A DNA stretch of 34,486 bases, taken from a virus (lineage: Duplodnaviria; Heunggongvirae; Uroviricota; Caudoviricetes). The position numbers and the translations under genes were made by a program. The stretch lies in IMG/VR virus record IMGVR_UViG_2645727868_000009; one strand, 5' to 3'. Shown here one piece after another: positions 1-34,486 of this stretch; positions within the stretch are counted from its first letter, which is position 1, and each line of letters starts with the position of its first letter. The notes under the pieces are model-generated. The model was not told where the DNA came from, made no database searches, and worked only from the letters and a program-made list of their open reading frames with translations.

Positions 1-10834: not shown

Positions 10835-12256
10835 TTACAAAATCATGTCGATGCGACCGGCAAACACATGCAGGCCGTTAACCACGTCGGCAGGGATCGC
10901 GCAGTCCAAGCGATTTGCATCTTTCCCGTTTCGCTGAACGCGCAGCTTTGCCTTGTTCGCTTCCACGTTCTCAAGAATTTCCGCTTCCTCCAGTTTGATC
11001 AGCACGTCATACAGTTCGCTTTCCACTTTTGCGATAGTGCGGGAGCTGAGTTTTTCACGCGGGAAGCGGAGACTGATACGCTCGCGGCACGCCTTGCGGG
11101 TGTAGTCCAGCGTTCTGATGGACGTGATATCCAGTAGCGAAACATCAGCCACGCCCTGCGCGTTCACCGTGTACGTACTGACCGCACGCACAATCTGCAC
11201 CGTGTTACCCGGGCCAACCTCAACCGGTGTCAGGCCGTTATGCAGGGCGTTTTCCTGCTCGTTACGGCTTTCGCGCTGTGACATGGCGACCACATCCAGC
11301 CCGGACAGCGCCAGCGAGTTCAGCGGGCGTGCCGGGTCTTCTTCGCTCGCCATTACTGCGCCGTAGATGGCAGCCAGTACCGCTGGCAACTTCACGGAGC
11401 CGCGATACCAGGGAACGGACACGCGCCCACTGTTCACACCGGCTGCCAGGGTGATCCCGTTTCCGAGACTACCTGTCCAGCCCGCACAACCAATCGCGCC
11501 ACGCTGTTCCATCGCGTTCCCGGTTTTCTCCAGGTGCTGCTTCAGGGCGGCAAGGGCTGGCGTGGTACTGAACGGACAAATCAGAATGTTGTGACCGGCG
11601 GCAAAGACCGCATCCAGTGCGGGCTGAATATCCGGGTCCATTTCGCCGCTCGCCATCGGCGTGGTAGCCACTACAAGGCCGGTTGCAGTGGTGGATACCA
11701 ACAGGGTGATATCATTCCCCCAGGTACCTTTGGTCCGGGCGGTCACTGTCAGTTGAGAGGTGTCAGATTTGTATTCCCCCGTGACCAGAAGCGATGGCGT
11801 CTGCGTCATTGCCGTCACCAGTGCCGGAATGATTTTCGACGGTTCATCCCCGACGTCCACATTAATGGCGATCTGCTCGCCAGCAATCCATACCGACAGC
11901 GTACCGCTGCTGGTTGCAGTGCCGGTGACTTTAACTGCGCCTGTTGCCGCTTTTCCTGCACCACCGTCTGCAATACCGATAACATCCAGTTGCAGATAGC
12001 TGTTGGCGTTAATGGCCGCGCGCGCCATTGCTGCGGCCAGTGAACCGGTCCCGAAATACAAATCCGCTTCGTCTTCGGAATACACGGAAACCGCATTCAG
12101 GGGGGTGGCGGTGCCATCAGGCAGCATCGGGCCAATCACCAGAACACGCTGTTCGTTACCCGGCAACGTGTTAACGGCCAGCCGGGTATTGAACTCAAAA
12201 TGTACACCGGGCTTACGGATACTGCCCGAAATGGTGTCAAACTGAATTTCACTCAT
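10835..12256 (-). CDS. L: Contractile tail sheath protein (Mu L-like)
   Basis: 473-aa ORF, ATG start; size and position typical of myovirus sheath proteins. Confidence 0.85.
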   Translation of the reverse strand: MSEIQFDTISGSIRKPGVHFEFNTRLAVNTLPGNEQRVLVIGPMLPDGTATPLNAVSVYSEDEADLYFGTGSLAAAMARAAINANSYLQLDVIGIADGGAGKAATGAVKVTGTATSSGTLSVWIAGEQIAINVDVGDEPSKIIPALVTAMTQTPSLLVTGEYKSDTSQLTVTARTKGTWGNDITLLVSTTATGLVVATTPMASGEMDPDIQPALDAVFAAGHNILICPFSTTPALAALKQHLEKTGNAMEQRGAIGCAGWTGSLGNGITLAAGVNSGRVSVPWYRGSVKLPAVLAAIYGAVMASEEDPARPLNSLALSGLDVVAMSQRESRNEQENALHNGLTPVEVGPGNTVQIVRAVSTYTVNAQGVADVSLLDITSIRTLDYTRKACRERISLRFPREKLSSRTIAKVESELYDVLIKLEEAEILENVEANKAKLRVQRNGKDANRLDCAIPADVVNGLHVFAGRIDMIL

Positions 12257-12482
12257 CTGAGCCCACCTGTTTCTCTTTCTTCGCCTTCGCTTTTTCTGGT
12301 CCGGTGTCCTGTTCTGCCGTTTCAGGCTCTTCAGCCACCAGAATCAGGTCACCATCCTGAACAGCGCGCCGGTAATAAGCGGTGTTTTCAACGATCACCG
12401 CTTTCGTGGTGATGTATTTCCGGGCGTTATCCTCCATCGGGAACTTCATCCCGGGAGCCGCCTTAACCTTCATTTTGTTCAT
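12249..12482 (-). CDS. Mu gp38-like small protein
   Basis: 77-aa ORF with ATG start overlapping upstream gene end; lysine-rich acidic C-terminus; position before sheath gene. Confidence 0.45.
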   Translation of the reverse strand: MNKMKVKAAPGMKFPMEDNARKYITTKAVIVENTAYYRRAVQDGDLILVAEEPETAEQDTGPEKAKAKKEKQVGSDE

Positions 12483-13044
12483 GCTGTTGCTCTCTTAATT
12501 CATCCAGACCACAGATATCTGCGCCGTATTGCGTACCAATTCGCAGTAAATCCGGGTCAGGGTCTGACAGACGGCCGTGGTAACGGTTGAAAGCCATATC
12601 CGCTTCTGCACCGCGCTCCGGCCATTTGCCGTTTTCCAGCGCGTGCTCCACCCAGCGGGTATCAAACTCACAGGCAAACACGGACATTGCCCGCTCTGCC
12701 ACGCCAGTGTTAAACAGCGTCCTGACCCGCCCGGGTTCGAAATAATCAATCTCCAGCCCCAAATCCTGACCGGTCAGCAGGCGACGGACGGATTCAACCA
12801 GCAGGTTTGTACCGACCTCATCCCGGACGGTGCCTCCCTGTCTGGCGCTCTGTTCGCTGCGGGTGTTGTAATCACCCACCACAACCACAAAGCGTCCGGT
12901 GGCAATGTATTTCCGGCGTGACGTGGAATAGCGTTCGGTTTTCGCGATGCCGCCGAACGTCACCCAGACTGCCGGAAGGCTGCGAACAATCCGGCCCGGG
13001 TCTTCATCCAGTTCACCGGCATAGGTGCGGACTTCCCGCACCAT
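12463..13044 (-). CDS. Mu gp37-like tail-completion protein
   Basis: 193-aa ORF, ATG start preceded by GGGG; located between gp36-like and sheath genes. Confidence 0.55.
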   Translation of the reverse strand: MVREVRTYAGELDEDPGRIVRSLPAVWVTFGGIAKTERYSTSRRKYIATGRFVVVVGDYNTRSEQSARQGGTVRDEVGTNLLVESVRRLLTGQDLGLEIDYFEPGRVRTLFNTGVAERAMSVFACEFDTRWVEHALENGKWPERGAEADMAFNRYHGRLSDPDPDLLRIGTQYGADICGLDELREQQHEQNEG

Positions 13045-13097
13045 TTTCCCCAGACCACAGCGCAGACGCTCAACCAGCGCCCGTTCAATTTCAGTAA

Positions 13098-13529
13098 TCA
13101 GAATGCACCTCCCCGCGTGGACTCACGCCCGAACTGACGGGAGCCGGAGCGGATACGCACCTGTGACGATGACTGGATCACGCTGCCGGACGTATCCCGC
13201 CCGAGGTTGATTTGTCCTGCCGCGACTTTCTCCAGAAAGCGGATGGCGTCCCGGTAGCGCATCTGAATTTCTTCTGAGCAGATACGGTAATCGGTCGCCA
13301 GGTGATAACGGGCGATATCGCAGCAGTAACCCACCAGAATCCCCGGGCTGTCAGGCCACGGGGTCCGGTAACGCCCCACCAGATAGCCATCAATCTGGGC
13401 ACTGGCACGCGCAAGCGCGGAGGCCAGCTTTTCCTCGTTGATAAGCCCGGTCATCTCTTCATCCGTCAGTGTGCACGCCTCGCGTTCACTGAACGCCCTG
13501 ATGAACTGTTCCGGTGTGGCGTAAGACAT
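13098..13529 (-). CDS. Mu gp36-like head-tail connector protein
   Basis: 143-aa ORF starting MSYATPEQF, ATG start; DUF1320-type N-terminus recalled from Mu-like prophages. Confidence 0.6.
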   Translation of the reverse strand: MSYATPEQFIRAFSEREACTLTDEEMTGLINEEKLASALARASAQIDGYLVGRYRTPWPDSPGILVGYCCDIARYHLATDYRICSEEIQMRYRDAIRFLEKVAAGQINLGRDTSGSVIQSSSQVRIRSGSRQFGRESTRGGAF

Positions 13530-13532
13530 GGG

Positions 13533-13865
13533 TTACTTCTCCTTCTTGTCCGCTTTCTTCGCCGCTTTAAGCTCCGCAGTCAGGTCCTGGACCTTCCGGC
13601 GTTCTTCTTCCAGCTGCGCCGTCAGTTCGCTGACTTTCTGACGTTCGGCATCCAGCTGTGCGGCCAGTTCATCACCCCGGACCGCGTCGTTCTGGCCGGA
13701 CGCTTTATCGCGCTCCACCACAATCAGCATGGGGTCAGCCTTCAGCACCGCCAGCTGTTCCGGGGTGAACGCATCCACAGGCCATGCCTTCGTGGTTGCG
13801 CTGTGTGCCACACCGCAGCGGCGAAAACCCTCGCGGCGGGCGGTAATTTCAATCACCTTTTCCAT
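13533..13865 (-). CDS. Hypothetical head-region coiled-coil protein
   Basis: 110-aa ORF, ATG start, C-terminal half predicted coiled coil (ELAAQLDAERQKVSELTAQLEEERRKVQDL); sits between major head gene and gp36-like gene. Confidence 0.45.
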   Translation of the reverse strand: MEKVIEITARREGFRRCGVAHSATTKAWPVDAFTPEQLAVLKADPMLIVVERDKASGQNDAVRGDELAAQLDAERQKVSELTAQLEEERRKVQDLTAELKAAKKADKKEK

Positions 13866-13868
13866 GCA

Positions 13869-14777
13869 TTACTCCGTCGTACCATCAGAACCAAATGCCA
13901 TCTGCCAGAAGCCGTAACCGCCGTTACAGCGCGCTTCGGCACCAAACAGGAACTTCTTACGCCTGAACACGTTGTCGCTGTTGTAGTCCGTCTGCTCCAC
14001 AAAAACAGGCTTTTTACGCAGCTGATAAATCAGCGGTTTCACCGGTTTGGTGGTGTCAAACAGGAACCACGCAGAATCCGACGCCAGCTCCGGCATCACC
14101 AGCACGTCGGCGGTACTGCGGTACGGGTTCGGCGTACCGTCCGGGAACTTCTCGGCGGTCATCAGGTAGTTCGCGTCATCTTCCAGCGCCGGTGGCACAA
14201 CCAGCAGATTCGGGCGAATTTTGAGGGATGCGCCTTCGTCATCTTTCAGGCTGCGCATGGCAGTACGGGCGGCACCGTAGGAGGCTTTCGCCTCGGCAAG
14301 CGAGCCAACTTTGAGTTTTTTGGTGCCTTTATTGGACACCGATTTACCGGCGACCAGGTGGTCGGTATCAAAGAACATCTGGCCGTCGTAACAGGGATTG
14401 GTAAAACCGTTACTGATAAGGGACGCCACAATATCTGCCGGGAGTTCTGCCGCCGACTGTCCGGCTCCTTTTGCCTGAAGGGCATAGCCCATAATCTGGT
14501 CGTCCTCGATGTCGTTACGATCGACTTCAACCGTGGCTTCCCAGTCCTTGTTACGGATGGTGTAGTTAAATGCCGCCAGTGATTTAACGACCTTGTCGCC
14601 AATCCACTCGCGCATTTTCGGGAAACGACTTAACCAGCTGTAGTCGTTTTCCTTGCCGTTTGATGGCACTTCCATTGCCACCTTCTGCCAGTCAGTTGGC
14701 GACTGGTCGAAGGCTTTCTGGAAGGTGGCCTTCAGATTGATAAAAATCTGTTTGACGTTTTTAACGTTGACTAACAC
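13869..14777 (-). CDS. T: Major head subunit T
   Basis: Long ORF matching Mu-type major capsid position after protease/scaffold and decoration genes. Start set to GTG at 14775-14777, which has AAGGAG 6 nt upstream; track start 14819 is also GTG and the in-frame ATG at 14813 lacks an RBS. Confidence 0.8.
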   Translation of the reverse strand: MLVNVKNVKQIFINLKATFQKAFDQSPTDWQKVAMEVPSNGKENDYSWLSRFPKMREWIGDKVVKSLAAFNYTIRNKDWEATVEVDRNDIEDDQIMGYALQAKGAGQSAAELPADIVASLISNGFTNPCYDGQMFFDTDHLVAGKSVSNKGTKKLKVGSLAEAKASYGAARTAMRSLKDDEGASLKIRPNLLVVPPALEDDANYLMTAEKFPDGTPNPYRSTADVLVMPELASDSAWFLFDTTKPVKPLIYQLRKKPVFVEQTDYNSDNVFRRKKFLFGAEARCNGGYGFWQMAFGSDGTTE

Positions 14778-14787
14778 GTTTTGCTCC

Positions 14788-15183
14788 TTAACTGAAATGA
14801 ACCCAGACGCCATCGCCACCGATGCCGATCACTTTCCCGGCGACAGGACGGGCGCTGCTGTTGTCGGTTTTTGCCACGGTCACGCTGTCTTCCACGTAGC
14901 ACAGCTTGCCGACCTGCGATTGCGTGACCGGGTCTGAGGTGCTGTTCGCCATCAGAAAATCTTTGCCGCAACGCACCAGAACGGTGGCGTCGCCATCGCT
15001 GCCCTTGCTGTTATCCACCCAGTCATCAGACACGCCCAGCGTAATCTGTGAGGCCGTGGCACTGGCCGGAACGGCATAACCGGATGCGTTAACGGCCACC
15101 ATATGACCACCAAAAATTTCGGTCGCAGCGGCAACCGGCACCGGGTTCAGTTCGCCGTCACGGTAGGGGGTATTGCGATCCAT
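14788..15183 (-). CDS. Putative head decoration protein
   Basis: 131-aa ORF, ATG start, Gly/Val-rich beta-type composition; location between scaffold/protease and major head genes where Mu-like phages carry a decoration protein. Confidence 0.45.
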   Translation of the reverse strand: MDRNTPYRDGELNPVPVAAATEIFGGHMVAVNASGYAVPASATASQITLGVSDDWVDNSKGSDGDATVLVRCGKDFLMANSTSDPVTQSQVGKLCYVEDSVTVAKTDNSSARPVAGKVIGIGGDGVWVHFS

Positions 15184-16308
15184 TTACTCATCTCCTGCGT
15201 AACGGGCGACATCCTCTGGATCGACGCCCATCATTGAACAAATGGCGATATCGACATCGACGTCATCGCCGGTTTTAATCTGCGCCGGGGCAGGCGACGG
15301 CGTTTTGGGGGCTTTGCCGCCGGTCTGTGTCTGACTGAGCGCAACAAGTTTCGGTGCGTTCTCCAGCCAGGACTTAAAGCCGTTGATATCGCGGCTGGCG
15401 TAATCTTTCGCCCAGTCTTCCTGTGCCGGAAGCAGTCGCCCGTCAGACAGCGCCGCCTGAATCAGTGTCCCGGCTTCGGCCTCACCGGACTGTTGCGCCA
15501 GTGCGGCATAACGCCCCTGAAGTTCTTCGAAGGCAGCAAGGGAAATGTGTTTTGACGGGTCATAGGCACTGGCTGACAGGCTGGCGATTTGCTCATCTTT
15601 CTGATTCAGCAGGGCCAGCAGGCTGACGGATGCCGCCGCCGTTCCCTGACCGTTCGAAATCATGTCAACGACCTTTTGCAGCTCGTTTTTGATATCTTCC
15701 GCCGTTGAGGTAACCGGGAGGTTAAGCATCCAGCGCAGACTGGACAGCAAATCGTTTAACAGTTCTTCATCCACTGTTGTGGTCTCCGTTTCAGTTGACA
15801 GACTCGCCAGACGGCTGGCCGCAGCCAGCATGACCGCGTCCATACCGTCCAGCGCCGGGGTATTGGTCAGTGCGGCGTGTAACAGTTCAATGACTTCGCC
15901 GCGCCGGTTGTATCCAAATACCGGGGAAATAAATTTGTACTCACCGGCGGCAATCATGGCCGCCGCGTTCTCCGTCCACTCCACACCGATGGCATACAGG
16001 CCTGAACCTTCACGCCATTCCACCTGGCTGAACCAGCCCGCCGCCGGGGCGGGCTTGCCGTTGTTTACGGCGCGCAGCGTCTGATGTTCGTAATCAATGA
16101 CAAAAGGCGTGGTACGGGCGGCCACCTGCGCGACAAGCTGCGCGGCCAGTTCAGCGGTCAGCACCCATTTACCGCTTTCGACTTCATCTGTATACGGGCG
16201 ACCATCCACCGCGCTGAACTCGCCCGCCGGTAACAGCTGGATTTCGCTGTGGGTTGCTTTAGTAATTTCGAGGCTTAACGCCGCAATGTTCATCTTCATA
16301 CGCGGCAT
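15184..16308 (-). CDS. I: Head protease/scaffold protein I
   Basis: ORF with conserved-looking core (IQLLPAGEF...) and Ala-rich scaffold-like C-terminal half. Track start 16353 is GTG; first ATG is 16308, with further in-frame ATGs at 16299 and 16293. Start uncertain. Confidence 0.75.
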   Translation of the reverse strand: MPRMKMNIAALSLEITKATHSEIQLLPAGEFSAVDGRPYTDEVESGKWVLTAELAAQLVAQVAARTTPFVIDYEHQTLRAVNNGKPAPAAGWFSQVEWREGSGLYAIGVEWTENAAAMIAAGEYKFISPVFGYNRRGEVIELLHAALTNTPALDGMDAVMLAAASRLASLSTETETTTVDEELLNDLLSSLRWMLNLPVTSTAEDIKNELQKVVDMISNGQGTAAASVSLLALLNQKDEQIASLSASAYDPSKHISLAAFEELQGRYAALAQQSGEAEAGTLIQAALSDGRLLPAQEDWAKDYASRDINGFKSWLENAPKLVALSQTQTGGKAPKTPSPAPAQIKTGDDVDVDIAICSMMGVDPEDVARYAGDE

Positions 16309-16339
16309 GATGACGGAAGGGGAACACGGGGTACTGTGG

Positions 16340-16356
16340 AGGGTGTTCAGCACCCT
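16340..16356. promoter_or_regulatory. Palindromic motif AGGGTG-TTCAG-CACCCT upstream of gene I (copy 1 of a shared element)
   Basis: Perfect 6-bp arms with 5-bp spacer; embedded in a 29-bp block (16328-16356) that recurs at 24488-24516. Confidence 0.5.
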
Positions 16357-16391
16357 GCCATAACGGGAAAGGATAAAAGGGGAAATAAAAC

Positions 16392-16480
16392 CGTTTTTAA
16401 AACCCTTTTAAAAACGATTCTGACGGCATTTATGGGGTGCGGTGCTGTTATGCCTCATCCGTGAGGCGTTTATGCCGTCA
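16392..16480. other. Structured G-I intergenic region with nested inverted repeats
   Basis: AT-rich perfect palindrome CGTTTTTAAAA-CCC-TTTTAAAAACG (16392-16416); 9-bp inverted repeat TGACGGCAT...ATGCCGTCA (16421-16429 / 16472-16480) enclosing hairpin GCCTCA-TCCG-TGAGGC (16452-16467); repeated TTATGCC. Confidence 0.6.
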
Positions 16481-16508
16481 CAGCCGATTACAGCGCGTTT
16501 GTCGCCAT

Positions 16509-17060
16509 TCAGTCAATCACACGCGCAAAATAGCGGTTTGCGGTGTTCTCCAGCTCGTCGATGTCGTCCTGCACGAGCTGAAGGAAGGGGCGCGCGGGCA
16601 TGTTGACCGTATATGCCCCGACAGTTGCGCTCTGCACAAAATTACTGTTGCGCTTTTTCACAAAGCGGGTGCTGACGCTGCCGTTTTTGTACTGTTTAAA
16701 ATACAGGTTCTGCGTCCGTGCCTGATGGCGGATTTCGCCGCCTTCGTTGTGGATACGGGCATAACGGACGTTTGTCCCGACCGTGGCCTCGTTATTGTTA
16801 ACCGCAGAGCGGATACTGGCAGCCAGTCGCCCGGACTTCTGAAGGATTTGCCCGGGGCCGCGTCGCTTCGCATAAGCCGGACTCCAGCCCATCCATTTCG
16901 GGCGACCCTGTTGTTCAAAGTTAGTCTCAACCGCATCCAGTATGGAACCCGCAAGTGCCGTCATCAGATCGCGCCGGTCCTTCACGGAGCGAATCAGTTT
17001 CCCCAGCGTGGTGTTATACGCGCTTAAATCAATCTTAATATCCAGTTTACCGTTGCTCAT
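16509..17060 (-). CDS. G: Virion morphogenesis protein G
   Basis: 183-aa ORF, ATG start overlapping F stop (ATGA); position after F gene as in Mu. Confidence 0.75.
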   Translation of the reverse strand: MSNGKLDIKIDLSAYNTTLGKLIRSVKDRRDLMTALAGSILDAVETNFEQQGRPKWMGWSPAYAKRRGPGQILQKSGRLAASIRSAVNNNEATVGTNVRYARIHNEGGEIRHQARTQNLYFKQYKNGSVSTRFVKKRNSNFVQSATVGAYTVNMPARPFLQLVQDDIDELENTANRYFARVID

Positions 17061-18223
17061 GATGCCTCCGGGGCGTCCTGCATAACCCAGTCTGTCAGCA
17101 CGTCATCCTCAACCGTCACCACCGACCAGCGGTCGCCCGACTGTAACGCATACCGCCACGCGTTGCCGTCCTGCGTGACATGCTCCGCCCGTTCGATGGT
17201 CTGCTGCATCAGCACATAATCAGCGGTGGTCGGGGGCGCGTCTGTTGCACTGAGGCGCTTCATGACGTCAGCCGTAAGGTTTACCGTCTGCCGTGCAGCG
17301 CCCGTGGCGGCGACCTGTTCCGGTGAACGGATGGCCAGCGGATATCGCTGGCGCGCATCCAGATCGCTGACGTTCGCCATCCCCCGGGCAAAGTCCGGCC
17401 CGGTCAGGGTGCCAGTGACGTACTGGCGGGCGCTGCGGTAATCGTATTTTTCCAGCTCCGGTTGCCATGCCACCCGACCGGGATTAAAACCGAAGCCCGG
17501 GTCGGCGGTATACACGGAGCCGTCCGGCATCTTCAGCCCCATTGTTCTGATGGTCTGGCCCGGCTGGCCATATTCCTGCTCAACCTCAACCAGTCGCCCC
17601 TCGCTGCTCTGTACCGTCAGGCCATATTTCTCCACATCCGACGCCGAACGCGCCCGGATACGGCAGCGGCATCCGTATCCGTCCGGCGCGTAGAAATACT
17701 CCCAGACCGGGTCATCCGCCCGGGCGGTAAAACCGTTCAGGGCGGCGTGTTTCGGGCGGGTGTGAAGGTCCATCACCGCCACGCGCTCAAAATAAGGCCG
17801 GTCGGCCACGTTCGCCATCTGCTGCTGATAACGCCCGGCGTTATATGACGACTGAATATTGGTATCAAATATCGTGCGCAACCGGCGCGGCGTCAGCTGT
17901 CTGCCATGCAGTTCGCCGGTGTCCTCGTCCACAATCAGCTTTTTACCCAGCCAGCCTTTTGACTCCAGCAGTGGTTCCATTTGTGCTGCAAACTCCCGGA
18001 ACGTCCCGCCGTCAGCCAGTGCCGCCGTCAGGCCATCACGGATATCCTTCAGCACATCCAGTTTCAGCACGCCTGCCACCGTGAACGCCCGGGCGTTGGC
18101 GATATCCTTCACATCGTGCCAGCGGAAGCCGATAACGTATCCCTTGCTTTCGAAATACTTAATCGCTTCTTCCGGTTTCAGGGTGTACGCATAACCCAGG
18201 TCAACATCGTCAGCTGTCGGCAT
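17057..18223 (-). CDS. F: Minor head protein F (Mu gp30-like)
   Basis: 388-aa ORF, ATG start, follows portal gene; Mu F-like head morphogenesis family by gene order and size. Confidence 0.8.
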   Translation of the reverse strand: MPTADDVDLGYAYTLKPEEAIKYFESKGYVIGFRWHDVKDIANARAFTVAGVLKLDVLKDIRDGLTAALADGGTFREFAAQMEPLLESKGWLGKKLIVDEDTGELHGRQLTPRRLRTIFDTNIQSSYNAGRYQQQMANVADRPYFERVAVMDLHTRPKHAALNGFTARADDPVWEYFYAPDGYGCRCRIRARSASDVEKYGLTVQSSEGRLVEVEQEYGQPGQTIRTMGLKMPDGSVYTADPGFGFNPGRVAWQPELEKYDYRSARQYVTGTLTGPDFARGMANVSDLDARQRYPLAIRSPEQVAATGAARQTVNLTADVMKRLSATDAPPTTADYVLMQQTIERAEHVTQDGNAWRYALQSGDRWSVVTVEDDVLTDWVMQDAPEAS

Positions 18224-19805
18224 TTAGTCGCCCCCAGATATCCGCCACAAAGAATGCCTGTGTCAGCAACTGCCGCAGCGTGTCATCCGGCAGTTCCGGC
18301 CAGGCTTCCGCCAGTACGTTCATGGCCTCGTCCGCATCCCGGCCTTCCTGTATGGCCTGCACCAGCGGGGCCACCAGTTCGTTCATCCCCTGCGCGATGG
18401 CCTCTGCCGGAAGTTCTGCCCGGTCGATGGCGCGTTGTGCCGGGTCGTCCTCCTCGTTGTCCTGCTGACTGAGTGCTGCAACATTCAGCCGCTCACGCAG
18501 CTGGCTGAGGCCCGCCTGCACAGGGAGACGCTGTGCCACCGGCACCAGTACCTCTTCGCCGTCTTTCGGGGTGGGGATACCGGTTTTTTTGCGCACCCAC
18601 GACGCCGGGATATCCTTCATCCCCACATTGTTGAGCAACACGCTGACGGCTTCCGCCACACCCTTAATGTCAGCTTCCTGCTGCACATCAAACACCAGGC
18701 GCGGAAGACGGCGTGACGGGATATCCTGCCAGCCGTTGAGACTGGCCATCATCTGTATCAGACTGCTGAACATGCCGGACAGCTGGCGTGCATCAGCGGT
18801 CAGAATGTCGTGCCGGACCTCGTTATGGACATTACCCAGTGCGTTGGTGGAGGTTTTACCGTCGGCCTGGCTGGTCAGCGTACTGCCCAGAATCACTTTT
18901 GAGGTGGTACGCTCCGCCCATTCCACCATCGACATGAATGCCTCCGGTCCGCCGGAGGCAGCTTCCTTGAACTCGATTTCGTTACCCTGCGGCAGGGCTG
19001 CCACCGCTTCATGCCCCAGATTGACCAGCGCCTCAAGAATGTTGTCCCGGTCCGCGTCACTGGTGCCCTGTGCATAGTACGCAATGCGCGCTGGAAGACC
19101 GTAAATCTCCAGAAATTCCGCCATATCACGCAGCGCAAAGTTTTTAAACAGATACGGCCAGACCAGTACGCGGAACAGGCCGGATGAACCCAGGAACCCC
19201 GACCGGGCGTTGTAACGGTGAACCAGCCAGCCGAACGGCCACAATGCGGAACCGTCCTTACCGTCTTCCCCACGGTTGCCGTCATCCAGCCGGAGTTCGT
19301 CATTGTGTTCCGGCAGAGTTATGAACCAGTTATGCGGGCGCAGCGTCACCGCATCCGGTAACCATGTTTTATCCACGAACGCCCAGCTGATTTCCTGACA
19401 GCTGAAGCCGTAACCGACACTGCTCATCCCGTTGAGGATGATGTCCTCCATGTCCGGGATGCCGTGCAGCCATTCATCCACGGCGGCGGCCAGCTCCTTT
19501 TCTGCCTTCGAGGCATTGCGGGGCGGCTCCACCGACCAGTCCAGCGTCAGCAACGCTTTTTTGCGCTTTTCCATCTCGGCGAACAGATGGCCATCACGTT
19601 CTTCCATATCCGCAAACAGCATCGCCTGCGCCGGAAGATAACCGCGTTCGGCTGCTTCCAGAATACGCGGCAGTTTTCTGATGTTCAGACCACGGGACGG
19701 GTGATCGGGATAGATGCGCAGTCGTTCCGCCACTCTGACCGACTGCGTTGTTTTGAGTGCCTCACGTTTCAGCGGGCGTCCGTAAATATCAACAAGCTGT
19801 GCCAT
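18210..19805 (-). CDS. Portal protein (Mu gp29-like)
   Basis: 531-aa ORF, ATG start with AGGAGG upstream, acidic C-terminal region; directly downstream of terminase large subunit. Confidence 0.85.
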   Translation of the reverse strand: MAQLVDIYGRPLKREALKTTQSVRVAERLRIYPDHPSRGLNIRKLPRILEAAERGYLPAQAMLFADMEERDGHLFAEMEKRKKALLTLDWSVEPPRNASKAEKELAAAVDEWLHGIPDMEDIILNGMSSVGYGFSCQEISWAFVDKTWLPDAVTLRPHNWFITLPEHNDELRLDDGNRGEDGKDGSALWPFGWLVHRYNARSGFLGSSGLFRVLVWPYLFKNFALRDMAEFLEIYGLPARIAYYAQGTSDADRDNILEALVNLGHEAVAALPQGNEIEFKEAASGGPEAFMSMVEWAERTTSKVILGSTLTSQADGKTSTNALGNVHNEVRHDILTADARQLSGMFSSLIQMMASLNGWQDIPSRRLPRLVFDVQQEADIKGVAEAVSVLLNNVGMKDIPASWVRKKTGIPTPKDGEEVLVPVAQRLPVQAGLSQLRERLNVAALSQQDNEEDDPAQRAIDRAELPAEAIAQGMNELVAPLVQAIQEGRDADEAMNVLAEAWPELPDDTLRQLLTQAFFVADIWGRLNADS

Positions 19806-19808
19806 TAA

Positions 19809-21449
19809 TTACCATCCTCCTGAACCAAAACGCCCGCCACGGTCACGCCCGCTGCTGCGTGGGGTGTGTATCTGAAATTTTGCGCTGCGCGATACCGCCA
19901 GCGTCCACAGCATGTGCAGACAGTCCGGGCCATCATCGTGGTCGGCTTTGGGGTAGTGGCGCAGCTGGTCAATCAGCGTCTGATGTGCCGGACTGATGCG
20001 GATCAGGCCGTTGGCCATATGCGGCTGAAGGGACTCAATACGCAGCGCTTTATCCTCCAGCGGGATGACCGGCAGCGCCGGAACCGGCACGCCCAGCGCC
20101 GCCGAACGCTCAACCAGCACGGTACGCAGAAACTCCTGAAACTGGACGGACTCAAACGACCAGCACAGACAGTGGTATTCCCGCTGATACTTAATCACGT
20201 CTTCGATAAGTTTGTTTGGTAGACGTCGGCGGATATCGGCTTCAACCACATCCAGAATGCCGGTAAAGCGGTTAAAGCCCCCCACGAGAATGGCCGACGG
20301 GTCGCGGTTTTTGTTTTTCTTCCCGAGACTGGGGTCAACAGCACCATAAAACACCCATTCATCAAGACGGTTAACCCAGAACTTAATGCAGCCCGCAAAC
20401 AGCGCATCTTCACCGCTGACCGGGTCGTTCTGGTATTCAGAATCAAAGGTGTCATGACCGTCACGGACACGGATTTTCATCAGTGCCAGCAGGGGACGCG
20501 CCGCCCATGACACCACCGACCCGGCGAGCATGTCGGCTTCGTTCTGTCGGTAAAGTGCCTCTGCTGCTTCCGGCTGTTTGTTGCGGATGAGTTCTTCCCA
20601 CTCGTCCCACAGCTTCATATTGGCAGGCCACTGAATGACGGCCTTAAAACGGGCCGTTTTCCACATCGGGTTATTGAGTGTGCGCGACAGTACGGAGTCG
20701 TAATGCAGGATGGTTCCGATATAAATAATATCTGTTTTACCACCAGCCTCGCCCAGCGGCATCACGGTTTTGGTGAGCCAGTCATGCAGCTTGTCGCGCT
20801 GCTCCGGGTTACGCACCATCTCGTCGTTCTCGATGTCGTCGAGGATAACCAGGTCAGGACGGTACGGACCGTGGCGCAGACCACGCAGCTTTTTACCACT
20901 ACCGGCAACGGTCACCTTGATATTGTTGGCCGTGACGATGGTCCCCATACGCCAGACGCGACCCTGCCCGCACACTTCCGGGAAATCGTTTTTTAAACGG
21001 GGGTTAAATTCCAGTTCAGCCTTGATGGCTTCCAGCATCGGATAAGCCTGGTCGATACTGTCCATAATGATGACCGGATAATGCTTAATGGCCCGGATAA
21101 TGGTCCACAGGGTAAACAACTGAGTCACCAGCGTGGATTTTGCTTCACCACGGGGCGCGGCGATGGCGTCGTTCTCCGGGTCCGGGCTTGCCACAACCTG
21201 TGGCAGACGGCTGAACAGGTATTTATGCAGCTCGCTTTTTGCCGGGTTGCGGACGTAGTGCGGGAAATAGTTTTCGACAAAATAATCGTAGCCCGTCACC
21301 GGGTCACAGACTGCCGCCCGGCGGGCCTGTGTGGCCTGCGGGTTTACATCGAACCCCAGACATTCAGCCTCGATGGTCTGGCGGAGGTTGGCGATGTACT
21401 CCTGCAGGCTTCTCTGAAACTCTTTAATGGAAAGTTTACATTTTGCCAC
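19809..21449 (-). CDS. Terminase large subunit (Mu gp28-like)
   Basis: Long ORF with ATPase-like N-terminal region and nuclease-like C-terminal region. No in-frame ATG near the 5' end; candidate starts are GTG at 21447-21449 (AGGTG 4 nt upstream, directly after the methyltransferase stop) or TTG at 21506. Confidence 0.8.
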   Translation of the reverse strand: MAKCKLSIKEFQRSLQEYIANLRQTIEAECLGFDVNPQATQARRAAVCDPVTGYDYFVENYFPHYVRNPAKSELHKYLFSRLPQVVASPDPENDAIAAPRGEAKSTLVTQLFTLWTIIRAIKHYPVIIMDSIDQAYPMLEAIKAELEFNPRLKNDFPEVCGQGRVWRMGTIVTANNIKVTVAGSGKKLRGLRHGPYRPDLVILDDIENDEMVRNPEQRDKLHDWLTKTVMPLGEAGGKTDIIYIGTILHYDSVLSRTLNNPMWKTARFKAVIQWPANMKLWDEWEELIRNKQPEAAEALYRQNEADMLAGSVVSWAARPLLALMKIRVRDGHDTFDSEYQNDPVSGEDALFAGCIKFWVNRLDEWVFYGAVDPSLGKKNKNRDPSAILVGGFNRFTGILDVVEADIRRRLPNKLIEDVIKYQREYHCLCWSFESVQFQEFLRTVLVERSAALGVPVPALPVIPLEDKALRIESLQPHMANGLIRISPAHQTLIDQLRHYPKADHDDGPDCLHMLWTLAVSRSAKFQIHTPRSSGRDRGGRFGSGGW

Positions 21450-21450
21450 G

Positions 21451-22191
21451 TCACACCTGCGCTGCTTCTGCCTGCGCTTTTTCGATACGTGCGCAGGCGA
21501 TATCAAAATACTGGTTAGTCATTTCAATGCCGGTAAACCGTCCGCCACGGGCAAGTACCGGGATGGCGGTGGTGCCGCTTCCCATAAACGGATCGAGAAC
21601 GTGCGCATCCGGTGCCAGCGGTTTAACCAGCTCGGCCATCAGCTGAACCGGCTTTGCGGTCATGTGCAGTTTTTCGGACGGGACAACACGCTGCGTAATC
21701 ACACCCGGGAACGGGCCACCGTGCGGACATTTGTCGAGTTTTCCGTTGCTGCCCCAGACCACATACTCGGCCTGATGCCGGAAATAGCCGGTGTGTGGCG
21801 CACGGGAAGCCTGCGTTTTATCCCAGACAACAAGACCACGCCACAGCACACCACCGGCCTGAAAAACGTCGGTCATGGTGGGAAGCTGTCGCCAGTCACT
21901 GAACACCATGACATAACCACCGGGGCGCACAAGGCGGGCAGCCCCGGACATCCACAGGGTGCTCCAGTATGCCCAGCTGCGCTGGTCGCGGTTATCCCCG
22001 CTGAACTCGGCATACTGGGTGTGACCGACATACTTGTCCGAAGGGGCCATGCTGCGGTCTGATTTATGTGTGCCACCACTGCTGTAAGGCGGGTCGGTAA
22101 TGACGGCATCAAAACGTTCGGATAACGCCGGCAGCACATCAAGAACATCACCGCAATACAACGTTGCGTTACCAATAATCTGTTTTTGCAT
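21451..22191 (-). CDS. DNA methyltransferase (beta-class N6-adenine/N4-cytosine type)
   Basis: 246-aa ORF, ATG start. DPPY catalytic motif near N-terminus (VITDPPYSSGG) and FMGSGTT AdoMet-binding motif near C-terminus, i.e. motif IV before motif I. No neighbouring restriction endonuclease. Confidence 0.85.
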   Translation of the reverse strand: MQKQIIGNATLYCGDVLDVLPALSERFDAVITDPPYSSGGTHKSDRSMAPSDKYVGHTQYAEFSGDNRDQRSWAYWSTLWMSGAARLVRPGGYVMVFSDWRQLPTMTDVFQAGGVLWRGLVVWDKTQASRAPHTGYFRHQAEYVVWGSNGKLDKCPHGGPFPGVITQRVVPSEKLHMTAKPVQLMAELVKPLAPDAHVLDPFMGSGTTAIPVLARGGRFTGIEMTNQYFDIACARIEKAQAEAAQV

Positions 22192-22202
22192 TACAAATCC
22201 CG

Positions 22203-22220
22203 AATATCAGACGGCCCGGA
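22203..22220. other. GC-rich hairpin between gp27-like gene and methyltransferase gene
   Basis: GGCCCGG-AAAA-CCGGGCC perfect 7-bp stem in the 46-bp gap between the two genes. Confidence 0.5.
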
Positions 22221-22237
22221 AAACCGGGCCGCTGTGG

Positions 22238-22738
22238 TTAACTGAAATTATCCTCAAGCTCTTTAGCGAAGCCTTCGAGCACCTCAAGAAACGGGGCATA
22301 CTGTGCCGGGTGACGCTCCTTGATGAACGCGCCGAGCCGCTGCACCACTTCCAGTGCCGTGGCGAGCCGGTCGGTTTCCGGCAGGATTTTTTTGCTGCTG
22401 GCCACCGCCTTACTGAGACTGTCGGACAGACTCGCCAGCAGTTCGACGGACTCCTGCGGCGGGATGTCCGGGTTCTGGTTCAGCCGTTCAAGCGTCGTCT
22501 GACACTTCACCACCAGACTGATAAGCACGGTGCGGGCGACACTTTCCAGTCCGTCACCGGCGAGCGCGTGAGCGGCCCGCAGCTTGTCCCAGTCGTCGCC
22601 GTTCTTCATCGCCTGCGTTTTCCAGCGCCGCGCGGTGTCGTGCGGCACGGCGAACTTCATGGCGACGATATCCAGCGGAAGCTGGTCAAAGATGTACCCG
22701 TTACGGACTTTGTCCCTGATATCCTGTGACCACGCCAT
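22238..22738 (-). CDS. Mu gp27-like protein (putative terminase small subunit)
   Basis: 166-aa ORF, ATG start; position upstream of terminase large subunit; DUF1804-type protein recalled from Mu-like prophages. Confidence 0.6.
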   Translation of the reverse strand: MAWSQDIRDKVRNGYIFDQLPLDIVAMKFAVPHDTARRWKTQAMKNGDDWDKLRAAHALAGDGLESVARTVLISLVVKCQTTLERLNQNPDIPPQESVELLASLSDSLSKAVASSKKILPETDRLATALEVVQRLGAFIKERHPAQYAPFLEVLEGFAKELEDNFS

Positions 22739-22980
22739 TAAGTGTCCTTCTGAGCCTGTTCAATCCTGCGCTGAACTTCGTCGGGATTTTCAAGAACAAA
22801 CACGTTTTTCCCGGTATCCAGTTCAATGACCGTGCCATCATGTGTACCGTACTGACGGTAAAAATGGGTGATGCGTTCAGCGAGCACCATGACAGCGCCA
22901 GCACCTCCTGAACCTCTGTATTCTGTAAATCTGATAATGCTCACTGTGTCAGACCTTCGAAAAATCAGTTCTGTGAACAC
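22738..22980 (-). CDS. Hypothetical protein
   Basis: 80-aa ORF whose only upstream start is GTG without a clear RBS; kept because it fills the gap between the lysis genes and the gp27-like gene. Confidence 0.3.
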   Translation of the reverse strand: MFTELIFRRSDTVSIIRFTEYRGSGGAGAVMVLAERITHFYRQYGTHDGTVIELDTGKNVFVLENPDEVQRRIEQAQKDT

Positions 22981-23147
22981 TGCCGGATGCCGTCAATAAT
23001 CCGGCAGACCTGCGCCGCCGCGTCTAACAGCTGTCCCGTTCTGTTAATGTCTGTGCATCCCACCGGAAGCAACATCACCAGAAACAGGGCCAGAACACAG
23101 CGCGCGGCTTTACGTGGCGTTCTGTGGGTCCAGTGCTGACGCGTCAT
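22965..23147 (-). CDS. Putative small lipoprotein of the lysis cassette
   Basis: 60-aa ORF; ATG overlaps endolysin stop (ATGA); basic N-terminus then hydrophobic stretch ending LLPVGC (imperfect lipobox). Confidence 0.4.
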   Translation of the reverse strand: MTRQHWTHRTPRKAARCVLALFLVMLLPVGCTDINRTGQLLDAAAQVCRIIDGIRQCSQN

Positions 23148-23689
23148 ATCGCCACGCGCTCCTTCAGCCAGCCATAAACAAACGATTCGTTAGCCTCGCG
23201 TTTCTCCGCCAGTTCCAGATAGCGGTCCCCCTGCGTACAGTTCAGGGCCGTCAGCATCACCCGTTCACCGTCCTGACCGCGATTATTCAGGAAGGCGCGC
23301 AATGCACTGATGGTACGAGGCCCGATGCGTCCGTCTGCGTCCATATCCGGGTACAGCCTGCCGCGCAGATTGAACACATTCAGCCAGCGCTGAAGCATTC
23401 TGGACGCCACGGTTGGCCCCATATTCACACCGGTATCACACAGCTCTGCGGCAATATCAGGGGATAATGCGGCGACCTGGTCGAATCGCGGACCGTACCA
23501 GTAATCGGCTTCAAGGATGTCCAGCGCCTGCTCGCGGGTTAAATCGCGCATATCACCACGGTATCCGTGGGCACGGGCGACTTTTTCCGTAATGCCCCAT
23601 TTGGTCGGACCGCCCTTATCATCCGGGTGATTGACATAACCACCTTCTTTGCCCAGGACTTCATCAAAAATTTTATCTTTTGATTTCAT
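23144..23689 (-). CDS. Endolysin (GH108-like muramidase with peptidoglycan-binding C-terminal domain)
   Basis: 181-aa ORF, ATG start with GAGG upstream; N-terminal EGGYVNHPDDKGGPTKWGIT motif typical of GH108-family phage lysozymes. Confidence 0.75.
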   Translation of the reverse strand: MKSKDKIFDEVLGKEGGYVNHPDDKGGPTKWGITEKVARAHGYRGDMRDLTREQALDILEADYWYGPRFDQVAALSPDIAAELCDTGVNMGPTVASRMLQRWLNVFNLRGRLYPDMDADGRIGPRTISALRAFLNNRGQDGERVMLTALNCTQGDRYLELAEKREANESFVYGWLKERVAI

Positions 23690-23969
23690 GTGGATGCCTC
23701 AGTAACGAAAGGATTTTTGACAAATTCCCGTGCGCCCACACGATAAGCGCACAGAAAACCAGATTCAGCGCCACAACCAGCCAGCTGGAATGTGTGTACG
23801 TACCGGACAGCCAGCGGAACGGGATGATGACGTAGCCGAGCATCAGCCAGTACGCCAGCCAGGTAATCATCGGTTTATGCGCTGCACCGTGGCGGCGATA
23901 CACAAACAACCCCAGCACAATGGCGAGACACAGCCAGACGTTCACGATACCGGCAAGGCTACTTTCCAT
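23673..23969 (-). CDS. Lysis-cassette membrane protein
   Basis: ORF with ~3 predicted transmembrane helices between holin-like gene and endolysin. Track start 23975 is GTG; ATG at 23967-23969 preceded by GGAGGGGG. Confidence 0.45.
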   Translation of the reverse strand: MESSLAGIVNVWLCLAIVLGLFVYRRHGAAHKPMITWLAYWLMLGYVIIPFRWLSGTYTHSSWLVVALNLVFCALIVWAHGNLSKILSLLRHPHEIKR

Positions 23970-24351
23970 TTCCACCCCCTCCGCCGCGCAGTCTGGAAAA
24001 CAGGCCGAACAGCGATGAAATTTCCTGTTGATAAAGAAAGGTCAGTATCTTGATGGATAACGCCGAGACACCGACCGCACACAATGCATCGAGTGGCTTG
24101 TCGTTGTAGTGGGTCAGCCACTGCATCAGTGACGCAGCCACGCCAGCCCCCAGAACGCCAACCACAAACGCGACGAGCAGGTGGATAGCCATTCGCCATA
24201 CCGGGATTTCTTTCTGCTGCGTGACAACAAAAAGCGCTCCGGCAAACGCGCCCACCACAACCCCGAAATCGGTATTGGTGAGAAGGCCAAACACACTGGC
24301 ACCACCGATGGTGACTGCCACAGCTCCGCCGCCTGATAAGGGTTCAGACAT
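23959..24351 (-). CDS. Putative holin
   Basis: Multi-pass membrane protein immediately upstream of endolysin. Start set to ATG at 24349-24351 with AGGAGA upstream; the track ORF extends further to a non-ATG start. Confidence 0.5.
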   Translation of the reverse strand: MSEPLSGGGAVAVTIGGASVFGLLTNTDFGVVVGAFAGALFVVTQQKEIPVWRMAIHLLVAFVVGVLGAGVAASLMQWLTHYNDKPLDALCAVGVSALSIKILTFLYQQEISSLFGLFSRLRGGGGGNGK

Positions 24352-24497
24352 GAGTTTCTCCTGTAAATCTGAGCCACTGACGGCCCGTAAATAACACCCG
24401 GTCAAAGGCACAGAATGACTTTTGCCGGGCGCTATCCCTTAAGGTGCCTTGTGGTCTGAGTGGACAGGGTAAACGGTATGCTGTGGTGGGTACTGCT

Positions 24498-24516
24498 GGG
24501 GGTGTTCAGCACCCCC
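24498..24516. promoter_or_regulatory. Palindromic motif GGGGGTG-TTCAG-CACCCCC upstream of the lysis genes (copy 2)
   Basis: Perfect 7-bp arms, same TTCAG spacer and same upstream GGGTACTG block as copy 1; located between the 95-aa gene stop and the holin start. Confidence 0.5.
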
Positions 24517-24539
24517 GGCAGGTTGATTATCTGGATGGG

Positions 24540-24827
24540 TTAAAGAGAAGCGAGTTTTAATGGTGGCTTATAACATGCCCGCGCCAGCAGGTTAGCTCTT
24601 TCCACGGCATTACGCATTTCCCGTTCTGCGTCAATCATTCTGTTTACGGCTGACAGCACTTCATCATGATTCGTTACTGATTCCGGGCTTTGGGCCTGTT
24701 TCGCCAGGTAACTGGATAAACTGCACATTTCAGCATGTCGGCGACGGGCTGCATCCCGGGCCTTGTCTGAAAATGCGGTATATTCACCGAGTACTGCATA
24801 GTCGATATCGGTGTCAGAACGCATCAT
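24540..24827 (-). CDS. Hypothetical protein
   Basis: 95-aa ORF with ATGATG start and strong RBS (AAGGAGA, 7 nt spacer); between Mor/C gene and lysis genes. Confidence 0.5.
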   Translation of the reverse strand: MMRSDTDIDYAVLGEYTAFSDKARDAARRRHAEMCSLSSYLAKQAQSPESVTNHDEVLSAVNRMIDAEREMRNAVERANLLARACYKPPLKLASL

Positions 24828-24854
24828 TTCGTGTCTCCTTTTTTCTGAGGCCCA

Positions 24855-25322
24855 TTAATCAAAAAGCCCCACCTGGGTGGGGCTTTTCAGCGAAGTCTGT
24901 TTTTGTCGTCGGTGTATCAGTTGCCATGCGTACCGGTCTGAAATGCCGTAACGGGGACAGAGCAGTGCCAGCGCCTGCCGGTGTGAGCATCCGCCTTTTA
25001 CATGCTGCTGTAAATCAGCCATAAAACGGGTGTTACGCAGGGCACGTAACGCATGATCGCAACGGGGAATGTAAAACGGTGCGCCGCCAAGAAAACGGAT
25101 CAGTTTGTTGATTTCGTCTTCGGTCAGCACGTCATGTAACAGGGCATGGACACCGCCGGTGCGTTCGGCGTGTACGCCGGTTTTACCGCTTAACGTCACG
25201 CCACCAAAAGAACGAATCAACCGGGTCAGGGCGGGGAAGCCAATCACGCTAATCAGTTGCTGCACGGAATCGGGCAGCAGTGCCTGCGCATCGCGAAGAT
25301 CTGTTTCACTGAAGGTCTGCAT
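24855..25322 (-). CDS. Mor/C-family transcriptional activator
   Basis: 155-aa ORF, ATG start with GGAGA RBS; contains the GGxxxYIPR motif (FLGGAPFYIPR) and C-terminal helix-turn-helix-like segment characteristic of Mu Mor/C activators. Confidence 0.8.
   Translation of the reverse strand: MQTFSETDLRDAQALLPDSVQQLISVIGFPALTRLIRSFGGVTLSGKTGVHAERTGGVHALLHDVLTEDEINKLIRFLGGAPFYIPRCDHALRALRNTRFMADLQQHVKGGCSHRQALALLCPRYGISDRYAWQLIHRRQKQTSLKSPTQVGLFD
24861..24887 (-). terminator. Bidirectional terminator-like hairpin overlapping the Mor/C stop codon
   Basis: Perfect GC-rich inverted repeat GCCCCACC/GGTGGGGC flanked by AAAAA on one side and TTTT on the other; the minus-strand U-tract precedes the stop. 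Confidence 0.5.
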
Positions 25323-25351
25323 GATGGCGTCTCCGGTAGTAACTTACTGTT

Positions 25352-25357
25352 ATTATA
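25352..25357 (-). promoter_or_regulatory. Candidate -10 hexamer of a promoter for the Mor/C-family gene
   Basis: Perfect TATAAT on the minus strand 30 nt upstream of the Mor/C ATG, with a poor -35 region (CTGTAC at 17-bp spacing) and the terminator dyad just upstream. Confidence 0.4.
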
Positions 25358-25384
25358 GCCATACATGATCGCCTGTACAGACCA

Positions 25385-25409
25385 TAAAAAACCTCCGCGT
25401 TTGCGAAGG
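25385..25409 (-). terminator. Rho-independent terminator after the secreted-protein gene
   Basis: Minus-strand RNA forms a 7-bp stem with one G-U pair (CCUUCGC-AAAC-GCGGAGG) followed by UUUUUU; lies 13 nt after the stop at 25422. Confidence 0.6.
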
Positions 25410-25421
25410 TTTTTGTTCATA

Positions 25422-25760
25422 TTATTTTTTATTCTCGTTTATCAACACCAGGTATCCTCTGACATACTCCCATACTTTCTGGTTATCTGTTGGATGCACT
25501 TTTCGACAATCTATGGCTTCATTTCCATAATCGCCAATGTCAGCTTGGGCTTGTGTTAAGAGAATAACCTTCCTGAGAGCGCATCCTCTGATGGTATCCT
25601 TTGAAATATCATCCCAGCCATTCATGTATGAATAAGCCAGATTACGTTGTGCCTGATAATCGCCCTGTAATGTTTTTTTGACCAAATCTTCCTCTGAATC
25701 AGAAGCATGGGATATCCCTGTAAAACATAAAGTCAGAATAAGTAATAACAGTTTTTTCAT
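25422..25760 (-). CDS. Secreted/periplasmic hypothetical protein
   Basis: 112-aa ORF, ATG start with AAGGAGA RBS; N-terminal signal peptide (MKKLLLLILTLCFTGISHA); followed by an intrinsic terminator. Confidence 0.55.
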   Translation of the reverse strand: MKKLLLLILTLCFTGISHASDSEEDLVKKTLQGDYQAQRNLAYSYMNGWDDISKDTIRGCALRKVILLTQAQADIGDYGNEAIDCRKVHPTDNQKVWEYVRGYLVLINENKK

Positions 25761-26152
25761 TTACGTCTCCTTGAATCTTTAACCAGCGCCACCATCACTC
25801 CAAAAAGCTGTTCATCCGTCAGCCATTCGATCACATGTTGCTTATACATGTGAGATGCCAGTCCTTCTGCATACGCCCAGGAACGACCGGCATCAGCCAG
25901 CAACGCTTCAATTTTGGATAATACTGATTTTCTGCTCATTGCAACACGAGGGCGGCGACCTTTACCAGCGGGTGCCTTGCGCGGGAATCCCTGTTCGTGC
26001 ATGTATTCCCGGATGATGCGCAGTTCATCGAGATTGCAGCGTGTGGTGCTGGTTTTACCGGTCAGGCGGGCCAGCGTCTGGCGATAAAGGGCATCATCCC
26101 ACCCCAGATACGCCTGACCAGCTTTAATGGCCCCGATCATCTTTTTCAGCAT
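25757..26152 (-). CDS. gemA: GemA-like protein (Mu gp16-like)
   Basis: Start set to ATG at 26150-26152 (GAGGA 8 nt upstream); track ORF extends to 26251 via non-ATG start. Sequence YLGWDDALYRQTLARLTGKTS...LRIIREYMHEQGF recalled as GemA/DUF1018-like; location just upstream of Mor/C gene as in Mu. Confidence 0.65.
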   Translation of the reverse strand: MLKKMIGAIKAGQAYLGWDDALYRQTLARLTGKTSTTRCNLDELRIIREYMHEQGFPRKAPAGKGRRPRVAMSRKSVLSKIEALLADAGRSWAYAEGLASHMYKQHVIEWLTDEQLFGVMVALVKDSRRRK

Positions 26153-26402
26153 GTTTGTTATCCTCAAAACGCACGGTAAAACGTGAAACGCCAATCCCTG
26201 ACAAGAACGCAGCGGCACGGTCAAGAGACAACCACGTCTTGTAATCGCCACGGCGTTCCTGTAGAAAATAGGACACCCCGGCGCGGCGATTCACAGCGAA
26301 GAGATGATACACACCACCGAACCGCTGCACGACGAACTCATCCACGCCACCGCTTTCAGCCTGTTGCCGAAAGGCTGCCATTCCGATTTGTTCAATCTTC
26401 AT
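26124..26402 (-). CDS. Hypothetical early protein
   Basis: Start set to ATG at 26400-26402 (track start 26411 is TTG). Preceded immediately by two tandem palindromic units (see regulatory feature). Confidence 0.45.
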   Translation of the reverse strand: MKIEQIGMAAFRQQAESGGVDEFVVQRFGGVYHLFAVNRRAGVSYFLQERRGDYKTWLSLDRAAAFLSGIGVSRFTVRFEDNKHAEKDDRGH

Positions 26403-26405
26403 AAT

Positions 26406-26448
26406 GACCAAAACACTACTTTTGGCAGACCAAAAAACATGTTTTGGC
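26406..26448. promoter_or_regulatory. Two tandem 21-bp palindromic units (candidate operator)
   Basis: GACCAAAA-N-TTTTGGC at 26406-26426 and 26428-26448, each with perfect CCAAAA/TTTTGG arms and a 6-bp spacer; centres ~22 bp apart; they end 4 bp from the start of the 26124-26402 gene. Confidence 0.5.
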
Positions 26449-26556
26449 CTGCATTTGATTACTGTTTAAACAACTCGCGAAATCAGGAACGTCGAGTTTC
26501 GGTGATGGCTTTCATCGTGTTGTTGCTCCGTGATTCAGAAAATTTCATGCCGGGCC

Positions 26557-26967
26557 TCAGTATGTGAAATAGACAGTTGCCACGCCGTTATAGTGATCAA
26601 ACGACACGGCGTTTACCTCATAACTGGCCGGTAGCTTCGAGCCAAGAACGTATCCGGGCCACGTTTTCCATGGAATTTCTCTGCTCCCACTGTCGCCATA
26701 TACCGTACATCCCAGTGAGCCTACAGCTTCATAAGAACGCTTACCGCACGTTATGAATCCCAGATTTTGCTTACTGCTCTTAATGGTGATTGAGTGAACG
26801 CTGGCTGATGCATTAGCAGCACGCTGTGCCTGTTGGTTTGCGATATTCGCAGAGTTCGCAGCAGCTACAGCAGCCGTAGTCGCGGCGGTAGAGGCTACAA
26901 TAGCTGCTGAAGCATGCACTTGTTGGATATTCACCAACAATGCCGCGATAAAAATCATCTTCTTCAC
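26557..26967 (-). CDS. Secreted hypothetical protein
   Basis: 136-aa ORF; GTG start at 26965-26967 with AAGGAG 7 nt upstream (alternative ATG at 26958); signal peptide, Ala/Asn-rich low-complexity linker, Cys-containing C-terminal domain. Confidence 0.5.
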   Translation of the reverse strand: MKKMIFIAALLVNIQQVHASAAIVASTAATTAAVAAANSANIANQQAQRAANASASVHSITIKSSKQNLGFITCGKRSYEAVGSLGCTVYGDSGSREIPWKTWPGYVLGSKLPASYEVNAVSFDHYNGVATVYFTY

Positions 26968-27665
26968 TTGTCAGCTCCTTTGCGAATCTGTTCCGCCCAT
27001 TCTTCAAGGGATTTCTCCGCATATTCACCAGACAGGCCATCAATCGGATGCGCTTCATTAGCCAACTCTTCTTTCGCTGACAAAATCATGCGTGTAACGT
27101 CGAAAACTTCACGCAAAGACTTATTGATAAATCCGTGATTGAACGCAGCAGCAAGACGGCTTGCGGTGTAGTTAATCCCCTCGTTGCGTGCCTCCGCACG
27201 TATTTCAGCCAGGAAAGCATCGGTGGCTGGTGTTTCAGGTATCTGTCTCCTCATCCGTTCTATTGCATGATTGAACCCGAAGTCTTCCGCGAGAGATACG
27301 TCATCCATATTGTCATTGTCATCTTCAATATCCCGTGATTCTGGAATTGCAGACTTTATTCCCGCACTCTCCGCTGCCAGCGCCGCACGACAGGCCTCCA
27401 GTTCAGCAATACGCTTGTTTTGGGCTTCCCGCTCATCCAGTAGTGCCTGTACTACTTCAGGGTTGAAAGCTGCGATATAACGAGCGTTGTTCTCTGCGTT
27501 TTCCTGTCCATCAAAGCCGGTCCATTTGATAACGTCTTCACATCGTTTATCACCGGGTGTATGCACCGCATATGTACCAGTACCCGACGAAATAAATGCG
27601 ACCCATTCGCCTTGTGTTGCCTTTTCTGCCGCCTCACGCAGTGCCTGATAGTTAATTTTGCTCAC
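26964..27665 (-). CDS. Ead/Ea22-like protein
   Basis: Start set to GTG at 27663-27665 with AGGAGG exactly 6 nt upstream (in-frame ATG at 27683 also possible); acidic coiled-coil-containing protein with N-terminal YQALREAAEKATQGEWVAF segment recalled from Ea22-like proteins of enterobacterial prophages. Confidence 0.5.
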   Translation of the reverse strand: MSKINYQALREAAEKATQGEWVAFISSGTGTYAVHTPGDKRCEDVIKWTGFDGQENAENNARYIAAFNPEVVQALLDEREAQNKRIAELEACRAALAAESAGIKSAIPESRDIEDDNDNMDDVSLAEDFGFNHAIERMRRQIPETPATDAFLAEIRAEARNEGINYTASRLAAAFNHGFINKSLREVFDVTRMILSAKEELANEAHPIDGLSGEYAEKSLEEWAEQIRKGADK

Positions 27666-28026
27666 GGGTTGCCTCCTGTTCATTTCCCTTGTTCAGTTTT
27701 CGTCTGCATACAGCGCAATCATCGGGGCTTTCGAAGCTGTCTGGTTCGCGTTCACCAGAGTACATCCATCTGCGGCAGATACTGGTTACTTCATTCTCGG
27801 CAAAATAATGATATTTTTTCGACCTGGCTGGTCTGCCCCATCCAGCTGTTCTCTCGCTCACATCACGTTTTAATCCCCCCGCGCGGACCTCCTTTAGCTC
27901 CAGAAGGGCCAGCCTCAGAAGCGTCCACCACTCACTGTCTGCAACCGGCTCCATATCAAGCGCTCTGTCAGCATCAGCAATCAGTCTGGTCAGGCTCTTA
28001 TCGCTTATTCTGGTTTGCTGGCTCAC
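27652..28026 (-). CDS. Hypothetical protein
   Basis: Start set to GTG at 28024-28026 with AGGAGG 6 nt upstream (ATG at 28044 also possible); the junction is a near-identical copy of the one in front of the Ea22-like gene. Confidence 0.4.
   Translation of the reverse strand: MSQQTRISDKSLTRLIADADRALDMEPVADSEWWTLLRLALLELKEVRAGGLKRDVSERTAGWGRPARSKKYHYFAENEVTSICRRWMYSGEREPDSFESPDDCAVCRRKLNKGNEQEATREQN
27660..27685. repeat. 26-bp direct repeat at a gene junction (copy 1)
   Basis: GCTCACGGGTTGCCTCCTGTTCATTT; contains the AGGAGG RBS and GTG/ATG start region of the Ea22-like gene; one mismatch to copy 2. Confidence 0.7.
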
Positions 28027-28312
28027 TGGTTGCCTCCTGTTCATTTTTTTCATTCCGGTACACAAGAATTACGACATCTCCCCGGGTAATTACGCGTGCG
28101 GGGTCGCCCTGTTGCATATGGTCAATATCAAACGCGTCATTAAACGCATTTAGCGCCTTCGCGCGCTTGTCTTTACAACGACGTTTTTCACGCTGCTTAA
28201 AGAGCGAAGAAATCAACCACCTGAATGACATAAAAGTGATATAGCCATAACCGATAAGCGCCAGACCTGTATTCATGGCTACATCTATCGTTATCGTTTT
28301 ATCAATGACCAT
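27998..28312 (-). CDS. Hypothetical membrane protein
   Basis: 104-aa ORF, ATG start with AGGAGG 6 nt upstream; one predicted transmembrane segment near N-terminus. Confidence 0.4.
   Translation of the reverse strand: MVIDKTITIDVAMNTGLALIGYGYITFMSFRWLISSLFKQREKRRCKDKRAKALNAFNDAFDIDHMQQGDPARVITRGDVVILVYRNEKNEQEATSEPANQNKR
28021..28046. repeat. 26-bp direct repeat at a gene junction (copy 2)
   Basis: GCTCACTGGTTGCCTCCTGTTCATTT; same junction architecture in front of the 27652-28026 gene. Confidence 0.7.
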
Positions 28313-28532
28313 TGCCAGCCTCCTGTTTTGCCACTTTAAACGCCCGTAACATCGGGACCGTTTTACCGCTGATGACAGTGTTCATAACAATACCGATTCC
28401 ACTGTGATGTAACGCTCCCGGTGCAACAAACAGCGCAGCATCTACAACTCTGAAGTAACGGTGGAACTCCCAGAACCAGCAAGAAATAGTGATAGTTGCG
28501 GTGACCCCATGGTCATAAAATTCAATTTTCAT
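28302..28532 (-). CDS. Hypothetical protein
   Basis: 76-aa ORF, ATG start, weak RBS; stop overlaps next gene's RBS. Confidence 0.35.
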   Translation of the reverse strand: MKIEFYDHGVTATITISCWFWEFHRYFRVVDAALFVAPGALHHSGIGIVMNTVISGKTVPMLRAFKVAKQEAGNGH

Positions 28533-28756
28533 TTGCAGTTAAACCTTCTCTTATGACGTTCTACGGCAGCCTTCATATTGTTGTGCACGGTTCTTTTAAT
28601 AATCCGACGTCCCACACTGTCATAGAACCGCCACCGGGAAGCCCCCGGATATCCGGGGAACTCAACCACCGCGCTACCGTCATTCATCCTGTATTCGTGG
28701 CGTTCTCCGGGCGGCTGGTATATTGCTTCGGTAACACTGAGAAGTTTAAAAGCCAT
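28529..28756 (-). CDS. Hypothetical protein
   Basis: 75-aa ORF, ATG start with GGAGG upstream. Confidence 0.4.
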   Translation of the reverse strand: MAFKLLSVTEAIYQPPGERHEYRMNDGSAVVEFPGYPGASRWRFYDSVGRRIIKRTVHNNMKAAVERHKRRFNCK

Positions 28757-28758
28757 CG

Positions 28759-29469
28759 TTACACCCTCCCCAGTGCCAGCGGTCTGTTGCTCTGACCATT
28801 AACCCCCTGATGCAGTCTGGCGTTTTTCCCGGCGATAAAACCGGCTGTAGCGGCAAACTCTGCACCTCGACACGCTTTAGCTGTGCGCATATCCCCGTCG
28901 CGTAGCCCCTTAGTGCTGTGCAGGTTCTTTCTGTAAAGCTCAAGGCGGCTTTTTTCTTCCGGGGAGACGTCATACACCGCAATGACATCACGGGCACCAA
29001 AGACCCAGCCTTCGCAGAACTGGTCGCCACGGGCTACCCGCGTGGACGGACCACAACGTTTGCAGTGTTTATCCTGATATTTCTTGCGCTCTGCCATCAT
29101 CTGACGGGAAAGCACATCAAACGCGTAAGCCGCGATTTCCGGGCGGCTGTCAGAGCCATAAAAACGCACGTGACGTTTGAGTGAACCAGAAGCCCGGTAT
29201 TCGCCGGATATGTAACACTCGACACCGAAGGCTTTACAGACCAGGTCACACAGGATGTGCATATAACGCGGCGGTGTACTGGCATCACTCGGCGCACCCG
29301 CGCTGGCAGCTTCCTGAATGTCGAACAATTCAGCGTCGTTTTCGCTGATGCCATGCTGGCGCATATAAGCCTGGGCTTTTGCAATAGCGTTAGCGGCTTC
29401 TTCCGGGCTTGATGTTCCTCTGGCAAGGCGTAACAGTTTTTTGATTTTGGCAATGTATTTATCTTTCAT
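28759..29469 (-). CDS. DUF2786-like phage protein
   Basis: 236-aa ORF, ATG start; N-terminus (IAKIKKLLRLARGTSSPEEAANAIAKAQAYMRQHGI) matches the helical motif recalled for DUF2786; Cys-containing C-terminal domain; function unknown. Confidence 0.5.
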   Translation of the reverse strand: MKDKYIAKIKKLLRLARGTSSPEEAANAIAKAQAYMRQHGISENDAELFDIQEAASAGAPSDASTPPRYMHILCDLVCKAFGVECYISGEYRASGSLKRHVRFYGSDSRPEIAAYAFDVLSRQMMAERKKYQDKHCKRCGPSTRVARGDQFCEGWVFGARDVIAVYDVSPEEKSRLELYRKNLHSTKGLRDGDMRTAKACRGAEFAATAGFIAGKNARLHQGVNGQSNRPLALGRV

Positions 29470-29747
29470 GGTCGTCTGAACCTCAGCATCCTGAATTCTG
29501 AATTACGCAACTTCCGGCACGGCCTTCAGGAACGTGGGGAGTTCGTTCTGGCTGCGGCGCTGGATGAACATCTGCCGTCGATTGAGAACTGGTCGCAAGA
29601 CGATTAAAACAAACGATTGTCAGATTAATTTCGCGGGCGAATTTTTTTTGCTTAGCGATATTCATAAATAAACTTCCTCAGATTCAGGCGTAAGCCAGCC
29701 CCGGCGGGTTTACGCCTGTTTTAAATAACAATTAAAAACAAATTAAA

Positions 29748-29939
29748 TTAATGCGGTTCTTTCAGTGTTTCGACTTTTACGAAATAAGGCTCGACATTAA
29801 TTTCAACCACACAACCACATTTAAAATCTCTGGCAGGTGAAACGGTTTTCACCACACGACCACCACGCAACGCCGGATGTGCAGTGTGCATGAAGCGAGT
29901 CCCTACCGGATACTGCTTATTAAAGTTCTTCGCATTCAT
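29748..29939 (-). CDS. Hypothetical protein
   Basis: 63-aa ORF, ATG start, weak RBS; overlaps upstream gene end. Confidence 0.3.
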   Translation of the reverse strand: MNAKNFNKQYPVGTRFMHTAHPALRGGRVVKTVSPARDFKCGCVVEINVEPYFVKVETLKEPH

Positions 29940-30153
29940 GGCGTGGCTTCCATCCTTTCAGGTGAGCATTAGCACAGAACTCGGCCCGGTGTTCCGCCCA
30001 GATGCGGCGCAGGGTGCTACACGGGCTTTGTGCTGCCTTACGCCACAGCTTTTCAGCCTCGGCATAATCGCCGCGTTGTTCTGCTCTGGACGCGCCCAGC
30101 GAATACGCCGCGCAACTATTTCCGGCTCTGTACTCTTTGATATCCTGATGCAT
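29920..30153 (-). CDS. Hypothetical protein
   Basis: Start set to in-frame ATG at 30151-30153, 1 nt after the upstream gene stop; the track ORF extends to 30243, overlapping the upstream gene. Confidence 0.4.
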   Translation of the reverse strand: MHQDIKEYRAGNSCAAYSLGASRAEQRGDYAEAEKLWRKAAQSPCSTLRRIWAEHRAEFCANAHLKGWKPRHECEEL

Positions 30154-30154
30154 G

Positions 30155-30799
30155 TTAAACCCCTGCAATATCAAGCGGGATTGCGCGGTATTCAGCAGAA
30201 TCACCGACGCGCTCATACACGCGGATATAGCTTTTGCTGCCAATTACCTGGACGGCTTCACCAATCAGTTTCATGGCGTTATCCCAGCGTTCCTCCGTAA
30301 TATCGAGACGACGCAGAGCCAGAACGCGCCCGGTGTTAATGTTGCCTTCCTTGTCCGTGCTGAATGCTTCACTGATGATGGCTTTAATTTCAGGGCGCGC
30401 TCCTTCCGTCCAGTCAGCCAGACAGTCATCAATCAGTGCCTTCGCGGTCTGAATGCGTTCATCAAGCGCGATACGGTCCTGCATGGCGCGCTGAATCTTG
30501 TAACGCCCGTCAAAGCTGTAAAGTGTGATATTCCCTTTTTTACCGCCTTTCACAGCGCCGTATTTCTCCGCCGACAGGTCAATAAATGCCTGAATATCAC
30601 CAAACGCACGCAGTTTCAGTTCACGCAGTGAGGCAGAGGCAGCAATCACCATCTCCACAAGCTCACCGACCAGCTGCTCACGGTCGCGGTCAATATCTTT
30701 GATAAGACTTTCAGGCGTCATCACACCACGGGCATCAACCCAGTAGCCTTCCTGCACTTTATTTTTTGTATATTGCTTAACTTTATTTTCAGTCGTCAT
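30155..30799 (-). CDS. Conserved Mu-like early-region protein (DUF3164-like)
   Basis: 214-aa ORF, ATG start with GAGGT upstream. Family assignment is from memory only; not Mu Gam by sequence. Confidence 0.5.
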   Translation of the reverse strand: MTTENKVKQYTKNKVQEGYWVDARGVMTPESLIKDIDRDREQLVGELVEMVIAASASLRELKLRAFGDIQAFIDLSAEKYGAVKGGKKGNITLYSFDGRYKIQRAMQDRIALDERIQTAKALIDDCLADWTEGARPEIKAIISEAFSTDKEGNINTGRVLALRRLDITEERWDNAMKLIGEAVQVIGSKSYIRVYERVGDSAEYRAIPLDIAGV

Positions 30800-30828
30800 A
30801 ATTAAATTACCTCAGTGATATTTACAGA

Positions 30829-31044
30829 TTAATGTGTGTTATGTGCGCGAGGCGCAACATTTTCAGAAAAAAGATTCACGCCGTTATAGTCATTTCTGAG
30901 CGTTTCCTTGATAGCATCATGTAATCTTGTTGCCACCTGAAACTCCTTTTCGGAAGCTCCGTCCTTCGAATAACTCCCCGTGGTCTGGGTTAAAACACAG
31001 CCTTTTTCATCGGTATAGATAATTACTTCTAACTTAACCGCCAT
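30829..31044 (-). CDS. Hypothetical early protein
   Basis: 71-aa ORF, ATG start with strong RBS (AAGAGGAA). Confidence 0.45.
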   Translation of the reverse strand: MAVKLEVIIYTDEKGCVLTQTTGSYSKDGASEKEFQVATRLHDAIKETLRNDYNGVNLFSENVAPRAHNTH

Positions 31045-31056
31045 TCTGATTTCCTC

Positions 31057-31296
31057 TTATTGCCATACGACGGTGCAGCCGTCGATACAGGACGTTTTCA
31101 CCACGCGGCGCAGGCCGCTGAATGTCTGGATGATTTCCGTTACCGGCCATACAGGGCCGCCCACGGGCGGGCAGGCATAAACCACAGGTAAACGGTGATG
31201 TTGCCCAGTTACGCGACCGCCGGTGGTGTGGATGGCCACACGGGCACGGGAACGGACGGCGTTAATGGTCTGCTTGTCCATCATCTTGTTCTCCAT
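31057..31296 (-). CDS. Hypothetical early protein
   Basis: 79-aa ORF whose ATG overlaps the B gene stop (TGATG), implying translational coupling; occupies the position of kil in Mu but no sequence identity is claimed. Confidence 0.45.
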   Translation of the reverse strand: MENKMMDKQTINAVRSRARVAIHTTGGRVTGQHHRLPVVYACPPVGGPVWPVTEIIQTFSGLRRVVKTSCIDGCTVVWQ

Positions 31297-32189
31297 CAGT
31301 GAATTAACATTTCTGCGAATTTATCAATGGCCTGCACACTGACCGGTGCATCGCTGATATCACAAATCCGGTACACACCGCGCGCCAGTTTGAACAGGCG
31401 GCGGGCATTACCCAGTGAGCGTGCGTAGAGCGCCTCGCTGATTTCCGGTTCTGCTGCTTCCGGCATCAGCCCGGTAGCTATCTGGTTAAAATCTTCCTGC
31501 GACAGCGTATCGCCCAGGTTAAGCGCCAGCGCCACACGGCTGTATAACTGGGCGAACTCACCGCGACGTCCCTTGAGGTTAATCAGAAGGCGTGGCATAC
31601 CCGCCAGGACAATCCCGATACCCGCTTTGTCATGCAGACGGCGCAGAACCTCCAGTGCGCGATAGGGGAGCAGTTCAGCCTCGTCCACCATCAGCAGGCG
31701 ACCGGAATCACGCAGTTCTCGCACACATGCATCAATCAGTTCGTGGATATTGCCGCGAACTTTTACCCCCAGCTGGCGGCACAGCTCCTCAAGCAGTGTT
31801 CTGGCTGTATAGCCCGGGTCGGCTTCAATCAGGACCGCATCCCGGTTTCTGGCGGCGTATTCACGCAGAATCATTGTTTTGCCAAGACCTGCCGCGCCAT
31901 ACAGTACGCAGATTTCACATTCCAGGTGAGCATAGGCCAACACCTCCAGTCCTTTGGCAGCCATACCGGTGGCAACAAATTTCGCTTTAATACGGCGGCT
32001 GTTTTCCTTTTCCCGCTCACGGGTCACAAAGGCAGAAATGCGTTCTTCAATATCAGCCATATCGCCCTGATATTTACCCTGTAAATACTGGTTGATAACG
32101 GCGCTGCTACGACCAATAGCACGGGCGACGTGGGTTTGCGTATAGCCGCGACGGGCCATTACGTCATTTAATTGCGTAATTAAACTCAT
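31296..32189 (-). CDS. B: DNA transposition ATPase B (MuB-like)
   Basis: 297-aa ORF, ATG start with AAGGT RBS; N-terminal helix-turn-helix region, Walker A (GAAGLGKT) and Walker B (LLMVDEAE) motifs; directly downstream of transposase. Confidence 0.85.
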   Translation of the reverse strand: MSLITQLNDVMARRGYTQTHVARAIGRSSAVINQYLQGKYQGDMADIEERISAFVTREREKENSRRIKAKFVATGMAAKGLEVLAYAHLECEICVLYGAAGLGKTMILREYAARNRDAVLIEADPGYTARTLLEELCRQLGVKVRGNIHELIDACVRELRDSGRLLMVDEAELLPYRALEVLRRLHDKAGIGIVLAGMPRLLINLKGRRGEFAQLYSRVALALNLGDTLSQEDFNQIATGLMPEAAEPEISEALYARSLGNARRLFKLARGVYRICDISDAPVSVQAIDKFAEMLIH

Positions 32190-32207
32190 AATTAAATACC
32201 TTTTAAA

Positions 32208-34250
32208 TTAACGGTTGTTTGTGCCGTTTTTCTTTAAATTGCGTTCGCGTTCAGATGCGAATAAATAAAGTTCTTCTTTTTCCTTTTTCTCCAGGCGTTC
32301 CAGTCCATATCCCAGATTAAAGTCAGGCTTCTGCGTAATGGCCGGGGTAAGCTCGCGTTTAGCCTCTTCGATTTTCTGCGTGGCCCGTGCAATGCGGCCC
32401 TTGACGCGTTTCTCCAGTTTTTGTTCGATAACTGGTTTAGCGAAGGCATCAACCTTGTTACCGTTCCAGATGGCATCGCAGATATAAGAGCCATCAGCCC
32501 GCCGGACAATGACGCTGTTTGCATCATGAATATCGTAACTGACCCTGACTTCATTCCCGTGCTCTGCGGCCAGATCATATGAGTAATAAATATTGTTGAA
32601 TAACTGAATTTCCCCGCGAAATGTTTTGCGCGTCACTTCCGGCCTGAACATTTCATGCAGTTCTTCCGGCGACAGGAAATCAATTTCAACATTCTGCTCT
32701 TTTATCAGTTTCCGGCGATACGCTGCCGGGCTGTAATGCTCGCCATCCTCTTTGCGAGGAAGGCTGCTGTGTGGCCGGTTGTTATAGCGTCTGACCTCCA
32801 GCTCTATGGCTGCCATCAGTTGCTCAAAGGTAGGGATTTCATCCCTCGCCTTAACCTGCCGTTTTGTCAGCTCTTTCCCTTTGTGGGTGGCCTTAATGGC
32901 TGACTGCATAATCCGTTGCTGCATCATTACGGTTTCCTTGTCTGCATCCCTTGCGCAGTACGTTTGGAAACTCAGGGCCACGTCTTTGGGTATTTCCTTG
33001 TTAACCCTTTCAATCACCCCGCGCCCCTGCGGGTTACCTGGTATCCCCGTGTGATGTTCCACACCCAGACGGGGCAGAATCCCGGTAATATCGGCATCAA
33101 GCACCAGGTTTTTTTCGCCGCCCCCGTTATCGGAGTAATAAATCAGCGGTATCCCGTGCTGTGCCATGCCGTAACGTAACGCATCAGCAACGGCTATCAC
33201 GTTCTCCGACAGGGACAGTGACCAGCCCACAATAAAGCGTTGTCCTGCATCCATAACCAGCGTCACTTCTGGCCGGAAAATATTGCCGGTCAGGGGGTTA
33301 AACGCGGTCATTTTCATACAGTGACCATCCCCGACCCATACCGCATTAACCGGTAATGATGTCCACTCGCGCCGCACAAAGGGATTGAGCGAACGCCAGG
33401 CTGAACCTGTGGAGCGGAAACGCTCTTTAACAATCACCGGGACGCTGCTTAACACCCGTCTTACTGCGTGAACTGAAGGCAGTGCCGCCAGCATTCCCGC
33501 ATCGTTCGCGTGTTTTTCATGCCACCAGGCTGAAAACTCGCGATACGCATATTCAACGGTCGGGCGCTTCCATGAGCGATAGAACATAAAGAAATCGCTC
33601 AACCACCAGACCTGCTCCCACGGTGTTCCCTTATGATGACCGGGAGCCAGTAACGCCAGTAACTGATTGGCATCACCGCGCGCCATCACCCAGCTGGAGT
33701 ACCAACTATCCAGGCTGCCTGTGCTGACACCGGTTCGCTTTCCCTGACGTGCATTTGCAGTATTAGCTGCTTCGATAATGCGGTCAGGTAACGCCCCCAT
33801 GCGCACACCATCAACGATGTGCTTTAACGCGGCCTTCCTAGTCATTCCGGCGTATTCACGCAGTTTATGCACTTCAGTAGCCAGCAATATCCGCGCATCA
33901 GCGATGGCCTTTTGCTTGTCAGTCAGTGCCTGGACTTCGCGTAATGCCAGTTCCGGGCATTTGACCATCACCTCCAGTTCATCGCGAACGGCGACGTTTT
34001 TAACTGCCTTCTGCTCAACCTCGGCGGGCAGTTGCGTATCTTCCAGGACCTGATGGGTCAGGCGCTTACGTAAAACTTTCTGCGCTTCAGCGGGCAGGCA
34101 GTCGATGTGATACTCGAATGCTTTGGTGCCTTCACGCTTGCGCTTCCATTCCGGGTGCGTCTCTGTGATCCGATTGAGCGTCCAGCGCACCCCCTGAACT
34201 GTACCGGGCAAACCAGGAAGACCGGCCAGCTCATTGGCTGAATAAAACAT
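32208..34250 (-). CDS. A: Transposase A (MuA-like DDE transposase)
   Basis: 680-aa ORF, ATG start overlapping ner stop (TAATG); N-terminus ANELAGLPGLPGT parallels the Mu A N-terminal DNA-binding region; size and position match MuA. Confidence 0.9.
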   Translation of the reverse strand: MFYSANELAGLPGLPGTVQGVRWTLNRITETHPEWKRKREGTKAFEYHIDCLPAEAQKVLRKRLTHQVLEDTQLPAEVEQKAVKNVAVRDELEVMVKCPELALREVQALTDKQKAIADARILLATEVHKLREYAGMTRKAALKHIVDGVRMGALPDRIIEAANTANARQGKRTGVSTGSLDSWYSSWVMARGDANQLLALLAPGHHKGTPWEQVWWLSDFFMFYRSWKRPTVEYAYREFSAWWHEKHANDAGMLAALPSVHAVRRVLSSVPVIVKERFRSTGSAWRSLNPFVRREWTSLPVNAVWVGDGHCMKMTAFNPLTGNIFRPEVTLVMDAGQRFIVGWSLSLSENVIAVADALRYGMAQHGIPLIYYSDNGGGEKNLVLDADITGILPRLGVEHHTGIPGNPQGRGVIERVNKEIPKDVALSFQTYCARDADKETVMMQQRIMQSAIKATHKGKELTKRQVKARDEIPTFEQLMAAIELEVRRYNNRPHSSLPRKEDGEHYSPAAYRRKLIKEQNVEIDFLSPEELHEMFRPEVTRKTFRGEIQLFNNIYYSYDLAAEHGNEVRVSYDIHDANSVIVRRADGSYICDAIWNGNKVDAFAKPVIEQKLEKRVKGRIARATQKIEEAKRELTPAITQKPDFNLGYGLERLEKKEKEELYLFASERERNLKKNGTNNR

Positions 34251-34486
34251 TACGCCGCCTTACTGGCATACCGGCTTGGCCAGATCTCCGCAGGTTCCAC
34301 ACCAATAGCATCGGCTATGATGCGTTCATATTTAGGGCATGAGCGATACAGTGCATTTTTTAAAGAGTCTTTTTTTAGACCAGCGCGTTCAGAAAGTTCA
34401 CGCAATGTAAAACCTTTGGTGTGCACAGCGGCAACGATGTACTCGCGGTGCCAGTCTTTGTTCATTACTTCATTTCTAACCATCAT
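34250..34486 (-). CDS. ner: Ner-like DNA-binding protein
   Basis: 78-aa ORF at the window edge; DWHR and EIWPSRY segments parallel Mu Ner. The ATG at 34484-34486 is the last codon in the window, so the true start may lie upstream outside it. Confidence 0.75.
   Translation of the reverse strand: MMVRNEVMNKDWHREYIVAAVHTKGFTLRELSERAGLKKDSLKNALYRSCPKYERIIADAIGVEPAEIWPSRYASKAA

What the first reader, a model, noticed from the sequence alone, without database searches (positions are those of the whole stretch)
16328..24516. A 29-bp palindrome-containing block is shared upstream of head gene I and the lysis genes
The blocks GGGTACTGTGGAGGGTGTTCAGCACCCT (16328-16356) and GGGTACTGCTGGGGGTGTTCAGCACCCCC (24488-24516) sit in the same orientation in the only two sizeable non-coding gaps that precede late-gene blocks. 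Their core is a perfect inverted repeat (GGGTG / CACCC) around a conserved TTCAG spacer. In Mu, lys and I are headed by promoters (Plys, PI) activated by the C protein, and a Mor/C-family gene is present here at 24855-25322. The element could therefore be an activator binding site, or a conserved 5' stem-loop on late mRNAs. The distances to the downstream start codons differ (~30 nt for I, ~150 nt for the holin), which argues against a simple fixed-position promoter model and makes the function uncertain.
Basis: partly seen in the sequence, partly recalled or inferred. Interest (0 to 1): 0.7.

Follow-up and report, generated by a model that had tools for sequence, protein, structure and literature searches.

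The report
Late promoters of a Mu-like prophage
The shared 27-bp block is most likely the activator-binding part of the late-gene promoters of an E. coli Mu-like prophage, built with the same geometry as phage Mu's C-dependent promoters but with a different recognition sequence, so it is an expected feature rather than a new kind of element.

Summary
The blocks at 16329-16355 and 24488-24514 are 24/27 identical, where chance predicts none. All genes here are on the minus strand.

It is an overlapping 16-bp imperfect dyad, GCTGA-N6-TCAGC, followed 23 bp later by a -10-like hexamer: TACCCT (lys), CATCAT (I). The dyad centre lies 31.5 bp upstream of the hexamer, which puts it at about -43.5, exactly as at Mu Pmom and Plys. 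The block spans about -55 to -29, which matches the Mu C footprint.

A matrix trained only on relatives finds three sites in the window. The two reported ones are joined by a third at 4420-4435, upstream of the baseplate gene gp46. The differing distances to the start codons reflect leader length, not promoter geometry.

A Mor/C-family gene (24855-25322) sits just upstream of the lys site. Binding and start sites are inferred, not measured.

The RNA stem-loop reading is not supported.

By-product: at I and gp46 the ATG lies 6-7 nt after the hexamer with no Shine-Dalgarno sequence, which predicts leaderless mRNAs. At gp46 a covarying RNA hairpin buries the AUG. The leaderless arrangement recurs in 54 of 67 non-redundant gene I loci.

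The parts
24488..24514 (-). P_lys upstream block (about -55 to -29): activator site plus adjacent -35-region bases (AGTACCC)
   Evidence: In E. coli-lineage variants the module is conserved from GGGGTGCTGAAC onward, while the upstream gene and, in L252, the leader are replaced.
24495..24510 (-). 16-bp imperfect dyad GCTGAACACCCCCAGC (GCTGA-N6-CCAGC), the proposed Mor/C-family activator site of P_lys
   Evidence: The matrix trained on relatives scores it 17.0 bits. Orthologous sites follow the Mor gene in L121-L125, L127-L129 and L268-L274.
24466..24471 (-). -10-like hexamer TACCCT of P_lys. The predicted start is near 24459, giving a leader of about 108 nt to the holin ATG at 24351 (SD AGGAGA).
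   Evidence: It lies at offset 39 from the dyad, the same as in relatives (CACAAT, CAGAAT, TACACT). E. coli variants read TATCCT and TATCTT and keep T1, A2 and T6.
16329..16355 (-). P_I upstream block (about -55 to -29)
16336..16351 (-). 16-bp imperfect dyad GCTGAACACCCTCCAC of P_I
   Evidence: The matrix trained on relatives scores it 20.7 bits. Orthologues have a perfect GCTGA-N6-TCAGC in L121, L122, L125 and L264.
16307..16312 (-). -10-like hexamer CATCAT of P_I. It overlaps the first in-frame ATG (16308).
   Evidence: It lies at offset 39 from the dyad. CATCAT, CATGAT or TATGCT occupy the same offset in relatives.
16297..16299 (-). Second ATG of gene I, 7 nt after the hexamer with no Shine-Dalgarno sequence: the predicted leaderless start
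   Evidence: RefSeq/PGAP starts I here. In L125 the first ATG is out of frame. The arrangement is found in 54 of 67 non-redundant I loci.
4420..4435 (-). Third site: 16-bp imperfect dyad GCTGAACACCCTCACC between gp45 and gp46
   Evidence: It is the best hit of the matrix trained on relatives, at 24.1 bits. The same element lies upstream of gp46 in many IMG/VR lineages.
4391..4396 (-). -10-like hexamer CAGACT. The gp46 ATG (4382-4384) starts 6 nt after it, so A is predicted to be +1.
   Evidence: For comparison, the Mu Plys hexamer is TAGACT.
4380..4406 (-). RNA hairpin UCCAUGCUGCCA-GAC-UGGCGGCAUGGA. It encloses the hexamer and pairs the gp46 AUG.
   Evidence: Folding gives -23.8 kcal/mol, z = -6.3. 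On 26 lineages 88% of cells are paired, against 28-45% in slid controls; there are 14 double-change cells (0 of 500 shuffles reach this) and the G.U pairs fall on the coding strand.
24855..25322 (-). Mor/C-family transcription activator gene, the only one found among the window ORFs scanned and the candidate binder
   Evidence: Pfam Mor gives 28.5 bits against a cut-off of 24.9, and phrog_836 'late transcriptional activator' gives 3.5e-42. It shares the FLGGxxFYIP motif with Mu C and aligns at 27% with Mu Mor over the HTH half. No other early ORF scanned matches Mor.

Best explanation
The blocks are the upstream halves of sigma-70 late promoters that need a phage activator. They are the equivalents, in this E. 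coli Mu-like prophage, of Mu's C-dependent Plys and PI. A third promoter sits in front of the baseplate gene gp46.

Each promoter has three features. The first is a 16-bp imperfect dyad (consensus GCTGAAC[C/A]CC[C/T]TCAGC) whose centre is 31.5 bp upstream of the -10 hexamer, that is at about -43.5. The second is the absence of a usable -35 hexamer. The third is a weak -10 hexamer that keeps A at position 2 and T at position 6.

The proposed mechanism is as follows. A dimer, or dimer of dimers, of the Mor/C-family protein encoded at 24855-25322 binds the dyad and the flanking bases. The whole conserved block, -55 to -29, matches the Mu C footprint. The bound activator then recruits or activates host RNA polymerase. 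This switches on lysis genes from about 24459, head genes from about 16299 and baseplate/tail-fibre genes from about 4384.

What the sequence shows: the motif, its three locations, its conservation and the fixed spacing. What is inferred: binding by the Mor-family protein, activator dependence and the transcription start sites.
For: (1) The block is non-random: 2 matches against 0.00 expected.

(2) A matrix built only from 18 sites in other genera picks exactly three sites in the window, all on the coding strand. They score 24.1, 20.7 and 17.0 bits. The next best hit scores 12.2, and 30 shuffles give a mean maximum of 8.6 and a highest of 15.2.

(3) Relatives carry the motif both upstream of I and just after their Mor homologue, at the lys position. 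These relatives are Intestinirhabdus, Buttiauxella, Trabulsiella, Photorhabdus, Xenorhabdus, Aquitalea and Ectopseudomonas. The Mor homologues are 52-55% identical in L121-L125.

(4) Among relatives only, there are 51 non-redundant sites on the gene strand and 5 on the opposite strand. An A2/T6 hexamer sits at offset 39 in 31 of 51 sites (8 more at offset 40, 3 at 38), against 0-8 at other offsets. The mean -10 score peaks there, at 0.0 against about -4.5 elsewhere.

(5) The geometry equals Mu's. At Pmom the TTAT-GCCCCA-ATAA centre is 31.5 bp before TAAGAT. At Plys TAGACT has the same offset from my inferred placement of the C site. The literature describes a 16-bp imperfect dyad centred at -43.5, a footprint from -30 to -55, recognizable -10 hexamers and no -35 (PMC2582627), and the consensus TTAT-N5-6-ATAA (PMC12867686).

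(6) Mu Plys and PI share 10 bp just downstream of the C site (PMC4461284). Here lys and I share CAGTACCC at -36 to -29.

(7) In E. coli variants, mosaic joints replace the gene upstream of the lys site and, in L252, the leader. The module from -55 to about +5 is kept. The -10 varies only at positions 3-5 (TACCCT, TATCCT, TATCTT).

(8) More distant phages have other 12-16-bp dyads shared between the I-upstream and post-Mor positions. This is as expected if each activator has its own site.
Against: There is no experimental evidence of binding, activator dependence or start sites for this phage.

The -10 hexamers are weak (TACCCT, CATCAT, CAGACT). In the window the right arm of the dyad is degenerate (CCAGC, TCCAC, TCACC).

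The E. coli lineage also conserves GGGT to the left of the dyad and CAGTACCC to its right at two of the three sites. The 16-bp dyad alone does not explain this.

The activator is only distantly related to Mu Mor and C (E about 1e-4 pairwise).

The recognition sequence differs from Mu's TTAT-N6-ATAA, so specificity cannot be transferred.

The model implies leaderless mRNAs for I and gp46, which is unusual for abundantly made proteins in E. coli.

The motif search patterns fixed 13 of the 16 positions, so only positions 13-15 of the dyad are an unbiased test of symmetry.
Confidence: 0.8

Rival explanations
1. The block encodes a conserved RNA stem-loop (GGGUG-CUGAA-CACCC) at the 5' end of late mRNAs. 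It would act in stability, processing or antitermination.
For: The stem exists in the window. At the lys site it extends to 12 pairs and folds at -21 kcal/mol, z = -4.7.
Against: The I-site block does not fold better than shuffles (z = -1.4), and its best fold uses other pairs. In 51 non-redundant sites from relatives the stem forms a mean of 1.55 of 5 pairs, and the position that would have to be G at -1 is never G. E. coli variants change A to T or C in the 3' arm with no compensation. The third site lacks the 5' arm. The block lies upstream of a -10 hexamer held at fixed spacing, so late transcripts would not contain it. There is no Rfam family match.
Confidence: 0.04
2. At the lys site the extended hairpin (CUGCCGGGGGUG...CACCCCCAGCAG) marks or stabilises the 3' end of the upstream Mor/ORF95 transcript. 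This would be in addition to, or instead of, a promoter role.
For: A strong hairpin follows directly after the stop codon of the 95-aa ORF. In L264 the same place has a 13-bp perfect inverted repeat. Mu also has a hairpin between C and Plys.
Against: There is no U-tract on the coding strand, so it is not an intrinsic terminator. An intrinsic terminator already overlaps the 3' end of the Mor ORF. This reading does not explain the same block at I, or the third site, where the extended stem is absent. In L264 the long repeat is centred on the 16-bp dyad, as expected for an extended protein site.
Confidence: 0.1
3. The shared block is a recombination linker or mosaic-joint sequence. It would be kept because it allows exchange of gene modules between phages, with no regulatory role.
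For: In E. coli variants, different genes abut the lys block on its upstream side and one variant has a different leader.
Against: A linker would not need a -10-like hexamer at a fixed 23-bp distance, a strong strand bias (51 sites against 5), dyad symmetry, or the same -43.5 geometry as Mu promoters. Promoters are natural module boundaries, so the joints fit the promoter model.
Confidence: 0.04
4. The motif is a promoter for an alternative (ECF-like) sigma factor, with GAAC as the -35 element.
For: GAAC resembles ECF -35 cores, and CGT follows about 16 nt later at the I site.
Against: No sigma-factor match was seen among the 20 window ORFs scanned against Pfam. CGT is absent at the lys and gp46 sites. 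The conserved downstream element is a sigma-70-type NAnnnT hexamer 32 nt after GAAC.
Confidence: 0.02

Closest known systems
Phage Mu C-dependent late promoters (Plys, PI, PP, Pmom)
   Same: Both have an imperfect dyad of about 16 bp with a C-rich 6-bp spacer (Mu Pmom GCCCCA; here ACCCCC or ACACCC), centred 31.5 bp before the -10 hexamer (-43.5). The conserved block, -55 to -29, matches the C footprint (-55 to -30). Both have a recognizable weak -10 and no -35. Sites lie before the lysis genes, before gene I and before tail genes. The activator gene lies just upstream of the lys promoter. The lys and I promoters share extra bases right after the site (PMC2582627, PMC4461284, PMC12867686).
   Different: The recognition sequence is GCTGA-N6-TCAGC, not TTAT-N5-6-ATAA. 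There is one Mor/C paralogue instead of two. There are three promoters, not four, and no mom gene. The tail promoter is at gp45/gp46, not before P. The I and gp46 promoters are predicted to give leaderless mRNAs, which the Mu sequence does not suggest. Nothing here has been tested experimentally.
Mu middle promoter Pm activated by Mor
   Same: The same protein family and the same class of dyad at about -43.5 (PMC2582627, PMC4287176). In Photorhabdus and Xenorhabdus relatives with two paralogues, a copy of the motif also precedes the second paralogue.
   Different: In the window the single Mor-family gene is preceded by a terminator and a near-consensus sigma-70 promoter, not by a dyad site.
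P2 Ogr / P4 Delta-dependent late promoters (recalled from memory, not tested here)
   Same: These are temperate-phage late operons, each headed by a promoter without a -35 and with a shared dyad for a small phage activator.
   Different: The activator family is different (zinc finger), as are the site (TGT-N12-ACA) and its position (about -55).
Leaderless lambda cI mRNA from PRM (recalled from memory, not tested here)
   Same: The transcript is predicted to begin at the A of the AUG, with no Shine-Dalgarno sequence.
   Different: Here the arrangement is on late structural-gene operons and is combined with an activator site. At gp46 there is also a hairpin that hides the AUG in read-through RNA.

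Membership tests
Mor/C-family activator-dependent promoters (Mu late/middle type) | An imperfect dyad-symmetry element of about 16 bp upstream of the promoter | tested here: met
   GCTGA-N6-TCAGC is perfect in L121, L122, L125, L141 and L264 and imperfect in the window. The positions not fixed by the search, 13-15, read A in 41 of 51 sites, G/A, and C in 34 of 51.
Mor/C-family activator-dependent promoters (Mu late/middle type) | Dyad centred at -43.5, overlapping the -35 region | tested here: met
   The centre is 31.5 bp before the first base of the -10 hexamer at all three window sites. The same distance holds at Mu Pmom and, by my inferred placement of the C site, at Plys. This is relative to a predicted start, not a mapped one.
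Mor/C-family activator-dependent promoters (Mu late/middle type) | A recognizable -10 hexamer and no consensus -35 hexamer | tested here: met
   The hexamers are TACCCT, CATCAT and CAGACT, at an offset enriched in relatives (31 of 51 at offset 39). The -35 position reads AGTACC or TGATTC. The consensus promoter scan finds no sigma-70 promoter at these sites.
Mor/C-family activator-dependent promoters (Mu late/middle type) | A Mor/C-family activator encoded by the same phage | tested here: met
   Pfam Mor scores above the gathering threshold, and phrog_836 matches. The FLGGxxFYIP linker and the HTH align with Mu C and Mor.
Mor/C-family activator-dependent promoters (Mu late/middle type) | Sites head the late operons (lysis, head, tail) | tested here: met
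   There are three sites: before the holin, before I and before gp46. The positions are orthologous in relatives.
Mor/C-family activator-dependent promoters (Mu late/middle type) | Activator binds the site and transcription depends on it | not testable with these tools
   This needs EMSA or footprinting and an activator deletion. The only indirect support is co-occurrence: loci with a detectable homologue of this activator have GCTGA-type half-sites.
Mu C binding site in the strict sense | Consensus TTAT-N5-6-ATAA | tested here: not met
   The window sites read GCTGAACACCC[C/T]C.... They are therefore not targets of Mu C itself. They are analogous sites for a diverged paralogue.
Structured cis-RNA element (5' UTR stem-loop) | Base pairing conserved, with compensatory changes, inside the transcript | tested here: not met
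   The stem forms a mean of 1.55 of 5 pairs in relatives, and the substitutions are uncompensated. There is no Rfam hit. The block is upstream of the predicted -10.
Intrinsic (Rho-independent) terminator | A GC-rich hairpin followed by a U-tract on the transcribed strand | tested here: not met
   A hairpin is present only at the lys site (-21 kcal/mol). It is followed by UACCCACCAC, with no U-tract.

The most novel reading that the evidence does not exclude
The block is one half of a conserved 'late promoter cassette' that is widespread in non-Mu transposable phages of Proteobacteria. The cassette has a lineage-specific 12-16-bp dyad at about -43.5 and a weak -10 hexamer, with the gene's ATG placed 6-7 nt after the hexamer. 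As a result the head gene I, and here also the baseplate gene gp46, would be translated from leaderless mRNAs. In many lineages, and at gp46 in this window, an inverted repeat that covaries at the RNA level encloses the hexamer and pairs the AUG. The start codon would then be hidden in read-through transcripts from upstream promoters and free only in the transcript made by the internal activator-dependent promoter. That would tie translation of these genes to the activator. The supporting counts are as follows. Fifty-four of 67 non-redundant I loci have the hexamer plus 6-7 nt plus ATG arrangement, against 8.6% of all ATGs. At motif sites the figure is 31 of 51. For the hairpin, 88% of cells are paired against 28-45% in slid controls, with coding-strand G.U pairs.
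Probability: 0.5. Interest if true: 0.65.

Novelty: new member of a known kind. Interest (0 to 1): 0.42.

Why it matters
The result gives a concrete regulatory map for a Mu-like prophage whose activator-to-holin region is found in 58 of 5,426 complete E. coli genomes. The map has three late promoters, their predicted start points and one candidate activator.

It shows that the Mu C/Mor promoter geometry (dyad at -43.5, no -35) is kept across distant transposable phages while the recognition sequence changes. That offers a natural series of activator/site pairs for studying specificity in the Mor/C family, whose activation complexes have only recently been solved.

The by-product would add a new layer of late-gene control in this phage group. 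It consists of predicted leaderless late mRNAs and an AUG-hiding hairpin. It can be tested directly by 5' end mapping.

Tried and rejected
It was uninformative, so protein-anchored loci were used instead.

The phage GenBank collection has no close relative of either region. The best hit was 72% identity over 29% of the query.

The consensus promoter scan finds no sigma-70 promoter at the sites, as expected for activator-dependent promoters. It flags the lys palindrome as 'terminator-like' on the non-coding strand, which I rejected because no genes are on that strand and the T-run is poor.

The PDB sequence search gives only marginal hits to Mu C (E = 0.5).

The original Mu promoter-mapping paper (Margolin et al. 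1989, PMC209851) is not held. Mu start sites were therefore taken from later papers and from the Mu sequence itself.

Two literature searches found no description of this motif, or of leaderless late mRNAs in Mu-like phages, in the held library. The library is incomplete.

Rfam and tRNA scans of the window were empty.

I considered an extended 26-34-bp dyad (GGTACTGCTG-N8-CAGCAGTACC, perfect in L264) as the true site. It is not symmetric in the window, so I report it only as a possible extended contact.

I tried to test co-variation between activator and site in lineages with other dyads. I went no further than noting that tblastn homologues of this activator occur in loci with GCTGA-type half-sites.

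Full report
**Setting.** The window is almost the whole of a Mu-like prophage of E. coli. Its genes all lie on the minus strand and run from the transposase (32208-34250) to the tail fibre (1-2379). The Mor-to-holin region is 100% identical to complete E. coli chromosomes such as NZ_CP082831. Related copies of that region occur in 58 of 5,426 complete genomes. In NZ_CP082831 the prophage sits inside another, lambdoid prophage.

**Observation.** The two blocks are real. They lie at 16329-16355 and 24488-24514, are 24/27 identical and share the same orientation. Chance predicts no such pair. On the coding strand they read GGGTGCTGAACACCCTCCACAGTACCC and GGGTGCTGAACACCCCCAGCAGTACCC. The first lies in the 209-nt gap between G and I, and the second in the 188-nt gap between a 95-aa ORF and the first holin. 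A third, partial copy (GTGCTGAACACCCTCACC) lies in the 53-nt gap between gp45 and gp46.

**What is conserved.** I fetched loci encoding relatives of protein I from one genome per species and from IMG/VR, and loci encoding relatives of gp46.
- In Intestinirhabdus, Buttiauxella, Trabulsiella, Photorhabdus, Xenorhabdus, Aquitalea and Ectopseudomonas the sequence (G/A)CTGAAC(C/A)CC(C/T)TC... occurs twice. One copy is just upstream of I. The other is 7-8.5 kb upstream, directly after the Mor homologue, which is 52-55% identical in the five closest relatives.
- In several of these it is a perfect 16-bp dyad, GCTGA-N6-TCAGC.
In 51 non-redundant sites from relatives his stem forms on average 1.55 of 5 pairs.
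- The three dyad positions not fixed by my search pattern read A (41 of 51), G/A and C (34 of 51), as dyad symmetry requires.
- In E. coli variants the A inside his 3' arm changes to T or C with no compensating change.

**Promoter geometry.** In every lineage a -10-like hexamer follows the dyad after 23 bp.
- In the window the hexamers are TACCCT (24466-24471), CATCAT (16307-16312) and CAGACT (4391-4396). Relatives have CACAAT, CAGAAT, TACACT, TATGCT, AATACT and similar.
- Among relatives only, a hexamer with A at position 2 and T at position 6 occupies offset 39 in 31 of 51 non-redundant sites (8 at offset 40, 3 at 38), against 0-8 at any other offset. Sites lie on the gene strand 51 times and on the opposite strand 5 times.
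- A matrix trained only on relatives ranks the three window sites first, at 24.1, 20.7 and 17.0 bits. The next hit scores 12.2 and the highest of 30 shuffles scores 15.2.
- The dyad centre is 31.5 bp before the hexamer.
- I measured the same distance in the Mu sequence at Pmom. There TTAT-GCCCCA-ATAA is followed by ACCACA, 19 bp and then TAAGAT.
- Plys also fits: TAGACT lies at that same offset from my inferred placement of its C site.
- The literature places the 16-bp C site at -43.5, with a footprint from -30 to -55, recognizable -10 hexamers and no -35 (PMC2582627). Its consensus is TTAT-N5-6-ATAA (PMC12867686).
- Its 3' part (CAGTACCC, -36 to -29) parallels the 10-bp match that Mu Plys and PI share just downstream of the C site (PMC4461284).

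**Start-codon distances.** The distance to the start codons differs only because the leaders differ. The leader is about 108 nt to the holin ATG, which has a good Shine-Dalgarno sequence, and essentially 0 nt at I and gp46.

**Population evidence.** In E. coli-lineage variants the gene upstream of the lys site exists in two unrelated alleles, and one variant (L252) has a different leader. The stretch from GGGGTGCTGAAC to just past the predicted start is retained. The hexamer varies only at its less important positions (TACCCT, TATCCT, TATCTT). The block behaves as a promoter module bounded by mosaic joints.

**The activator.** The gene at 24855-25322 is the only Mor/C-family gene found among the ORFs scanned.
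- It shares the family's FLGGxxFYIP linker with Mu C and aligns with Mu Mor over the HTH half at 27% identity.
- It cannot be assumed to have Mu's specificity, and the site is indeed different.
- More distant phages have other dyads shared between the I-upstream and post-Mor positions. Examples are GCTGAAGCCCTTCAGC, GCTGAAACACTTCAGC, GCTGACAYGCGTCAGT, GGAACCYGTTCC and TGGCGTCSGCCA.
- This is consistent with each activator having its own site.
- Binding is nevertheless an inference.

**Rivals.**
- An RNA stem-loop is not supported. The pairing is not conserved, the I block does not fold better than shuffles (z = -1.4), the block lies upstream of the -10, and there is no Rfam match.
- The extended hairpin at the lys site (-21 kcal/mol) has no U-tract, so it is not an intrinsic terminator. 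A role in stabilising the upstream transcript's 3' end cannot be excluded.
- A pure recombination linker or an ECF-type promoter does not explain the fixed sigma-70-type hexamer, the strand bias or the symmetry.

**By-product: predicted leaderless mRNAs.**
- At I the second in-frame ATG (16299) lies 7 nt after the hexamer. This is the start chosen by PGAP, and it is the only in-frame start in L125.
- At gp46 the ATG (4384) lies 6 nt after the hexamer.
- Neither has a Shine-Dalgarno sequence.
- An ATG 6-7 nt after the hexamer occurs at 31 of 51 motif sites in relatives.
- It also occurs at gene I in 54 of 67 non-redundant loci from many proteobacterial lineages, against 8.6% of all ATGs.
- The arrangement predicts leaderless mRNAs.

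**By-product: the gp46 hairpin.**
- At gp46 a hairpin at 4380-4406 (-23.8 kcal/mol, z = -6.3) encloses the hexamer and pairs the AUG.
- Across 26 lineages 88% of cells are paired, against 28-45% in slid controls. Fourteen cells change on both sides (0 of 500 shuffles reach this).
- The wobble pairs are G.U on the coding strand, which indicates selection on a sense RNA.
- My reading is that read-through transcripts hide the AUG and that the transcript from the internal promoter exposes it. This is a hypothesis and needs 5' end mapping.

**Verdict.** The finding is a correct observation of an expected feature: the late promoters of a Mu-like prophage. They have a recognition sequence that I did not find described and the canonical Mor/C geometry. 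It is a new member of a known kind. The leaderless and hairpin arrangement is the part that could be new.

Noticed in passing
window 4380-4406 (minus strand); L166-L245 upstream of gp46: A strong RNA hairpin encloses the -10-like hexamer and base-pairs the gp46 AUG. The arms covary between lineages (CUGCC/GGCAG, CCCCG/CGGGG, CCGCG/CGCGG), and the G.U pairs fall on the coding strand.
   Followed up: yes
window 16297-16312 and 4382-4396; 67 non-redundant gene I loci among L121-L324: The start codon lies 6-7 nt after a -10-like hexamer, with no Shine-Dalgarno sequence. This holds in 54 of 67 gene I loci, against 8.6% of all ATGs, and predicts leaderless late mRNAs across many Mu-like phages. The Mu sequence itself does not show this at I.
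   Followed up: partly
window 16381-16420 (minus strand), G-I gap: An invariant AT-rich stretch, GAATCGTTTTTAAAAGGGTTTTAAAAACGGTTTTATTTCC, is conserved in E. coli variants and in other genera. It aligns with part of the region next to Mu's annotated strong gyrase site, which lies in the same G-I gap. It may be an equivalent central gyrase site.
   Followed up: partly
window 25352-25412 and 24861-24886 (minus strand): The Mor-family gene is preceded by a terminator-like hairpin with a T-run (ACCTTCGCAAACGCGGAGGTTTTTT) and a near-consensus sigma-70 promoter (TGTACA-16-TATAAT). A second intrinsic terminator (GCCCCACCCAGGTGGGGCTTTTT) overlaps the last codons of the Mor ORF. How the activator gene is kept silent in the lysogen is unclear.
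   Followed up: no
L250, L252, L253, L256, L258-L260, L262 and L264, compared with window 24515-24580: The gene between the activator and the lys promoter exists in at least two unrelated alleles. One is the 95-aa phrog_7152 ORF seen here; the other is a different gene. The mosaic joint lies immediately upstream of the promoter block. L252 also has a different, shorter leader.
   Followed up: partly
L123 538-966 and 1613-2059, sites at 1514 and 1556; the same in L124, L272, L289 and L304: Photorhabdus and Xenorhabdus relatives carry two Mor/C paralogues. They also have an extra copy of the late-type motif, with hexamer AATACT, just upstream of the second paralogue. This suggests either a Mor-to-C cascade with similar sites or positive autoregulation.
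   Followed up: no
L325 (NZ_CP082831.1 2789000-2836000): The Mu-like prophage is flanked on both sides by genes of another, lambdoid prophage. Those flanking genes include truncated capsid and prohead-protease pseudogenes. RefSeq splits the 792-aa tail-fibre ORF (window 1-2379) into a pseudogene plus a shorter CDS.
   Followed up: no
window 21451-22191 (minus strand): A DNA methyltransferase gene sits inside the lysis/packaging late operon. There is no mom/com pair and no fourth late promoter.
   Followed up: no

What the first reader, a model, noticed from the sequence alone, without database searches (positions are those of the whole stretch)
16354..16508. Structured, ORF-free G-I intergenic region at the centre of the prophage
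The 155-bp gap between G and I has no credible ORF but is dense in symmetry: a perfect 11-bp AT-rich palindrome, a 9-bp inverted repeat enclosing a GC hairpin, and repeated TTATGCC. In Mu the G-I gap carries the strong gyrase site needed for efficient replicative transposition and lies upstream of late promoter PI. In Pseudomonas Mu-like phages the equivalent gap is where anti-CRISPR operons are inserted. Here the slot is empty of genes but highly structured, consistent with a cis-acting site rather than a cargo locus.
Basis: partly seen in the sequence, partly recalled or inferred. Interest (0 to 1): 0.6.

Follow-up and report, generated by a model that had tools for sequence, protein, structure and literature searches.

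The report
Gyrase-site-like element plus late promoter
The gene-free stretch between head genes G and I of this E. coli Mu-like prophage most likely holds a central DNA-gyrase site like the one phage Mu needs to replicate, followed by the late promoter for gene I; this layout is already known from Mu, so the finding is ordinary.

Summary
The gap itself is 209 bp (16300-16508), not 155 bp, because gene I starts at the ATG at 16299. The prophage genes lie on the minus strand.

Alignment of 27 distinct G-I gaps shows no inserted gene anywhere and a fixed modular layout.
- Block A (AAACGCGCTGTAA, 16488-16500) is nearly invariant.
- A segment of about 70 bp follows that is almost completely variable.
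It is better described as T5A4 and T4A5 units 11 bp apart.
- A linker of variable length follows.
- A late-promoter module comes last. It has the box GGGTGCTGAACACCC (16339-16355) and a -10-like hexamer. The same 13-mer heads two other late operons.

The A-to-B distance is fixed at 82-86 bp, or one helical turn less. A gyrase motif rebuilt from published E. coli cleavage data recovers the Mu site and puts a high-scoring site at 16449-16452. Block B's T/A units then fall within 1 bp of those in Mu's right arm.

Verdict: a probable Mu-type central gyrase site plus promoter P_I. It is a new member of a known kind, untested experimentally, and block A remains partly unexplained.

The parts
16509..17060 (-). 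Gene G homologue (virion morphogenesis protein); its last ~7 bp fall inside the predicted gyrase footprint
   Evidence: Pfam Phage_tail_S, E = 6e-26. RefSeq annotates it as 'phage virion morphogenesis protein'.
16386..16515 (.). Predicted 130-bp gyrase-wrapped segment (motif positions -63 to +66)
   Evidence: The approximate Topo-Seq motif gives its best gap score, 8.5, here. That is in the upper 2e-4 tail of 275 kb of W3110 and ranks 15th of 34,357 window positions. The same centre is chosen in 54/60 bootstraps and by both half-trained models.
16488..16500 (-). Block A, AAACGCGCTGTAA: an invariant block in the predicted left arm (about -48 to -36). In some other genera it is also the 5' arm of a terminator-like hairpin.
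   Evidence: Only 1/13 columns vary in the E. coli clade and 3/13 across genera. The left-arm motif score is 4.3, in the top 0.1%. The hairpin role in L003, L110, L001, L109 and L082 is shown.
16417..16487 (-).
   Evidence: 28/71 columns vary within the E. coli clade and 70/71 across genera. The fold z-score is -3.5 for this allele only.
16449..16452 (.). Predicted 4-bp gyrase cleavage stagger (TATG on the + strand, CATA in phage sense)
   Evidence: The motif maximum falls here. Aligning block B to a profile of Mu-family right arms independently implies position 0 at 16451, against 16452 from the motif. This is a prediction, not an experimental result.
16392..16416 (-).
   Evidence: It is unique in the window. 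0/25 columns vary in the E. coli clade, and TTTTTAAA..TTTAA is invariant across genera. The units lie at motif positions +38..+46 and +50..+58, against +36..+44 and +49..+55 in Mu.
16383..16390 (-). Third T/A unit, TTTTATTT (+62..+69), continuing the roughly 11-12 bp phasing
   Evidence: Read directly from the sequence. It is conserved only in the E. coli clade.
16356..16382 (-). Pyrimidine-rich linker between the gyrase-site module and the promoter module
   Evidence: The distance from block B to the C-box varies (63-67 or 93-101 bp) and the sequence is 97% variable across genera.
16339..16355 (-). Late-promoter activator box of P_I, with the dyad GGGTG-ctgaa-CACCC inside gtGCTGAACACCCTC
   Evidence: The 13-mer GCTGAACACCCTC recurs on the same strand at 4423-4435 (exact) and at 24498-24510 (1 mismatch), each at the head of a late operon. 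The core CTGAA.CC..TC is invariant in all 27 gaps. A Mor-family activator gene lies at 24855-25322.
16307..16312 (-). -10-like hexamer CATCAT of P_I
   Evidence: All three promoters carry a yA...T hexamer exactly 27 nt after the 13-mer: CATCAT, CAGACT and TACCCT. The box-to--10 distance is invariant at 38 bp in all 27 gaps.
15184..16299 (-). Gene I (protease/scaffold). Its ATG lies 7 nt after the -10-like hexamer and has no Shine-Dalgarno sequence.
   Evidence: Pfam Mu-like_Pro, E = 1e-98. The start is taken from RefSeq and from homologues.

Best explanation
The G-I gap holds two independent cis-acting modules read in phage sense (the minus strand).

Module 1 (about 16386-16515) is a Mu-type central strong gyrase site.
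- Host DNA gyrase is predicted to bind with its cleavage centre near 16449-16452, inside a sequence-variable core.
- It would wrap the flanking DNA around the GyrA C-terminal domains.
- The right arm is block B, a run of T-tract/A-tract units with flexible TpA steps one helical turn apart. The left arm contains block A.
- As in Mu, processive supercoiling from a near-central site would fold the roughly 36-kb prophage into a plectonemic domain. That brings the two ends together for transpososome assembly at induction.

Module 2 (16297-16355) is the late promoter P_I.
- A Mor/C-family activator encoded at 24855-25322 is inferred to bind the box GGGTGCTGAACACCC.
- With sigma-70 RNA polymerase it would start transcription at or next to the I start codon, giving a near-leaderless mRNA.

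What is shown and what is inferred:
- Shown: conservation, spacing constraints, motif scores, and the three copies of the promoter box.
- Inferred: gyrase binding and cleavage, the role in replication, activator binding, and the transcription start.

The stated confidence (0.6) is for the composite. Taken separately it is about 0.85 for the promoter and about 0.6 for the gyrase site.
For: Position: the site sits between G and I at 0.535 of the prophage length; Mu's is at 0.487.

No cargo: 27 distinct gaps contain no ORF insert.

Modular conservation: blocks A and B are nearly invariant while the 71 bp between them is 99% variable. The A-to-B distance is fixed at 82-86 bp, or 74-76 bp in the Klebsiella-phage-type family, a difference of one helical turn. 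The B-to-promoter distance varies from 63 to 101 bp. All 15 unique A..B modules recovered from IMG/VR lie between G and I homologues.

Gyrase motif: I fitted an approximation of the Sutormin et al. 2019 motif (PMC6379681) to 606 published coordinate/score pairs on W3110.
- It correlates at r = 0.87 with the paper's scores on held-out sites.
- It ranks the mapped Mu site 2nd of 36.6k positions.
- It picks G-stop+15..18 in 8/8 Mu-clade loci, including relatives at 56% identity.
- In the window, the gap's best score is 8.5 at 16449, in the upper 2e-4 tail of W3110. This is stable in 54/60 bootstraps.
- Relatives peak at the same register, G-stop+54..59, in 9 of 11 loci, with scores up to 9.1.

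Right-arm register: TpA steps lie at +20.5, +42.5 and +53.5 in the window, against +20.5, +41.5 and +53.5 in Mu. Distant Mu relatives carry phased TTTTTGAA units at the same places. A profile of Mu-family right arms aligns to block B and implies the same centre within 1 bp.

Background: the Mu right arm, with repeat motifs that bend DNA, is the essential part of the site (PMC10052514).

Promoter: the 13-mer occurs at three late-operon heads with identical spacing to a yA...T hexamer. The spacings are invariant across relatives. A Mor-family gene is present. Mu's own P_I C-box occupies the equivalent position.
Against: - No experiment: gyrase cleavage, binding and any replication phenotype are untested for this element.
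- The motif is an approximation. The paper's matrix was not available, and only its symmetric part could be recovered.
- The site is not the top scorer in the window. It ranks 15th, with a bootstrap median rank of 43 of 34,357. A 209-bp segment would reach this score by chance about 4-6% of the time.
- The agreement among relatives is not independent, because the conserved blocks themselves drive the score. Three relatives (L107, L109, L004) peak elsewhere in the gap.
- Sequence similarity to the Mu right arm is not significant on its own (nhmmer E = 0.088, second hit).
- Block A is more invariant than a merely bendable arm should be, and Mu's left arm is dispensable. In some genera block A is instead the 5' arm of a terminator-like hairpin.
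- From my memory of the abstract of Oram & Pato 2004 (J Bacteriol 186:4575, not held): several central sites from Mu-like prophages were cut by gyrase yet failed to support Mu replication. A gyrase site therefore need not be a functional strong gyrase site.
Confidence: 0.6

Rival explanations
1. Blocks A and B are sequence-specific binding sites for some other architectural or regulatory protein, from the phage or the host, that bends or loops about 110 bp of DNA. The fit to the gyrase motif would then be a by-product of the phased AT tracts.
For: Block A is invariant beyond what bendability requires. The A-to-B spacing is held to whole helical turns, about 8 or 7. The module occurs only in this gap. 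The motif score is high but not the best in the window.
Against: A and B are unrelated in sequence, so they are not two copies of one operator. No candidate protein is known. No IHF or Fis consensus fits by inspection. The T/A units of block B coincide within 1 bp with those of the experimentally mapped Mu gyrase site. Mu relatives keep the phasing but not the sequence.
Confidence: 0.15
2. The conserved elements are transcription terminators for the upstream late operon (lysis genes through G). Block A would be the 5' arm of a GC-rich hairpin, and block B an AU-rich hairpin followed by a U tract.
For: In L003 and L110 the sequence AAACGCGCUG-9 nt-CAGCGCGUUU followed by UUAUCC folds at -16 to -18 kcal/mol. 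Similar hairpins occur in L001, L109 and L082. In this window, block B folds as a 16-bp AU stem (-12.3 kcal/mol) followed by AUUUCCCCUUUUAU.
Against: In the E. coli clade, including this window, the 3' arm and U tract of the block A hairpin are absent, yet block A is still invariant. The block B hairpin has few G-C pairs and z = -1.9. Its U tract exists only in the E. coli clade, and its dyad is broken in L001 and L002 while the T/A units persist. The terminator scan finds nothing on the phage-sense strand of the gap. A terminator does not explain the fixed A-to-B spacing.
Confidence: 0.12
3. The AT-rich phased tracts are upstream curved DNA or an UP-like element that boosts P_I, with no role for gyrase.
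For: The tracts lie upstream of a promoter, and phased A/T tracts often stimulate transcription.
Against: Block B lies at about -89 to -119 from the predicted start, far from the UP-element position (-40 to -60). The distance from B to the promoter varies by up to 38 bp among relatives, while the A-to-B distance is fixed. The two other promoters with the same box have no such element. In Mu, deleting the central site left transcription normal (PMC10052514).
Confidence: 0.06
4. The hairpin and nested inverted repeat (16421-16480) form a functional RNA or DNA structure, for example an mRNA 3'-end stabiliser or a small RNA.
For: This allele folds unusually well (-24.5 kcal/mol, z = -3.5). The 9-bp repeat is reached in only 4% of shuffles.
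Against: Close alleles lose the fold (E2348/69 z = -0.7, L093 z = -1.2), and other genera have unrelated sequence with z near 0. 39% of columns vary within the E. coli clade. Rfam gives no match.
Confidence: 0.04

Closest known systems
[quoted passage not shown]
   Same: - It lies between G and I, near the centre of a roughly 36-kb transposable prophage.
- The segment is gene-free.
- The right arm carries T-tract/A-tract units at about +20, +42 and +53 from the cleavage position.
- It scores high on the E. coli gyrase cleavage motif.
- The cleavage core diverges among relatives while the arm phasing is kept.
   Different: - The centre is predicted 57 bp after the G stop codon, against 17 bp in Mu, so the left arm is intergenic.
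- The left arm holds an invariant block A, whereas Mu's left arm is dispensable.
- The two main T/A units are adjacent (11 bp apart) and together form a near-perfect palindrome.
- Its motif rank within its own genome is weaker than Mu's.
- Nothing here is tested experimentally, and sequence similarity to Mu is not significant.
Mu late promoter P_I (C-dependent late promoters Plys, PI, PP, Pmom)
   Same: - It sits immediately before gene I.
- It has an activator box in the -35 to -52 region and no -35 hexamer.
- It has a weak -10 of the form yA...T.
- The same box recurs at the heads of the other late operons.
- A Mor/C-family activator gene lies just upstream of the lysis genes (PMC2582627).
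   Different: - The box sequence is GGGTGCTGAACACCC rather than CCATAACCCC.
- Three promoters were found, not four.
- The -10 lies 6-7 nt before the ATG with no Shine-Dalgarno sequence at I and at the baseplate operon. This suggests leaderless mRNAs, whereas the Mu I ATG is preceded by an AGGA Shine-Dalgarno sequence (sequence).
Anti-CRISPR / accessory-gene slot between G and the protease gene in Pseudomonas Mu-like phages (JBD30, MP29, D3112 group)
   Same: Protease homologues of those phages are detectable at 35-41% identity.
   Different: There is no ORF here or in any of 27 related gaps. Gap length is nearly constant.
Rho-independent terminator
   Same: Block B can form a hairpin followed by U-rich sequence. 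In other genera, block A begins a GC-rich hairpin followed by U's.
   Different: In this window the block A hairpin lacks its 3' arm and U tract. The block B stem is AU-rich and its dyad is not conserved. The terminator scan is negative.

Membership tests
Mu-type strong gyrase site | Located near the centre of a transposable prophage, in the G-I intergenic region | tested here: met
   The flanking genes are G and I. The site lies at 0.535 of a 35.8-kb prophage delimited by the target duplication ACTTT. Mu's site lies at 0.487.
Mu-type strong gyrase site | Fits the extended gyrase binding/cleavage motif (130 bp, with periodic arms) | tested here: met
   The approximate motif gives a score of 8.5, in the upper 2e-4 tail of W3110, ranking 15th of 34,357 positions, with a stable centre. 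Caveats: the matrix is an approximation (r = 0.87) and the site is not the window maximum.
Mu-type strong gyrase site | Right arm with helically phased, anisotropically flexible sequence | tested here: met
   T/A units lie at +19..24, +38..46, +50..58 and +62..69. TpA steps fall within 1 bp of Mu's (+20.5, +41.5, +53.5).
Mu-type strong gyrase site | Sequence homology to the Mu site | tested here: inconclusive
   nhmmer with a Mu-family right-arm profile returns block B as the second hit, E = 0.088, in the correct register and on the correct strand.
Mu-type strong gyrase site | Specific, efficient gyrase cleavage (quinolone-induced) and enhanced processive supercoiling | not testable with these tools
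   This needs in vitro or in vivo cleavage and supercoiling assays.
Mu-type strong gyrase site | Required for fast replicative transposition after induction | not testable with these tools
   This needs a deletion or replacement in a lysogen.
Mor/C-dependent late promoter | Mor/C-family activator encoded by the phage | tested here: met
   Pfam Mor, E = 1.6e-6, for 24855-25322(-), lying between the GemA homologue and the lysis genes.
Mor/C-dependent late promoter | Shared upstream box at several late-operon heads, at fixed spacing from a -10 hexamer, with no -35 hexamer | tested here: met
   The 13-mer occurs three times on the coding strand, against about 0 expected for exact matches. A hexamer lies 27 nt downstream in all three. 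The sigma-70 scan finds no canonical promoter. Spacing is invariant in 27 relatives.
Mor/C-dependent late promoter | Activator-dependent transcription start mapped | not testable with these tools
   This needs 5'-end mapping and activator binding assays.
Anti-CRISPR / cargo locus | One or more small ORFs inserted between G and the protease gene, varying among relatives | tested here: not met
   There is no sense-strand ORF of 20 aa or more. Gap lengths are 205-244 bp with no insert in 27 variants.
Intrinsic terminator | GC-rich stem-loop followed by a U tract on the transcribed strand | tested here: not met
   The scan finds none on the minus strand of the gap. The block B hairpin is AU-rich with z = -1.9. 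The block A hairpin is absent in this clade.

The most novel reading that the evidence does not exclude
The A-core-B module may not be a simple copy of the Mu site. It could be a two-armed variant in which an invariant, sequence-specific left-arm block (A) and the T/A-unit right arm (B) are held a whole number of helical turns apart. Block A would either position gyrase precisely or recruit a so-far unknown architectural protein that organises the prophage into a domain. Block A might also double as a terminator arm in some lineages.
Probability: 0.15. Interest if true: 0.5.

Novelty: new member of a known kind. Interest (0 to 1): 0.3.

Why it matters
If confirmed, central gyrase sites would extend to a second, widespread lineage of enterobacterial Mu-like prophages. 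This lineage is present in 55 of 5,426 complete E. coli genomes, including E2348/69, and in Klebsiella, Buttiauxella, Trabulsiella and Intestinirhabdus.

The comparison also gives a simple signature for finding such sites. It consists of T-tract/A-tract units one helical turn apart at about +20, +42 and +53 from a sequence-variable core. This could help explain what makes a gyrase site 'strong'.

The practical consequence is small. The principle has been known from Mu since 1990, and central sites of other Mu-like prophages were already tested in 2004.

Tried and rejected
1. A crude weak/strong-base pattern taken from the published 133-bp consensus failed the positive control, because the Mu site was not among the top hits. 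I discarded it, even though its top window hit was in the gap.
2. A frequency matrix and ridge/EM regressions aimed at the full asymmetric matrix overfitted (cross-validated r = 0.65-0.79). Only the symmetric model (r = 0.87) was kept. The authors' matrix (table DS10) is cut from the stored supplement.
3. Oram & Pato 2004 and Oram et al. 2006 are not in the paper library. What I say about them comes from a review and from memory.
4. Rfam gave no match.
5. A sigma-70 promoter reading of TTGACT-18 nt-TGTAAT, spanning the G stop codon and block A, was rejected. The hexamer lacks the essential A at position 2, the -35-like hexamer is coding sequence, and it is absent in the L004 and L082 lineages although block A is present there.
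6. IHF and Fis consensus matches in blocks A and B were checked by eye; none was convincing.
7. A second near-copy of block A at 13924-13936 lies inside the major-head gene, reading in frame as AEARCNGG. I take it as chance.
8. The IMG/VR pattern scan returned mostly chance matches.

Full report
**What the window is.** It is a Mu-like prophage of E. coli with its genes on the minus strand.
- It is 100% identical to prophages in strains SCAID WND1-2021 and Ec55, and 97% identical to one in E2348/69. Copies at 94-100% identity occur in 55 of 5,426 complete E. coli genomes.
- The finding lies between a G homologue (16509-17060, Pfam Phage_tail_S) and an I homologue (Pfam Mu-like_Pro).
The true gap is therefore 16300-16508, 209 bp.

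**Checking the observation.** All the symmetry elements are present. I tested them against 1000 dinucleotide-preserving shuffles.
- The inverted repeat with perfect 11-nt arms and a 3-nt spacer (16392-16416) was never matched.
- The 9-bp inverted repeat around the GC hairpin was matched in 4.1% of shuffles.
- A 7-mer direct repeat arose in 52% of shuffles.
- No credible ORF is present and Rfam gives no match.

**Comparative anatomy.** I collected G-I gaps from genome and viral collections, giving 27 distinct sequences. They range from E. coli alleles to Intestinirhabdus, Trabulsiella and Buttiauxella (G protein 75-81% identical) and to Martelella and Klebsiella phage ST405-OXA48phi1.1 (about 51% identical).
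- Gap length is 205-209 bp, or 233-244 bp in three more distant lineages. None holds an inserted gene.
- The alignment and column counts show a modular pattern in phage sense.
  - Block A, AAACGCGCTGTAA (16500-16488), has 1/13 variable columns in the E. coli clade and 3/13 across genera.
  - A 71-bp segment follows that is 39% variable within E. coli and 99% variable across genera.
  - Block B, CGTTTTTAAAAGGGTTTTAAAAACG (16416-16392), has 0/25 variable columns in E. coli. TTTTTAAA..TTTAA is invariant everywhere.
  - Then come a variable linker, a conserved box CTGAA.CC..TC, a conserved GTCATCATG, and the ATG.
That segment folds unusually well only in this allele (z = -3.5). The value is -0.7 in E2348/69, -1.2 in another E. 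coli allele, and near 0 in other genera. These elements are therefore not conserved cis elements.

**The promoter module.**
- In Mu, the sequence itself shows the C-boxes CCATAA(C/T)CCC before lys, I and P, and TTATgccccaATAA before mom. The order in Mu's gap is G stop (17859), annotated gyrase cut (17879/80), right arm, P_I box (17987-18005), I ATG (18056).
- In the window, the 13-mer GCTGAACACCCTC occurs on the coding strand three times. It appears before I (16339-16351), before the gp46-like baseplate gene (4423-4435), and with one mismatch before the lysis genes (24498-24510), just downstream of a Mor-family activator gene.
- Each copy has a yA...T hexamer exactly 27 nt downstream: CATCAT, CAGACT and TACCCT.
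- Box-to-hexamer spacing (38 bp) and box-to-ATG spacing (50-51 bp) are invariant in all relatives.
- This is a late promoter of the Mu type with a different activator box.
- The hexamer lies 6-7 nt before the ATG with no Shine-Dalgarno sequence, both at I and at the baseplate operon. This suggests leaderless mRNAs.

**The A-core-B module.**
- Block B is unique in the window.
- The distance from A to B is 82-86 bp in the window family and 74-76 bp in the Klebsiella-phage-type family, one helical turn less, although the intervening sequence is unrelated. The distance from B to the promoter box varies from 63 to 101 bp.
- All 15 unique A..B modules recovered by a pattern scan of IMG/VR lie between G and I homologues.
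- A and B therefore behave as one unit of about 110 bp, separate from the promoter.

**Testing the gyrase idea.**
- The position matrix of Sutormin et al. 2019 (PMC6379681) is not in the stored supplement. The supplement does list cleavage-site coordinates with the authors' motif scores.
- I entered 606 coordinate/score pairs, fetched W3110 positions 1-275,000, and fitted the motif by regression.
- Only the symmetric part could be recovered. It correlates at r = 0.87 with the authors' scores on held-out sites, and only at the correct window offset. Full asymmetric fits overfitted.
- Positive controls:
  - The mapped Mu site ranks 2nd of 36.6k positions in Mu.
  - In eight Mu-clade loci, including relatives with only 56% identical G protein and diverged cores, the best gap position is always G-stop+15..18. 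Scores there are 8.8-10.4.
- In the window, the best gap position is 16449-16452 with score 8.5. That is in the upper 2e-4 tail of W3110 and ranks 15th of 34,357 window positions. Both arms contribute: left arm top 0.1%, right arm top 5%.
- The centre is the same in 54 of 60 bootstraps and in models trained on either half of the data. The bootstrap median rank is 43.
- In 9 of 11 relatives the gap maximum falls at G-stop+54..59; the window's is at +57. Scores reach 9.1. This agreement is not independent evidence, because the conserved blocks drive it.
- By chance, a 209-bp segment would reach 8.5 about 4-6% of the time.

**Register with Mu.** Counted from motif position 0:

| Genome | T/A units | TpA steps |
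|---|---|---|
| Mu right arm | +14..24, +36..44, +49..55 | +20.5, +41.5, +53.5 |
| Window | +19..24, +38..46, +50..58, +62..69 | +20.5, +42.5, +53.5, +65.5 |

- Distant Mu relatives carry non-palindromic TTTTTGAA units at the same places, four in L189 at offsets 0, +22, +33 and +44. What is conserved is therefore phased T-tract/A-tract flexibility, not dyad symmetry. The 'palindrome' of block B arises because T5A4 next to T4A5 is self-complementary.
- A profile of Mu-family right arms finds block B as its second hit in the window (E = 0.088, not significant). It aligns on the right strand and implies position 0 at 16451, against 16452 from the motif.
- A review of the Mu work states that the right arm, with repeat motifs inducing long-range bending, is essential, and that the left arm is dispensable. 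It also states that the site must be central and that deleting it delays replication without affecting transcription (PMC10052514).
- The site here lies at 0.535 of the 35.8-kb prophage.

**Rival readings.**
- A terminator role is partial at best.
  - In L003, L110, L001, L109 and the L082 type, block A is the 5' arm of a GC-rich hairpin followed by U's. The 3' arm and U tract are missing in the E. coli clade, where A is still invariant.
  - The block B hairpin is AU-rich (-12.3 kcal/mol, z = -1.9). A U tract follows it only in E. coli, and its dyad is broken in L001 and L002. The terminator scan is negative.
- An UP-element or curved-DNA role for P_I is unlikely. Block B lies about 90-120 bp upstream at a variable distance, and the two other late promoters lack it.
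- Binding of an unknown protein to A and B cannot be excluded. It is the main residual uncertainty, because block A is more invariant than a merely bendable arm needs to be.

**Conclusion.** The gap is a composite cis-acting region. It holds a probable Mu-type central gyrase site (about 16386-16515, predicted cut near 16450) followed by late promoter P_I (16297-16355).
Only the AT-rich element carries the argument, and it does so through phasing rather than palindromy.
- This is a new member of a known kind. Central gyrase sites of Mu and of several Mu-like prophages were described between 1990 and 2006.
- Confidence is about 0.85 for the promoter and about 0.6 for the gyrase site. Nothing here has been tested experimentally.

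Noticed in passing
window 16297-16312 (-) and 4382-4396 (-): At P_I and at the baseplate late promoter, the -10-like hexamer (CATCAT, CAGACT) lies only 6-7 nt before the ATG, with no Shine-Dalgarno sequence. The spacing is invariant in 27 relatives. These late mRNAs are probably leaderless, which is unusual for E. coli phage structural genes and unlike Mu gene I, whose ATG is preceded by an AGGA Shine-Dalgarno sequence.
   Followed up: partly
window 4423-4435 (-), 16339-16351 (-), 24498-24510 (-): Three copies of GCTGAACACCC(T/C)C mark the putative late promoters (baseplate, head and lysis operons). Two copies sit in a G+C-rich dyad (GGGTG-ctgaa-CACCC; GGGGGTG-ctgaa-CACCCCC). The box differs from the Mu C-box CCATAACCCC, and only one Mor/C-family gene (24855-25322) was recognised by Pfam.
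   Followed up: partly
L085 (CP082831) 1483-1487 and 37303-37307; window ends: The Mu-like prophage (35.8 kb) is inserted inside another, HK97-like prophage, splitting its capsid/protease region. It has the 5-bp target duplication ACTTT and carries repeated CAATTCTGGGCGG motifs near both ends, which are likely transposase binding sites.
   Followed up: partly
L189-L194 (IMG/VR Mu relatives), about 15-80 bp after the G stop: Distant relatives of Mu (G protein 56% identical) keep four TTTTTGAA(A) units at offsets 0, +22, +33 and +44 in the right arm of the gyrase site, while the cleavage core is unrelated to Mu's. This is a compact comparative signature of the strong gyrase site.
   Followed up: partly
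window 15184-17060 and loci L086-L105: Within the E. coli clade the G proteins are 96-100% identical while the adjacent I proteins are only 80-100% identical, and SNPs pile up between blocks A and B. The gap may be a mosaic (recombination) junction.
   Followed up: no
L003, L110, L001, L109, L082: first ~40 bp after the G stop: In these lineages, block A pairs with a downstream CAGCGCG/GCGCG followed by a U tract, forming a terminator-like hairpin after G (-12 to -19 kcal/mol). The E. coli clade has lost the 3' arm but keeps block A unchanged.
   Followed up: partly
window 13924-13936 (-): A one-mismatch copy of block A (AAGCGCGCTGTAA, identical to the block A variant in L103 and L105) lies inside the 3' end of the major-head gene, in frame as AEARCNGG. 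It is probably chance.
   Followed up: partly
window 21451-22191 (-): A DNA methyltransferase gene lies between the DUF1804 gene and the large terminase gene in the late region (RefSeq annotation of the identical prophage). It was not examined.
   Followed up: no

What the first reader, a model, noticed from the sequence alone, without database searches (positions are those of the whole stretch)
21451..22237. Orphan DNA methyltransferase inserted between the gp27-like and terminase large-subunit genes
The 246-aa protein has the catalytic DPPY motif ahead of the AdoMet-binding FMGSGTT motif, the order seen in beta-class amino-methyltransferases. No endonuclease partner is nearby. The gene is wedged into the packaging module, its stop abuts or overlaps the terminase start, and it is preceded by a GC hairpin (22203-22220). 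Canonical Mu has no gene in this position, so it looks like an acquired moron, plausibly protecting phage DNA from host restriction or altering host methylation in lysogens.
Basis: partly seen in the sequence, partly recalled or inferred. Interest (0 to 1): 0.6.

Follow-up and report, generated by a model that had tools for sequence, protein, structure and literature searches.

The report
Prophage orphan DNA adenine methyltransferase gene
This is a real but ordinary phage-carried DNA methyltransferase with no restriction-enzyme partner, sitting in the late packaging operon of an E. coli Mu-like prophage; it most likely methylates new phage DNA before packaging so that the next host's restriction enzymes cannot cut it.

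Summary
The 246-aa ORF at 21451-22191 (- strand) is a genuine beta-class amino-methyltransferase. It has DPPY at residues 33-36 ahead of FMGSGTT at 202-208, matches Pfam N6_N4_Mtase (82 bits), and its AlphaFold model matches CcrM, M1.HpyAVI and M.BceJIV. No restriction endonuclease is found anywhere in the prophage.

The "recently acquired moron" reading is only partly right:
- Orthologues (77-83% aa) occupy the same DUF1804-TerL junction in five other enterobacterial genera, and diverge in step with the flanking genes (dN/dS 0.04-0.12; GC matches the flanks).
- I found no promoter or terminator of its own. Its last two codons carry the TerL ribosome-binding site, and its stop lies 1 nt from the TerL GTG start.
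- Of 55 E. coli genomes with this junction, 19 lack the gene. All six sampled share one scar that keeps the gene's last two codons and stop, which suggests one deletion spread by recombination.
- The hairpin belongs to the backbone, not to the gene.
- The published methylome of lysogen E2348/69 shows no extra motif, so the enzyme is probably silent in lysogens and expressed late.

The target sequence is unknown. This is a routine, already annotated kind of gene, of low interest.

The parts
21451..22191 (-). Orphan beta-class DNA amino-methyltransferase CDS (246 aa; identical to RefSeq WP_021536553.1 in strain Ec55; E2348/69 copy is WP_001171800.1)
   Evidence: ORF list. Pfam N6_N4_Mtase 82.3 bits. 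PHROG 67. PADLOC MTase_II 1.6e-64. PDB sequence hit to M1.HpyAVI, 5e-15. AF2 model pLDDT 85 with Foldseek top hits CcrM, M1.HpyAVI and M.BceJIV. dN/dS 0.04-0.12 against orthologues.
22084..22095 (-). Motif IV, catalytic DPPY (residues 33-36), within the invariant block TDPPYSSG
   Evidence: Sequence. Invariant in a 40-sequence family alignment.
21568..21588 (-). Motif I, AdoMet-binding FMGSGTT (residues 202-208). F-M-G-S is invariant; the family consensus is FMGSAST.
21772..21807 (-). Segment SRAPHTGYFRHQ (residues 129-140), largely invariant across the family and including the only stretch modelled with very low confidence (131-137). It is a candidate DNA-contact or target-recognition loop.
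   Evidence: Invariant columns R130, P132, H133, G135, Y136, R138, H139, Q140. pLDDT below 50 at residues 131-137. The role is inferred by analogy with the disordered recognition regions of solved beta-class enzymes (PMC7544214).
21454..21458 (-). Shine-Dalgarno-like AGGTG for TerL, embedded in the last two codons (Q245, V246) of the MTase
   Evidence: Conserved as AGGTG, AGGAG, GGGTG or AGGGG in orthologous loci, and retained in the MTase-less alleles.
21447..21449 (-). GTG start of TerL, 1 nt after the MTase TGA stop (21451-21453)
   Evidence: PGAP annotation of identical and near-identical records. The sequence GTG-GCA-AAA is conserved across genera.
21460..22202 (-). Segment present in MTase-plus prophages and replaced by 7 nt (TGTATAC or TGCATAC) in MTase-minus E. 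coli prophages; net difference 736 nt
   Evidence: Alignment A1. The same scar is found in 6 of 6 sampled MTase-minus loci. Span lengths of 1465 vs 2201 nt in 19 vs 36 genomes.
22208..22234 (-). Conserved GC-rich hairpin (CAG-CGGCCCGG-UUUU-CCGGGCCG-U-CUG) just after the DUF1804 stop. It is a backbone element, not part of the MTase cassette.
   Evidence: RNA fold -22.3 kcal/mol, z = -2.67. Present with and without the MTase. The GGCCCGG/CCGGGCC core is conserved in window/E. coli, Yersinia, Citrobacter, Intestinirhabdus, Buttiauxella and Trabulsiella, with variable loops. The scan does not call it terminator-like.
22238..22738 (-). Upstream neighbour: DUF1804 protein. It is annotated as a DNA-binding protein in D3112-type phages and occupies the position of Mu gp27 (annotated as the small terminase subunit).
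   Evidence: Pfam DUF1804 1.8e-52. PHROG 756. No similarity to Mu gp27.
19809..21449 (-). Downstream neighbour: terminase large subunit (546 aa from the GTG start)
   Evidence: PHROG 38, 5.5e-143. NCBIfam TIGR01630. PGAP terL.

Best explanation
The gene encodes a functional, restriction-enzyme-less (orphan) beta-class DNA methyltransferase. The DPPY motif suggests it makes N6-methyladenine. It is a long-standing accessory gene of one enterobacterial lineage of Mu-like transposable prophages.

Proposed mechanism:
1. The gene lies inside the late lysis-packaging operon, with no expression signals of its own that I could detect.
2. It is translationally coupled to the terminase large subunit, because its last two codons form the TerL ribosome-binding site.
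3. It is therefore made only during lytic growth, together with the packaging machinery.
4. It then methylates replicated phage DNA before headful packaging, so that progeny DNA is protected from restriction in the next host. In effect it does the job that Mom does for Mu, and this prophage has no mom gene.
5. In lysogens it is silent.

The gene is dispensable. One deletion allele that keeps the TerL ribosome-binding site circulates among E. coli prophages by recombination.

Shown here: methyltransferase identity and fold, orphan status, conserved synteny, purifying selection, the presence/absence polymorphism, and the coupling anatomy.

Inferred, not shown: late-only expression, adenine as the target base, anti-restriction as the selective benefit, and deletion rather than insertion as the direction of the polymorphism.
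For: Identity.

Orphan status.

No mom at the prophage end.

Same junction in other genera, with MTase identity of 77-83% tracking DUF1804 (74-86%), TerL (82-91%) and portal (71-77%).

Purifying selection: dN/dS 0.037-0.117 for the E2348/69 and cross-genus comparisons.

GC like the flanks.

No sigma-70-like promoter on the coding strand between 21000 and 25300, and no terminator after the gene.

Stop, 1-2 nt, then GTG, with the Shine-Dalgarno sequence inside the MTase 3' end, in every orthologous locus examined.

The lysogen E2348/69 carries the gene (98.5% DNA identity), yet its PacBio and ONT methylomes show only GATC, two Type I motifs and CCWGG: PMC8495745.

Precedent for prophage beta-class MTases that are silent in lysogens and proposed to act against restriction: M.EcoGII, PMC5778455.

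Relatives at 43-62% identity are all in phages or prophages, without restriction enzymes, and mostly in late-gene or packaging contexts.

The deletion allele keeps ...CAG GTG TGA C GTG in frame. The Trabulsiella MTase-less junction keeps TTCAGGGGTAA, which matches the 3' end of the Buttiauxella MTase.
Against: - No direct evidence of activity, target sequence or timing of expression.
- The promoter scan covers only sigma-70 consensus sites and would miss Mor/C-dependent or weak internal promoters.
- The E2348/69 methylome cannot exclude a GATC-specific enzyme masked by Dam.
- The E. coli scar is not a clean one-step deletion of the present allele: 7 nt upstream also differ and 3 nt (TAC) are unmatched. 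The direction of the event therefore remains an inference.
- Only 2 of 78 species-level DUF1804 loci carry the gene, so it was acquired at some point.
- N4-cytosine specificity cannot be excluded from sequence alone.
Confidence: 0.7

Rival explanations
1. A true moron or lysogenic-conversion gene: expressed from the repressed prophage, it adds a methylation motif to the host chromosome and changes host gene expression or protects the host genome.
For: Presence/absence polymorphism among near-identical prophages. Other orphan MTases such as Dam and CcrM have regulatory roles (PMC7544214).
Against: The methylome of lysogen E2348/69 shows no extra Type II motif. No promoter-like site and no own terminator were found. 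GC content is not atypical. The gene is embedded in, and translationally coupled within, the late operon.
Confidence: 0.08
2. A packaging-linked role: methylation of a pac or end-recognition site, or of DNA as it is packaged, regulates terminase action, as Dam methylation does at the P1 pac site. That would explain the conserved position next to TerL.
For: Tight coupling to TerL is conserved across six genera. Relatives sit next to terminase or portal genes in HK97-like and P2-like prophages.
Against: Nineteen E. coli genomes carry prophages without the gene, and in the seven examined loci the annotated TerL and DUF1804 genes are complete. The Salmonella homologue sits between holin and endolysin, not next to TerL. 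76 of 78 DUF1804-type prophages lack it. The junction holds unrelated cargo in other lineages, so position is explained by a permissive slot.
Confidence: 0.07
3. A decaying or inactive remnant, for example of a former restriction-modification system, with no present function.
For: No extra methylation motif is detected in a lysogen. The gene has been lost in a third of E. coli carriers.
Against: dN/dS is 0.04-0.12 over large synonymous divergence (dS 1.3-2.7). All catalytic and AdoMet motifs are invariant. The gene is annotated as a complete CDS in every examined record that carries it and is listed as a DNA methyltransferase under all 36 matches. The structure model is confident.
Confidence: 0.03

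Closest known systems
Phage- and prophage-borne orphan beta-class N6-adenine methyltransferases (Pfam PF01555; PHROG 67), e.g. Bordetella phage BPP-1 Bpm (52% identity) and the MTase of E. coli P2-like phage Chuche (55%)
   Same: Same family by sequence over the full length. Same size (about 245-265 aa), same motif order, no endonuclease partner, and carried by temperate phages in late-gene or accessory positions.
   Different: Here the gene is fused into the DUF1804-TerL junction of a transposable (Mu-like) prophage and coupled to TerL. The P2-like relatives instead have a Com zinc-ribbon ORF overlapping the MTase start. I found no determined specificity for any of these.
M.EcoGII, the non-specific adenine MTase of E. 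coli O104:H4 prophages (PMC5778455)
   Same: Beta-class, DPPY then FxGxG. Prophage-encoded and not expressed in the lysogen. Proposed to be switched on at induction to defeat restriction.
   Different: M.EcoGII is 349 aa, against 246 aa here. Sequence similarity was not tested because the sequence was not at hand. Its non-specificity has been demonstrated; nothing is known about the specificity of this enzyme.
M1.HpyAVI (PDB 5HFJ/5HEK), M.BceJIV (8URK) and CcrM (6PBD)
   Same: Closest solved structures by sequence (5e-15) and by fold (Foldseek E 1e-15 to 1e-14, TM up to about 0.8). M1.HpyAVI is similarly small (232 aa).
   Different: Only about 20-23% identity. These are cellular enzymes, either restriction-modification-associated or regulatory. 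Their target sequences cannot be transferred at this distance.
Mu Mom (with its Com/C control)
   Same: Functional analogy only: a late, tightly controlled, dispensable phage function that modifies adenines in progeny DNA to evade restriction. This prophage lacks mom.
   Different: Chemistry and fold are unrelated. From general knowledge, Mom is not an AdoMet methyltransferase, and mom lies at the right end of Mu under Com translational control.

Membership tests
Beta-class DNA amino-methyltransferase (Pfam PF01555 N6_N4_Mtase) | Catalytic motif IV (D/N/S)PP(Y/F) lies N-terminal to AdoMet motif I FxGxG | tested here: met
   DPPY at residues 33-36; FMGSG at 202-206. Both blocks are conserved in 40 homologues.
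Beta-class DNA amino-methyltransferase (Pfam PF01555 N6_N4_Mtase) | Profile score above the curated family threshold | tested here: met
   82.3 bits against a gathering score of 26.7.
Beta-class DNA amino-methyltransferase (Pfam PF01555 N6_N4_Mtase) | Fold of solved beta-class DNA MTases | tested here: met
   AF2 mean pLDDT 85.1, pTM 0.85. Foldseek top hits are CcrM, M1.HpyAVI, M.BceJIV, TTHA0409, M.MboIIA, M.PvuII and M.RsrI, all at probability 1.00.
Beta-class DNA amino-methyltransferase (Pfam PF01555 N6_N4_Mtase) | AdoMet-dependent methyl transfer to DNA, and the identity of the target base and sequence | not testable with these tools
   Adenine is inferred from D (rather than S) in motif IV, from general knowledge of the family. 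No characterised close relative was found.
Orphan (solitary) methyltransferase | No cognate restriction endonuclease encoded nearby | tested here: met
   All 51 CDS of the identical prophage were scanned. Only the MTase hits restriction-modification models in PADLOC, and Pfam and PGAP show only phage functions. Only the top 25 of 44 PADLOC families were displayed.
Orphan (solitary) methyltransferase | No unlinked endonuclease of the same specificity in the host | not testable with these tools
   The specificity is unknown.
Moron (extra phage gene forming its own transcription unit, expressed from the prophage) | Present in some, and absent from other, closely related phage genomes | tested here: met
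   36 genomes with and 19 without the gene among 55 E. coli genomes whose junction flanks are 95-100% identical.
Moron (extra phage gene forming its own transcription unit, expressed from the prophage) | Own promoter upstream and own terminator downstream | tested here: not met
   No sigma-70-like site on the coding strand between 21000 and 25300. No hairpin after the gene, and only 1 nt to the TerL start. The upstream hairpin is also present in alleles lacking the gene. The promoter test is weak because it is consensus-only.
Moron (extra phage gene forming its own transcription unit, expressed from the prophage) | Base composition differing from the surrounding genes | tested here: not met
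   GC 57.4%, against 56.0% (TerL), 60.1% (DUF1804) and 59.2% (portal).
Moron (extra phage gene forming its own transcription unit, expressed from the prophage) | Expression in the lysogen | tested here: inconclusive
   Indirect only. The E2348/69 lysogen methylome has no motif attributable to the gene (PMC8495745). A GATC-type target would be masked by Dam.
M.EcoGII-like non-specific adenine MTases | Close sequence relationship to M.EcoGII (349 aa) and methylation of adenine in any sequence context | not tested
Its length differs by about 100 residues. Only the behaviour (prophage-borne, silent in the lysogen) is similar.

The most novel reading that the evidence does not exclude
This compact 246-aa enzyme, whose only very-low-confidence stretch lies in a largely invariant loop where a recognition domain would be expected, may be a very-low-specificity or non-specific adenine methyltransferase, a 'mini M.EcoGII'. 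It would give broad protection against many restriction systems and would be toxic if expressed outside the lytic burst. That would explain three things: it is locked into late operons in Mu-like prophages, it is placed under Com-type translational control in P2-like phages, and it leaves no motif in lysogen methylomes.
Probability: 0.12. Interest if true: 0.55.

Novelty: already known. Interest (0 to 1): 0.22.

Why it matters
Phage-borne orphan methyltransferases are a well-known counter-measure to restriction. This one is already annotated as a DNA methyltransferase in RefSeq (WP_021536553.1, WP_001171800.1), including in the reference EPEC strain E2348/69.

What this analysis adds is modest:
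- A natural pair of near-isogenic prophage alleles, with and without the gene, that could be used directly to test its benefit.
- Evidence that the DUF1804-TerL junction of transposable phages is a general slot for cargo genes.
- A reminder that such enzymes are invisible in lysogen methylomes.

It would matter more only if the enzyme proved to have unusually broad specificity.

Tried and rejected
- Near-identity DNA search in the phage collection found nothing. The element is known only as a prophage.
- Attempts to assign a target sequence failed. The closest annotated phage relatives (BPP-1 Bpm, Chuche, Smp131, mycobacteriophages) are at most 55% identical, and I found no specificity for them. 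PDB relatives are only about 20% identical. Literature searches for an E2348/69 or Mu-like prophage MTase characterisation gave only the G3 methylome paper. The orphan-MTase review PMC3837797 is not held.
- I considered the hairpin as the gene's own regulatory element or terminator and rejected that. It is present in alleles without the gene, and the scan does not call it terminator-like.
- I considered the empty E. coli alleles as the ancestral pre-insertion site and judged this less likely. They retain the MTase's last two codons and stop in frame, and five other genera carry the gene.
- NJ trees of TerL, DUF1804 and junction-proximal sequence did not separate alleles with and without the gene. 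The trees are star-like and interleaved, so no clean clade argument is possible.
- I tried to pinpoint which junction ORF carries the Acb2/Tad1 hairpin domain. Twenty candidates were scanned without finding it.

Full report

Yes. The - strand carries an ATG-initiated 246-codon ORF at 21451-22191. Its product has DPPY at residues 33-36 and FMGSGTT at 202-208, which is motif IV ahead of motif I, the beta-class order.

- It scores 82.3 bits on Pfam N6_N4_Mtase against a 26.7-bit cut-off.
- It scores 1e-55 on PHROG 67 'DNA methyltransferase' and 1.6e-64, full length, on a PADLOC Type II MTase model.
- The nearest solved proteins by sequence are M1.HpyAVI (5e-15), M.BceJIV and CcrM.
- An AlphaFold2 model built on 40 homologues is confident (pLDDT 85, pTM 0.85). 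Foldseek returns only beta-class DNA amino-MTases at the top.

**2. Context**

The window is an E. coli Mu-like transposable prophage.

- It is 100% identical over the queried 2.2-kb junction to strain Ec55 and 98.5% identical to E2348/69.
- The prophage is inserted in ypdF in Ec55 and in eutC in E2348/69.
- Gene order on the - strand is Mor, holins, endolysin, small ORFs, DUF1804 (22238-22738), MTase, TerL (19809-21449), portal (18210-19805), then head and tail genes.
- Every one of the 51 annotated CDS of the identical prophage was scanned with Pfam and PADLOC. Only the MTase hits restriction-modification models.
- The prophage ends right after the tail-fibre gene, with no mom.

The gene is therefore an orphan.

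Phage Mu does have gp27 and gp28 adjacent, with no gene between them. However, the DUF1804 protein shows no BLAST similarity to Mu gp27, and tblastn with the window's TerL found no match in a Mu stretch that includes gp28. The packaging genes are of the D3112 type (51% and 60% identity).

**3. Anatomy of the junction**

*The TerL start.* The conserved TerL start is GTG 21447-21449, both by PGAP annotation and by conservation. On the coding strand the sequence reads ...CAG GTG TGA C GTG GCA AAA. The MTase stop is thus 1 nt from the TerL start, and the TerL Shine-Dalgarno sequence (AGGTG) is formed by the MTase's last two codons.

*Conservation of the arrangement.* The same layout recurs in the orthologous loci of the five other genera: a Shine-Dalgarno sequence inside the MTase 3' end, then the stop, then 1-2 nt, then GTG.

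*The hairpin.* The hairpin lies at 22208-22234 (-22.3 kcal/mol, z = -2.7), directly after the DUF1804 stop. Its GGCCCGG/CCGGGCC core is conserved in five other genera with varying loops. It is present whether or not the MTase is there. The scan does not class it as an intrinsic terminator, and finds no sigma-70-like promoter on the coding strand between 21000 and 25300.

The gene therefore has no expression signals of its own that I could detect.

**4. Is it a recent insertion?**

*Polymorphism within E. coli.* Among 5426 complete E. coli genomes, 55 carry this junction: 36 with the MTase and 19 without. All six sampled empty alleles share one scar. After the hairpin they read TCTGATATT-TG[T/C]ATAC-CAGGTGTGAC-GTG. 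They keep the last two MTase codons and the stop, in frame with the TTT GTA that precedes the MTase ATG.

*Linkage to flanking alleles.* Flanking alleles do not sort by MTase status.
- The same DUF1804 protein, WP_000312575.1, flanks both kinds of allele.
- The endolysin module (GH108 or M15) varies independently of MTase status.
- NJ trees interleave the two kinds of allele.

*Orthologues in other genera.* Orthologues at 77-83% identity occupy the same junction in Yersinia, Citrobacter, Serratia, Intestinirhabdus and Buttiauxella prophages. Their divergence is like that of DUF1804 (74-86%), TerL (82-91%) and portal (71-77%). dN/dS is 0.04-0.12, and GC equals that of the flanks.

*A second empty junction.* A Trabulsiella prophage lacks the gene but keeps TTCAGGGGTAA before the TerL start. 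That string matches the 3' end of the Buttiauxella MTase.

*Reading.* I take this as an old acquisition in the ancestor of this enterobacterial sub-lineage, followed by vertical co-evolution with the backbone. Occasional deletions preserved the TerL ribosome-binding site, and one such allele now spreads by homologous recombination in E. coli. The direction of the event is an inference, at roughly 75%.

**5. How general is the position?**

I surveyed 78 DUF1804+TerL loci, one genome per species.

| DUF1804-TerL gap | Number of loci |
|---|---|
| under 60 nt | 19 |
| 60-149 nt | 6 |
| 150-399 nt | 29 |
| 400 nt or more | 24 |

Only 2 of the 78 loci hold this MTase. The rest hold unrelated small genes, often on the opposite strand as with D3112 orf25. 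Pfam hits among them include Phage_gp49_66, DUF6527, KTSC, Rha, HicB-like and one Acb2/Tad1 hairpin domain.

The junction is therefore a permissive cargo slot. The MTase is neither a universal core packaging component nor unique to this site.

- In Salmonella Mu-like prophages a 62% homologue sits between holin and endolysin.
- In an E. coli HK97-like prophage a 61% homologue sits between the lysis genes and HNH-TerS-TerL.
- In P2-like phages homologues lie next to portal or terminase genes or at the prophage end, and are preceded by a Com zinc-ribbon ORF.

All these contexts are phage, and none includes an endonuclease.

**6. Function**

The published PacBio and nanopore methylomes of E2348/69, which carries the gene, show only four motifs: GATC, YTCAN6GTNG, CYYAN7RTGA and CCWGG (PMC8495745). 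There is no motif attributable to a Type II orphan enzyme. Either the gene is silent in the lysogen or its target is hidden under Dam.

Silence fits its position in the late operon. It also matches the documented behaviour of M.EcoGII, a prophage beta-class MTase that is not expressed in its lysogen, is harmful when expressed constitutively, and is proposed to act at induction against restriction (PMC5778455).

My best explanation (0.7) is late, TerL-coupled expression of an adenine methyltransferase that marks progeny DNA before packaging, as a dispensable anti-restriction function. In effect it is analogous to Mom, which this prophage lacks.

Rivals:
- Lysogenic epigenetic conversion (0.08).
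- A packaging-regulatory role (0.07). This is weakened because prophages lacking the gene still carry complete annotated TerL and DUF1804 genes in the loci examined, and because homologues sit at other positions.
- An inactive remnant (0.03). This is contradicted by strong purifying selection.

The target sequence remains unknown. Adenine is inferred only from the D in DPPY.

**7. Novelty and verdict**

This is an ordinary member of a well-known class, phage-borne orphan PF01555 methyltransferases. RefSeq already annotates it as a DNA methyltransferase in dozens of genomes.

Orphan, accessory and probably anti-restriction all stand. The gene is not a self-contained, recently inserted moron, it probably does not remodel the lysogen's methylome, and the empty alleles look like deletions.
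- Interest is low (0.22).

The most novel reading still open is a compact low-specificity 'mini-EcoGII', which would explain the tight late or Com control across the family. I give it about 0.12. It could be tested by one cloning-plus-SMRT experiment.

Noticed in passing
window 22208-22234 (- strand); same element in L012, L013, L020, L021, L022: A GC-rich hairpin directly after the DUF1804 stop is conserved across six enterobacterial genera. The stem core GGCCCGG/CCGGGCC is invariant, the loops vary (UUUU, UUAU, ACCU, ...), and there is one compensatory C-G to U-A change at the stem base in Yersinia. It is present with or without the MTase. Its function is unknown; it could be an attenuator, an RNA-stability element or a protein-binding site.
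   Followed up: partly
L020-L099, between about 5500 and the TerL start; D3112 L007 3503-4039: The DUF1804-TerL junction of transposable prophages is a variable cargo slot. 53 of 78 species-level loci have 150-1850 nt inserted, often with ORFs on the opposite strand. Pfam hits include Phage_gp49_66 (L044, L059), DUF6527 (L046), HicB-like (L076), KTSC, Rha and one Acb2/Tad1 hairpin domain (an anti-CBASS/anti-Thoeris family) whose locus I could not pinpoint.
   Followed up: partly
L017, L018, L019: 4001-4753: In Salmonella Mu-like prophages a 62%-identical homologue of the MTase sits between the holin and the endolysin, overlapping both. The DUF1804-TerL junction of these prophages holds other small ORFs instead. 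The same enzyme family has therefore been slotted into different places in the late operon.
   Followed up: partly
L001 5778-5984 (phage Chuche); L113 3356-3541 (Yersinia kristensenii prophage); L109 1341-1598 (Smp131): In P2-like phages the closest homologues (46-56% identity) are preceded by a Com zinc-ribbon ORF that overlaps the MTase start (Pfam Zn_ribbon_Com, 1e-11 in Chuche). Smp131 has a gene annotated 'translational regulator' in that position. This is a Com-MTase module, analogous to Mu com-mom but controlling an ordinary amino-methyltransferase.
   Followed up: partly
L006 (strain RM9088) 3652-4392 and 4725-7204: The RM9088 MTase allele is mosaic. Residues about 52-110 are replaced by a diverged segment resembling the Citrobacter/Serratia alleles (dN/dS 0.28 against the window). 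An IS66 element replaces the DUF1804 gene upstream.
   Followed up: no
window about 23144-23689, compared with L101, L105 and L107 at about 3126-4239: Near-identical prophages swap the endolysin module (GH108 against M15 metallopeptidase) independently of MTase presence. This shows module-level recombination within this prophage population.
   Followed up: no
window 19809-21506 and 22238-22738: The 'Mu-like' prophage is a hybrid in family terms. Portal, protease, major head and many tail proteins hit Mu Pfam families. The DUF1804 protein shows no BLAST similarity to Mu gp27, and tblastn with the window's TerL found no match in a Mu stretch that includes gp28. Both are closest to D3112-type phages. 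The mechanical TerL ORF extends to a TTG at 21506, but the conserved start is GTG 21449.
   Followed up: partly
NZ_OZ547097.1 952-3152 and NZ_OZ547049.1 13897-16097: Two copies of the MTase-carrying junction lie on 249-kb records counted as plasmids. Some genomes have two copies. Chromosomal insertion sites differ (ypdF in Ec55, eutC in E2348/69), consistent with active transposition.
   Followed up: no
protein P0025: A 217-aa E. coli protein combines a Phage_holin_3_7 domain with the C-terminal 70% of this MTase at 100% identity, and is seen on 18 contigs. It is probably a deletion in a degraded prophage that fuses the holin to the MTase.
   Followed up: no
window 24493-24521: A strong 13-bp hairpin (CTGCTGGGGGTG-TTC-AGCACCCCCGGCAG) lies in the gap between the 95-aa ORF downstream of Mor and the first holin gene. 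It may mark the boundary or control region of the late lysis-packaging operon.
   Followed up: no

What the first reader, a model, noticed from the sequence alone, without database searches (positions are those of the whole stretch)
24855..25322. Only one Mor/C-family activator in a phage that, by Mu precedent, should need two
Mu uses Mor to activate the middle promoter and C to activate late promoters. Between B and the lysis genes this window has a single protein with the GGxxxYIPR signature, sitting right before the lysis block (the position of C) and followed by a hairpin overlapping its stop. Either this phage runs a simplified one-activator cascade, or the second activator is too divergent to recognise from sequence; the 92-aa and 95-aa unknowns at 26124-26402 and 24540-24827 are the candidates.
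Basis: partly seen in the sequence, partly recalled or inferred. Interest (0 to 1): 0.45.

Follow-up and report, generated by a model that had tools for sequence, protein, structure and literature searches.

The report
Single Mor/C activator, ordinary for Mu-like phages
This Mu-like E. coli prophage has just one Mor/C-type late-gene activator, which is the usual arrangement for Mu-like phages outside Mu itself, and it most likely switches on three recognisable late promoters directly.

Summary
ORF 24855-25322 (- strand) is the only Mor/C-family gene in the window and in the whole prophage, and a strong hairpin overlaps its stop codon. The two proposed hidden activators are unrelated to Mor/C: the 95-aa protein is a two-helix hairpin and the 92-aa protein is a small alpha/beta domain, with profile-profile probabilities below 1%.

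The premise that the phage "should need two" fails. Among deposited phages only Mu, D108, SfMu and close kin show two copies, and the lack of C in SuMu and 3927AP2 is already published.

A composite motif, GCTGAACNCC-N30-ANNNT, occurs exactly three times (0.01 expected). All three are on the coding strand, in gaps before the lysis, head-protease and baseplate operons. The motif and its fixed 28-nt spacing to a -10 hexamer recur at syntenic sites in relatives, and the element changes with the Mor lineage. This matches Mu C-type promoters, so the activator works like C from Mor's genomic position.

In the E. coli/Salmonella lineage, mor lies between two intrinsic terminators and has its own conserved sigma-70-type promoter containing a GATC. 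Xenorhabdus/Photorhabdus relatives carry two Mor paralogues.

Ordinary finding; modest by-products.

The parts
24855..25322 (-). mor/C-family activator gene (155 aa), the only family member in the prophage
   Evidence: Pfam Mor 28.5 bits against a 24.9-bit cut-off. PHROG 836 at E 3.5e-42. Own HMM gives 235 bits with no second hit. The subfamily profile's best match among solved structures is Mu 'Late transcription activator C' (9l0x, E 8e-4); no chain named Mor appeared at E <= 1.
24861..24888 (-). Intrinsic-terminator-like hairpin overlapping the mor stop codon; its 3' arm encodes the C-terminal QVGLFD tail
   Evidence: dG -20.6 kcal/mol, z -4.4, followed by a U-tract. Conserved in E. coli variants and in Salmonella. 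The Q-x-x-L-F tail is conserved across the subfamily. It matches the clamp-binding motif reported for MuC (PMC12867686).
25387..25414 (-). Intrinsic terminator at the end of the early operon, directly upstream of the mor promoter
   Evidence: dG -15.8 kcal/mol, z -5.25, followed by U6. The equivalent position in E. coli variants and Salmonella carries different stem sequences. It is present even in a variant with no insert gene.
25352..25379 (-). Sigma-70-type promoter for mor (TGTACA-16 nt-TATAAT) with GATC at 25367-25370
   Evidence: 10 of 12 consensus match. CTGTACA, GATCA and TATAAT are conserved while other spacer bases vary, in the window, L039 (Mor 92% identical) and Salmonella L019 (66% identical).
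24466..24510 (-). Predicted late promoter for the lysis operon: element GCTGAACACCCCCAGC, 23 nt, -10 hexamer TACCCT
   Evidence: Composite pattern hits 3 times against 0.01 expected. Conserved in E2348/69. The same architecture is found at the syntenic site in L003-L007, L019 and IMG/VR loci.
16307..16351 (-). Predicted late promoter for the head operon (before protease I): element GCTGAACACCCTCCAC, -10 hexamer CATCAT, then 7 nt to the ATG at 16299
   Evidence: The hexamer lies 6-7 nt before the ATG in every relative checked, with no Shine-Dalgarno sequence, which predicts a leaderless mRNA.
4391..4435 (-). Predicted late promoter for the baseplate and tail-fibre genes: element GCTGAACACCCTCACC, -10 hexamer CAGACT, then 6 nt to the ATG at 4384
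   Evidence: Identical in E2348/69. No RNA hairpin forms here (dG -2.5 kcal/mol), so the conserved feature is the DNA sequence.
24540..24827 (-). 95-aa accessory ORF between the mor terminator and the lysis promoter; not a Mor/C protein
   Evidence: AlphaFold2 pLDDT 79, two long helices. No PDB match at E <= 1e-3. hhalign probability 0.2%. Narrow distribution. Diverged alleles in E2348/69 and Salmonella. Absent in L004 and L005.
26124..26402 (-). 92-aa ORF upstream of gemA; not a Mor/C protein
25757..26152 (-). gemA (gp16) homologue, the conserved upstream neighbour of mor
   Evidence: Pfam GemA E 2.8e-18. RefSeq annotation 'gp16 family protein'.
25422..25760 (-). Low-GC 112-aa secreted ORF in a variable cargo slot between gemA and the terminator
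   Evidence: GC about 0.40 against about 0.53 in the flanks. Other E. coli variants carry a 158-aa ORF, a 174-aa ORF or nothing here.

Best explanation
The ORF at 24855-25322 is the prophage's sole Mor/C-family transcription activator, and it most likely acts directly on the late promoters. It therefore does the job of Mu C while sitting where Mu Mor sits, after gemA.

Shown by computation:
- There is one family member.
- There are three copies of a composite element: GCTGAAC(A)CCC, then 28 nt, then a (T/C)AnnnT hexamer. None has a -35 hexamer. Each lies in an intergenic gap ahead of the lysis, head (protease I) and baseplate operons.
- The same architecture occurs at syntenic places in relatives, and the element differs between Mor lineages.

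Inferred:
- Mor binds the element, which would be centred about -44 to -48, and recruits the sigma-70 RNA polymerase holoenzyme as Mu C and Mor do.
- The conserved C-terminal QVGLF tail engages the beta clamp as in MuC.
- The head and baseplate transcripts start at or next to the AUG (leaderless).

In this E. coli/Salmonella lineage the early operon ends at an intrinsic terminator. mor then has its own conserved sigma-70-type promoter and ends in a second terminator. Timing is therefore probably set by promoter and terminator logic and by accumulation of Mor, not by a second activator.
For: Single copy.

Promoters:
- The composite pattern occurs 3 times against 0.01 expected, all on the - strand and all intergenic.
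- The sites are conserved in the E2348/69 prophage.
- The spacing is identical at the lysis and protease-I positions in L003-L007, L019 and 16 IMG/VR loci.
- Lineages whose Mor is 35-40% identical carry different elements at the same two positions with the same 28-nt spacing: GCTGAATGCGGTCATC in L008 and GACGAACCCCATCATC in L009/L010.
- RNA hairpin potential is not conserved: dG is -21.0, -12.5 and -2.5 kcal/mol at the three sites. This points to a DNA site.

Published features of Mu C promoters are a -10 hexamer, no -35 hexamer, a 16-bp imperfect dyad centred at -43.5 and a required region from -52 to -34 (PMC2582627).

Affinity to C: the subfamily profile matches the MuC structures 9l0x and 9vw8, and no chain named Mor appeared at E <= 1. 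The window protein is about 54% identical to the second, C-positioned paralogue of the two-Mor relatives and about 36% identical to the first.

One activator is the norm and is published for related phages.
Against: - No transcript mapping, binding or genetic data exist for this phage. The -10 hexamers are weak (TACCCT, CATCAT, CAGACT), and the transcription start sites are predicted from geometry only.
- The terminator upstream of mor, together with a near-consensus promoter, leaves open how mor is kept silent in the lysogen. An unidentified regulator of that promoter would add a cascade step.
- The window-specific dyad GGGTG-N5-CACCC and the dyad GCTGA-N6-TCAGC seen in relatives give different centres (about -48 against -43.5).
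- Mu's own C sites (TTAT-N11-ATAA at the lys promoter, read) are unrelated in sequence.
Confidence: 0.75

Rival explanations
1. A two-step cascade still exists, but the first step is not a Mor/C protein. An early phage protein, the immunity repressor, or a host or replication cue such as Dam hemimethylation at the conserved GATC would control the dedicated mor promoter. That promoter would then play the role of Mu's middle promoter.
For: A terminator lies directly upstream of mor in every E. coli and Salmonella variant, including one with no insert gene. The -35 hexamer, GATCA and -10 hexamer are conserved while other spacer bases vary. In relatives with two paralogues, the orthologous gene has its own activator-type promoter, so separate control of this gene recurs in the clade.
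Against: The promoter has a 4/6 -35 hexamer and a perfect -10 hexamer, so it needs no activator on paper. No copy of the early-region operator repeats lies near it. No other recognisable regulator was found among the early ORFs. Other relatives have mor fused to the early operon with no promoter at all.
Confidence: 0.2
2. One of the small unknown ORFs (95 aa at 24540-24827 or 92 aa at 26124-26402) is a Mor/C paralogue too divergent to recognise from sequence.
For: Position only. The 95-aa gene lies between mor and the lysis genes, where C lies in Mu.
Against: hhalign probabilities are 0.2% and 0.8%. The HMM gives E > 7 for both. The predicted folds are a helical hairpin and an alpha/beta domain, with no helix-turn-helix motif and no Gly-Gly beta-strand linker. 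Profile searches against PDB sequences return no Mor/C chain. The 95-aa gene is missing in L004 and L005, which keep the same late promoters.
Confidence: 0.02
3. The repeated GGGTGCTGAACACCC element works at the RNA level, as an inter-operon terminator, a processing site or a stability hairpin, and is not a promoter element.
For: The copy before the holin gene folds into a 12-bp hairpin (dG -21.0 kcal/mol, z -3.9) and was picked up by the terminator scan on the opposite strand.
Against: There is no U-tract on the coding strand. The head copy folds weakly (z -1.5) and the baseplate copy does not fold (dG -2.5 kcal/mol). In relatives the left arm is not conserved, whereas the 3' half and its exact distance to a -10-like hexamer are.
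Confidence: 0.05
4. The prophage is a decayed Mu relative that lost its second activator and middle operon.
For: None beyond the comparison with Mu.
Against: The gene set runs complete from transposase to tail fibre. The same layout is found in 58 to 112 E. coli genomes at different insertion sites. It also occurs in Salmonella and other genera.
Confidence: 0.03

Closest known systems
Phage Mu late activator C (Mor/C family, Pfam PF08765)
   Same: Same family by the Pfam cut-off. [quoted passage not shown] The predicted targets have the same logic as Mu's lys, I and P late promoters: a -10 hexamer, no -35 hexamer, and an upstream element of about 16 bp. They lie before the lysis, protease-I and baseplate genes.
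   Different: The gene lies after gemA rather than in a Mor-dependent middle operon. There is no N-terminal Q-x-D-L-F motif. The protein has extra segments of about 25 and 9 residues. The element sequence is unrelated to Mu's TTAT-N11-ATAA. There is no mom promoter, because the prophage has no com or mom genes.
Phage Mu middle activator Mor
   Same: Same family. Same genomic neighbour (gemA). A terminator-like hairpin lies right after the gene, as with the hairpin that follows mor in Mu at about 9.18-9.20 kb.
   Different: There is no Mor-dependent middle promoter and no downstream C. The hairpin after this gene is not at the right distance from any -10 hexamer; the Shine-Dalgarno sequence of the next gene sits where a hexamer would be (and my own indexing). 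The subfamily profile matched MuC structures, and no chain named Mor appeared at E <= 1.
Single-Mor Mu-like phages: SuMu, Mannheimia 3927AP2, D3112-like Pseudomonas phages, Klebsiella ST405-OXA48phi1.1
   Same: Each has one long-type Mor (31-41% identical here) after gemA and directly before the lysis genes. 3927AP2 also has a GH108 endolysin. The lack of C and of middle genes is explicitly reported (PMC4553209).
   Different: The late promoters of those phages were not examined here. The terminator, promoter and terminator framing of mor was seen only in the E. coli/Salmonella lineage.
Xenorhabdus/Photorhabdus prophage relatives with two Mor paralogues (L004, L005, and 8 of 36 IMG/VR loci)
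   Same: Same clade: the second paralogue is 54-56% identical to the window protein. The late-promoter element and spacing are the same.
   Different: They carry an additional upstream paralogue, 36% identical to the window protein. They also have an activator-type promoter, ACTGAACCCCTTCAAC-N23-AATACT, in front of the second gene. This is a Mu-like two-step layout.
P2 Ogr / 186 B late activators (from my own knowledge, not tested here)
   Same: A single small phage activator turns on all late operons from sites upstream of -35. In 186 the activator gene has its own promoter.
   Different: An unrelated zinc-finger protein family in non-transposable phages.

Membership tests
Mor/C transcription activator family (PF08765) | Score above Pfam's curated cut-off | tested here: met
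   28.5 bits against 24.9, E 1.6e-6, residues 58-143. PHROG 836 at E 3.5e-42.
Mor/C transcription activator family (PF08765) | Invariant Gly-Gly...Tyr-x-Pro beta-strand linker between the dimerisation and helix-turn-helix domains (C residues 70G, 71G, 75Y, 77P, 79G; PMC2582627) | tested here: met
   G79, G80, Y84 and P86 are present in FLGGAPFYIPR. The fifth position (79G in C) is Cys88 throughout this subfamily, so four of the five invariant residues are kept.
Mor/C transcription activator family (PF08765) | C-terminal helix-turn-helix DNA-binding domain | tested here: met
   The subfamily profile aligns residues 68-152 to MuC residues 58-134 in 9l0x, E 8e-4. This is a sequence alignment only; no structure was predicted for this protein.
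Mor/C transcription activator family (PF08765) | Clamp-binding motif: N-terminal Qx[DE][LM]F and/or C-terminal QPDLF (PMC12867686) | tested here: met
   The C-terminal QVGLF (residues 150-154) is invariant as Q..LF in the subfamily. No N-terminal motif is present. Actual clamp binding cannot be tested here.
Mor/C transcription activator family (PF08765) | Binds an imperfect dyad of about 16 bp centred near -43.5 in promoters that have a -10 hexamer but no -35 hexamer | tested here: inconclusive
   Three candidate sites with this geometry exist and are conserved. Binding and transcription start sites are inferred, not measured.
Mu-type three-phase cascade (Mor -> middle promoter -> C -> late promoters) | Two paralogous Mor/C genes in one genome | tested here: not met
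   One hit only in the window and in the whole prophage. The same model finds two in Mu, L004 and L005.
Mu-type three-phase cascade (Mor -> middle promoter -> C -> late promoters) | An activator-dependent middle promoter between the two activator genes | tested here: not met
   No GCTGAAC-type element lies upstream of mor or of the 95-aa gene. The mor promoter has a recognisable -35 hexamer.
Mor/C family, applied to the 95-aa ORF 24540-24827 | Sequence or fold similarity to Mor/C | tested here: not met
Mor/C family, applied to the 92-aa ORF 26124-26402 | Sequence or fold similarity to Mor/C | tested here: not met
Rho-independent (intrinsic) terminator, for the hairpins at 24861-24888 and 25387-25414 | Stable GC-rich stem-loop immediately followed by a U-tract on the transcribed strand | tested here: met
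   dG -20.6 and -15.8 kcal/mol; none of 200 shuffles folds as well; followed by U5 and U6. Termination efficiency cannot be tested here.

The most novel reading that the evidence does not exclude
Within one clade of Mu-like prophages the control of the late-activator gene has been rewired at least three ways:
- fused to the early operon;
- driven by a second Mor paralogue through an activator-type promoter;
- as here, insulated between two terminators behind its own sigma-70 promoter.

The conserved GATC in that promoter could make mor expression respond to Dam hemimethylation. That would tie it to replicative transposition, so a DNA-state cue would replace the Mor step. Separately, the head and baseplate late operons would be transcribed as leaderless mRNAs throughout the clade.
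Probability: 0.2. Interest if true: 0.55.

Novelty: new member of a known kind. Interest (0 to 1): 0.28.

Why it matters
It corrects an expectation. Mu's Mor-then-C relay is the exception among transposable phages, not the rule, so a single Mor/C gene needs no special explanation.

The useful products are practical:
- A testable map of the three late promoters of a prophage type found in more than 100 complete E. coli genomes, including the EPEC reference strain E2348/69.
- A natural comparison set of one-activator and two-activator relatives for studying how phage timing circuits gain or lose a step.
- A prediction that the clamp-binding tail recently described for MuC is kept in these single activators.

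Tried and rejected
- Megablast of 22000-30000 against deposited phages found only mosaic ead/Ea22 pieces and no close phage.
- The alignment that included Mu Mor and C was too divergent to seed a collection scan.
- I tested whether the hairpin at the mor stop doubles as an activator site for a middle-type promoter, as the hairpin after mor does in Mu. By Mu's geometry (dyad centre to hexamer about 34 nt, read), the hexamer would fall on the Shine-Dalgarno sequence AAGGAG of the 95-aa gene. Rejected.
- I tested whether the terminator upstream of mor could be a Mor-type site for the mor promoter. The distance is 43.5 nt and a -35 hexamer is present. Rejected.
- I looked for early-region operator repeats (CTTTCTTTTC, GGATAACAC) or further copies of CTGTACAG near the mor promoter. 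None were found.
- Rfam and tRNA scans of the window gave nothing.
- Pfam scans of the remaining small early ORFs found no other regulator.
- A literature search for induction or transcript data on the E2348/69 Mu-like prophage found nothing.
- I tried to equate the element with Mu's C site through a shared AACCCC core. I dropped this after re-indexing Mu's lys promoter, where the TTAT-N11-ATAA dyad, not the AACCCC run, fits the published position.
- A fourth, weaker copy (GCTGAACGCATCACCC...CATGAT, 22837-22881) lies inside a coding sequence and lacks the CCC core. I did not count it as a promoter.

Full report
WHAT THE WINDOW IS

The window is almost the whole of a Mu-like (transposable) prophage of E. 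coli, with its genes on the - strand. It is 100% identical to NZ_CP082831 and several other genomes.

The gene order on the - strand is:
- a Ner-like helix-turn-helix gene, transposase A (32208-34250) and B (31296-32189);
- about 20 small early genes;
- a 92-aa ORF (26124-26402) and gemA (25757-26152);
- a low-GC 112-aa secreted ORF (25422-25760);
- the Mor-like gene (24855-25322) and a 95-aa ORF (24540-24827);
- two holins, a GH108 endolysin, DUF1804, a DNA methyltransferase and the large terminase;
- portal, head, tail and baseplate genes, then the tail fibre.

The prophage ends about 200 bp beyond window position 1, and there are no com or mom genes.

THE OBSERVATION

It holds. The ORF passes Pfam's Mor cut-off at 28.5 bits against 24.9. 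It carries the only GG...YIP string in the six-frame translation.

An HMM built from its subfamily plus Mu Mor and Mu C was run with all filters off. It scores this ORF at 235 bits, and nothing else scores better than E = 0.42. The same model finds one hit in the whole prophage, two in Mu and two in some relatives, so it is able to see a second copy when one exists.

The hairpin at the stop codon (24861-24888) has dG -20.6 kcal/mol and a U-tract.

THE TWO PROPOSED HIDDEN ACTIVATORS

The 95-aa protein models as two long helices (pLDDT 79). It has no solved-structure match at E <= 1e-3 and an hhalign probability of 0.2% against the Mor/C alignment.

Profile searches of both against PDB sequences return no Mor or C chain. 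The 95-aa gene has only close homologues. It is a diverged allele in E2348/69 and Salmonella. It is absent from Xenorhabdus and Photorhabdus relatives that keep the same late promoters. Neither protein is a Mor/C homologue.

IS ONE ACTIVATOR UNUSUAL?

No.
- tblastn with the window protein hits 137 deposited phage genomes: D3112-like Pseudomonas phages, SuMu, Mannheimia 3927AP2, and Klebsiella and Ralstonia phages. Each has exactly one hit.
- With Mu C as query, 83 records match. Only 14 have two hits, and the ones listed with two are Mu, D108, SfMu and Yersinia Mu-type phages. BcepMu, phiE255, Vibrio martha, HS6, PhiKM and others have one.
- Niu et al. [quoted passage not shown]
- A later survey treats 'the late regulator Mor/C' as a single core gene of transposable phages (PMC8705779).

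WHAT THE ACTIVATOR PROBABLY ACTS ON

The 'hairpin' downstream of the 95-aa gene is one of three copies of GGGTGCTGAACACCC on the coding strand. The composite pattern GCTGAACNCC-N30-ANNNT occurs exactly three times in the window, against 0.01 expected from shuffles. The three sites are:
- 24466-24510, before the holins;
- 16307-16351, in the 209-bp gap before protease I;
- 4391-4435, in the 53-bp gap before the gp46-like baseplate gene.

In kind these correspond to Mu's lys, I and P late promoters. All three are conserved in the E2348/69 prophage.

In relatives whose Mor is 50-66% identical, the element GCTGAACCC(C/T)(C/T)TCA(G/A)C sits at the syntenic lysis and protease-I positions. This holds for L003-L007, Salmonella L019 and 16 IMG/VR loci. 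The element is always followed after the same distance by a -10-like hexamer: TACACT, TATGCT, TATACT, CATCAT, CAGAAT or CACAAT.

Lineages with more distant Mor proteins (35-40% identical) carry different elements at the same two positions with the same spacing:
- GCTGAATG(C/G)GGTCATC with TATGCT in L008;
- GACGAACCCCATCATC with GATAAT in L009 and L010.

None of these sites has a -35 hexamer. With standard -10 numbering the 16-bp element spans about -51 to -36. Its centre is -43.5 for the GCTGA...TCAGC dyad of relatives and about -48 for the window-specific GGGTG...CACCC dyad. Published Mu C sites are a 16-bp imperfect dyad centred at -43.5 within a required region from -52 to -34 (PMC2582627).

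RNA folding is not the conserved property. dG is -21.0, -12.5 and -2.5 kcal/mol at the three window sites.

I therefore read these as Mor-dependent late promoters. This is inferred from comparative anatomy; nothing has been measured.

IS THE PROTEIN MORE C-LIKE OR MORE MOR-LIKE?

- The subfamily profile's only significant solved-structure matches are Mu 'Late transcription activator C' (9l0x and 9vw8, E about 1e-3). No chain named Mor appeared at E <= 1.
- Pairwise, Mu Mor and Mu C are each other's closest relatives (38% identical). The Mu pair therefore does not map onto an ancient split.
- The C-terminal tail QVGLF is conserved as Q..LF across the subfamily. It matches the C-terminal clamp-binding motif that Ho and Harshey (PMC12867686) showed to be needed for MuC-dependent transcription. 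The N-terminal motif is absent.
- The codons for VGLFD form the 3' arm of the terminator hairpin.

RELATIVES WITH TWO ACTIVATORS

Xenorhabdus ehlersii (L004), Photorhabdus cinerea (L005) and 8 of 36 IMG/VR relatives carry two Mor paralogues about 1 kb apart.

The downstream copy is the orthologue of the window gene (54-56% identical). The upstream copy is 36% identical.

In every such locus checked, the downstream gene is preceded by ACTGAACCCCTTCAAC-N23-AATACT (L044 and L047-L051, L004 and L005, and so on). This is a promoter of the late type with A in place of the first G. It is a Mu-like two-step layout inside the same clade, so the number of steps is evolutionarily labile.

HOW mor ITSELF IS EXPRESSED HERE

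In L003, L006, L007, L043, L045, L046, L052 and L056, mor abuts gemA and must be the last early gene.

The E. coli/Salmonella lineage differs:
- An intrinsic terminator follows gemA or the cargo gene (25387-25414, dG -15.8 kcal/mol, followed by U6).
- Variants carry different stem sequences at that position. One variant has no cargo gene but still has the terminator.
- Next comes a promoter, TGTACA-16 nt-TATAAT (25352-25379).
- Across the window, L039 and Salmonella L019, the segments CTGTACA, GATCA and TATAAT are kept while other spacer bases change. That pattern argues the promoter is functional.

I could not find what keeps it quiet in a lysogen. No early-region operator repeat occurs nearby, and no other regulator is recognisable among the early ORFs.

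This is the main gap. It is also the basis of the principal rival: a non-Mor first step, possibly tied to the conserved GATC.

OTHER POINTS

At the protease-I site in every lineage, and at the baseplate site in the window, the hexamer is followed by 6-7 nt and then the ATG. No Shine-Dalgarno sequence is present. The encoded N-terminus MK.NIAAL is conserved, so these operons are predicted to give leaderless mRNAs.

The 95-aa gene starts 27 nt after the mor stop codon, with the terminator in between and no room for a promoter. It can be expressed only by read-through or from inside mor. Its function remains unknown.

VERDICT

A single Mor/C activator placed after gemA and before the lysis genes is the common, already described layout of Mu-like phages. 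This prophage is another member of that kind. The most likely mechanism is direct activation of three late promoters by this one protein (confidence about 0.75).

The by-products are worth a note but rest on sequence comparison only. They are the promoter map, the predicted leaderless late operons, the insulated mor cassette with a conserved GATC, and the two-activator sister lineage.

Noticed in passing
window 25422-25760 (compare L013 1623-1717, L014 1708-2184, L015 1719-2243): There is a variable cargo slot between gemA and the terminator upstream of mor. Here it holds a low-GC 112-aa secreted ORF with a weak Sel1-like match. E2348/69 has a 158-aa ORF, TUM1881 has a 174-aa ORF, and strain 48956 has nothing. 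In Photorhabdus a 176-aa secreted low-GC ORF occupies the equivalent slot between the two Mor genes.
   Followed up: partly
window 25367-25370: A GATC (Dam site) in the spacer of the mor promoter is conserved in three diverged versions of the promoter, while neighbouring spacer bases vary. It may make the promoter sensitive to methylation or replication state.
   Followed up: partly
window 16299-16312 and 4384-4396; L003-L010 and IMG/VR loci: The predicted head and baseplate late transcripts would start at or next to the AUG. The hexamer is followed by 6-7 nt and then ATG, with no Shine-Dalgarno sequence. This is conserved in all lineages examined.
   Followed up: partly
window 16356-16420: The A/T-tract-rich stretch TCGTTTTTAAAAGGGTTTTAAAAACGGTTTTATTT, in the gap between the G-like gene and protease I, resembles the Mu interval that holds the annotated gyrase cut site (L018 3880). 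It may be a central strong gyrase site, a promoter UP element, or both.
   Followed up: no
L001 33614-34954 and L016 2674-3276 (outside the window ends): The Mu-like prophage is inserted inside the prohead protease/capsid region of a lambdoid (HK97-type) prophage. In E2348/69 the same phage type interrupts eutC (L017 952-1425 and 37142-37579).
   Followed up: partly
window 29920-30153: RefSeq annotates a small ORF here as an ANR-family (AraC negative regulator) protein. It is also present in the E2348/69 copy. It may be a host-directed regulator carried in the early region.
   Followed up: no
window 26964-28312: The ead/Ea22-like and DUF4752 genes are 88-96% identical to segments of Stx-converting and other lambdoid phages. 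This indicates mosaic exchange between Mu-like and lambdoid early regions. A 26-nt repeat (27660-27685 and 28021-28046) marks two ORF starts that share the peptide MNRRQPVS.
   Followed up: no
window 22837-22881: A fourth, weaker copy of the promoter pattern (GCTGAACGCATCACCC...CATGAT) lies inside the 50-aa ORF upstream of DUF1804 and the terminase genes. It is conserved in E2348/69. It lacks the CCC core and is coding, so its status is unclear.
   Followed up: partly
window 24352-24465: The predicted leader of about 108 nt between the lysis promoter and the holin start is almost invariant among E. coli variants, although the 95-aa gene just upstream is highly diverged. There is no Rfam match.
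   Followed up: no
L005 8696-8923: In the two-Mor Photorhabdus relative, a 75-aa Cys-containing ORF (CPICHSDFHLD...) lies between gemA and the first Mor gene. It was not examined.
   Followed up: no

What the first reader, a model, noticed from the sequence alone, without database searches (positions are those of the whole stretch)
25323..25424. Terminator followed immediately by an activator-type promoter in front of the Mor/C-family gene
A terminator hairpin with a U-tract (25385-25409) ends the gemA/secreted-protein transcript. Twenty-seven nt further on there is a perfect TATAAT (25352-25357) with a poor -35, followed by a GGAGA RBS and the Mor/C ATG. A good -10 with a weak -35 next to a dyad is typical of an activator-dependent promoter such as the Mu middle promoter. 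The arrangement suggests the activator gene is insulated from early read-through and transcribed separately.
Basis: partly seen in the sequence, partly recalled or inferred. Interest (0 to 1): 0.5.

Follow-up and report, generated by a model that had tools for sequence, protein, structure and literature searches.

The report
Early-operon terminator plus Mor-gene promoter
In a Mu-like prophage of E. coli, a transcription stop signal ends the early genes, and a conserved promoter just behind it drives the phage's only late-gene activator as a separate unit; this is a variant of a layout already known from phage Mu, not a new kind of element.

Summary
On the - strand, an 8-bp G+C-rich hairpin (25410..25391) with a run of six T follows the stop codon of the last early gene. 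TGTACA-16 bp-TATAAT (25379..25352), GGAGA and the ATG of the only Mor-family gene come next. Relatives keep the hairpin as a structure: at least five unrelated stem sequences, 100% paired, 4 of 8 pairs compensatory. It is present whatever gene lies upstream, or none. Both promoter hexamers and their 16-bp spacing are invariant down to 54% Mor identity (P about 4e-6). These two hairpins, one on each side of the Mor gene, are the only canonical intrinsic terminators on the coding strand of the 34.5-kb window.

The "Mu-Pm-like, activator site in the dyad" reading is not supported. The dyad varies in sequence beside identical promoters and Mor proteins. It is centred near -55.5, not -43.5. The conserved bases lie inside the core promoter: CTGTACA at -35..-29 and GATCA at -25..-21. 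That GATC sits in a genome depleted 3.6-fold of GATC. What controls the promoter is unknown.

Mu itself has terminator/promoter junctions at t9.2/Pm and tC/Plys, so this is a new variant of a known layout. Interest is moderate to low.

The parts
25422..25760 (-). Last gene of the early transcript in this variant: a 112-aa ORF with an N-terminal signal-peptide-like sequence. It is cargo that is absent or replaced in relatives. Its ATG overlaps the gemA stop codon.
   Evidence: phrog_5882, unknown function. Variants with no cargo or other cargo.
25391..25410 (-). Terminator stem-loop ACCTTCGC-AAAC-GCGGAGGT: 8 pairs including one U.G. An upstream A run can extend it to 12 pairs.
   Evidence: -15.8 kcal/mol, z -5.2. 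Covariation: 100% of cells paired, 4 of 8 pairs changed on both sides, 38-59% paired when the partner is slid.
25386..25391 (-). Run of six T (the U tract) directly after, and sharing one base with, the stem. It falls at about -46..-41 of the promoter.
   Evidence: Present in all 23 distinct class-I sequences.
25373..25380 (-). CTGTACAG, containing the -35-position hexamer TGTACA (25379..25374). CTGTACA is invariant in all lineages while its flanks vary.
25366..25370 (-). GATCA (a Dam site, GATC) in the promoter spacer at about -25..-21. It is invariant in all lineages while neighbouring spacer bases vary.
   Evidence: GATC is 3.6-fold depleted in the window. This is one of only 4 intergenic GATC in the prophage.
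25352..25357 (-). -10 hexamer TATAAT, 16 bp downstream of TGTACA. The predicted start is near A25345, giving a 5' UTR of about 23 nt.
   Evidence: The start site is inferred from spacing only.
25330..25334 (-). Shine-Dalgarno GGAGA, 7 nt before the ATG at 25322.
   Evidence: Conserved as GGAG or GGGAG in relatives.
24855..25322 (-). The only Mor/C-family gene of the prophage (155 aa).
   Evidence: Equally distant from Mu Mor and Mu C.
24860..24884 (-). Second intrinsic-terminator-type hairpin, AGCCCCAC-CCAG-GTGGGGCT plus TTTTT. It overlaps the last codons and the stop of the Mor gene, so the gene is bracketed by terminators.
   Evidence: -20.6 kcal/mol, z -5.3. Kept in L044, L049 and L020.

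Best explanation
The window is a Mu-like transposable prophage of E. coli with a single Mor/C-family activator.

Proposed mechanism:
1. Early transcription (ner, A, B, ... gemA, plus an optional cargo gene) stops at a Rho-independent terminator at 25410..25386.
2. The activator gene is transcribed separately from a sigma-70-type promoter placed 9-13 nt after the T tract: TGTACA-16 bp-TATAAT, with a start near 25345.
3. That transcript ends largely at a second terminator that overlaps the gene's stop codon.
4. The activator then turns on late operons.

Shown here: the sequence elements, their conservation, and the structural (not sequence) conservation of the hairpin.

Inferred:
- That the elements actually terminate and initiate transcription.
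- That the promoter is controlled through the invariant non-consensus bases inside the core promoter (CTGTACA at -35..-29, GATCA at -25..-21), not through the hairpin dyad. The controlling agent could be a repressor or activator bound there, or Dam methylation.
- That the terminator's T tract may also serve as an A+T-rich upstream (UP-like) element.
For: Terminator:
- Stable hairpin plus T6.
- In 23 distinct related sequences the stem has at least five unrelated sequences with dG from -11 to -20 kcal/mol, always followed by a T tract.
- 100% of cells are paired and 4 of 8 pairs are compensatory.
- It is present whether gemA, the 112-aa ORF, a 159-aa ORF, 174/175-aa ORFs or other genes lie upstream.
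- It is the first terminator-like hairpin on the coding strand downstream of the early genes held in the window. It and the hairpin after the Mor gene are the only two canonical ones on that strand in 34.5 kb.

Promoter:
- TGTACA, the 16-bp spacing and TATAAT are invariant in E. coli, Salmonella (66% Mor identity) and Edwardsiella (54%) lineages. Only 11 of the 42 other columns are invariant. P = 3.9e-6.
- The motif CTGTACA-N3-GATCA-N8-TATAAT has 20 exact hits in 2.9 million viral contigs. 18 are on contigs already retrieved as Mor loci. The two new ones were read and both lie just upstream of a Mor-family ORF.
- A good RBS and the ATG follow.

Context:
- Sister lineages instead overlap the gemA stop with the mor start and have neither element. 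The pair therefore appears and disappears as one module.
- Phage Mu has the same kind of junction at t9.2/Pm and tC/Plys, as annotated in GenBank AF083977.
Against: - There are no transcript data.
- In a position-weighted model the -35 contributes about 1 bit, and the site ranks only 17th of 68,900 in the window. Its unaided activity could be low.
- An unregulated promoter for an activator of lysis genes should harm a lysogen, so a control must exist. I could not identify it: there is no copy of the motif in the repressor/ner operator region, and no early protein specific to phages with this promoter.
- The 95-aa ORF at 24827..24540 starts 27 nt after the second terminator with no promoter of its own. 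At least that terminator must therefore be leaky, and the first one may be too.
Confidence: 0.65

Rival explanations
1. Mu-Pm-type promoter. The terminator dyad doubles as the binding site of a phage activator, as the t9.2 hairpin does for Mor in Mu, and that activator recruits RNA polymerase to a promoter with only a -10.
For: - In Mu the predicted terminator 9179..9200 lies inside the middle promoter 9163..9233.
- The -35 here is weak in information terms.
- In the Xenorhabdus, Photorhabdus and Morganella relatives, a late-type motif (CTGAACACC) is embedded in the hairpin in front of mor. Double use of a hairpin therefore does occur in this phage group.
Against: - Unrelated stems (ACCTCCGC.., AGCCCCTGC.., AGCCCCGCC.., ACCCTCGCA..) sit beside identical promoters and near-identical Mor proteins.
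- The dyad centre is near -55.5, not -43.5 (PMC4287176).
- The -51..-36 stretch is T tract plus a variable linker.
- The late-type motif GTGCTGAACACCC of this phage is absent from the intergenic region.
- The conserved bases lie at -35..-21 instead.
Confidence: 0.07
2. Replication- or Dam-coupled promoter, a specific version of the best explanation. Full methylation of the conserved GATC at -25..-22 keeps the promoter low in the lysogen. Hemimethylated or unmethylated copies made by replicative transposition fire, so the activator appears only after phage replication.
For: - GATCA is invariant in five lineages while 9 of the 16 spacer positions vary.
- GATC is 3.6-fold depleted in the window: 41 against 147 expected. 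There is none between 26595 and 32573.
- In the Salmonella-type relative L051, 8.1 kb of early region has no GATC, yet the promoter copy is kept.
- The prophage's only four intergenic GATC lie in the left end (two), in the repressor/ner control region and in this promoter.
- Mu middle transcription is known to need DNA replication as well as Mor (PMC2582627).
Against: - There is no functional test.
- GATCA could equally be part of a protein-binding site.
- A GATC in the spacer is not the usual position for direct methylation effects on sigma-70 promoters. From my own recollection, the known cases overlap the -10 or -35.
- Mu's own Pm has no GATC.
Confidence: 0.15
3. The activator is made mainly by read-through of a leaky terminator. 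The conserved CTGTACA..GATCA..TATAAT block is not a promoter but another cis element, for example a repressor or pause site, an RNA-processing site, or a 5'-UTR signal.
For: - Sister lineages express mor within the early operon, with overlapping gemA and mor.
- The terminator after the Mor gene must itself be read through to express the 95-aa ORF.
- The promoter's weighted score is unexceptional.
Against: - The invariant columns coincide exactly with two hexamers at promoter spacing, one of them a perfect TATAAT, which is otherwise almost absent from the window.
- The element is found only together with a terminator that would otherwise cut off the gene.
- No Rfam family matches beyond sub-threshold hits on the terminator hairpins.
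Confidence: 0.1
4. The hairpin is simply the terminator of an inserted moron (the secreted-protein cargo gene), not part of the phage's regulatory design.
For: The space between gemA and the hairpin is a cargo hot spot with at least five different occupants.
Against: - Variants with no cargo have a hairpin directly after gemA (L001 and others; Edwardsiella L028).
- The cargo ATG overlaps the gemA stop and has no promoter of its own.
Confidence: 0.03

Closest known systems
Phage Mu t9.2 terminator / middle promoter Pm junction (between mor and the C operon)
   Same: An intrinsic terminator ending the early operon is followed within a few tens of nt by the promoter of the next regulatory tier. 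That promoter has a -10 hexamer and no good -35. It lies downstream of gemA in a transposable phage (PMC4287176).
   Different: - In Mu the junction lies after mor and drives C. Here it lies before the only Mor/C-family gene.
- In Mu the hairpin is the Mor dyad, centred at -43.5, and no -35 can be identified.
- Here the hairpin is about 12 bp further upstream and varies in sequence, and a conserved hexamer occupies the -35 position.
Phage Mu C-gene terminator / late promoter Plys junction
   Same: A terminator overlaps the stop codon of the activator gene and is followed by an activator-dependent late promoter for lysis genes. The window has the same arrangement at 24884..24860, followed after one small ORF by a late-type motif at 24512 upstream of the holin.
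   Different: A 95-aa ORF is interposed. The motif (GTGCTGAACACCC) is unrelated in sequence to Mu C sites.
One-activator Mu-like phages (SuMu, Mannheimia 3927AP2 and phiMhaMu2; Pseudomonas D3112/B3 group)
   Same: There is a single Mor-family 'late transcriptional activator' directly upstream of the lysis genes and no C gene (PMC4553209).
   Different: In many of these (VW-6B, the Klebsiella phage, several enterobacterial prophages) mor overlaps gemA and belongs to the early operon. The terminator-plus-promoter insulation seen here is restricted to an E. coli, Salmonella and Edwardsiella clade.
Dam-sensitive promoters of transposable elements (IS10 pIN, IS50), recalled from general knowledge and not tested here
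   Same: A conserved GATC lies inside the core promoter of a regulatory gene of a transposing element whose DNA becomes hemimethylated on replication.
   Different: In those cases the GATC overlaps the -10 or -35 hexamer. Here it lies in the spacer. No methylation effect has been shown.

Membership tests
Rho-independent (intrinsic) terminator | G+C-rich stem-loop immediately followed by a U tract, on the coding strand downstream of a stop codon | tested here: met
   8-bp stem with 5 G-C pairs, 4-nt loop and T6, 11 nt after the stop codon. dG -15.8 kcal/mol, z -5.2.
Rho-independent (intrinsic) terminator | Structure maintained in evolution independently of sequence | tested here: met
   At least five unrelated stems. 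100% of cells paired, 4 of 8 pairs with changes on both sides, 38-59% paired when slid.
Rho-independent (intrinsic) terminator | Transcripts actually end in the U tract | not testable with these tools
   Needs Term-seq, 3'-RACE or in-vitro termination.
Sigma-70 promoter | -10 hexamer close to TATAAT | tested here: met
   Perfect TATAAT at 25357..25352, one of only two in the window. Invariant in all lineages.
Sigma-70 promoter | -35 hexamer close to TTGACA at 16-18 bp | tested here: inconclusive
   TGTACA at 16 bp is a 4/6 match but lacks T2 and G3 and scores about 1 of 8.4 bits. It is nevertheless strictly conserved.
Sigma-70 promoter | A transcription start 6-8 nt downstream of the -10 | not testable with these tools
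   Predicted near A25345 from spacing only.
Mu Pm / late-promoter type (Mor/C-dependent) | No recognisable -35 (1-2 matches to the consensus at any spacing) | tested here: not met
   A 4/6 hexamer at 16 bp, invariant across lineages. Criterion taken from PMC4287176.
Mu Pm / late-promoter type (Mor/C-dependent) | About 16-bp dyad-symmetry activator site centred at -43.5 | tested here: not met
   The only dyad is the terminator stem, centred near -55.5. Bases -51..-36 are T tract plus a variable linker. Criterion taken from PMC4287176 and PMC2582627.
Mu Pm / late-promoter type (Mor/C-dependent) | Activator site conserved in sequence with its activator | tested here: not met
   Unrelated stems lie beside identical promoters and 95-100% identical Mor proteins.
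Mu Pm / late-promoter type (Mor/C-dependent) | Transcription absolutely dependent on the activator protein | not testable with these tools
   Needs reporter or in-vitro assays.
This phage's own late-type promoter (GTGCTGAACACCC motif) | Presence of the motif upstream of the gene | tested here: not met
   The motif is at 24512, 16353 and 4437 on the - strand, not in 25421..25323. Only a 6-of-9 resemblance (ATGAACAAA) lies at 25420..25412.
Dam-methylation-sensitive promoter | GATC within the core promoter, conserved | tested here: met
   GATC at 25370..25367 (-25..-22), invariant in five lineages in a GATC-depleted genome.
Dam-methylation-sensitive promoter | Activity differs between methylated, hemimethylated and unmethylated DNA | not testable with these tools
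   Needs a dam+/dam- reporter comparison or in-vitro transcription.

The most novel reading that the evidence does not exclude
The only late activator of this clade of one-activator Mu-like phages is switched on by phage replication itself. A GATC is conserved in the promoter spacer of a genome that has otherwise purged GATC. The prophage's other three intergenic GATC lie at the left end and in the early control region. On this reading, the promoter is silent when fully Dam-methylated in the lysogen and active on the hemimethylated or unmethylated copies made by replicative transposition. That would be a purely cis-acting explanation of the replication dependence of the early-to-late switch known from Mu.
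Probability: 0.15. Interest if true: 0.6.

Novelty: new variant of a known kind. Interest (0 to 1): 0.33.

Why it matters
The finding shows that closely related Mu-like prophages wire their single late activator in three different ways:
- inside the early operon;
- behind a terminator with a sigma-70-type promoter, as in this window;
- behind a terminator that carries a late-type motif.

This gives a natural comparative system for asking how the early-to-late switch is timed when there is no Mor-to-C cascade.

It also marks the terminator's T tract as a precise mosaic joint. Upstream of it, cargo genes are exchanged, each arriving with its own hairpin.

For annotation, it gives a specific and searchable signature of the activator's promoter: CTGTACA-N3-GATCA-N8-TATAAT. 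It does not reveal a new kind of regulatory element.

Tried and rejected
1. The packaged terminator scan missed both hairpins that flank the Mor gene, so I wrote two scans of my own.
2. The 55-aa ORF at 25420..25253, which starts inside the intergenic region, is rejected. Its ATG lies in the cargo-specific part and is absent from variants with other hairpins.
3. Rfam at a permissive threshold gave only sub-threshold hits to the terminator portions of leader and sRNA models.
4. The phage repressor acting on the CTGTACAG palindrome: that 8-mer has no other exact copy in the prophage or its repressor/ner control region.
5. Search for an early protein specific to phages with this promoter: Ner, A, B, DUF3164, the ANR-family regulator, DUF2786 and GemA are shared with relatives that lack the promoter, so no candidate emerged.
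6. Assigning the activator to Mor or to C: it is equally distant from both, about 26 bits each.
7. By eye, TGTAC-N6-TCA is a CRP-like site with 6 of 10 core matches, centred near -26.5. This is neither a convincing match nor an activating position, so I dropped it.
8. A 'GAAC' resemblance between some hairpin 5' arms and the late-type motif is absent from the commonest E. coli stem type, so I did not pursue it.
9. The paper behind Mu's annotated 'semi-early promoter' upstream of gemA (PMID 9454718) is not held in the library.
10. No close relative exists in the deposited-phage collection at the DNA level. The best was 68% identity over gemA only.

Full report
**What the window is.** All genes around the finding lie on the - strand. 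The order is:
- gemA, 26152..25757 as annotated in the identical RefSeq record (PF06252);
- a 112-aa ORF with a signal-peptide-like N-terminus, 25760..25422;
- a 99-nt intergenic region;
- a 155-aa Mor-family ORF, 25322..24855 (PF08765; phrog_836 'late transcriptional activator');
- a 95-aa ORF;
- two holins and a GH108 endolysin.

The DNA is 100% identical to prophages in several complete E. coli genomes. Related copies occur in 58 of 5,426 genomes. The annotated copy is a Mu-like transposable prophage with repressor, ner, MuA, MuB, GemA, a single Mor-family gene, then lysis, head and tail genes. [quoted passage not shown] The activator here is equally distant from Mu Mor and Mu C.

**The observation.** It is correct to within 1-2 nt.
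- The hairpin ACCTTCGC-AAAC-GCGGAGGT (25410..25391) is followed by a run of six T, counting the last stem base. It folds at -15.8 kcal/mol, z = -5.2.
- TATAAT is at 25357..25352 and is one of only two copies on both strands of the window, against 7.3 expected.
- The consensus scan pairs it with TGTACA at 16 bp, a 10/12 match.
- GGAGA (25334..25330) and the ATG (25322) follow.
- A position-weighted score shows that TGTACA contributes only about 1 of 8.4 bits. The site ranks 17th of 68,900 in the window.

**Comparative evidence for the terminator.** I collected the region from E. coli genomes, IMG/VR, GTDB genomes, metagenomes and Logan assemblies. This gave 23 distinct sequences of the same architecture.
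- From the T tract to the ATG the E. coli copies are nearly identical, but the hairpin is not. Stems ACCTCCGC.., AGCCCCTGC.., GCCCCTGC-ATAC.., AGCCCCGCC.. (Salmonella), AGCCCTGC.. and ACCCTCGCA.. (Edwardsiella) occupy the same place. Their dG runs from -11 to -20 kcal/mol, and each is followed by a T tract.
- On a 12-sequence alignment, every cell of the 8-pair helix is paired and 4 pairs change on both sides. Sliding the partner drops pairing to 38-59%.
- The hairpin is there whether the upstream gene is gemA itself, the 112-aa ORF, a 159-aa ORF, 174/175-aa ORFs or others. It therefore belongs to the phage backbone, not to a moron.
- The sharp change from variable to identical sequence at the T tract marks a mosaic joint.
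- My two terminator scans find only two canonical hairpin-plus-T-tract sites on the coding strand of the 34.5-kb window: this one and 24884..24860. The second overlaps the stop codon of the Mor gene. No terminator-like hairpin lies on that strand between the window's upstream end (34486) and 25410.

**Comparative evidence for the promoter.**
- I compared five independent lineages: the window, an 81% relative, a 92% relative, Salmonella at 66% and Edwardsiella at 54% Mor identity. All 12 hexamer positions and the 16-bp spacing are invariant, while only 11 of the other 42 columns are (P = 3.9e-6).
- Also invariant are the C before TGTACA, GATCA at spacer positions 4-8 (about -25..-21) and TG at -16/-15.
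- The motif CTGTACA-N3-GATCA-N8-TATAAT has 20 exact hits in 2.9 million viral contigs. 18 are on contigs already retrieved as Mor loci. The two new ones lie directly upstream of a Mor-family ORF.

**Three architectures among relatives.** In the notebook these are classes I, II and III.
- Class I is the window type: terminator plus sigma-70-type promoter.
- In class II the gemA stop overlaps the mor start, and there is neither a terminator nor a promoter. Examples are Trabulsiella, Buttiauxella, Intestinirhabdus, Serratia, Klebsiella phages and Pseudomonas phage VW-6B.
- In class III (Xenorhabdus, Photorhabdus, Morganella) a 90-nt intergenic region carries CCACTGAACCCCTTCAAC. It also carries a second CTGAACACC embedded in a terminator-like hairpin 43 nt before the ATG.

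Terminator and promoter thus come and go together, as expected if the promoter exists to express a gene that the terminator cuts off.

**Is it an activator-type promoter like Mu Pm?**
- In Mu the predicted t9.2 hairpin (9179..9200) lies inside Pm (9163..9233), and the C-gene terminator abuts Plys. The general layout is therefore known.
- Mor and C bind a 16-bp dyad centred at -43.5, and Pm has only 1-2 matches to a -35 (PMC4287176, PMC2582627).
- Here the dyad is centred near -55.5, taking +1 as 25345. It is exchangeable in sequence beside identical promoters and 95-100% identical activators. The -51..-36 stretch is T tract plus a variable linker. The -35 position holds a conserved hexamer. 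The hairpin is therefore a terminator, not a sequence-specific activator site.
- The phage's own probable activator motif, GTGCTGAACACCC, lies upstream of the holin (24512), 47-48 nt before the protease/scaffold ATG (16353) and 47 nt before the ATG at 4384. A 25-nt version occurs twice against 0.01 expected. It is absent from the Mor promoter, so auto-activation is unlikely in this clade. The class-III relatives may use it.

**What controls the promoter.** This is unresolved.
- A promoter for an activator of lysis genes cannot be freely active in a lysogen.
- The strictly conserved but non-consensus CTGTACA and GATCA suggest recognition by something besides sigma-70.
- I found no second copy of the motif in the repressor/ner region and no early protein specific to class-I phages.
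- The GATC stands out. GATC is 3.6-fold depleted in the window (41 against 147 expected), and there is none in 6 kb of early region. The Salmonella-type relative has none in 8.1 kb of early region yet keeps the promoter copy. The prophage's four intergenic GATC lie at the left end (two), in the early control region and in this promoter.
- Mu middle transcription needs replication as well as Mor (PMC2582627), and MuC works through the beta-clamp (PMC12867686). A replication- or Dam-coupled promoter is therefore an attractive but untested reading. I rate it at about 0.15.

**Verdict.** The terminator and the separate promoter are well supported by comparative evidence. The 'insulated, separately transcribed activator gene' reading is the best explanation, at about 0.65. 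The specific analogy to the Mu middle promoter, with the dyad as activator site, fails three defining tests. The arrangement is a new variant of a known phage layout and of moderate to low general interest. Transcript-end mapping and a handful of reporter mutants would settle it.

Noticed in passing
window 24512..24500, 16353..16341, 4437..4425 (- strand); also L049, L020, L044 downstream of mor; L031, L036, L091-L108 upstream of mor: The conserved motif GTGCTGAACACCC is probably the binding site of the Mor-family activator. It lies upstream of the holin and 47-48 nt before two late-gene ATGs. The core CTGAAC(A/C)CC recurs in the lysis-promoter region of relatives. In the Xenorhabdus, Photorhabdus and Morganella relatives it lies in front of mor itself, embedded in a terminator-like hairpin. 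The geometry relative to a -10 could not be resolved.
   Followed up: partly
window 24884..24855 (- strand): The C-terminus of the activator, QVGLFD (QxGLF conserved in 15 of 16 aligned homologues), resembles the beta-clamp-binding motif reported for the Mor/MuC family (PMC12867686). The same codons form the stem and T tract of the terminator after the gene.
   Followed up: partly
whole window; L051, L055: GATC is strongly under-represented: 41 against 147 expected, and none in 26595..32573. GATC is also under-represented in L051 (23 observed, 56 expected) and L055 (29, 44). Only four GATC in the prophage are intergenic: two in the left end, one in the repressor/ner control region and one in the Mor promoter.
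   Followed up: partly
window 25421..25760 and the equivalent position in L001, L002, L007, L021, L044, L049, L051: The slot between gemA and the terminator is a cargo hot spot. It can be empty or hold at least five unrelated small ORFs of 112, 159 or 174/175 aa, among others. Each variant has its own hairpin sequence, and identity resumes exactly at the T tract.
   Followed up: partly
window 24827..24540 (- strand): The conserved 95-aa ORF (phrog_7152, unknown function) starts 27 nt after the Mor-gene terminator and has no promoter of its own. This implies read-through of that terminator.
   Followed up: no
window 29685..29718 (+ strand): A very stable hairpin (-22 kcal/mol) has a T tract only on the + strand, antisense to the early genes. 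It lies in an A+T-rich early intergenic region and may terminate antisense transcription.
   Followed up: no
L003 9348..10700 (outside the window); one search hits H21, H22: In the identical E. coli copy, the Mu-like prophage's left end abuts a truncated major-capsid gene of another prophage, so it inserted into a resident prophage. Two other E. coli copies lie on plasmid records of about 249 kb.
   Followed up: no
window 25445..25413 (- strand): A second promoter-like match, TTGATA-15-TAATAT, lies at the 3' end of the cargo ORF just upstream of the hairpin. It is cargo-specific and would be terminated at once, so it is probably a chance match.
   Followed up: no

What the first reader, a model, noticed from the sequence alone, without database searches (positions are those of the whole stretch)
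25422..25760. Secreted protein gene with its own terminator between gemA and the activator gene
A 112-aa protein with a clear Sec-type signal peptide and strong RBS is inserted between gemA and the Mor/C gene and is closed off by an intrinsic terminator. A periplasmic protein has no obvious role in phage regulation at this position. Together with the second signal-peptide protein at 26557-26967 it is a candidate lysogenic-conversion or superinfection-exclusion factor.
Basis: inference. Interest (0 to 1): 0.45.

Follow-up and report, generated by a model that had tools for sequence, protein, structure and literature searches.

The report
Swappable exported-protein gene in Mu-like prophage
This is a real small gene for an exported helical-repeat protein, sitting in a slot of an E. 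coli Mu-like prophage where related phages carry other exported proteins or nothing, so it is optional phage cargo of unknown function and not part of the phage's regulatory circuit.

Summary
On the minus strand (25760→25422) lies a 112-aa ORF with an AAGGAG ribosome-binding site, a Sec-type signal peptide (predicted cleavage after SHA19) and a downstream hairpin plus U-tract.

It is under purifying selection (dN/dS 0.23–0.35). Its GC is 0.38 against 0.52 in the flanks.

The mature 93-aa protein is predicted with confidence as a two-repeat Sel1-like (SLR) helical domain with two invariant cysteines. No Pfam, NCBIfam or PADLOC family covers it; its PHROG family has no assigned function.

The gemA–mor slot is swappable. 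Among 58 E. coli genomes with this gemA, 13 carry this gene and 23 carry an unrelated 159-aa exported protein. One examined genome (M8) carries a third exported protein of 174 aa. All three genomes examined from the remaining group have an empty slot.

Every state keeps a terminator just before a conserved mor promoter-like site, so the terminator belongs to the backbone position.

This copy has no promoter of its own: its ATG overlaps the gemA stop (ATGA). It should therefore be made with the early lytic operon, which weakens the lysogenic-conversion idea.

Relatives recur in several different slots of Mu-like phages. Function is inferred only; a periplasmic binder that protects the envelope is most likely.

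The parts
25422..25760 (-). ORF of 112 aa (stop codon 25424→25422): precursor of an exported mini Sel1-like-repeat protein
   Evidence: phrog_5882 E 1.9e-57 with unknown function; dN/dS 0.23-0.35; RefSeq WP_029392799.1 'hypothetical protein' in the identical locus
25704..25760 (-). Codons 1-19: Sec (SPase I) signal peptide MKKLLLLILTLCFTGISHA, predicted cleavage before Ser20
   Evidence: Read directly from the sequence; pattern conserved in homologues; pLDDT <50 for residues 1-18; 55 of 55 wider family members in viral contigs have a hydrophobic N-terminus, although start codons were chosen with that in mind
25425..25703 (-). Mature 93-aa domain: five helices (23-31, 35-47, 56-69, 75-86, 90-111), SLR motif LQGDYQAQRNLAYSY, invariant Cys60 and Cys85 on neighbouring helices
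25767..25772 (-). Shine-Dalgarno AAGGAG, 6 nt upstream of the ATG, embedded in the last codons of gemA
   Evidence: the 159-aa cassette of E2348/69 is coupled to the same gemA tail plus RBS
25757..26152 (-). gemA (gp16 family); its TGA overlaps the ATG of the ORF (ATGA), implying co-transcription and translational coupling
   Evidence: Pfam GemA E 1.5e-18; coordinates
25386..25414 (-). Intrinsic terminator: A5-CCUUCGC-AAAC-GCGGAGG-U6. Positional equivalent of the early-operon terminator found in all slot variants
   Evidence: z -4.3; empty slot and other cassettes carry AGCC(C/T)CTGCC-nTG-CAGGGGCTTTTTT at the same place; downstream terminators in nearly all homologous loci
25384..25766 (-). 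Approximate extent of the low-GC exchangeable cassette (spacer + ORF + terminator) between the shared gemA tail/RBS and the shared GGTCTGTACAGG block
   Evidence: Window compared with L003, L057 and L059; GC 0.38-0.39 against 0.52-0.53 in flanks
25352..25379 (-). Promoter-like TGTACA-16 nt-TATAAT immediately after the terminator and 30 nt before mor; conserved in every slot state
   Evidence: 10 of 12 matches; conserved sequence
24855..25322 (-). mor-family late activator, the downstream neighbour
   Evidence: Pfam Mor E 1.6e-6; phrog_836 'late transcriptional activator' 3.5e-42

Best explanation
SHOWN. The gene is an optional, horizontally exchanged cassette. It occupies a hot-swappable slot at the 3' end of the early operon of an E. 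coli Mu-like prophage, between gemA and the terminator that precedes the mor promoter-like site. It has no promoter of its own and is coupled to gemA (ATGA). It encodes a precursor with a Sec signal peptide. The mature 93-aa part is predicted to be a compact two-repeat Sel1-like (SLR) helical domain with two invariant cysteines on neighbouring helices.

INFERRED. It is transcribed with the early lytic genes on induction or infection, and at most at a basal level in the lysogen. It is exported by Sec, cleaved after Ala19 and probably disulfide-stapled in the periplasm. There it acts as a binder, not an enzyme.

MOST LIKELY ROLE (about one chance in three). It sequesters or masks a periplasm-exposed component so that the cell making phage is shielded from incoming attack. 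The chief candidate is exclusion of superinfecting (especially Mu-like) phages at the DNA-entry step. This is the same logic as the early-expressed T4 Sp/Imm and T5 Llp (established knowledge, not tested here). The anatomy and the cargo status are secure (about 0.9). The stated confidence refers to the functional mechanism.
For: Anatomy.

Cargo status: this gemA occurs in 58 of 5426 complete E. coli genomes. Thirteen carry this cassette and 23 carry an unrelated 159-aa exported protein. One examined genome (M8) carries a 174-aa exported protein. All 3 examined from the remaining group have an empty slot, with gemA followed directly by terminator, promoter-like site and mor. GC is 0.38 against 0.52.

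Extracytoplasmic family: nearly all of 150 distant relatives, and 55 of 55 viral copies, start with a signal peptide, lipobox or membrane anchor.

Link to Mu-like phages: all of about 50 close loci have the order GemA-SLR-(0-1 gene)-Mor. Of 56 more distant viral loci, at least 35 carry Mu-like hallmarks. There the gene sits in other slots: after mor, between repressor and lysis genes, or between tape measure and gp43.

Purifying selection.
Against: No experiment and no homology to any protein of known exclusion or defence function (PADLOC none, PHROG 'unknown', BFVD nothing significant).

Expression timing is deduced from the sequence only.

The three cassette types that share the slot are unrelated folds (SLR, four-helix bundle, and an unmodelled third). 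The slot may therefore simply tolerate any small exported protein.

Family members also occur in ordinary chromosomal contexts in alpha- and beta-proteobacteria. That argues for a general envelope function, not a phage-specific target.

The enrichment in Mu-like phages was not measured against a proper background.
Confidence: 0.33

Rival explanations
1. Orphan immunity protein. The periplasmic SLR domain binds and neutralises a periplasm-acting toxin delivered by competitors (a T6SS effector, bacteriocin or tailocin component), so the prophage protects its host.
For: SLR proteins are documented T6SS immunity proteins: Tli5b1-3 against PldB in P. aeruginosa (PMC13133936) and Sel1E against VgrG4 in Klebsiella (PMC7108748). 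The family is extracytoplasmic and also occurs in chromosomes.
Against: No effector gene lies next to any copy examined. The known immunity SLRs are several-fold larger multi-repeat proteins. The Tli5b structure 5jkp was not among the profile hits up to E 10. This copy lacks a promoter for constitutive expression, which an immunity protein would need.
Confidence: 0.15
2. Helper of the phage's own lytic cycle. The periplasmic protein tunes envelope or peptidoglycan state or lysis timing, for example by buffering murein hydrolase activity or spanin action until the proper time.
For: In many relatives the gene lies directly next to the lysis cassette: Mor-SLR-GH19 or holin; repressor-SLR-holin-SLT; SLR-GH19. 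In the window it is two genes upstream of the holins. It would be made before lysis.
Against: The same backbone exists without it (empty slot), so it is not needed for lysis. It co-occurs with four unrelated endolysin types (GH108, GH19, SLT, amidase), which argues against a specific enzyme-inhibitor pair. The window endolysin has no signal or SAR sequence. Copies in the tail module and in chromosomes do not fit.
Confidence: 0.15
3. Classic lysogenic-conversion factor expressed from the repressed prophage that changes host fitness or host-animal interaction, as for SLR proteins LpnE, HcpA and EsiB/c5321.
For: Pasteurellaceae copies are bracketed by terminators and preceded by a conserved weak promoter-like element. 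The best structural matches include virulence-associated SLR proteins. Many host strains are animal or human isolates.
Against: The window copy has no own promoter (ATGA overlap; one search finds none). The family is widespread in environmental proteobacteria and their phages. With only two repeats and periplasmic retention, there is no obvious route to the cell surface.
Confidence: 0.07
4. Neutral hitch-hiker: a gene fragment (last SLR repeat plus C-terminal cap) carried along by recombination, with no function in this phage.
For: The slot tolerates unrelated inserts and being empty. The profile aligns best to the C-terminal repeat and cap of larger SLR proteins.
Against: dN/dS is 0.23-0.35. 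Core residues are invariant across 38-59% identical homologues. An intact signal peptide, RBS and a confident fold are retained in all copies.
Confidence: 0.05

Closest known systems
Phage 'morons' (Hendrix/Juhala concept: extra gene between two genes that are adjacent in related phages, with deviant composition, own promoter and terminator)
   Same: Sits between gemA and mor, which are adjacent in related prophages. GC 0.38 against 0.52. Followed by a terminator. Dispensable and exchanged among phages of Enterobacteriaceae and Pasteurellaceae.
   Different: No own promoter in this copy; it is translationally coupled to gemA. The terminator occupies a position that the backbone always fills. 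The slot behaves like a cassette-exchange site with at least three alternative exported-protein genes.
Sel1-like repeat (SLR) proteins, e.g. Legionella LpnE (6deh), E. coli c5321/EsiB (4bwr), Vibrio SflA periplasmic domain (6if6)
   Different: Only about two repeats in 93 aa. Below the Pfam Sel1 threshold (15.5 against 30.7 bits). Own conserved core (GCAxRK, GDYGNE, two invariant Cys). No Pfam or NCBIfam family.
Mannheimia phage vB_MhM_3927AP2 gp15 (NC_028766 7972-8319)
   Same: The only homologue in a cultured, sequenced phage (38% identity). Same position after gemA, with terminators annotated on both sides.
   Different: Separated from mor by two further genes. Separated from gemA by a terminator. 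Annotated only as hypothetical, and not discussed in the paper (PMC4553209).
Early-expressed envelope-located superinfection-exclusion proteins (T4 Sp/Imm, T5 Llp; from established knowledge)
   Same: Small exported protein predicted to be made early in the lytic programme. Dispensable for growth.
   Different: No sequence or fold relationship was found. No phenotype is known. Llp is a lipoprotein, and this protein has no lipobox.
SLR immunity proteins of T6SS effectors (Tli5b/PA5086-88, Klebsiella Sel1E)
   Same: SLR fold used to neutralise a partner by binding.
   Different: Those proteins are much larger and are encoded beside their effector. Neither holds here.

Membership tests
Sec/SPase I signal peptide | Basic n-region, 7-15 residue hydrophobic h-region, small residues at -3/-1 of the cleavage site | tested here: met
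   MKK / LLLLILTLCFTGI / SHA|SD by inspection. Conserved in homologues. Disordered in the AF2 model. No dedicated predictor was available.
Bacterial lipoprotein (SPase II) | Lipobox [LVI][ASTVI][GAS]C | tested here: not met
   The only N-terminal Cys (C12) is preceded by L-T-L; Leu at -1 violates the lipobox.
Sel1-like repeat family (Pfam PF08238) | Match to the Sel1 profile at the curated threshold | tested here: not met
   15.5 bits against a cut-off of 30.7, E 0.026, one repeat at aa 36-59.
Sel1-like repeat family (Pfam PF08238) | SLR helix-pair solenoid fold and profile-level homology to solved SLR proteins | tested here: met
   [not shown]
Sel1-like repeat family (Pfam PF08238) | Tandem array of several (usually 3 or more) repeats | tested here: not met
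   Five helices, about two repeats plus a capping helix in 93 aa.
Cysteine-stapled SLR proteins (Helicobacter Hcp type) | Disulfide between the two helices of a repeat | tested here: inconclusive
   Cys60 (helix 56-69) and Cys85 (helix 75-86) are invariant or nearly so.
Phage moron | Lies between genes that are adjacent in related phages | tested here: met
   Empty gemA-mor junction in STEC346, C5 and E423.
Phage moron | Nucleotide composition deviates from the flanks | tested here: met
   GC 0.38-0.39 against 0.52-0.53.
Phage moron | Own promoter allowing expression from the repressed prophage | tested here: not met
   ATGA overlap with gemA. No sigma-70-like site upstream on this strand. Only a weak, suggestive TTGnnn-16/17-TAAATT in Pasteurellaceae copies.
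Phage moron | Own terminator | tested here: met
   Hairpin plus U6, z -4.3. However, a terminator is present at this position in all slot states.
Known superinfection-exclusion / anti-phage defence proteins | Homology to a described exclusion or defence protein | tested here: not met
   PADLOC no hit. PHROG families carry no function. BFVD gives nothing with E<0.5.
Known superinfection-exclusion / anti-phage defence proteins | Reduces infection by a challenging phage when expressed | not testable with these tools
   Needs plating and DNA-entry assays.
T6SS SLR immunity proteins (Tli5b, Sel1E) | Encoded adjacent to the cognate effector | tested here: not met
   Neighbours are phage genes or unrelated chromosomal genes in every locus inspected.

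The most novel reading that the evidence does not exclude
The mini-SLR domain is a dedicated, recurrent accessory of transposable (Mu-like) phages. Different lineages have placed it independently at the ends of different transcription units: after gemA, after mor, before the lysis genes, and between tape measure and gp43. It would act as a new kind of periplasmic anti-entry or envelope-protection factor, for instance by binding a conserved periplasm-traversing part of Mu-type tails. The gemA-mor slot would then be a cassette-exchange site specialised for such exported protective proteins.
Probability: 0.2. Interest if true: 0.6.

Novelty: new member of a known kind. Interest (0 to 1): 0.35.

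Why it matters
Mu-like prophages are common in enterobacteria and Pasteurellaceae, but their accessory genes are almost unstudied.

This work defines a precise exchange slot. It lies between gemA and the early terminator/mor promoter-like site. In one closely related E. coli prophage lineage it holds three unrelated exported proteins, or nothing.

It also defines an uncharacterised extracytoplasmic two-repeat SLR family: about 400 representative clusters, with no Pfam entry. That family turns up repeatedly in transposable phages.

If the protein proves to block phage entry or periplasm-acting toxins, it would add a new small protective module and explain why the slot favours exported proteins. 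If it does nothing detectable, the slot is still a clean natural example of cassette exchange at an operon end. It would also be a convenient site for engineering cargo into Mu-like phages.

Tried and rejected
- Megablast of the region against 50,697 phage records found no match. tblastn found only Mannheimia phage 3927AP2.
- Pfam, NCBIfam and PADLOC scans of the protein, of distant relatives and of multi-domain relatives gave no curated family and no informative N-terminal domains.
- Foldseek against viral structures (BFVD) gave nothing significant. The afdb50 library was not available.
- Rfam on the whole window gave no RNA family.
- The simple terminator scan missed both minus-strand terminators, so folding was used instead.
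- I looked for a terminator after the second signal-peptide gene; it was not convincing (z -1.5).
- Literature searches for SLR plus prophage or exclusion, and for Mu-like morons with signal peptides, found no paper on this gene or slot.
- 'Lipoprotein' and 'not a gene' were considered and rejected.
- A specific endolysin-inhibitor role was considered and judged unlikely, because the gene co-occurs with four endolysin types and the backbone exists without it.

Full report
**1. What is in the sequence**

The feature is on the minus strand. The ORF runs 25760→25422 and encodes 112 aa. AAGGAG (25772→25767) lies 6 nt before the ATG. The ATG overlaps the TGA of the upstream gene as ATGA.

That upstream gene is gemA (Pfam GemA, E 1.5e-18). 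The downstream gene, 24855-25322, belongs to the Mor family (Pfam 1.6e-6; phrog_836 'late transcriptional activator', 3.5e-42).

The N-terminus MKK-LLLLILTLCFTGI-SHA|SD has the three regions of an SPase I signal peptide. There is no lipobox.

Seven nucleotides after the stop comes A5-CCUUCGC-AAAC-GCGGAGG-U6 (25414→25386). The 71-nt fold has dG -21.5 kcal/mol and z -4.3, and none of 200 shuffles folds as well. The simple terminator scanner did not report it.

GC drops to 0.39 over the gene, against about 0.53 on both sides.

**2. It is a real, conserved gene**

The locus is 100% identical to a prophage in several complete E. coli genomes, where the gene is annotated as a hypothetical protein.

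Copies at 96% and 84% protein identity give dN/dS of 0.35 and 0.23.

A word-indexed search found only 9 clusters: E. coli, Citrobacter, Rodentibacter and metagenomes. An exhaustive profile search found 409 representative clusters at E<=1e-3, of which 122 were at E<=1e-10.

In these relatives the roughly 85-aa core stands alone or forms the C-terminus of larger proteins. The core motifs are LxGDYQAQRNLAY, GCAWRK, D.GN and a second Cys. Nearly all relatives begin with a signal peptide, lipobox or membrane anchor.

No Pfam, NCBIfam or PADLOC family covers them. There is only a sub-threshold Sel1 hit.

**3. Fold**

AlphaFold2 on the 10-sequence alignment gives mean pLDDT 85. The signal peptide scores below 50 and the mature part above 90. 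The model has five helices.

A broader family profile hits SLR chains in PDB sequences at E 2e-5 to 1.4e-3. It aligns best to the last repeat plus the C-terminal cap.

The two invariant cysteines, C60 and C85, lie on adjacent helices. This fits a periplasmic disulfide, but I could not measure the distance.

The product is thus a two-repeat SLR module. This is a protein-binding fold and has no catalytic signature.

**4. The slot**

This gemA occurs in 58 of 5426 complete E. coli genomes. The slot states are:
- 13 genomes carry the SLR cassette.
- 23 carry an unrelated 159-aa gene, in two subtypes about 77% identical in DNA.
- One examined genome (M8) carries a third gene of 174 aa. Four others share its alignment boundary but were not inspected.
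- All three genomes I inspected from the remaining group have an empty slot. There gemA is followed directly by a terminator, the promoter-like site and mor.

All three alternative genes start with a signal peptide: MMKKWLFCLVGVIFSCSALA|Q for the 159-aa gene and VKSKIINSIIIGSLLLSTPVFA|D for the 174-aa gene.

The 159-aa gene uses the same gemA tail, RBS and overlapping start as the SLR gene. It occupies the same slot in a Yersinia prophage.

Every state keeps a hairpin plus U-tract immediately before the conserved block GGTCTGTACAGGCGATCATGTATGGCTATAAT. This block reads as TGTACA-16-TATAAT, 10 of 12 matches. The terminator is therefore a property of the position, namely the end of the early transcription unit ahead of mor. 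It is not a private feature of this gene. Its sequence does differ here from the backbone version. The Citrobacter-type SLR copy uses the backbone-like one.

**5. Relatives elsewhere**

All of about 50 loci recovered with the close alignment show GemA → SLR → (0-1 extra gene) → Mor. They come from E. coli, Citrobacter, Rodentibacter, Haemophilus, IMG/VR and a Mannheimia phage.

In the Pasteurellaceae copies the gene's GC matches the host phage (0.36-0.41 against 0.41-0.43). In E. coli it does not. This suggests the E. coli copy was imported from a low-GC phage.

The Pasteurellaceae copies are separated from gemA by about 66 nt. That spacer contains a hairpin plus U-tract, AAAGGCTCC-TAT-GGAGCCTTTTTT. 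The scanner also finds it, and it is annotated as a terminator in the Mannheimia phage.

A TAAATT hexamer abuts the hairpin, with TTG 16-17 nt upstream in 11 of 12 distinct loci. The spacer sequence between them varies. If this is a weak promoter, its transcripts would start inside the left arm of the hairpin and so escape that terminator. That would be an insulated autonomous unit. I regard this as suggestive only, since each hexamer matches the consensus at 3-4 of 6 positions.

With a broader profile, 56 further viral loci were found. At least 35 have Mu-like hallmark genes within 6 kb. In these the gene sits in other places:
- Directly after mor, with a 10-12 nt gap, and before the lysis genes.
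- Between a repressor-like HTH gene and holin-SLT.
- Directly before a GH19 endolysin.
- Between the tape measure and the gp43-like DNA-circulation gene, sometimes on the opposite strand.

Two relatives are in ordinary chromosomal neighbourhoods.

The family is thus recurrent cargo of transposable phages, typically at the end of a transcription unit. It is not a fixed component of one pathway.

**6. How it most likely works**

Shown: the anatomy, the exchangeability, the exported SLR fold and purifying selection.

Inferred: in this prophage the gene is the last cistron of the early operon. It would be produced after induction or infection and is not a constitutive lysogen product. It is exported, cleaved after Ala19 and disulfide-stabilised, and it binds a periplasm-exposed partner.

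I rank the possible roles as follows:
- Protection of the phage-producing cell against incoming phages, i.e. exclusion at entry: about 0.33.
- Orphan immunity to periplasm-acting toxins: 0.15. The precedents are Tli5b and Sel1E.
- Helper of the phage's own lysis or envelope programme: 0.15.
- Classic lysogenic conversion or host interaction: 0.07.
- No function: 0.05.
- The remainder is something not considered.

The lysis-helper idea is weakened in two ways. The backbone exists without the gene, and the gene co-occurs with four unrelated endolysin types. The immunity idea is weakened by the absence of any neighbouring effector and by the lack of a promoter here.

**7. Comparison with what is known**

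The gene meets the moron criteria of position, composition and terminator. It fails the promoter criterion in this copy.

It has the SLR fold and profile-level homology. It fails the Pfam threshold and the multi-repeat architecture.

It has no relationship to described exclusion or defence proteins. No paper found deals with it. The Mannheimia phage paper lists its homologue only as hypothetical.

**8. Verdict**

This is an ordinary kind of thing: accessory prophage cargo encoding a small exported protein. It belongs to an uncharacterised family, and it sits in an unusually clean cassette-exchange slot that repeatedly holds exported proteins.

The reading as 'candidate exclusion or conversion factor' is reasonable for exclusion. 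The architecture of this copy speaks against expression in the lysogen.

Noticed in passing
window 26557-26967 (-): The second signal-peptide ORF (136 aa, MKKMIFIAALLVNIQQVHA|SAA; phrog_8805, unknown function) is also variable cargo. It is present in L001, L004 and L060 but absent from L002, L003 and L057-L059. No convincing terminator follows it (z -1.5). No family hit in Pfam, NCBIfam or PADLOC.
   Followed up: partly
window 25352-25379 (-): A near-consensus sigma-70-like site (TGTACA-16-TATAAT) lies directly after the early terminator and 30 nt before mor. It is conserved in all slot states. The late activator therefore seems to have its own promoter behind a terminator. In Mu itself, mor is the last gene of the early transcript (my recollection, not checked). 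How such a promoter is kept silent in the lysogen is unexplained.
   Followed up: partly
window 24493-24521 (also 4424-4434 and 16340-16350, minus strand): A palindrome CTGCCGGGGGTGCTGAACACCCCCAGCAG lies upstream of the holin genes. The motif CTGAAC(A/C)CCC recurs between the SLR gene and the lysis genes in L061, L073-L079 and L083. One-mismatch copies lie just upstream of, or at the start of, two other minus-strand genes in the window (5 matches against 2.0 expected). This is a candidate Mor-dependent late-promoter element.
   Followed up: partly
window 24540-24827 (-): A 95-aa non-exported ORF (phrog_7152, unknown function) follows mor. It occupies the post-mor slot that holds the SLR gene in other Mu-like phages (L061, L073-L077).
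   Followed up: no
window 24862-24890 (-): A strong hairpin plus U-tract (GCCCCACC-CAG-GTGGGGC-UUUUU) overlaps the last codons of mor. It looks like a terminator at the end of the mor gene, just before the 95-aa ORF.
   Followed up: no
L006 5935-6000 and equivalents in L005, L013, L016, L017, L024, L029, L032, L039, L043, L054: In Pasteurellaceae Mu-like phages the gemA-SLR spacer holds a terminator hairpin. Its 5' arm directly abuts a conserved TAAATT, with TTG 16-17 nt upstream. A transcript started there would lack the left arm and escape termination.
   Followed up: partly
window 21451-22191 (-) and 23144-23689 (-): There is other modular variation among close relatives. A DNA methyltransferase between DUF1804 and terL is present here and in L001 and L129 but absent in L002. 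The GH108 endolysin here is replaced by an M15 peptidase in L002 and L058.
   Followed up: no
[not shown]
   Followed up: partly

What the first reader, a model, noticed from the sequence alone, without database searches (positions are those of the whole stretch)
26403..26556. Tandem palindromic operator-like units abutting the start of an early gene
Two 21-bp units, each with perfect CCAAAA/TTTTGG arms and a 6-bp spacer, lie head-to-tail with centres ~22 bp apart (two helical turns). They end 4 bp from the start codon of the 26124-26402 gene, within the 146-bp non-coding gap after the secreted-protein gene. This is the classic architecture for cooperative binding of two dimers. Because the units overlap the ribosome-binding region, they could alternatively form two RNA hairpins that occlude translation initiation. 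No known Mu site was recognised here.
Basis: seen in the sequence. Interest (0 to 1): 0.55.

Follow-up and report, generated by a model that had tools for sequence, protein, structure and literature searches.

The report
Conserved twin palindromes in Mu-like prophage
Two adjacent 18-bp palindromes just before a small early gene of a Mu-like prophage are real, are identical in every E. coli relative examined, and recur in an unrelated E. coli prophage, so they are most likely the binding site of a regulator that has not been identified.

Summary
CCAAAAcactacTTTTGG (26408-26425) and CCAAAAaacatgTTTTGG (26430-26447) lie 22 bp apart and end 5 nt from the ATG of the 92-aa gene. Chance expects 0.11 such sites in the window.

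The element is under strong, sequence-specific constraint. In 27 relatives retrieved without using the motif, none of the 28 arm and linker positions vary, while 8 of 12 spacer positions do. All 58 E. coli genomes with this gene align here without gaps. The same arms, spacers and 22-bp period occur in an unrelated lambdoid prophage upstream of a Doc toxin module. Nothing else is similar there, and the two prophages share no protein.

It is not an operator of the prophage repressor or Ner, a transposase site or a Mor site. The whole prophage has no further copy, and the late promoters carry a different dyad (GGGTGctgaaCACCC).

The best reading (confidence 0.4) is a tandem operator for two dimers of an unidentified, probably host-encoded protein. 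It would sit at about +5 to +46 of a variable sigma-70-like promoter that is weak in this window. The main rival (0.25) is hairpins in the early mRNA that control translation or stability of the 92-aa/gemA message.

The parts
26430..26447 (.). Unit A (upstream unit in gene sense): CCAAAA-N6-TTTTGG dyad. Gene-sense reading CCAAAAcatgttTTTTGG.
   Evidence: Arms invariant in 27 motif-independent relatives.
26425..26452 (.). Extended unit A, an 11-bp-arm palindrome GCAGGCCAAAA/TTTTGGTCTGC in gene sense. As RNA it is a -14.5 kcal/mol hairpin here and -18.4 in the consensus variant.
   Evidence: Flank variants A>G and C>T keep G.U pairs in the sense strand.
26426..26429 (.). 4-bp linker (TCTG in gene sense). 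Invariant in the E. coli clade. It fixes the 22-bp phase and forms part of unit A's extended stem.
26408..26425 (.). Unit B (start-codon-proximal): CCAAAAgtagtgTTTTGG in gene sense. Its 3' arm occupies the position where a Shine-Dalgarno sequence would lie, and no SD is present.
   Evidence: In diverged relatives this arm reads GAATGG/GATTGG (SD-like GGA).
26403..26407 (-). 5-nt gap (TCATT) between unit B and the ATG.
26124..26402 (-). 92-aa gene directly downstream (phrog_7844, no Pfam). Predicted small alpha/beta fold with no recognisable DNA-binding domain. It overlaps gemA by 29 nt.
26458..26486 (-). Weak sigma-70-like hexamers CTGATT-17-AGTAAT (7 of 12, G at the second -10 position) ending 10 nt before unit A. 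Relatives have better promoters at this place: ATCACA-17-AATAAT and TAGCCA-16-CATAAT (9/12), TAAATA-17-GATAAT (8/12).
   Evidence: Not reported by the scan in this window.
26453..26490 (-). About 35 bp of partly conserved leader upstream of unit A. Homology among relatives with different upstream cargo begins here, so this is a mosaic junction.
26557..26967 (-). Upstream neighbour (context only): a 136-aa signal-peptide-like protein gene. It is mobile cargo also found on about 90-100 kb plasmids and in phage Av-05, and is absent from many relatives that keep the units.
25757..26152 (-). gemA (gp16 family), the second gene of the unit that follows the element.

Best explanation
The element is a tandem operator. 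It consists of two 18-bp dyads (6-N6-6) whose centres are 22 bp apart, so they lie on roughly the same face of the DNA. Each dyad would be read through its outer hexamers CCAAAA/TTTTGG by a dimer of a sequence-specific DNA-binding protein, and two dimers would bind side by side.

The site lies at the very start of the 92-aa/gemA unit. In most relatives a sigma-70-like -10 ends 10-13 nt upstream, which places the dyads at about +5 to +46. Bound protein would then block promoter escape, or act as a roadblock to read-through from the early promoter, and so throttle expression of the 92-aa/gemA genes.

Shown here: the element exists, is under strong sequence-specific constraint, keeps its phase, and recurs in a second context.
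For: (1) Constraint sits on sequence, not only on pairing. In 27 loci retrieved through the protein or by BLAST, not through the motif, 0 of 24 arm sites and 0 of 4 linker sites vary. In the same loci 8 of 12 spacer sites vary, with at least 10 substitution states. If changes fell evenly over the 40 bp, the chance that all 10 land in the spacers is (12/40)^10, about 6e-6. Spacer diversity is 0.19 per site against 0.147 at third codon positions.

(2) L057 is only about 83% identical in the surrounding nucleotides yet keeps every arm and linker base.

(3) All 58 E. coli genomes with this gene align without gaps across the element. Four of them fetched blind have perfect arms.

(4) A second context exists (L009, L099, L039): a lambdoid nin region upstream of a Doc/Fic toxin pair. 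It has 24 of 24 arm bases, both 6-bp spacers and the 4-bp linker length in common, but only 4 of 16 spacer and linker bases and no flank homology. tblastx finds no shared protein between the two prophages.

(5) Unit-wise behaviour. Six complete E. coli genomes carry exactly one unit where L009 has two. A single dyad is still a site for one dimer, but the long hairpin is lost.

(6) The 48-nt alignment of 21 sequences, reaching relatives whose downstream protein is only 62% identical, has no indel, so the 22-bp frame is kept.

(7) Perfect arms are found only in the E. coli-type phages. Relatives from Leminorella, Intestinirhabdus and unknown hosts have degenerate arms, and none of the 5,426 E. 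coli genomes carries a degenerate version. This fits a host-specific reader.

(8) Promoter-like hexamers sit at a fixed distance upstream in several variants, and L009 has TAACAT at the same -13 position.
Against: No binding protein was identified, and I could not match the motif to any E. coli regulator from memory or from the literature.

The promoter is weak in this window (7/12, no A at -11) and absent in one relative, L076. The scan tool reports none here.

In L009 the site is about 115 nt from the next gene, with no scanned promoter nearby.

The host of L057 and of several degenerate relatives is unknown, so the host-tracking argument is incomplete.

The gene-sense RNA folds better than the antisense in 12 of 13 variants. 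A pure DNA site does not predict that.

The tandem motif is absent from the species-representative bacterial genomes apart from one unrelated Prevotellaceae hit, so no native chromosomal target of a host factor was found. Single units could not be searched.
Confidence: 0.4

Rival explanations
1. RNA element. The units are transcribed as part of the early mRNA, or as a 5' leader, and fold into one strong hairpin plus a weak one, or into a single roughly 18-bp interrupted hairpin. The structure sequesters the SD-less initiation region of the 92-aa gene, or serves as an RNase III / 5'-stabiliser element that sets the translation or half-life of the 92-aa/gemA message.
For: Sense-strand folds: hairpin A is -14.5 kcal/mol (window) and -18.4 (consensus), and the 65-nt region is -21.8, z -3.7. 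The sense strand is more stable than the antisense in 12 of 13 variants, with means of -21.3 and -18.9 kcal/mol. Two of the three variant types in the outer stem of unit A are G.U-compatible in the sense strand only. L058/L059 show a both-sides change, CCAAAT/ATTTGG. The element has stayed 2-10 nt from this gene's start codon through deep divergence, and its last arm turns into an SD-like GGA in distant relatives. Mu itself has a GC-rich stem-loop directly before the gemA SD.
Against: None of the 12 arm positions where a transition would give a tolerated G.U pair ever varies. The arms are identical in a second context whose loops and linker are randomised, which pairing alone does not explain. 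Stems are invariant and loops free, which from my own knowledge is the opposite of typical protein-recognised RNA hairpins. Hairpin B alone is only -3.8 kcal/mol. The one-unit form in six genomes destroys the long hairpin. In L009 the element is 115 nt from any start codon. There is no Rfam match above noise. Pair counts do not discriminate between the models, at 86% and 84% paired.
Confidence: 0.25
2. Phage-encoded reader. The operator is bound by the product of the gene it precedes (the 92-aa protein, or GemA), giving autoregulation. The copy in the lambdoid Doc module would then be a target in trans when both phages meet.
For: The element and the gene have stayed adjacent across all relatives. 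Arm sequence changes where the protein has diverged: 62-76% identical proteins go with degenerate or altered arms, including the symmetric CCAAAT/ATTTGG. Autoregulated small operons typically place dyads between the promoter and the start codon (my own knowledge).
Confidence: 0.12
3. Terminator or insulator for antisense transcription. Unit A's extended stem followed by a T-rich tail on the + strand stops transcripts that run against the early genes.
For: In the E2348/69-type relative the scan calls a terminator on the antisense strand: 14 pairs, 5 of them G-C, with tail TTGGTTATTA. In this window the tail after the stem is ATTTGATT.
Against: In this window the stem has an A.C mismatch on that strand and the scan does not call it. 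No antisense promoter is evident. Unit B and the strict arm sequence are unexplained. L009 has no T-rich tail on either strand. The A/T-rich stem core is atypical for intrinsic terminators.
Confidence: 0.06
4. No regulatory role. The element is a self-maintaining palindrome or a recombination-prone junction (a cruciform or slippage hotspot, or a relic of a mobile mini-element) that marks a boundary where cargo genes are exchanged.
For: In both contexts block homology to other phages ends 15-35 bp from the units. Copy number varies by one 22-bp unit in the second context. As single-stranded DNA the region folds to -11.5 to -13.6 kcal/mol.
Against: Invariance between genomes at 28 positions, next to saturated spacers, requires purifying selection on sequence. 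No other copies were found in the prophage or in either host prophage, apart from a one-mismatch hit in L103 that is probably chance. Only two enterobacterial contexts turned up in three large collections, unlike dispersed REP/MITE-type repeats.
Confidence: 0.07

Closest known systems
Tandem palindromic operators bound cooperatively by two dimers or a higher oligomer. From my own knowledge: E. coli ArgR ARG boxes (two 18-bp palindromes 3 bp apart), TyrR boxes (TGTAAA-N6-TTTACA), and toxin-antitoxin operators such as P1 phd-doc.
   Same: 18-bp 6-N6-6 dyads, two copies a few bp apart with centres about two helical turns apart. Conserved outer half-sites with free centres. One of the two contexts is directly upstream of a Doc-family toxin pair.
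   Different: The half-site sequence CCAAAA matches none of these. No cognate protein was found, and the small protein encoded upstream of the Doc-family gene has no recognisable DNA-binding domain. In the Mu-like context no toxin-antitoxin pair follows.
Mor/C-family activator sites of phage Mu. From my own knowledge these are dyads with a 6-bp centre, roughly TTAT-N6-ATAA for C, placed at about -35 to -55 of middle and late promoters.
   Same: Dyad geometry with a 6-bp non-conserved centre, and a Mor-family gene lies 1.1 kb downstream.
   Different: The three late-operon upstream regions of this prophage carry another dyad, GGGTG-ctgaa-CACCC, and no CCAAAA-N6-TTTTGG. The element abuts a start codon instead of lying upstream of a -10.
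Structured leaders that gate translation or processing in phage early mRNAs. From my own knowledge: the lambda N-leader RNase III hairpin, T7 RNase III sites, and the Mu com/mom translational hairpin.
   Same: A stable hairpin or hairpins immediately before a start codon inside a phage early transcript, with interrupted dsRNA of about 18 bp possible.
   Different: No homology, no Rfam match, stems conserved in sequence, and the second context is not next to a start codon.
Mu repressor (c)/Ner operators and MuA binding sites.
   Same: MuA end sites are also about 22 bp long and adjacent to one another (my own knowledge). The element lies in a Mu-like early region.
   Different: There is no copy in the c/ner region or at the prophage end. 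Those regions use other repeats: CTTTCTTTTC-type in the c/ner region and GATTCTGGGCGGA-type repeats at the left end.

Membership tests
Operator of the prophage repressor (c) or Ner | Several related sites clustered between the divergent c and ner genes, with the same motif as the candidate. | tested here: not met
   The complete prophage (L030) was scanned with up to 2 mismatches. There are no sites in the c/ner intergenic region, which uses different repeats.
Mor/C-family activator site | The same dyad present upstream of the middle or late operons the activator switches on. | tested here: not met
   Late-operon upstream regions share GGGTGctgaaCACCC at window 24500-24513, 16341-16354 and 4425-4438. 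CCAAAA-N6-TTTTGG occurs only at 26408-26447.
Mor/C-family activator site | Position about -35 to -55 relative to a transcription start with a -10 but a poor -35. | tested here: not met
   The units end 5 nt before a start codon, so a start site 40 bp downstream would fall inside the ORF.
MuA transposase end-binding sites / internal enhancer | Sequence related to the repeated sites at the prophage ends. | tested here: not met
   The left-end region shows GATTCTGGGCGGA-type repeats. Only an unrelated GACCAAAAACGC(T)8 near hit occurs at L030 4772.
Tandem-dyad repressor operator (generic) | Two or more dyads with conserved half-sites, non-conserved centres and fixed helical phasing. | tested here: met
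   0 of 28 arm and linker sites are variable against 8 of 12 spacer sites. The 22-bp period is fixed in all contexts, with an ungapped alignment.
Tandem-dyad repressor operator (generic) | Overlap with, or position just downstream of, a promoter. | tested here: inconclusive
   Promoters scoring 9/12 end 10-13 nt upstream in the E2348/69 and L057 types, 8/12 in another type, but 7/12 in this window and none in L076.
Tandem-dyad repressor operator (generic) | A cognate DNA-binding protein that binds the site. | not testable with these tools
   No candidate was found: there is no shared protein between the two contexts, and the downstream protein lacks a known DNA-binding fold.
Toxin-antitoxin operator (Phd/Doc type) | Located in the promoter of a toxin-antitoxin pair whose antitoxin has a DNA-binding domain. 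| tested here: inconclusive
   The L009/L039 copy lies upstream of a 59-aa protein plus a DOC_P1 toxin (TIGR01550, 1e-36), but the 59-aa protein has no detectable domain. The window copy precedes no toxin-antitoxin pair.
Intrinsic (Rho-independent) terminator | G+C-rich stem followed directly by a U run on the transcribed strand. | tested here: not met
   Not called on either strand in this window. The sense-strand tail is CAAAAGUA. It is called only on the antisense strand of one relative.
Conserved RNA structure / known RNA family | Match to a curated covariance model, or covariation that supports one structure over shifted controls and over DNA symmetry. | tested here: inconclusive
   No Rfam hit at gathering threshold, and the best E-value is 1.3. 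86% and 84% of cells pair for the two models, with few both-sided changes. The models cannot be told apart from each other or from a DNA dyad.
Dispersed palindromic repeats (REP/BIME, MITE-like) | Many copies per genome in varied intergenic sites. | tested here: not met
   There is one locus per prophage. Only two enterobacterial contexts were found in the viral, metagenome and species-genome scans.

The most novel reading that the evidence does not exclude
An uncharacterised E. coli-encoded (or third-party) dimeric regulator recognises CCAAAA-N6-TTTTGG. Through this shared operator it co-ordinately controls modules in unrelated resident prophages: the 92-aa/gemA unit, which lies directly upstream of the late-gene activator gene mor in a Mu-like phage, and a Doc toxin module of a lambdoid phage. 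That would be a host-to-prophage or cross-prophage regulatory link not described so far.
Probability: 0.2. Interest if true: 0.65.

Novelty: new member of a known kind. Interest (0 to 1): 0.42.

Why it matters
If the dyads are an operator, there is a DNA-binding protein in E. coli or its mobile elements whose site and regulon are unknown. It would act on the unit directly upstream of the late-gene activator gene of a Mu-like prophage family present in about 1% of complete E. coli genomes (58 of 5,426), including EPEC E2348/69, and on a Doc toxin module in another prophage. That would give a handle on how the early-to-late progression of these little-studied Mu-like prophages is controlled, and on cross-talk between co-resident prophages.

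If it is instead an RNA element, it is an ordinary leader structure of local interest. Either way the finding corrects annotation: the 104-aa versions of the downstream protein in databases translate the palindrome.

Tried and rejected
(1) Further copies near the repressor or anywhere else in the full prophage: none.

(2) Mor-family site: rejected, because the late promoters carry a different dyad.

(3) IHF: no consensus within 26380-26560.

(4) Rfam at gathering and at permissive thresholds: nothing meaningful.

(5) Literature searches for the motif and for Mu gem-region promoters or processing: nothing relevant.

(6) Downstream protein as a DNA binder. There is no Pfam hit, PDB sequence match or informative structural match, and the family has only 8 clusters among 1.84 billion representatives. 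The afdb50 library was unavailable.

(7) Other spacings and other hits of the motif. These are giant-virus arrays, GC-rich environmental contigs, a Prevotellaceae terminator-like site, and a large family of 22-bp arrays in ORF-poor, low-GC contigs with a retrotransposon-type endonuclease that is probably eukaryotic. I judged them all unrelated.

(8) Shared phage-encoded factor between the two contexts: none by tblastx.

(9) Separating the two-hairpin and long-hairpin models by pair counts: not possible because of the fourfold symmetry.

(10) Coding potential. An in-frame ATG in the CATATG spacer explains the 104-aa annotations, but it is absent or out of frame in other variants, so the element is not coding.

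(11) More distant family members (L100, L101) lack the element.

(12) A whole-genome scan of E. coli for single units was not possible with the tools.

Full report
OBSERVATION

The window's genes in this region are on the - strand and belong to the early region of a Mu-like prophage. A 99.9% identical copy in E. coli SCAID WND1 shows the gene order: transposase, AAA ATPase, small early genes, the 92-aa gene, a gp16/GemA gene, a secreted-protein gene, a Mor-family gene, then holins.

The two units are exactly as described. On the + strand they read CCAAAAcactacTTTTGG (26408-26425) and CCAAAAaacatgTTTTGG (26430-26447), 22 bp start to start. The pattern, allowing one mismatch, occurs nowhere else in the 34.5 kb, where shuffles expect 0.11.

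Some corrections apply. The gap is 154 nt, and 5 nt (TCATT) separate the last arm from the ATG at 26402. The upstream unit extends to 11-bp arms at 26425-26452. The four related arms also allow one long hairpin.

CONSERVATION

Relatives were collected in ways that do not depend on the motif: BLAST of the region against complete E. coli genomes, and protein-based retrieval from viral contigs.

- All 58 E. coli genomes that hold the gene align across the element without a gap.
- In 27 such loci (13 distinct sequences) none of the 24 arm sites and none of the 4 linker sites varies. Eight of the 12 spacer sites vary, with at least 10 substitution states.
- Spacer diversity (0.19 per site) is at least that of third codon positions in the adjacent gene (0.147).
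- L057 differs from the E. coli versions at about 17% of surrounding nucleotides yet keeps all 28 positions.

Homology between relatives that carry different upstream cargo begins about 35 bp before the units. The 136-aa secreted-protein gene upstream in this window is itself mobile cargo, also found on about 90-100 kb plasmids and in phage Av-05.

DEEPER RELATIVES

Homologues of the 92-aa protein at 62-76% identity still have a recognisable tandem element in the same ungapped 22-bp frame, 2-10 nt from the start codon. These come from Leminorella, Intestinirhabdus and several metagenomic Mu-like phages. Their arms are degenerate, for example CCAGAT...TTTTGG cgaa CCAAAA...GAATGG. Unit B's last arm becomes an SD-like GGA(A/T)TGG, and L058/L059 show a symmetric change in unit A, CCAAAT...ATTTGG.

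None of the 5,426 complete E. coli genomes carries a degenerate version. Still more distant family members lack the element.

A SECOND, UNRELATED CONTEXT

Exact-pattern scans of viral, metagenome and species-genome collections found the Mu-like context plus one other enterobacterial context (L009, L099).

That second context is the nin region of a lambdoid prophage. The units lie in the gap after a small ORF and before a 59-aa protein plus a Doc-family toxin (TIGR01550, 1e-36).

There the arms (24 of 24 bases), both spacer lengths and the linker length are the same as in the window. Only 4 of the 16 spacer and linker bases agree, and the flanks share nothing. The units lie about 115 nt from the next start codon.

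Six complete E. coli genomes carry this context with exactly one unit instead of two. tblastx finds no protein shared between that lambdoid prophage and the Mu-like prophage.

Hits with other spacings or in other organisms are unrelated repeats: giant viruses, GC-rich environmental contigs, a Prevotellaceae site, and probable eukaryotic satellite arrays.

WHAT IT IS NOT

- It is not the operator of the prophage repressor or Ner, and not a transposase site. The whole prophage has no other copy, and those regions use other repeats.
- It is not the site of the Mor-family activator. The upstream regions of three late operons share GGGTGctgaaCACCC (window 24500-24513, 16341-16354, 4425-4438).
- There is no IHF consensus, no Rfam family, and no terminator or promoter call in this window.

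DNA SITE OR RNA STRUCTURE?

For an RNA structure:
- The sense strand folds well: hairpin A -14.5 kcal/mol here and -18.4 in the consensus, and the 65-nt region -21.8.
- The sense strand is more stable than the antisense in 12 of 13 variants.
- Two of three variant types in unit A's outer stem keep G.U pairs in the sense strand only.
- The element has stayed at this gene's start codon.
- Mu has a GC hairpin directly before the gemA SD.

For a DNA site:
- The arms are conserved in sequence. Twelve arm positions could take a G.U-preserving transition and none does.
- The arms are identical in a context where everything unconstrained is randomised.
- Stems are invariant while loops are free, which from my own knowledge is the reverse of most protein-recognised RNA hairpins and the rule for dimer-bound dyads.
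- The 22-bp phase is never broken by an indel.
- A one-unit form persists in six genomes.
- Hairpin B alone is marginal, at -3.8 kcal/mol.

Pair counting gives 86% and 84% paired cells for the two-hairpin and long-hairpin models, with a few both-sided changes. It cannot separate the models from each other or from DNA symmetry.

PROMOTER CONTEXT

In E2348/69-type relatives the scan reports ATCACA-17-AATAAT (9/12) on the gene-sense strand, ending 13 nt before unit A. L057 has TAGCCA-16-CATAAT (9/12), another group has TAAATA-17-GATAAT (8/12), and L009 has TAACAT at the same -13 position.

This window has only CTGATT-17-AGTAAT (26486-26458, 7/12, G at the second -10 position), and L076 has nothing. 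The units would therefore lie at about +5 to +46 of a promoter that varies in strength among relatives and is weak here.

VERDICT

The best-supported mechanism (confidence 0.4) is a tandem operator read by two dimers of an unidentified protein. That protein is probably host-encoded or from a third element, because no phage protein is common to the two contexts and perfect arms are seen only in E. coli-type phages. It would limit expression of the 92-aa/gemA unit.

A leader-RNA role is the main rival (0.25). Autoregulation by the downstream product (0.12), an antisense terminator (0.06) and a non-regulatory palindrome (0.07) are less likely.

It is a new member of a known kind, a dyad operator or leader element, not a new kind of system. 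Its interest lies in the implied unknown regulator shared by unrelated prophages.

Noticed in passing
window 24500-24513, 16341-16354, 4425-4438 (- strand): A 14-15 bp dyad, GGGTGctgaaCACCC, lies upstream of the holin, protease/scaffold and baseplate gene blocks. There are 3 copies where 0 are expected. It is probably the binding site of the prophage's Mor-family late activator.
   Followed up: partly
window 25352-25421 (- strand): After the 112-aa signal-peptide protein gene (25422-25760) comes a terminator-like hairpin (AAAAACCTTCGCAAACGCGGAGGTTTTTT). It is followed by a good sigma-70-like promoter, TGTACA-16-TATAAT (25379-25352, 10/12), directly before the Mor-family gene. So mor may have its own promoter rather than relying on the early transcript.
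   Followed up: no
window 26557-26967 and 25422-25760 (- strand): Two small genes with signal-peptide-like N-termini (phrog_8805, phrog_5882) are inserted on either side of the 92-aa/gemA pair. The first also occurs on about 90-100 kb E. coli plasmids and, at 79% identity, in phage Av-05. It is absent from many otherwise similar prophages, so it is mobile cargo.
   Followed up: partly
window 26399-26440 (- strand): In this variant the spacer of unit A (CATGTT) supplies an ATG that opens a 13-codon reading frame, MFFGLPKVVFWSL. Its TGA overlaps the 92-aa start (ATGA). In relatives with a CATATG spacer the ATG is in frame instead, which explains the 104-aa annotated versions (for example P0001, with 337 member sequences). 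Neither is conserved, so these are probably annotation artefacts.
   Followed up: yes
L009 5942-5981 versus L039 about 3190-3210: The element upstream of the Doc toxin module exists with two units (metagenomic contigs L009 and L099) or with one unit (six complete E. coli genomes). The difference is a clean 22 bp.
   Followed up: yes
L009 6056-6073: A partial third copy, TTGGccttgCCAAAAG, lies about 15 nt before the SD of the 59-aa gene that precedes the Doc toxin gene, 85 bp downstream of the tandem units.
   Followed up: no
L102 (phage Mu) 2694-2713: Mu has a GC-rich stem-loop, GGCGGTGttgcagCACCGCC, immediately before the gemA ribosome-binding site. It is a positional analogue of the element studied here, with an unrelated sequence.
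   Followed up: no
L030 (NZ_CP082831.1) about 4660 and about 40470: In the near-identical E. coli genome the whole Mu-like prophage sits inside the major capsid gene of an HK97-type lambdoid prophage. Both flanking capsid and protease fragments are annotated as partial.
   Followed up: no
L064, L068, L071-L097 (metagenome contigs): A large family of 22-bp-period arrays, gatatCCAAAATAnnTATTTTGG with 3-5 or more units, lies next to a conserved TATGGCAAGCGGAATT... sequence. The contigs are low in GC and poor in ORFs, and one carries a retrotransposon-type endonuclease. They are probably eukaryotic repeats unrelated to the prophage element.
   Followed up: partly
L033, L034, L038 (viral contigs): Pairs of CCAAAA-N6-TTTTGG dyads with a 7-bp linker occur twice, about 3 kb apart, in GC-rich environmental contigs. 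Their function is unknown.
   Followed up: no

Follow-up and report, generated by a model that had tools for sequence, protein, structure and literature searches.

The window analyzed here, the whole 34,486-nucleotide stretch of viral DNA, matches at 100% identity a Mu-like prophage of about 36 kb that is inserted in ypdF of E. coli. Seven non-nested open reading frames of its early operon, g7 through g1, fill positions 26557-29469. The first-pass annotation had placed this interval exactly, as its two ends are the g1 stop codon and the g7 start codon, with every gene on the minus strand. The flanking genes also agree with that annotation: MuA, MuB (an AAA ATPase), DUF3164, and an ANR-family gene lie upstream, and gp16/GemA and Mor downstream. 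The genes, their junctions, and the conserved joints between them are as follows.

28759..29469, minus strand: g7, 236 aa, DUF2786 plus DUF7168, a conserved early gene of Mu-like/transposable phages
28529..28756, minus strand: g6, 75 aa, basic (pI 10.3), assigned to the backbone, without RefSeq annotation
28302..28532, minus strand: g5, 76 aa, first member of the exchangeable pool, phrog_1001 at 4e-29
27998..28312, minus strand: g4, 104 aa, DUF4752, putative N-terminal membrane anchor
27652..28026, minus strand: g3, 124-aa fusion, C-terminal half a ~65-aa His/Cys3 domain (phrog_2358)
26964..27665, minus strand: g2, 233 aa, acidic, Ea22/EaD module at aa 1 to ~85 and EaE/Oad2 module at aa ~57-232
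26557..26967, minus strand: g1, 136 aa, predicted Sec signal peptide (VHA/S), Ala-rich linker, ~80-aa two-cysteine C-terminal domain
Junction g7/g6: 2-nt gap
Junction g6/g5: 4-nt overlap (ATGA)
Junction g5/g4: 11-nt overlap
Junction g4/g3: 29-nt overlap
Junction g3/g2: 14-nt overlap
Junction g2/g1: 4-nt overlap (GTGA)
28318..28327, minus strand: joint g5/g4, AACAGGAGGC core
28021..28046, minus strand: joint g4/g3, copy of the g3/g2 joint 26-mer, 25/26 identical
27660..27685, minus strand: joint g3/g2, AAATGAACAGGAGGCAACCCGTGAGC, comprising the last g3 codons, a Shine-Dalgarno sequence, and the GTG start of g2
26976..27002, minus strand: joint g2/g1, GAATGGGCGGAACAGATTCGCAAAGGA, encoding the ...EWAEQIRKG tail of the EaE module and overlapping the g1 Shine-Dalgarno sequence

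Eight genes had been counted originally, a number reached only by counting the two evolutionary modules of the fused g3 separately. The genes are as tightly coupled as first described, with overlaps or 2-nt spacing at all six junctions. Between 25700 and 30200 we found no sigma-70-like promoters where 5.1 +/- 2.3 were expected, and terminator-like sites in the same scan were no more frequent than chance. More AT-rich stretches had also been noted in the block; its GC content (0.502) is indeed lower than that of the late region (0.566) but the same as that of the early region as a whole (0.506).

All seven products matched PHROG families (E <= 1e-13), and each is already deposited in public databases as a hypothetical protein, so at the level of sequence nothing in the block is new. 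Pfam, NCBIfam, PADLOC, and PDB sequence searches returned no function for any of the seven. The statement that none has an assignable function thus holds for those searches, but it fails for g2, which carries an Oad2-family module. When all products were compared with the defense-system models of PADLOC-DB 2.0, the sole match was g6 to "E2," at chance level (E 0.003, 15 bits). The earlier caveat that nothing identifies a specific system stands, because five of the seven genes (g1, g3, g4, g5, and g6) offer no functional clue. One could view such small ORFs as decaying filler or annotation noise, given that RefSeq omits g6 and shortens g3 and that several products belong to no Pfam family. The complete set of PHROG matches speaks against this, as do intact ORFs found on up to 1000 or more contigs, third-position-biased substitution in both g6 and g7, strong and conserved Shine-Dalgarno sites at the joints, and antisense ORFs that have no family support at all. 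We consider the filler reading very unlikely.

Judged by their homologues, g7 and g6 are conserved backbone of transposable phages rather than accessory cargo, and the block is not the single accessory entity it was first taken to be. The product of g7 had been described as DUF2786-like, and it exceeded the Pfam cutoffs for DUF2786 (49.1 versus 23.9) and then, in that order along the protein, DUF7168 (101.7 versus 25.5). DUF7168 (PF23771) was present in 120/120 listed g7 homologues and DUF2786 (PF10979) in all except a few truncated ones, and 175 phage records contained g7 homologues, chiefly Mu-like phages of Pseudomonas and Ralstonia. Homologues of g6 (phrog_9400, E 1.6e-39) were confined to Mu-like phages, with Klebsiella and Pseudomonas as the hosts. 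This gene follows a GGGAGGG Shine-Dalgarno sequence, 8 of its 13 substitutions fall at third codon positions, and PGAP leaves a 226-nt gap at its position in every related genome; the g6 sequence is present in UniProt. Codon-position patterns point to selection as coding sequence for g6, g7, g5, and g1, with g5 evolving faster than g7 (15-21 nonsynonymous versus 12-13 synonymous codon differences). Both g7 and g6 would have been inherited with the transposable-phage backbone and probably serve phage DNA metabolism, judging solely from the positions of DUF2786 genes in other phages. The label is weak, because the g7 fold matches nothing among solved structures.

The proposal that the block is mosaic was strongly supported. 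Six related prophages with flanks 92-100% identical carried six different cassette arrays, and in the top matches the same flanks lay 2342 to 3935 bp apart. About 1350 E. coli genomes match some part of the interval. Lambdoid, P22-like, and P1-like phages also carry such cassettes; relatives of g5, g4, the C-terminal half of g3, g2, and g1 occur outside Mu-like phages, a co-occurrence that had been suggested as a check. Homologues of g5 adjoin xis/int in Fels-1 and Klebsiella prophages, g4 is variably present among the sister prophages, g2-like genes lie in the exo-xis regions of Stx phages, and relatives of g4 and of the Ea22-like g2 sit side by side in a P1-like phage. Tight translational coupling, together with the small overlapping g6/g5 pair of one basic and one hydrophobic product, would fit a single interdependent multigene system, such as a toxin-antitoxin or defense system. 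However, each sister prophage has a different set of genes between g5 and g1, single members turn up by themselves in unrelated phages, and searches for PADLOC, toxin-antitoxin, and NCBIfam matches gave none that were significant. A single integrated system is largely refuted by these comparative data, and we regard it as extremely improbable. The block is an ordinary mosaic accessory region with one plausible antidefense candidate, rather than one system.

Two of the exchangeable genes had been assigned provisional features. The supposed membrane protein is g4, a DUF4752 product (PF15944, 134.2 bits versus a cutoff of 27, E 1.6e-39). Its single N-terminal hydrophobic segment (aa 14-38) is moderate, its 19-residue Kyte-Doolittle score peaking at 1.24, and is followed by a K/R-rich stretch, which makes membrane anchoring plausible at best. 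The possible zinc-ribbon protein is g3, which starts at 28026 with an AGGAGG site followed by GTG, although RefSeq annotates only 27652-27861. Its N-terminal half is a module seen inside Ea22-like proteins too (63-68% identical to P0214 aa 112-163 and P0205 aa 1-53), and its C-terminal half exists as a gene of its own in Klebsiella, Shigella Sf11, Pbunavirus, and E. coli Mu-like phages. Both modules form one open frame here and in a 120-aa, 80%-identical full-length homologue (P0196), and deposited contigs with the 124-aa form number at least 1000. In the C-terminal half (69-aa numbering), His18, Cys29, and Cys52 do not vary among six family members, five of which also keep Cys49; in Sf11 it is shifted. 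These residues hint at zinc binding, but this half matched nothing in Pfam or PDB.

The duplicated gene junctions noticed at first pass are real: the 26-nt sequence at 27660-27685 recurs at 28021-28046 with 25/26 positions identical, where 0 chance matches were expected. Such duplications arise because short conserved joints bound the cassettes. Each joint runs from the last (3') codons of the preceding gene through an AGGAGG Shine-Dalgarno sequence and 6-7 nt to a GTG or ATG start, and the 10-mer AACAGGAGGC occurs three times in the 34.5-kb window, only at three successive joints of the block. Joints of the same type stand ahead of Ea22, DUF4752, and small genes at Mu-like, P1-like, Stx, and lambda loci, and cassette presence or absence among the sister prophages starts exactly at the joint after g5. 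At least 120 IMG/VR contigs contain an exact copy of the 27-nt tail of g2, GAATGGGCGGAACAGATTCGCAAAGGA, and the genes that come after it there belong to at least 12 different families; none of these loci carried Mu markers. Joints of this kind would translationally couple adjacent genes, and they would provide microhomology for cassette swap, insertion, deletion, and fusion, with the breakpoints suggesting recombination at these sites. One possibility is that their conservation may simply reflect strong ribosome-binding sites overlapping conserved protein termini.

Modular exchange in lambdoid phages is reportedly the subject of the Susskind-Botstein module theory, and conserved gene-boundary sequences are said to have been described for HK97/HK022 and HK620/Sf6. 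The joints resemble those boundaries in being short and conserved, in having different genes after the same boundary, and in marking where cassettes are gained or lost. They differ in linking four lifestyles (Mu-like, lambdoid, P22-like, and P1-like) and in that the joint is also a Shine-Dalgarno sequence plus GTG start, with recombination here being putative.

Among the cassettes, g2 is the one with a functional lead. As first described, it encodes an Ea22-like acidic protein (pI 4.7), matching PF13935 (Ead_Ea22) at 6e-37 and 127.7 bits against a cutoff of 27. Two PHROGs were matched, phrog_368 at 6e-74 and phrog_614 at 6.8e-54, and the latter is also the best PHROG of Oad2, gp27 of HK446 (8.3e-53), and of P22 EaE (4.6e-55); neither lambda Ea22 nor P22 EaD matched phrog_614. 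In pairwise comparisons, g2 was 35% identical to Oad2 over 122 aa (Oad2 aa 28-139 of 175, E 8e-10), leaving the C-terminal ~35 aa of Oad2 unaligned with the exception of the RKG tail, and it was 36-43% identical to P22 EaE (E about 1e-14 to 4e-18). Besides the PHROG, g2 has in common with Oad2 and EaE a coiled-coil segment, an ETPATDAFLAE[IV]RA motif, and the ...Q[IL]RKG tail. Like Oad2 it lies in a modular early accessory region, but its C-terminal third follows P22 EaE instead, it has an additional Ea22/EaD N-terminal module, and its neighborhood is a Mu-like early operon rather than a lambdoid recombination module.

Oad2 was reported in July 2026 to inhibit the P2 OLD nuclease directly, a function that rests on a single preprint, and the fusion of EaE/Oad2 modules to EaD/Ea22 was noted in the same work (bioRxiv 10.64898/2026.07.10.737580). 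Inhibition is highly specific, as an HK75 homologue 54% identical to Oad2 did not inhibit P2 OLD (bioRxiv 10.64898/2026.07.10.737580). Because a homologue that close is inactive, homology does not predict OLD inhibition, and because g2 is 35% identical over two-thirds of Oad2 with a different C-terminal end, it may have another target or none. Of the antidefense genes anticipated in this region, g2 thus has one concrete point in its favor, the membership of its C-terminal ~175 aa in the Oad2/EaE PHROG. On this evidence, g2 is a plausible candidate antidefense protein of the anti-OLD type, and by homology it would most likely be a protein that directly inhibits an abortive-infection nuclease of the OLD type (ABC-ATPase/TOPRIM).

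Alternatively, the cassettes could modulate lysis-lysogeny or host physiology like the exo-xis genes of lambda and Stx phages, with the Ea22-like g2 favoring lysogeny or host survival. Ea22 of lambda and Stx phages is pro-lysogenic, and its variable C-terminal domains possibly have different host targets (PMC7093339, PMC10834534). The Pfam Ead_Ea22 score fits this alternative, as does the N terminus of g2, where the motif MSxINxQALREAAE is shared with lambda Ea22 and 14 of the first 21 residues are identical, and relatives of g5, g4, and g2 reside in exo-xis-like regions. With the lambda Ea22/P22 EaD family (PF13935), g2 also has in common the architecture of an N-terminal domain, a coiled coil, and a variable C-terminal domain, as well as a terminal K/RG tail. 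However, g2 has no similarity to lambda Ea22 past the first ~21 aa, the solved C-terminal domain of lambda Ea22 was not recovered for g2 by sequence search, and the C-terminal two-thirds of g2 group with EaE/Oad2 in phrog_614. Its genomic setting is a transposable phage, and in Mu-like phages lysogeny is decided at the c/Ner switch, which lies upstream of these genes. We therefore think a role in lysogeny unlikely to be the main explanation of the block, and for g2 it is compatible with an antidefense function; the two are not mutually exclusive.

The explanation we prefer, and consider fairly probable, is a two-layer early-operon segment in which a backbone and cassettes set at joints encode products that act singly, with g2 a likely OLD-type inhibitor. 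The interval would be one polycistronic stretch within a Mu-like prophage's early (Pe-type) operon, in which g5, g4, g3, g2, and g1 would be independent cassettes from a pool common with the exo-xis, "ea," and recombination-proximal regions of lambdoid, P22-like, and P1-like coliphages. Expression would come only via read-through after induction or infection, and each product would most likely act alone on the host.

The last gene, g1 (phrog_8805, E 2e-85), may be exported. Inspection bore out the suggested signal peptide and low-complexity linker: the predicted peptide consists of MKK, a hydrophobic core, and VHA/S without a lipobox, and the linker is Ala rich and conserved across homologues, although variable in length. 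The basic/hydrophobic/AxA pattern and two cysteines are conserved in 8/8 distant homologues. Members of the family come solely from Escherichia, Salmonella, and Citrobacter (identity >= 66%), with only about 9 full-length clusters among 1.84 billion representatives, and the gene occurs also in non-Mu phages next to Ea22/EaE-like genes. With the signal peptide and conserved cysteine pair as a guide, g1 would act in the periplasm. It could even be supposed that g1 and g4, the latter by way of its hydrophobic N terminus and the K/R-rich stretch after it, act in superinfection exclusion or receptor masking during lytic growth. The conserved Sec signal peptide and cysteine pair are in line with such a role, as are differences in g1 that are mostly nonsynonymous and clustered at the start of the mature domain, and its portability among unrelated phages. 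Against it, neither g1 nor g4 matches an exclusion protein in PADLOC, Pfam, or NCBIfam, the AF2 model of g1 is unusable (pLDDT 49), g1 is not preceded by a promoter-like site for expression in a lysogen, and a lipobox is missing. Exclusion strikes us as an unlikely role for the pair.

In position, between B and gemA/mor, the block resembles the semi-essential early region of phage Mu (kil, gam, sot, arm, lig, cim, and gemA), and like that region it is polycistronic, on one strand, and made up of small, dispensable-looking genes. By family annotation, 0/7 products match Pfam, NCBIfam, or PHROG families named for Gam, Kil, or other Mu early functions. The block also differs from Mu in its backbone, as DUF3164 and DUF2786/DUF7168 resemble those of B3/D3112-type and Ralstonia Mu-like phages.

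The interval at 26557-29469 is not one system: it consists of two backbone genes and a hypervariable array of exchangeable genes (cassettes) bounded by short conserved gene-boundary sequences (joints) and drawn from the lambdoid accessory pool. The window, nearly the whole of a ~36-kb Mu-like prophage interrupting the aminopeptidase gene ypdF, matches the chromosomes of E. coli Ec55 and SCAID WND1-2021 at 100% identity. Along the minus strand, the repressor and Ner-like HTH genes, MuA, MuB, two small genes, DUF3164, an ANR-family gene and two further small genes precede the interval, and a 92-aa gene, gp16/GemA, an exported 112-aa protein and Mor follow it, ahead of the lysis and late genes. 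This order bears out the first-pass annotation, which had placed the interval between the B-proximal genes and gemA and whose observation on it was largely correct. Like the window, B3/D3112-type phages carry DUF3164 and DUF2786/DUF7168 in the early region; no annotated Mu Gam or Kil homologue was found in the early region at ~24855-34486. As no sequenced isolate in the phage collection has a DNA-level match to the prophage backbone, the lineage is known solely as a prophage.

Seven non-nested ORFs fill the interval, every one on the minus strand, given here in transcription order:

28759-29469, minus strand: g7, 236 aa, backbone gene
28529-28756, minus strand: g6, 75 aa, backbone gene
28302-28532, minus strand: g5, 76 aa, cassette
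27998-28312, minus strand: g4, 104 aa, cassette
27652-28026, minus strand: g3, 124 aa, cassette
26964-27665, minus strand: g2, 233 aa, cassette
26557-26967, minus strand: g1, 136 aa, cassette

An earlier count of eight genes probably arose from counting the two modules of g3 apart. Adjacent ORFs overlap by 4 to 29 nt or are separated by a 2-nt gap, no sigma-70-like promoter was found in 25700-30200 (0 vs 5.1 +/- 2.3 expected), and terminator-like sites in the same kind of scan were at chance level. Because the ORFs are coupled and such signals are lacking, we infer that the interval is part of a single early transcript. An Rfam scan matched no RNA family, and antisense ORFs, including one of 227 aa, were rejected as genes for want of family support. 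At 0.502, the GC content of the interval is level with the early region overall (0.506), with a higher value in the late region (0.566).

Family searches gave names rather than functions. Pfam assigned g2 to Ead_Ea22 (6e-37), g4 to DUF4752 (1.6e-39), and g7 to DUF2786 (5e-13) and DUF7168 (3.5e-29), and all seven products matched PHROG families labelled "unknown function." NCBIfam and PADLOC yielded nothing usable for any product, and PDB sequence searches with the seven proteins returned chance-level matches only. All products are already public as hypothetical proteins, several on at least 1000 contigs; literature searches found nothing on DUF4752 and passing mentions of DUF2786.

Variability of the array was evident from related E. 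coli Mu-like prophages (sister prophages). Between g5 and g1, no two of six prophages with flanks 92-100% identical have the same array, which vindicates the earlier description of this block as mosaic.

Arrays between g5 and g1 in six prophages (L-numbers identify the prophages compared).
Window / Ec55 (L001): DUF4752, g3, Ea22
47-1826 (L002): window order with a shorter Ea22 (209 aa), plus two small genes
160-11H1 (L004): like 47-1826, with Ea22 of 162 aa, plus an XF1762-family gene
UMNF18 (L005): DUF4752, 62-aa gene, 58-aa gene
AH19B041 (L006): 54-aa gene, Ea22
JNE21-009 (L007): 62-aa gene, 59-aa gene

Among the best E. coli matches, the flank-to-flank distance ranges from 2342 to 3935 bp, and the sister prophages begin to differ in cassette content exactly past the conserved g5 tail. 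The XF1762-family gene in the 160-11H1 array (2433-2927 of L004) is an example of the other notable cargo that related Mu-like phages have in this region.

The boundaries themselves are conserved. A 26-mer, AAATGAACAGGAGGCAACCNGTGAGC, stands at both g4/g3 and g3/g2 in copies that are 25/26 identical, where none would be expected by chance; this is the duplicated junction noticed in the first pass. Each copy takes in the 3' codons of one gene (...NEQEAT...), then an AGGAGG Shine-Dalgarno site and the GTG with which the following gene starts, and for that reason apparent "MNRRQPVS" N-termini were rejected as protein and assigned to ribosome-binding sites. A 10-mer, AACAGGAGGC, has three copies in 34.5 kb, each at a successive joint of the interval. 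The same type of joint, ...AAAGGAGGCA(A/G)CC(A/C) followed by GTGA..., lies upstream of Ea22, DUF4752 and small genes, both in sister prophages and in lambda, an Stx phage and a P1-like phage. In IMG/VR, the exact 26-nt joint occurs in the same prophage type only, and the 27-nt g2 tail GAATGGGCGGAACAGATTCGCAAAGGA (...EWAEQIRKG) has exact copies in at least 120 contigs. Among the matches listed, at least 12 unrelated gene families lie downstream of this tail, and no Mu markers were found at these loci.

Genes following GAATGGGCGGAACAGATTCGCAAAGGA among the IMG/VR matches listed.
Ea22-like genes: 38
g1-family genes, directly downstream of the EaE-type tail: 26 (of 119 contigs)
DUF4752 genes: 16
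Genes for a 74-aa protein: 12
Genes for a 77-aa Cys-rich protein: 6
Methyltransferase-like gene and others

Joints of this kind probably both couple the translation of neighboring genes and permit cassette exchange through recombination at microhomology. Modules separated by boundary sequences are a classical idea for lambdoid phages, and the same idea here extends into a transposable phage. With the conserved joints as search motif, the whole cassette pool could also be collected in a simple way from genomes and metagenomes, which would provide a ready candidate list for anti-defence screens.

The first-pass annotation had suggested looking for these genes outside Mu-like phages, and relatives were found there for g5 (xis-proximal region of Fels-1; Klebsiella prophages), for g4 and g2 (a P1-like phage, Stx-phage exo-xis regions, P22-like phages), and for g1 (~40-kb non-Mu phage contigs and lambdoid-type prophage fragments, beside Ea22/EaE-like genes). 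The search came back negative for g6, whose homologues are confined to Mu-like phages.

One cassette plausibly has a relative with an anti-defence function. Oad2 (HK446 gp27) is reported to rescue the toxicity of P2 OLD, an abortive-infection nuclease, and to abolish OLD defence, binding OLD directly and blocking tetramer activation; it is related to P22 EaE and in some phages is fused to an EaD/Ea22 protein (bioRxiv 10.64898/2026.07.10.737580, a July 2026 preprint). "EaE" is the annotation given to phage proteins that match g2 in its C-terminal half. In pairwise alignment, g2 residues 56-164 match Oad2 residues 28-139 (35% identity, E 8e-10), and residues 88-230 match P22 EaE (36-43% identity, E 1e-14 to 4e-18). 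The three proteins have in common a coiled-coil segment, an ETPATDAFLAE[IVM]RA motif and a Q[IL]RKG tail. The best family of both Oad2 (8e-53) and P22 EaE (5e-55) is phrog_614, which g2 matches at 6.8e-54 and lambda Ea22 and P22 EaD do not match; similarity between lambda Ea22 and g2 is limited to the first 21 residues. At the level of sequence, these data establish g2 as a member of the EaE/Oad2 family, and the phrog_614 match, the alignments and the Ea22-like first 21 residues identify it as an Ea22/EaD N-terminal module fused to an EaE/Oad2-family module. The latter module is present in some sister prophages and missing from others.

Whether family membership extends to function is a separate matter. 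The g2 protein may inhibit OLD, an expectation weakened by the reported specificity of Oad2, of which a 54%-identical HK75 homologue is inactive (bioRxiv 10.64898/2026.07.10.737580). Inhibition of OLD-type nucleases by g2 or by relatives of it, if confirmed, would supply a mechanism for Ea22/EaE genes, which are very common in E. coli prophages, and would add Mu-like phages to those with anti-OLD factors. Matches to at least part of the interval were present in about a quarter of complete E. coli genomes, and the matching E. coli genomes number ~1350.

RefSeq reduces g3 to its C-terminal 69 aa (start at 27861). Upstream of this piece the reading frame stays open as far as an AGGAGG-N6-GTG start at 28026, giving a 124-aa fusion that is present in GenBank and of which both halves are kept in an 80%-identical 120-aa homologue (P0196). 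The N-terminal module also occurs within Ea22-like proteins, past the coiled coil, and forms the N-terminal part of 102-aa proteins. The C-terminal half, with conserved His18, Cys29 and Cys52 and a Cys49 kept in 5 of 6 family members, is a stand-alone gene of ~65 aa in Klebsiella, Shigella Sf11, Pbunavirus and E. coli Mu-like phages. In Escherichia phage vB_EcoM-689R2 (L143, 1-344), a TIR-like domain protein adjoins a homologue of this half.

Export of g1 is well supported by a conserved Sec-type signal peptide (VHA|S). An Ala/Thr/Asn-rich linker, short or absent in distant homologues, leads to a domain of ~80 aa in which two cysteines are invariant and the end, ...VATVYFxY, is conserved. Among 5.8 billion proteins the family is limited to Escherichia, Salmonella and Citrobacter, at 66% identity or more; an exhaustive HMMER search of 1.84 billion representatives with the domain gave ~9 full-length clusters and no informative domain fusions, and a profile search of genome contigs gave one uninformative locus. 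Codon differences among sister prophages are mostly non-synonymous (10-21 vs 6-17) and concentrate in the signal peptide, linker and domain start. Given its four predicted strands, its Ala-rich helix and the aromatic residue at its C-terminus, we considered a miniature trimeric-autotransporter anchor and rejected it, since the Ala-rich stalk is missing from distant homologues, YadA_anchor is not matched and the cysteine pair is conserved. The structure model (pLDDT 49) was unusable. One 73%-identical homologue, at 6001-6411 of a ~40-kb non-Mu phage contig (L015, Logan ERR3593526), has Ea22/EaE-like genes on its flanks.

Of the backbone genes, g7 is under strong purifying selection, as judged from codon substitutions, and has full-length homologues throughout Enterobacterales and Vibrio and in 175 phage records, chiefly Pseudomonas and Ralstonia Mu-like phages. 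BFVD returned only uncharacterised DUF2786 proteins, from phages of Gram-negative and Gram-positive hosts. A role in DNA metabolism is faintly suggested by a single analogy, the DUF2786 gene within the replication module of phage AXL1 (PMC9206674). PGAP/RefSeq never annotated g6 in identical or any related prophages examined, leaving a conserved 226-nt gap. The ORF is preceded by a GGGAGGG Shine-Dalgarno site and overlaps g5 at ATGA; it also matches phrog_9400 (1.6e-39) and shows third-position-biased substitutions of the coding type. A toxin-antitoxin pairing of g6 and g5 was rejected because neither matches such a family and g5 occurs without g6 in lambdoid phages.

A more ambitious reading, which we consider unlikely, would make g5-g1 a portable counter-defence toolkit circulating among Mu-like, lambdoid, P22-like and P1-like coliphages. 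The g2 fusion would neutralise an OLD-family (ABC-ATPase/TOPRIM) nuclease that a transposing phage would otherwise trigger through DNA ends or RecBCD interference, and g1, g3, DUF4752 and g5 would be further anti-defence or host-takeover effectors, among them the exported g1, recurrently just downstream of EaE-type genes, and the His/Cys3 fusion g3. As an exchangeable array beside two backbone genes, the interval is chiefly of use for supplying candidates and for correcting two annotations in this prophage lineage, the consistently missed g6 and the g3 shortened by RefSeq.

Two spots nearby also vary. Immediately upstream of g7, 29470-29747 is a second variable spot, with a 60-aa ORF without a PHROG match here and different genes or a plus-strand gene in sister prophages; a 34-nt hairpin at 29685-29718 (dG -19.2 kcal/mol) was not significant (z -1.55). 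Between gemA and mor, the exported 112-aa protein (25422-25760, minus strand; phrog_5882) is replaced by another, 158-aa gene in UMNF18, and the slot is empty in two other prophages. The 92-aa gene between g1 and gemA (26124-26402, minus strand; phrog_7844) is kept in all sister prophages and has a weak match, far below cutoff, to a ParC partition-associated family (E 0.003). The ANR-family gene (29920-30153, minus strand), encoding an Aar-like AraC negative regulator, lies within the prophage early operon, and a phage-borne regulator of this type could influence host virulence regulons.
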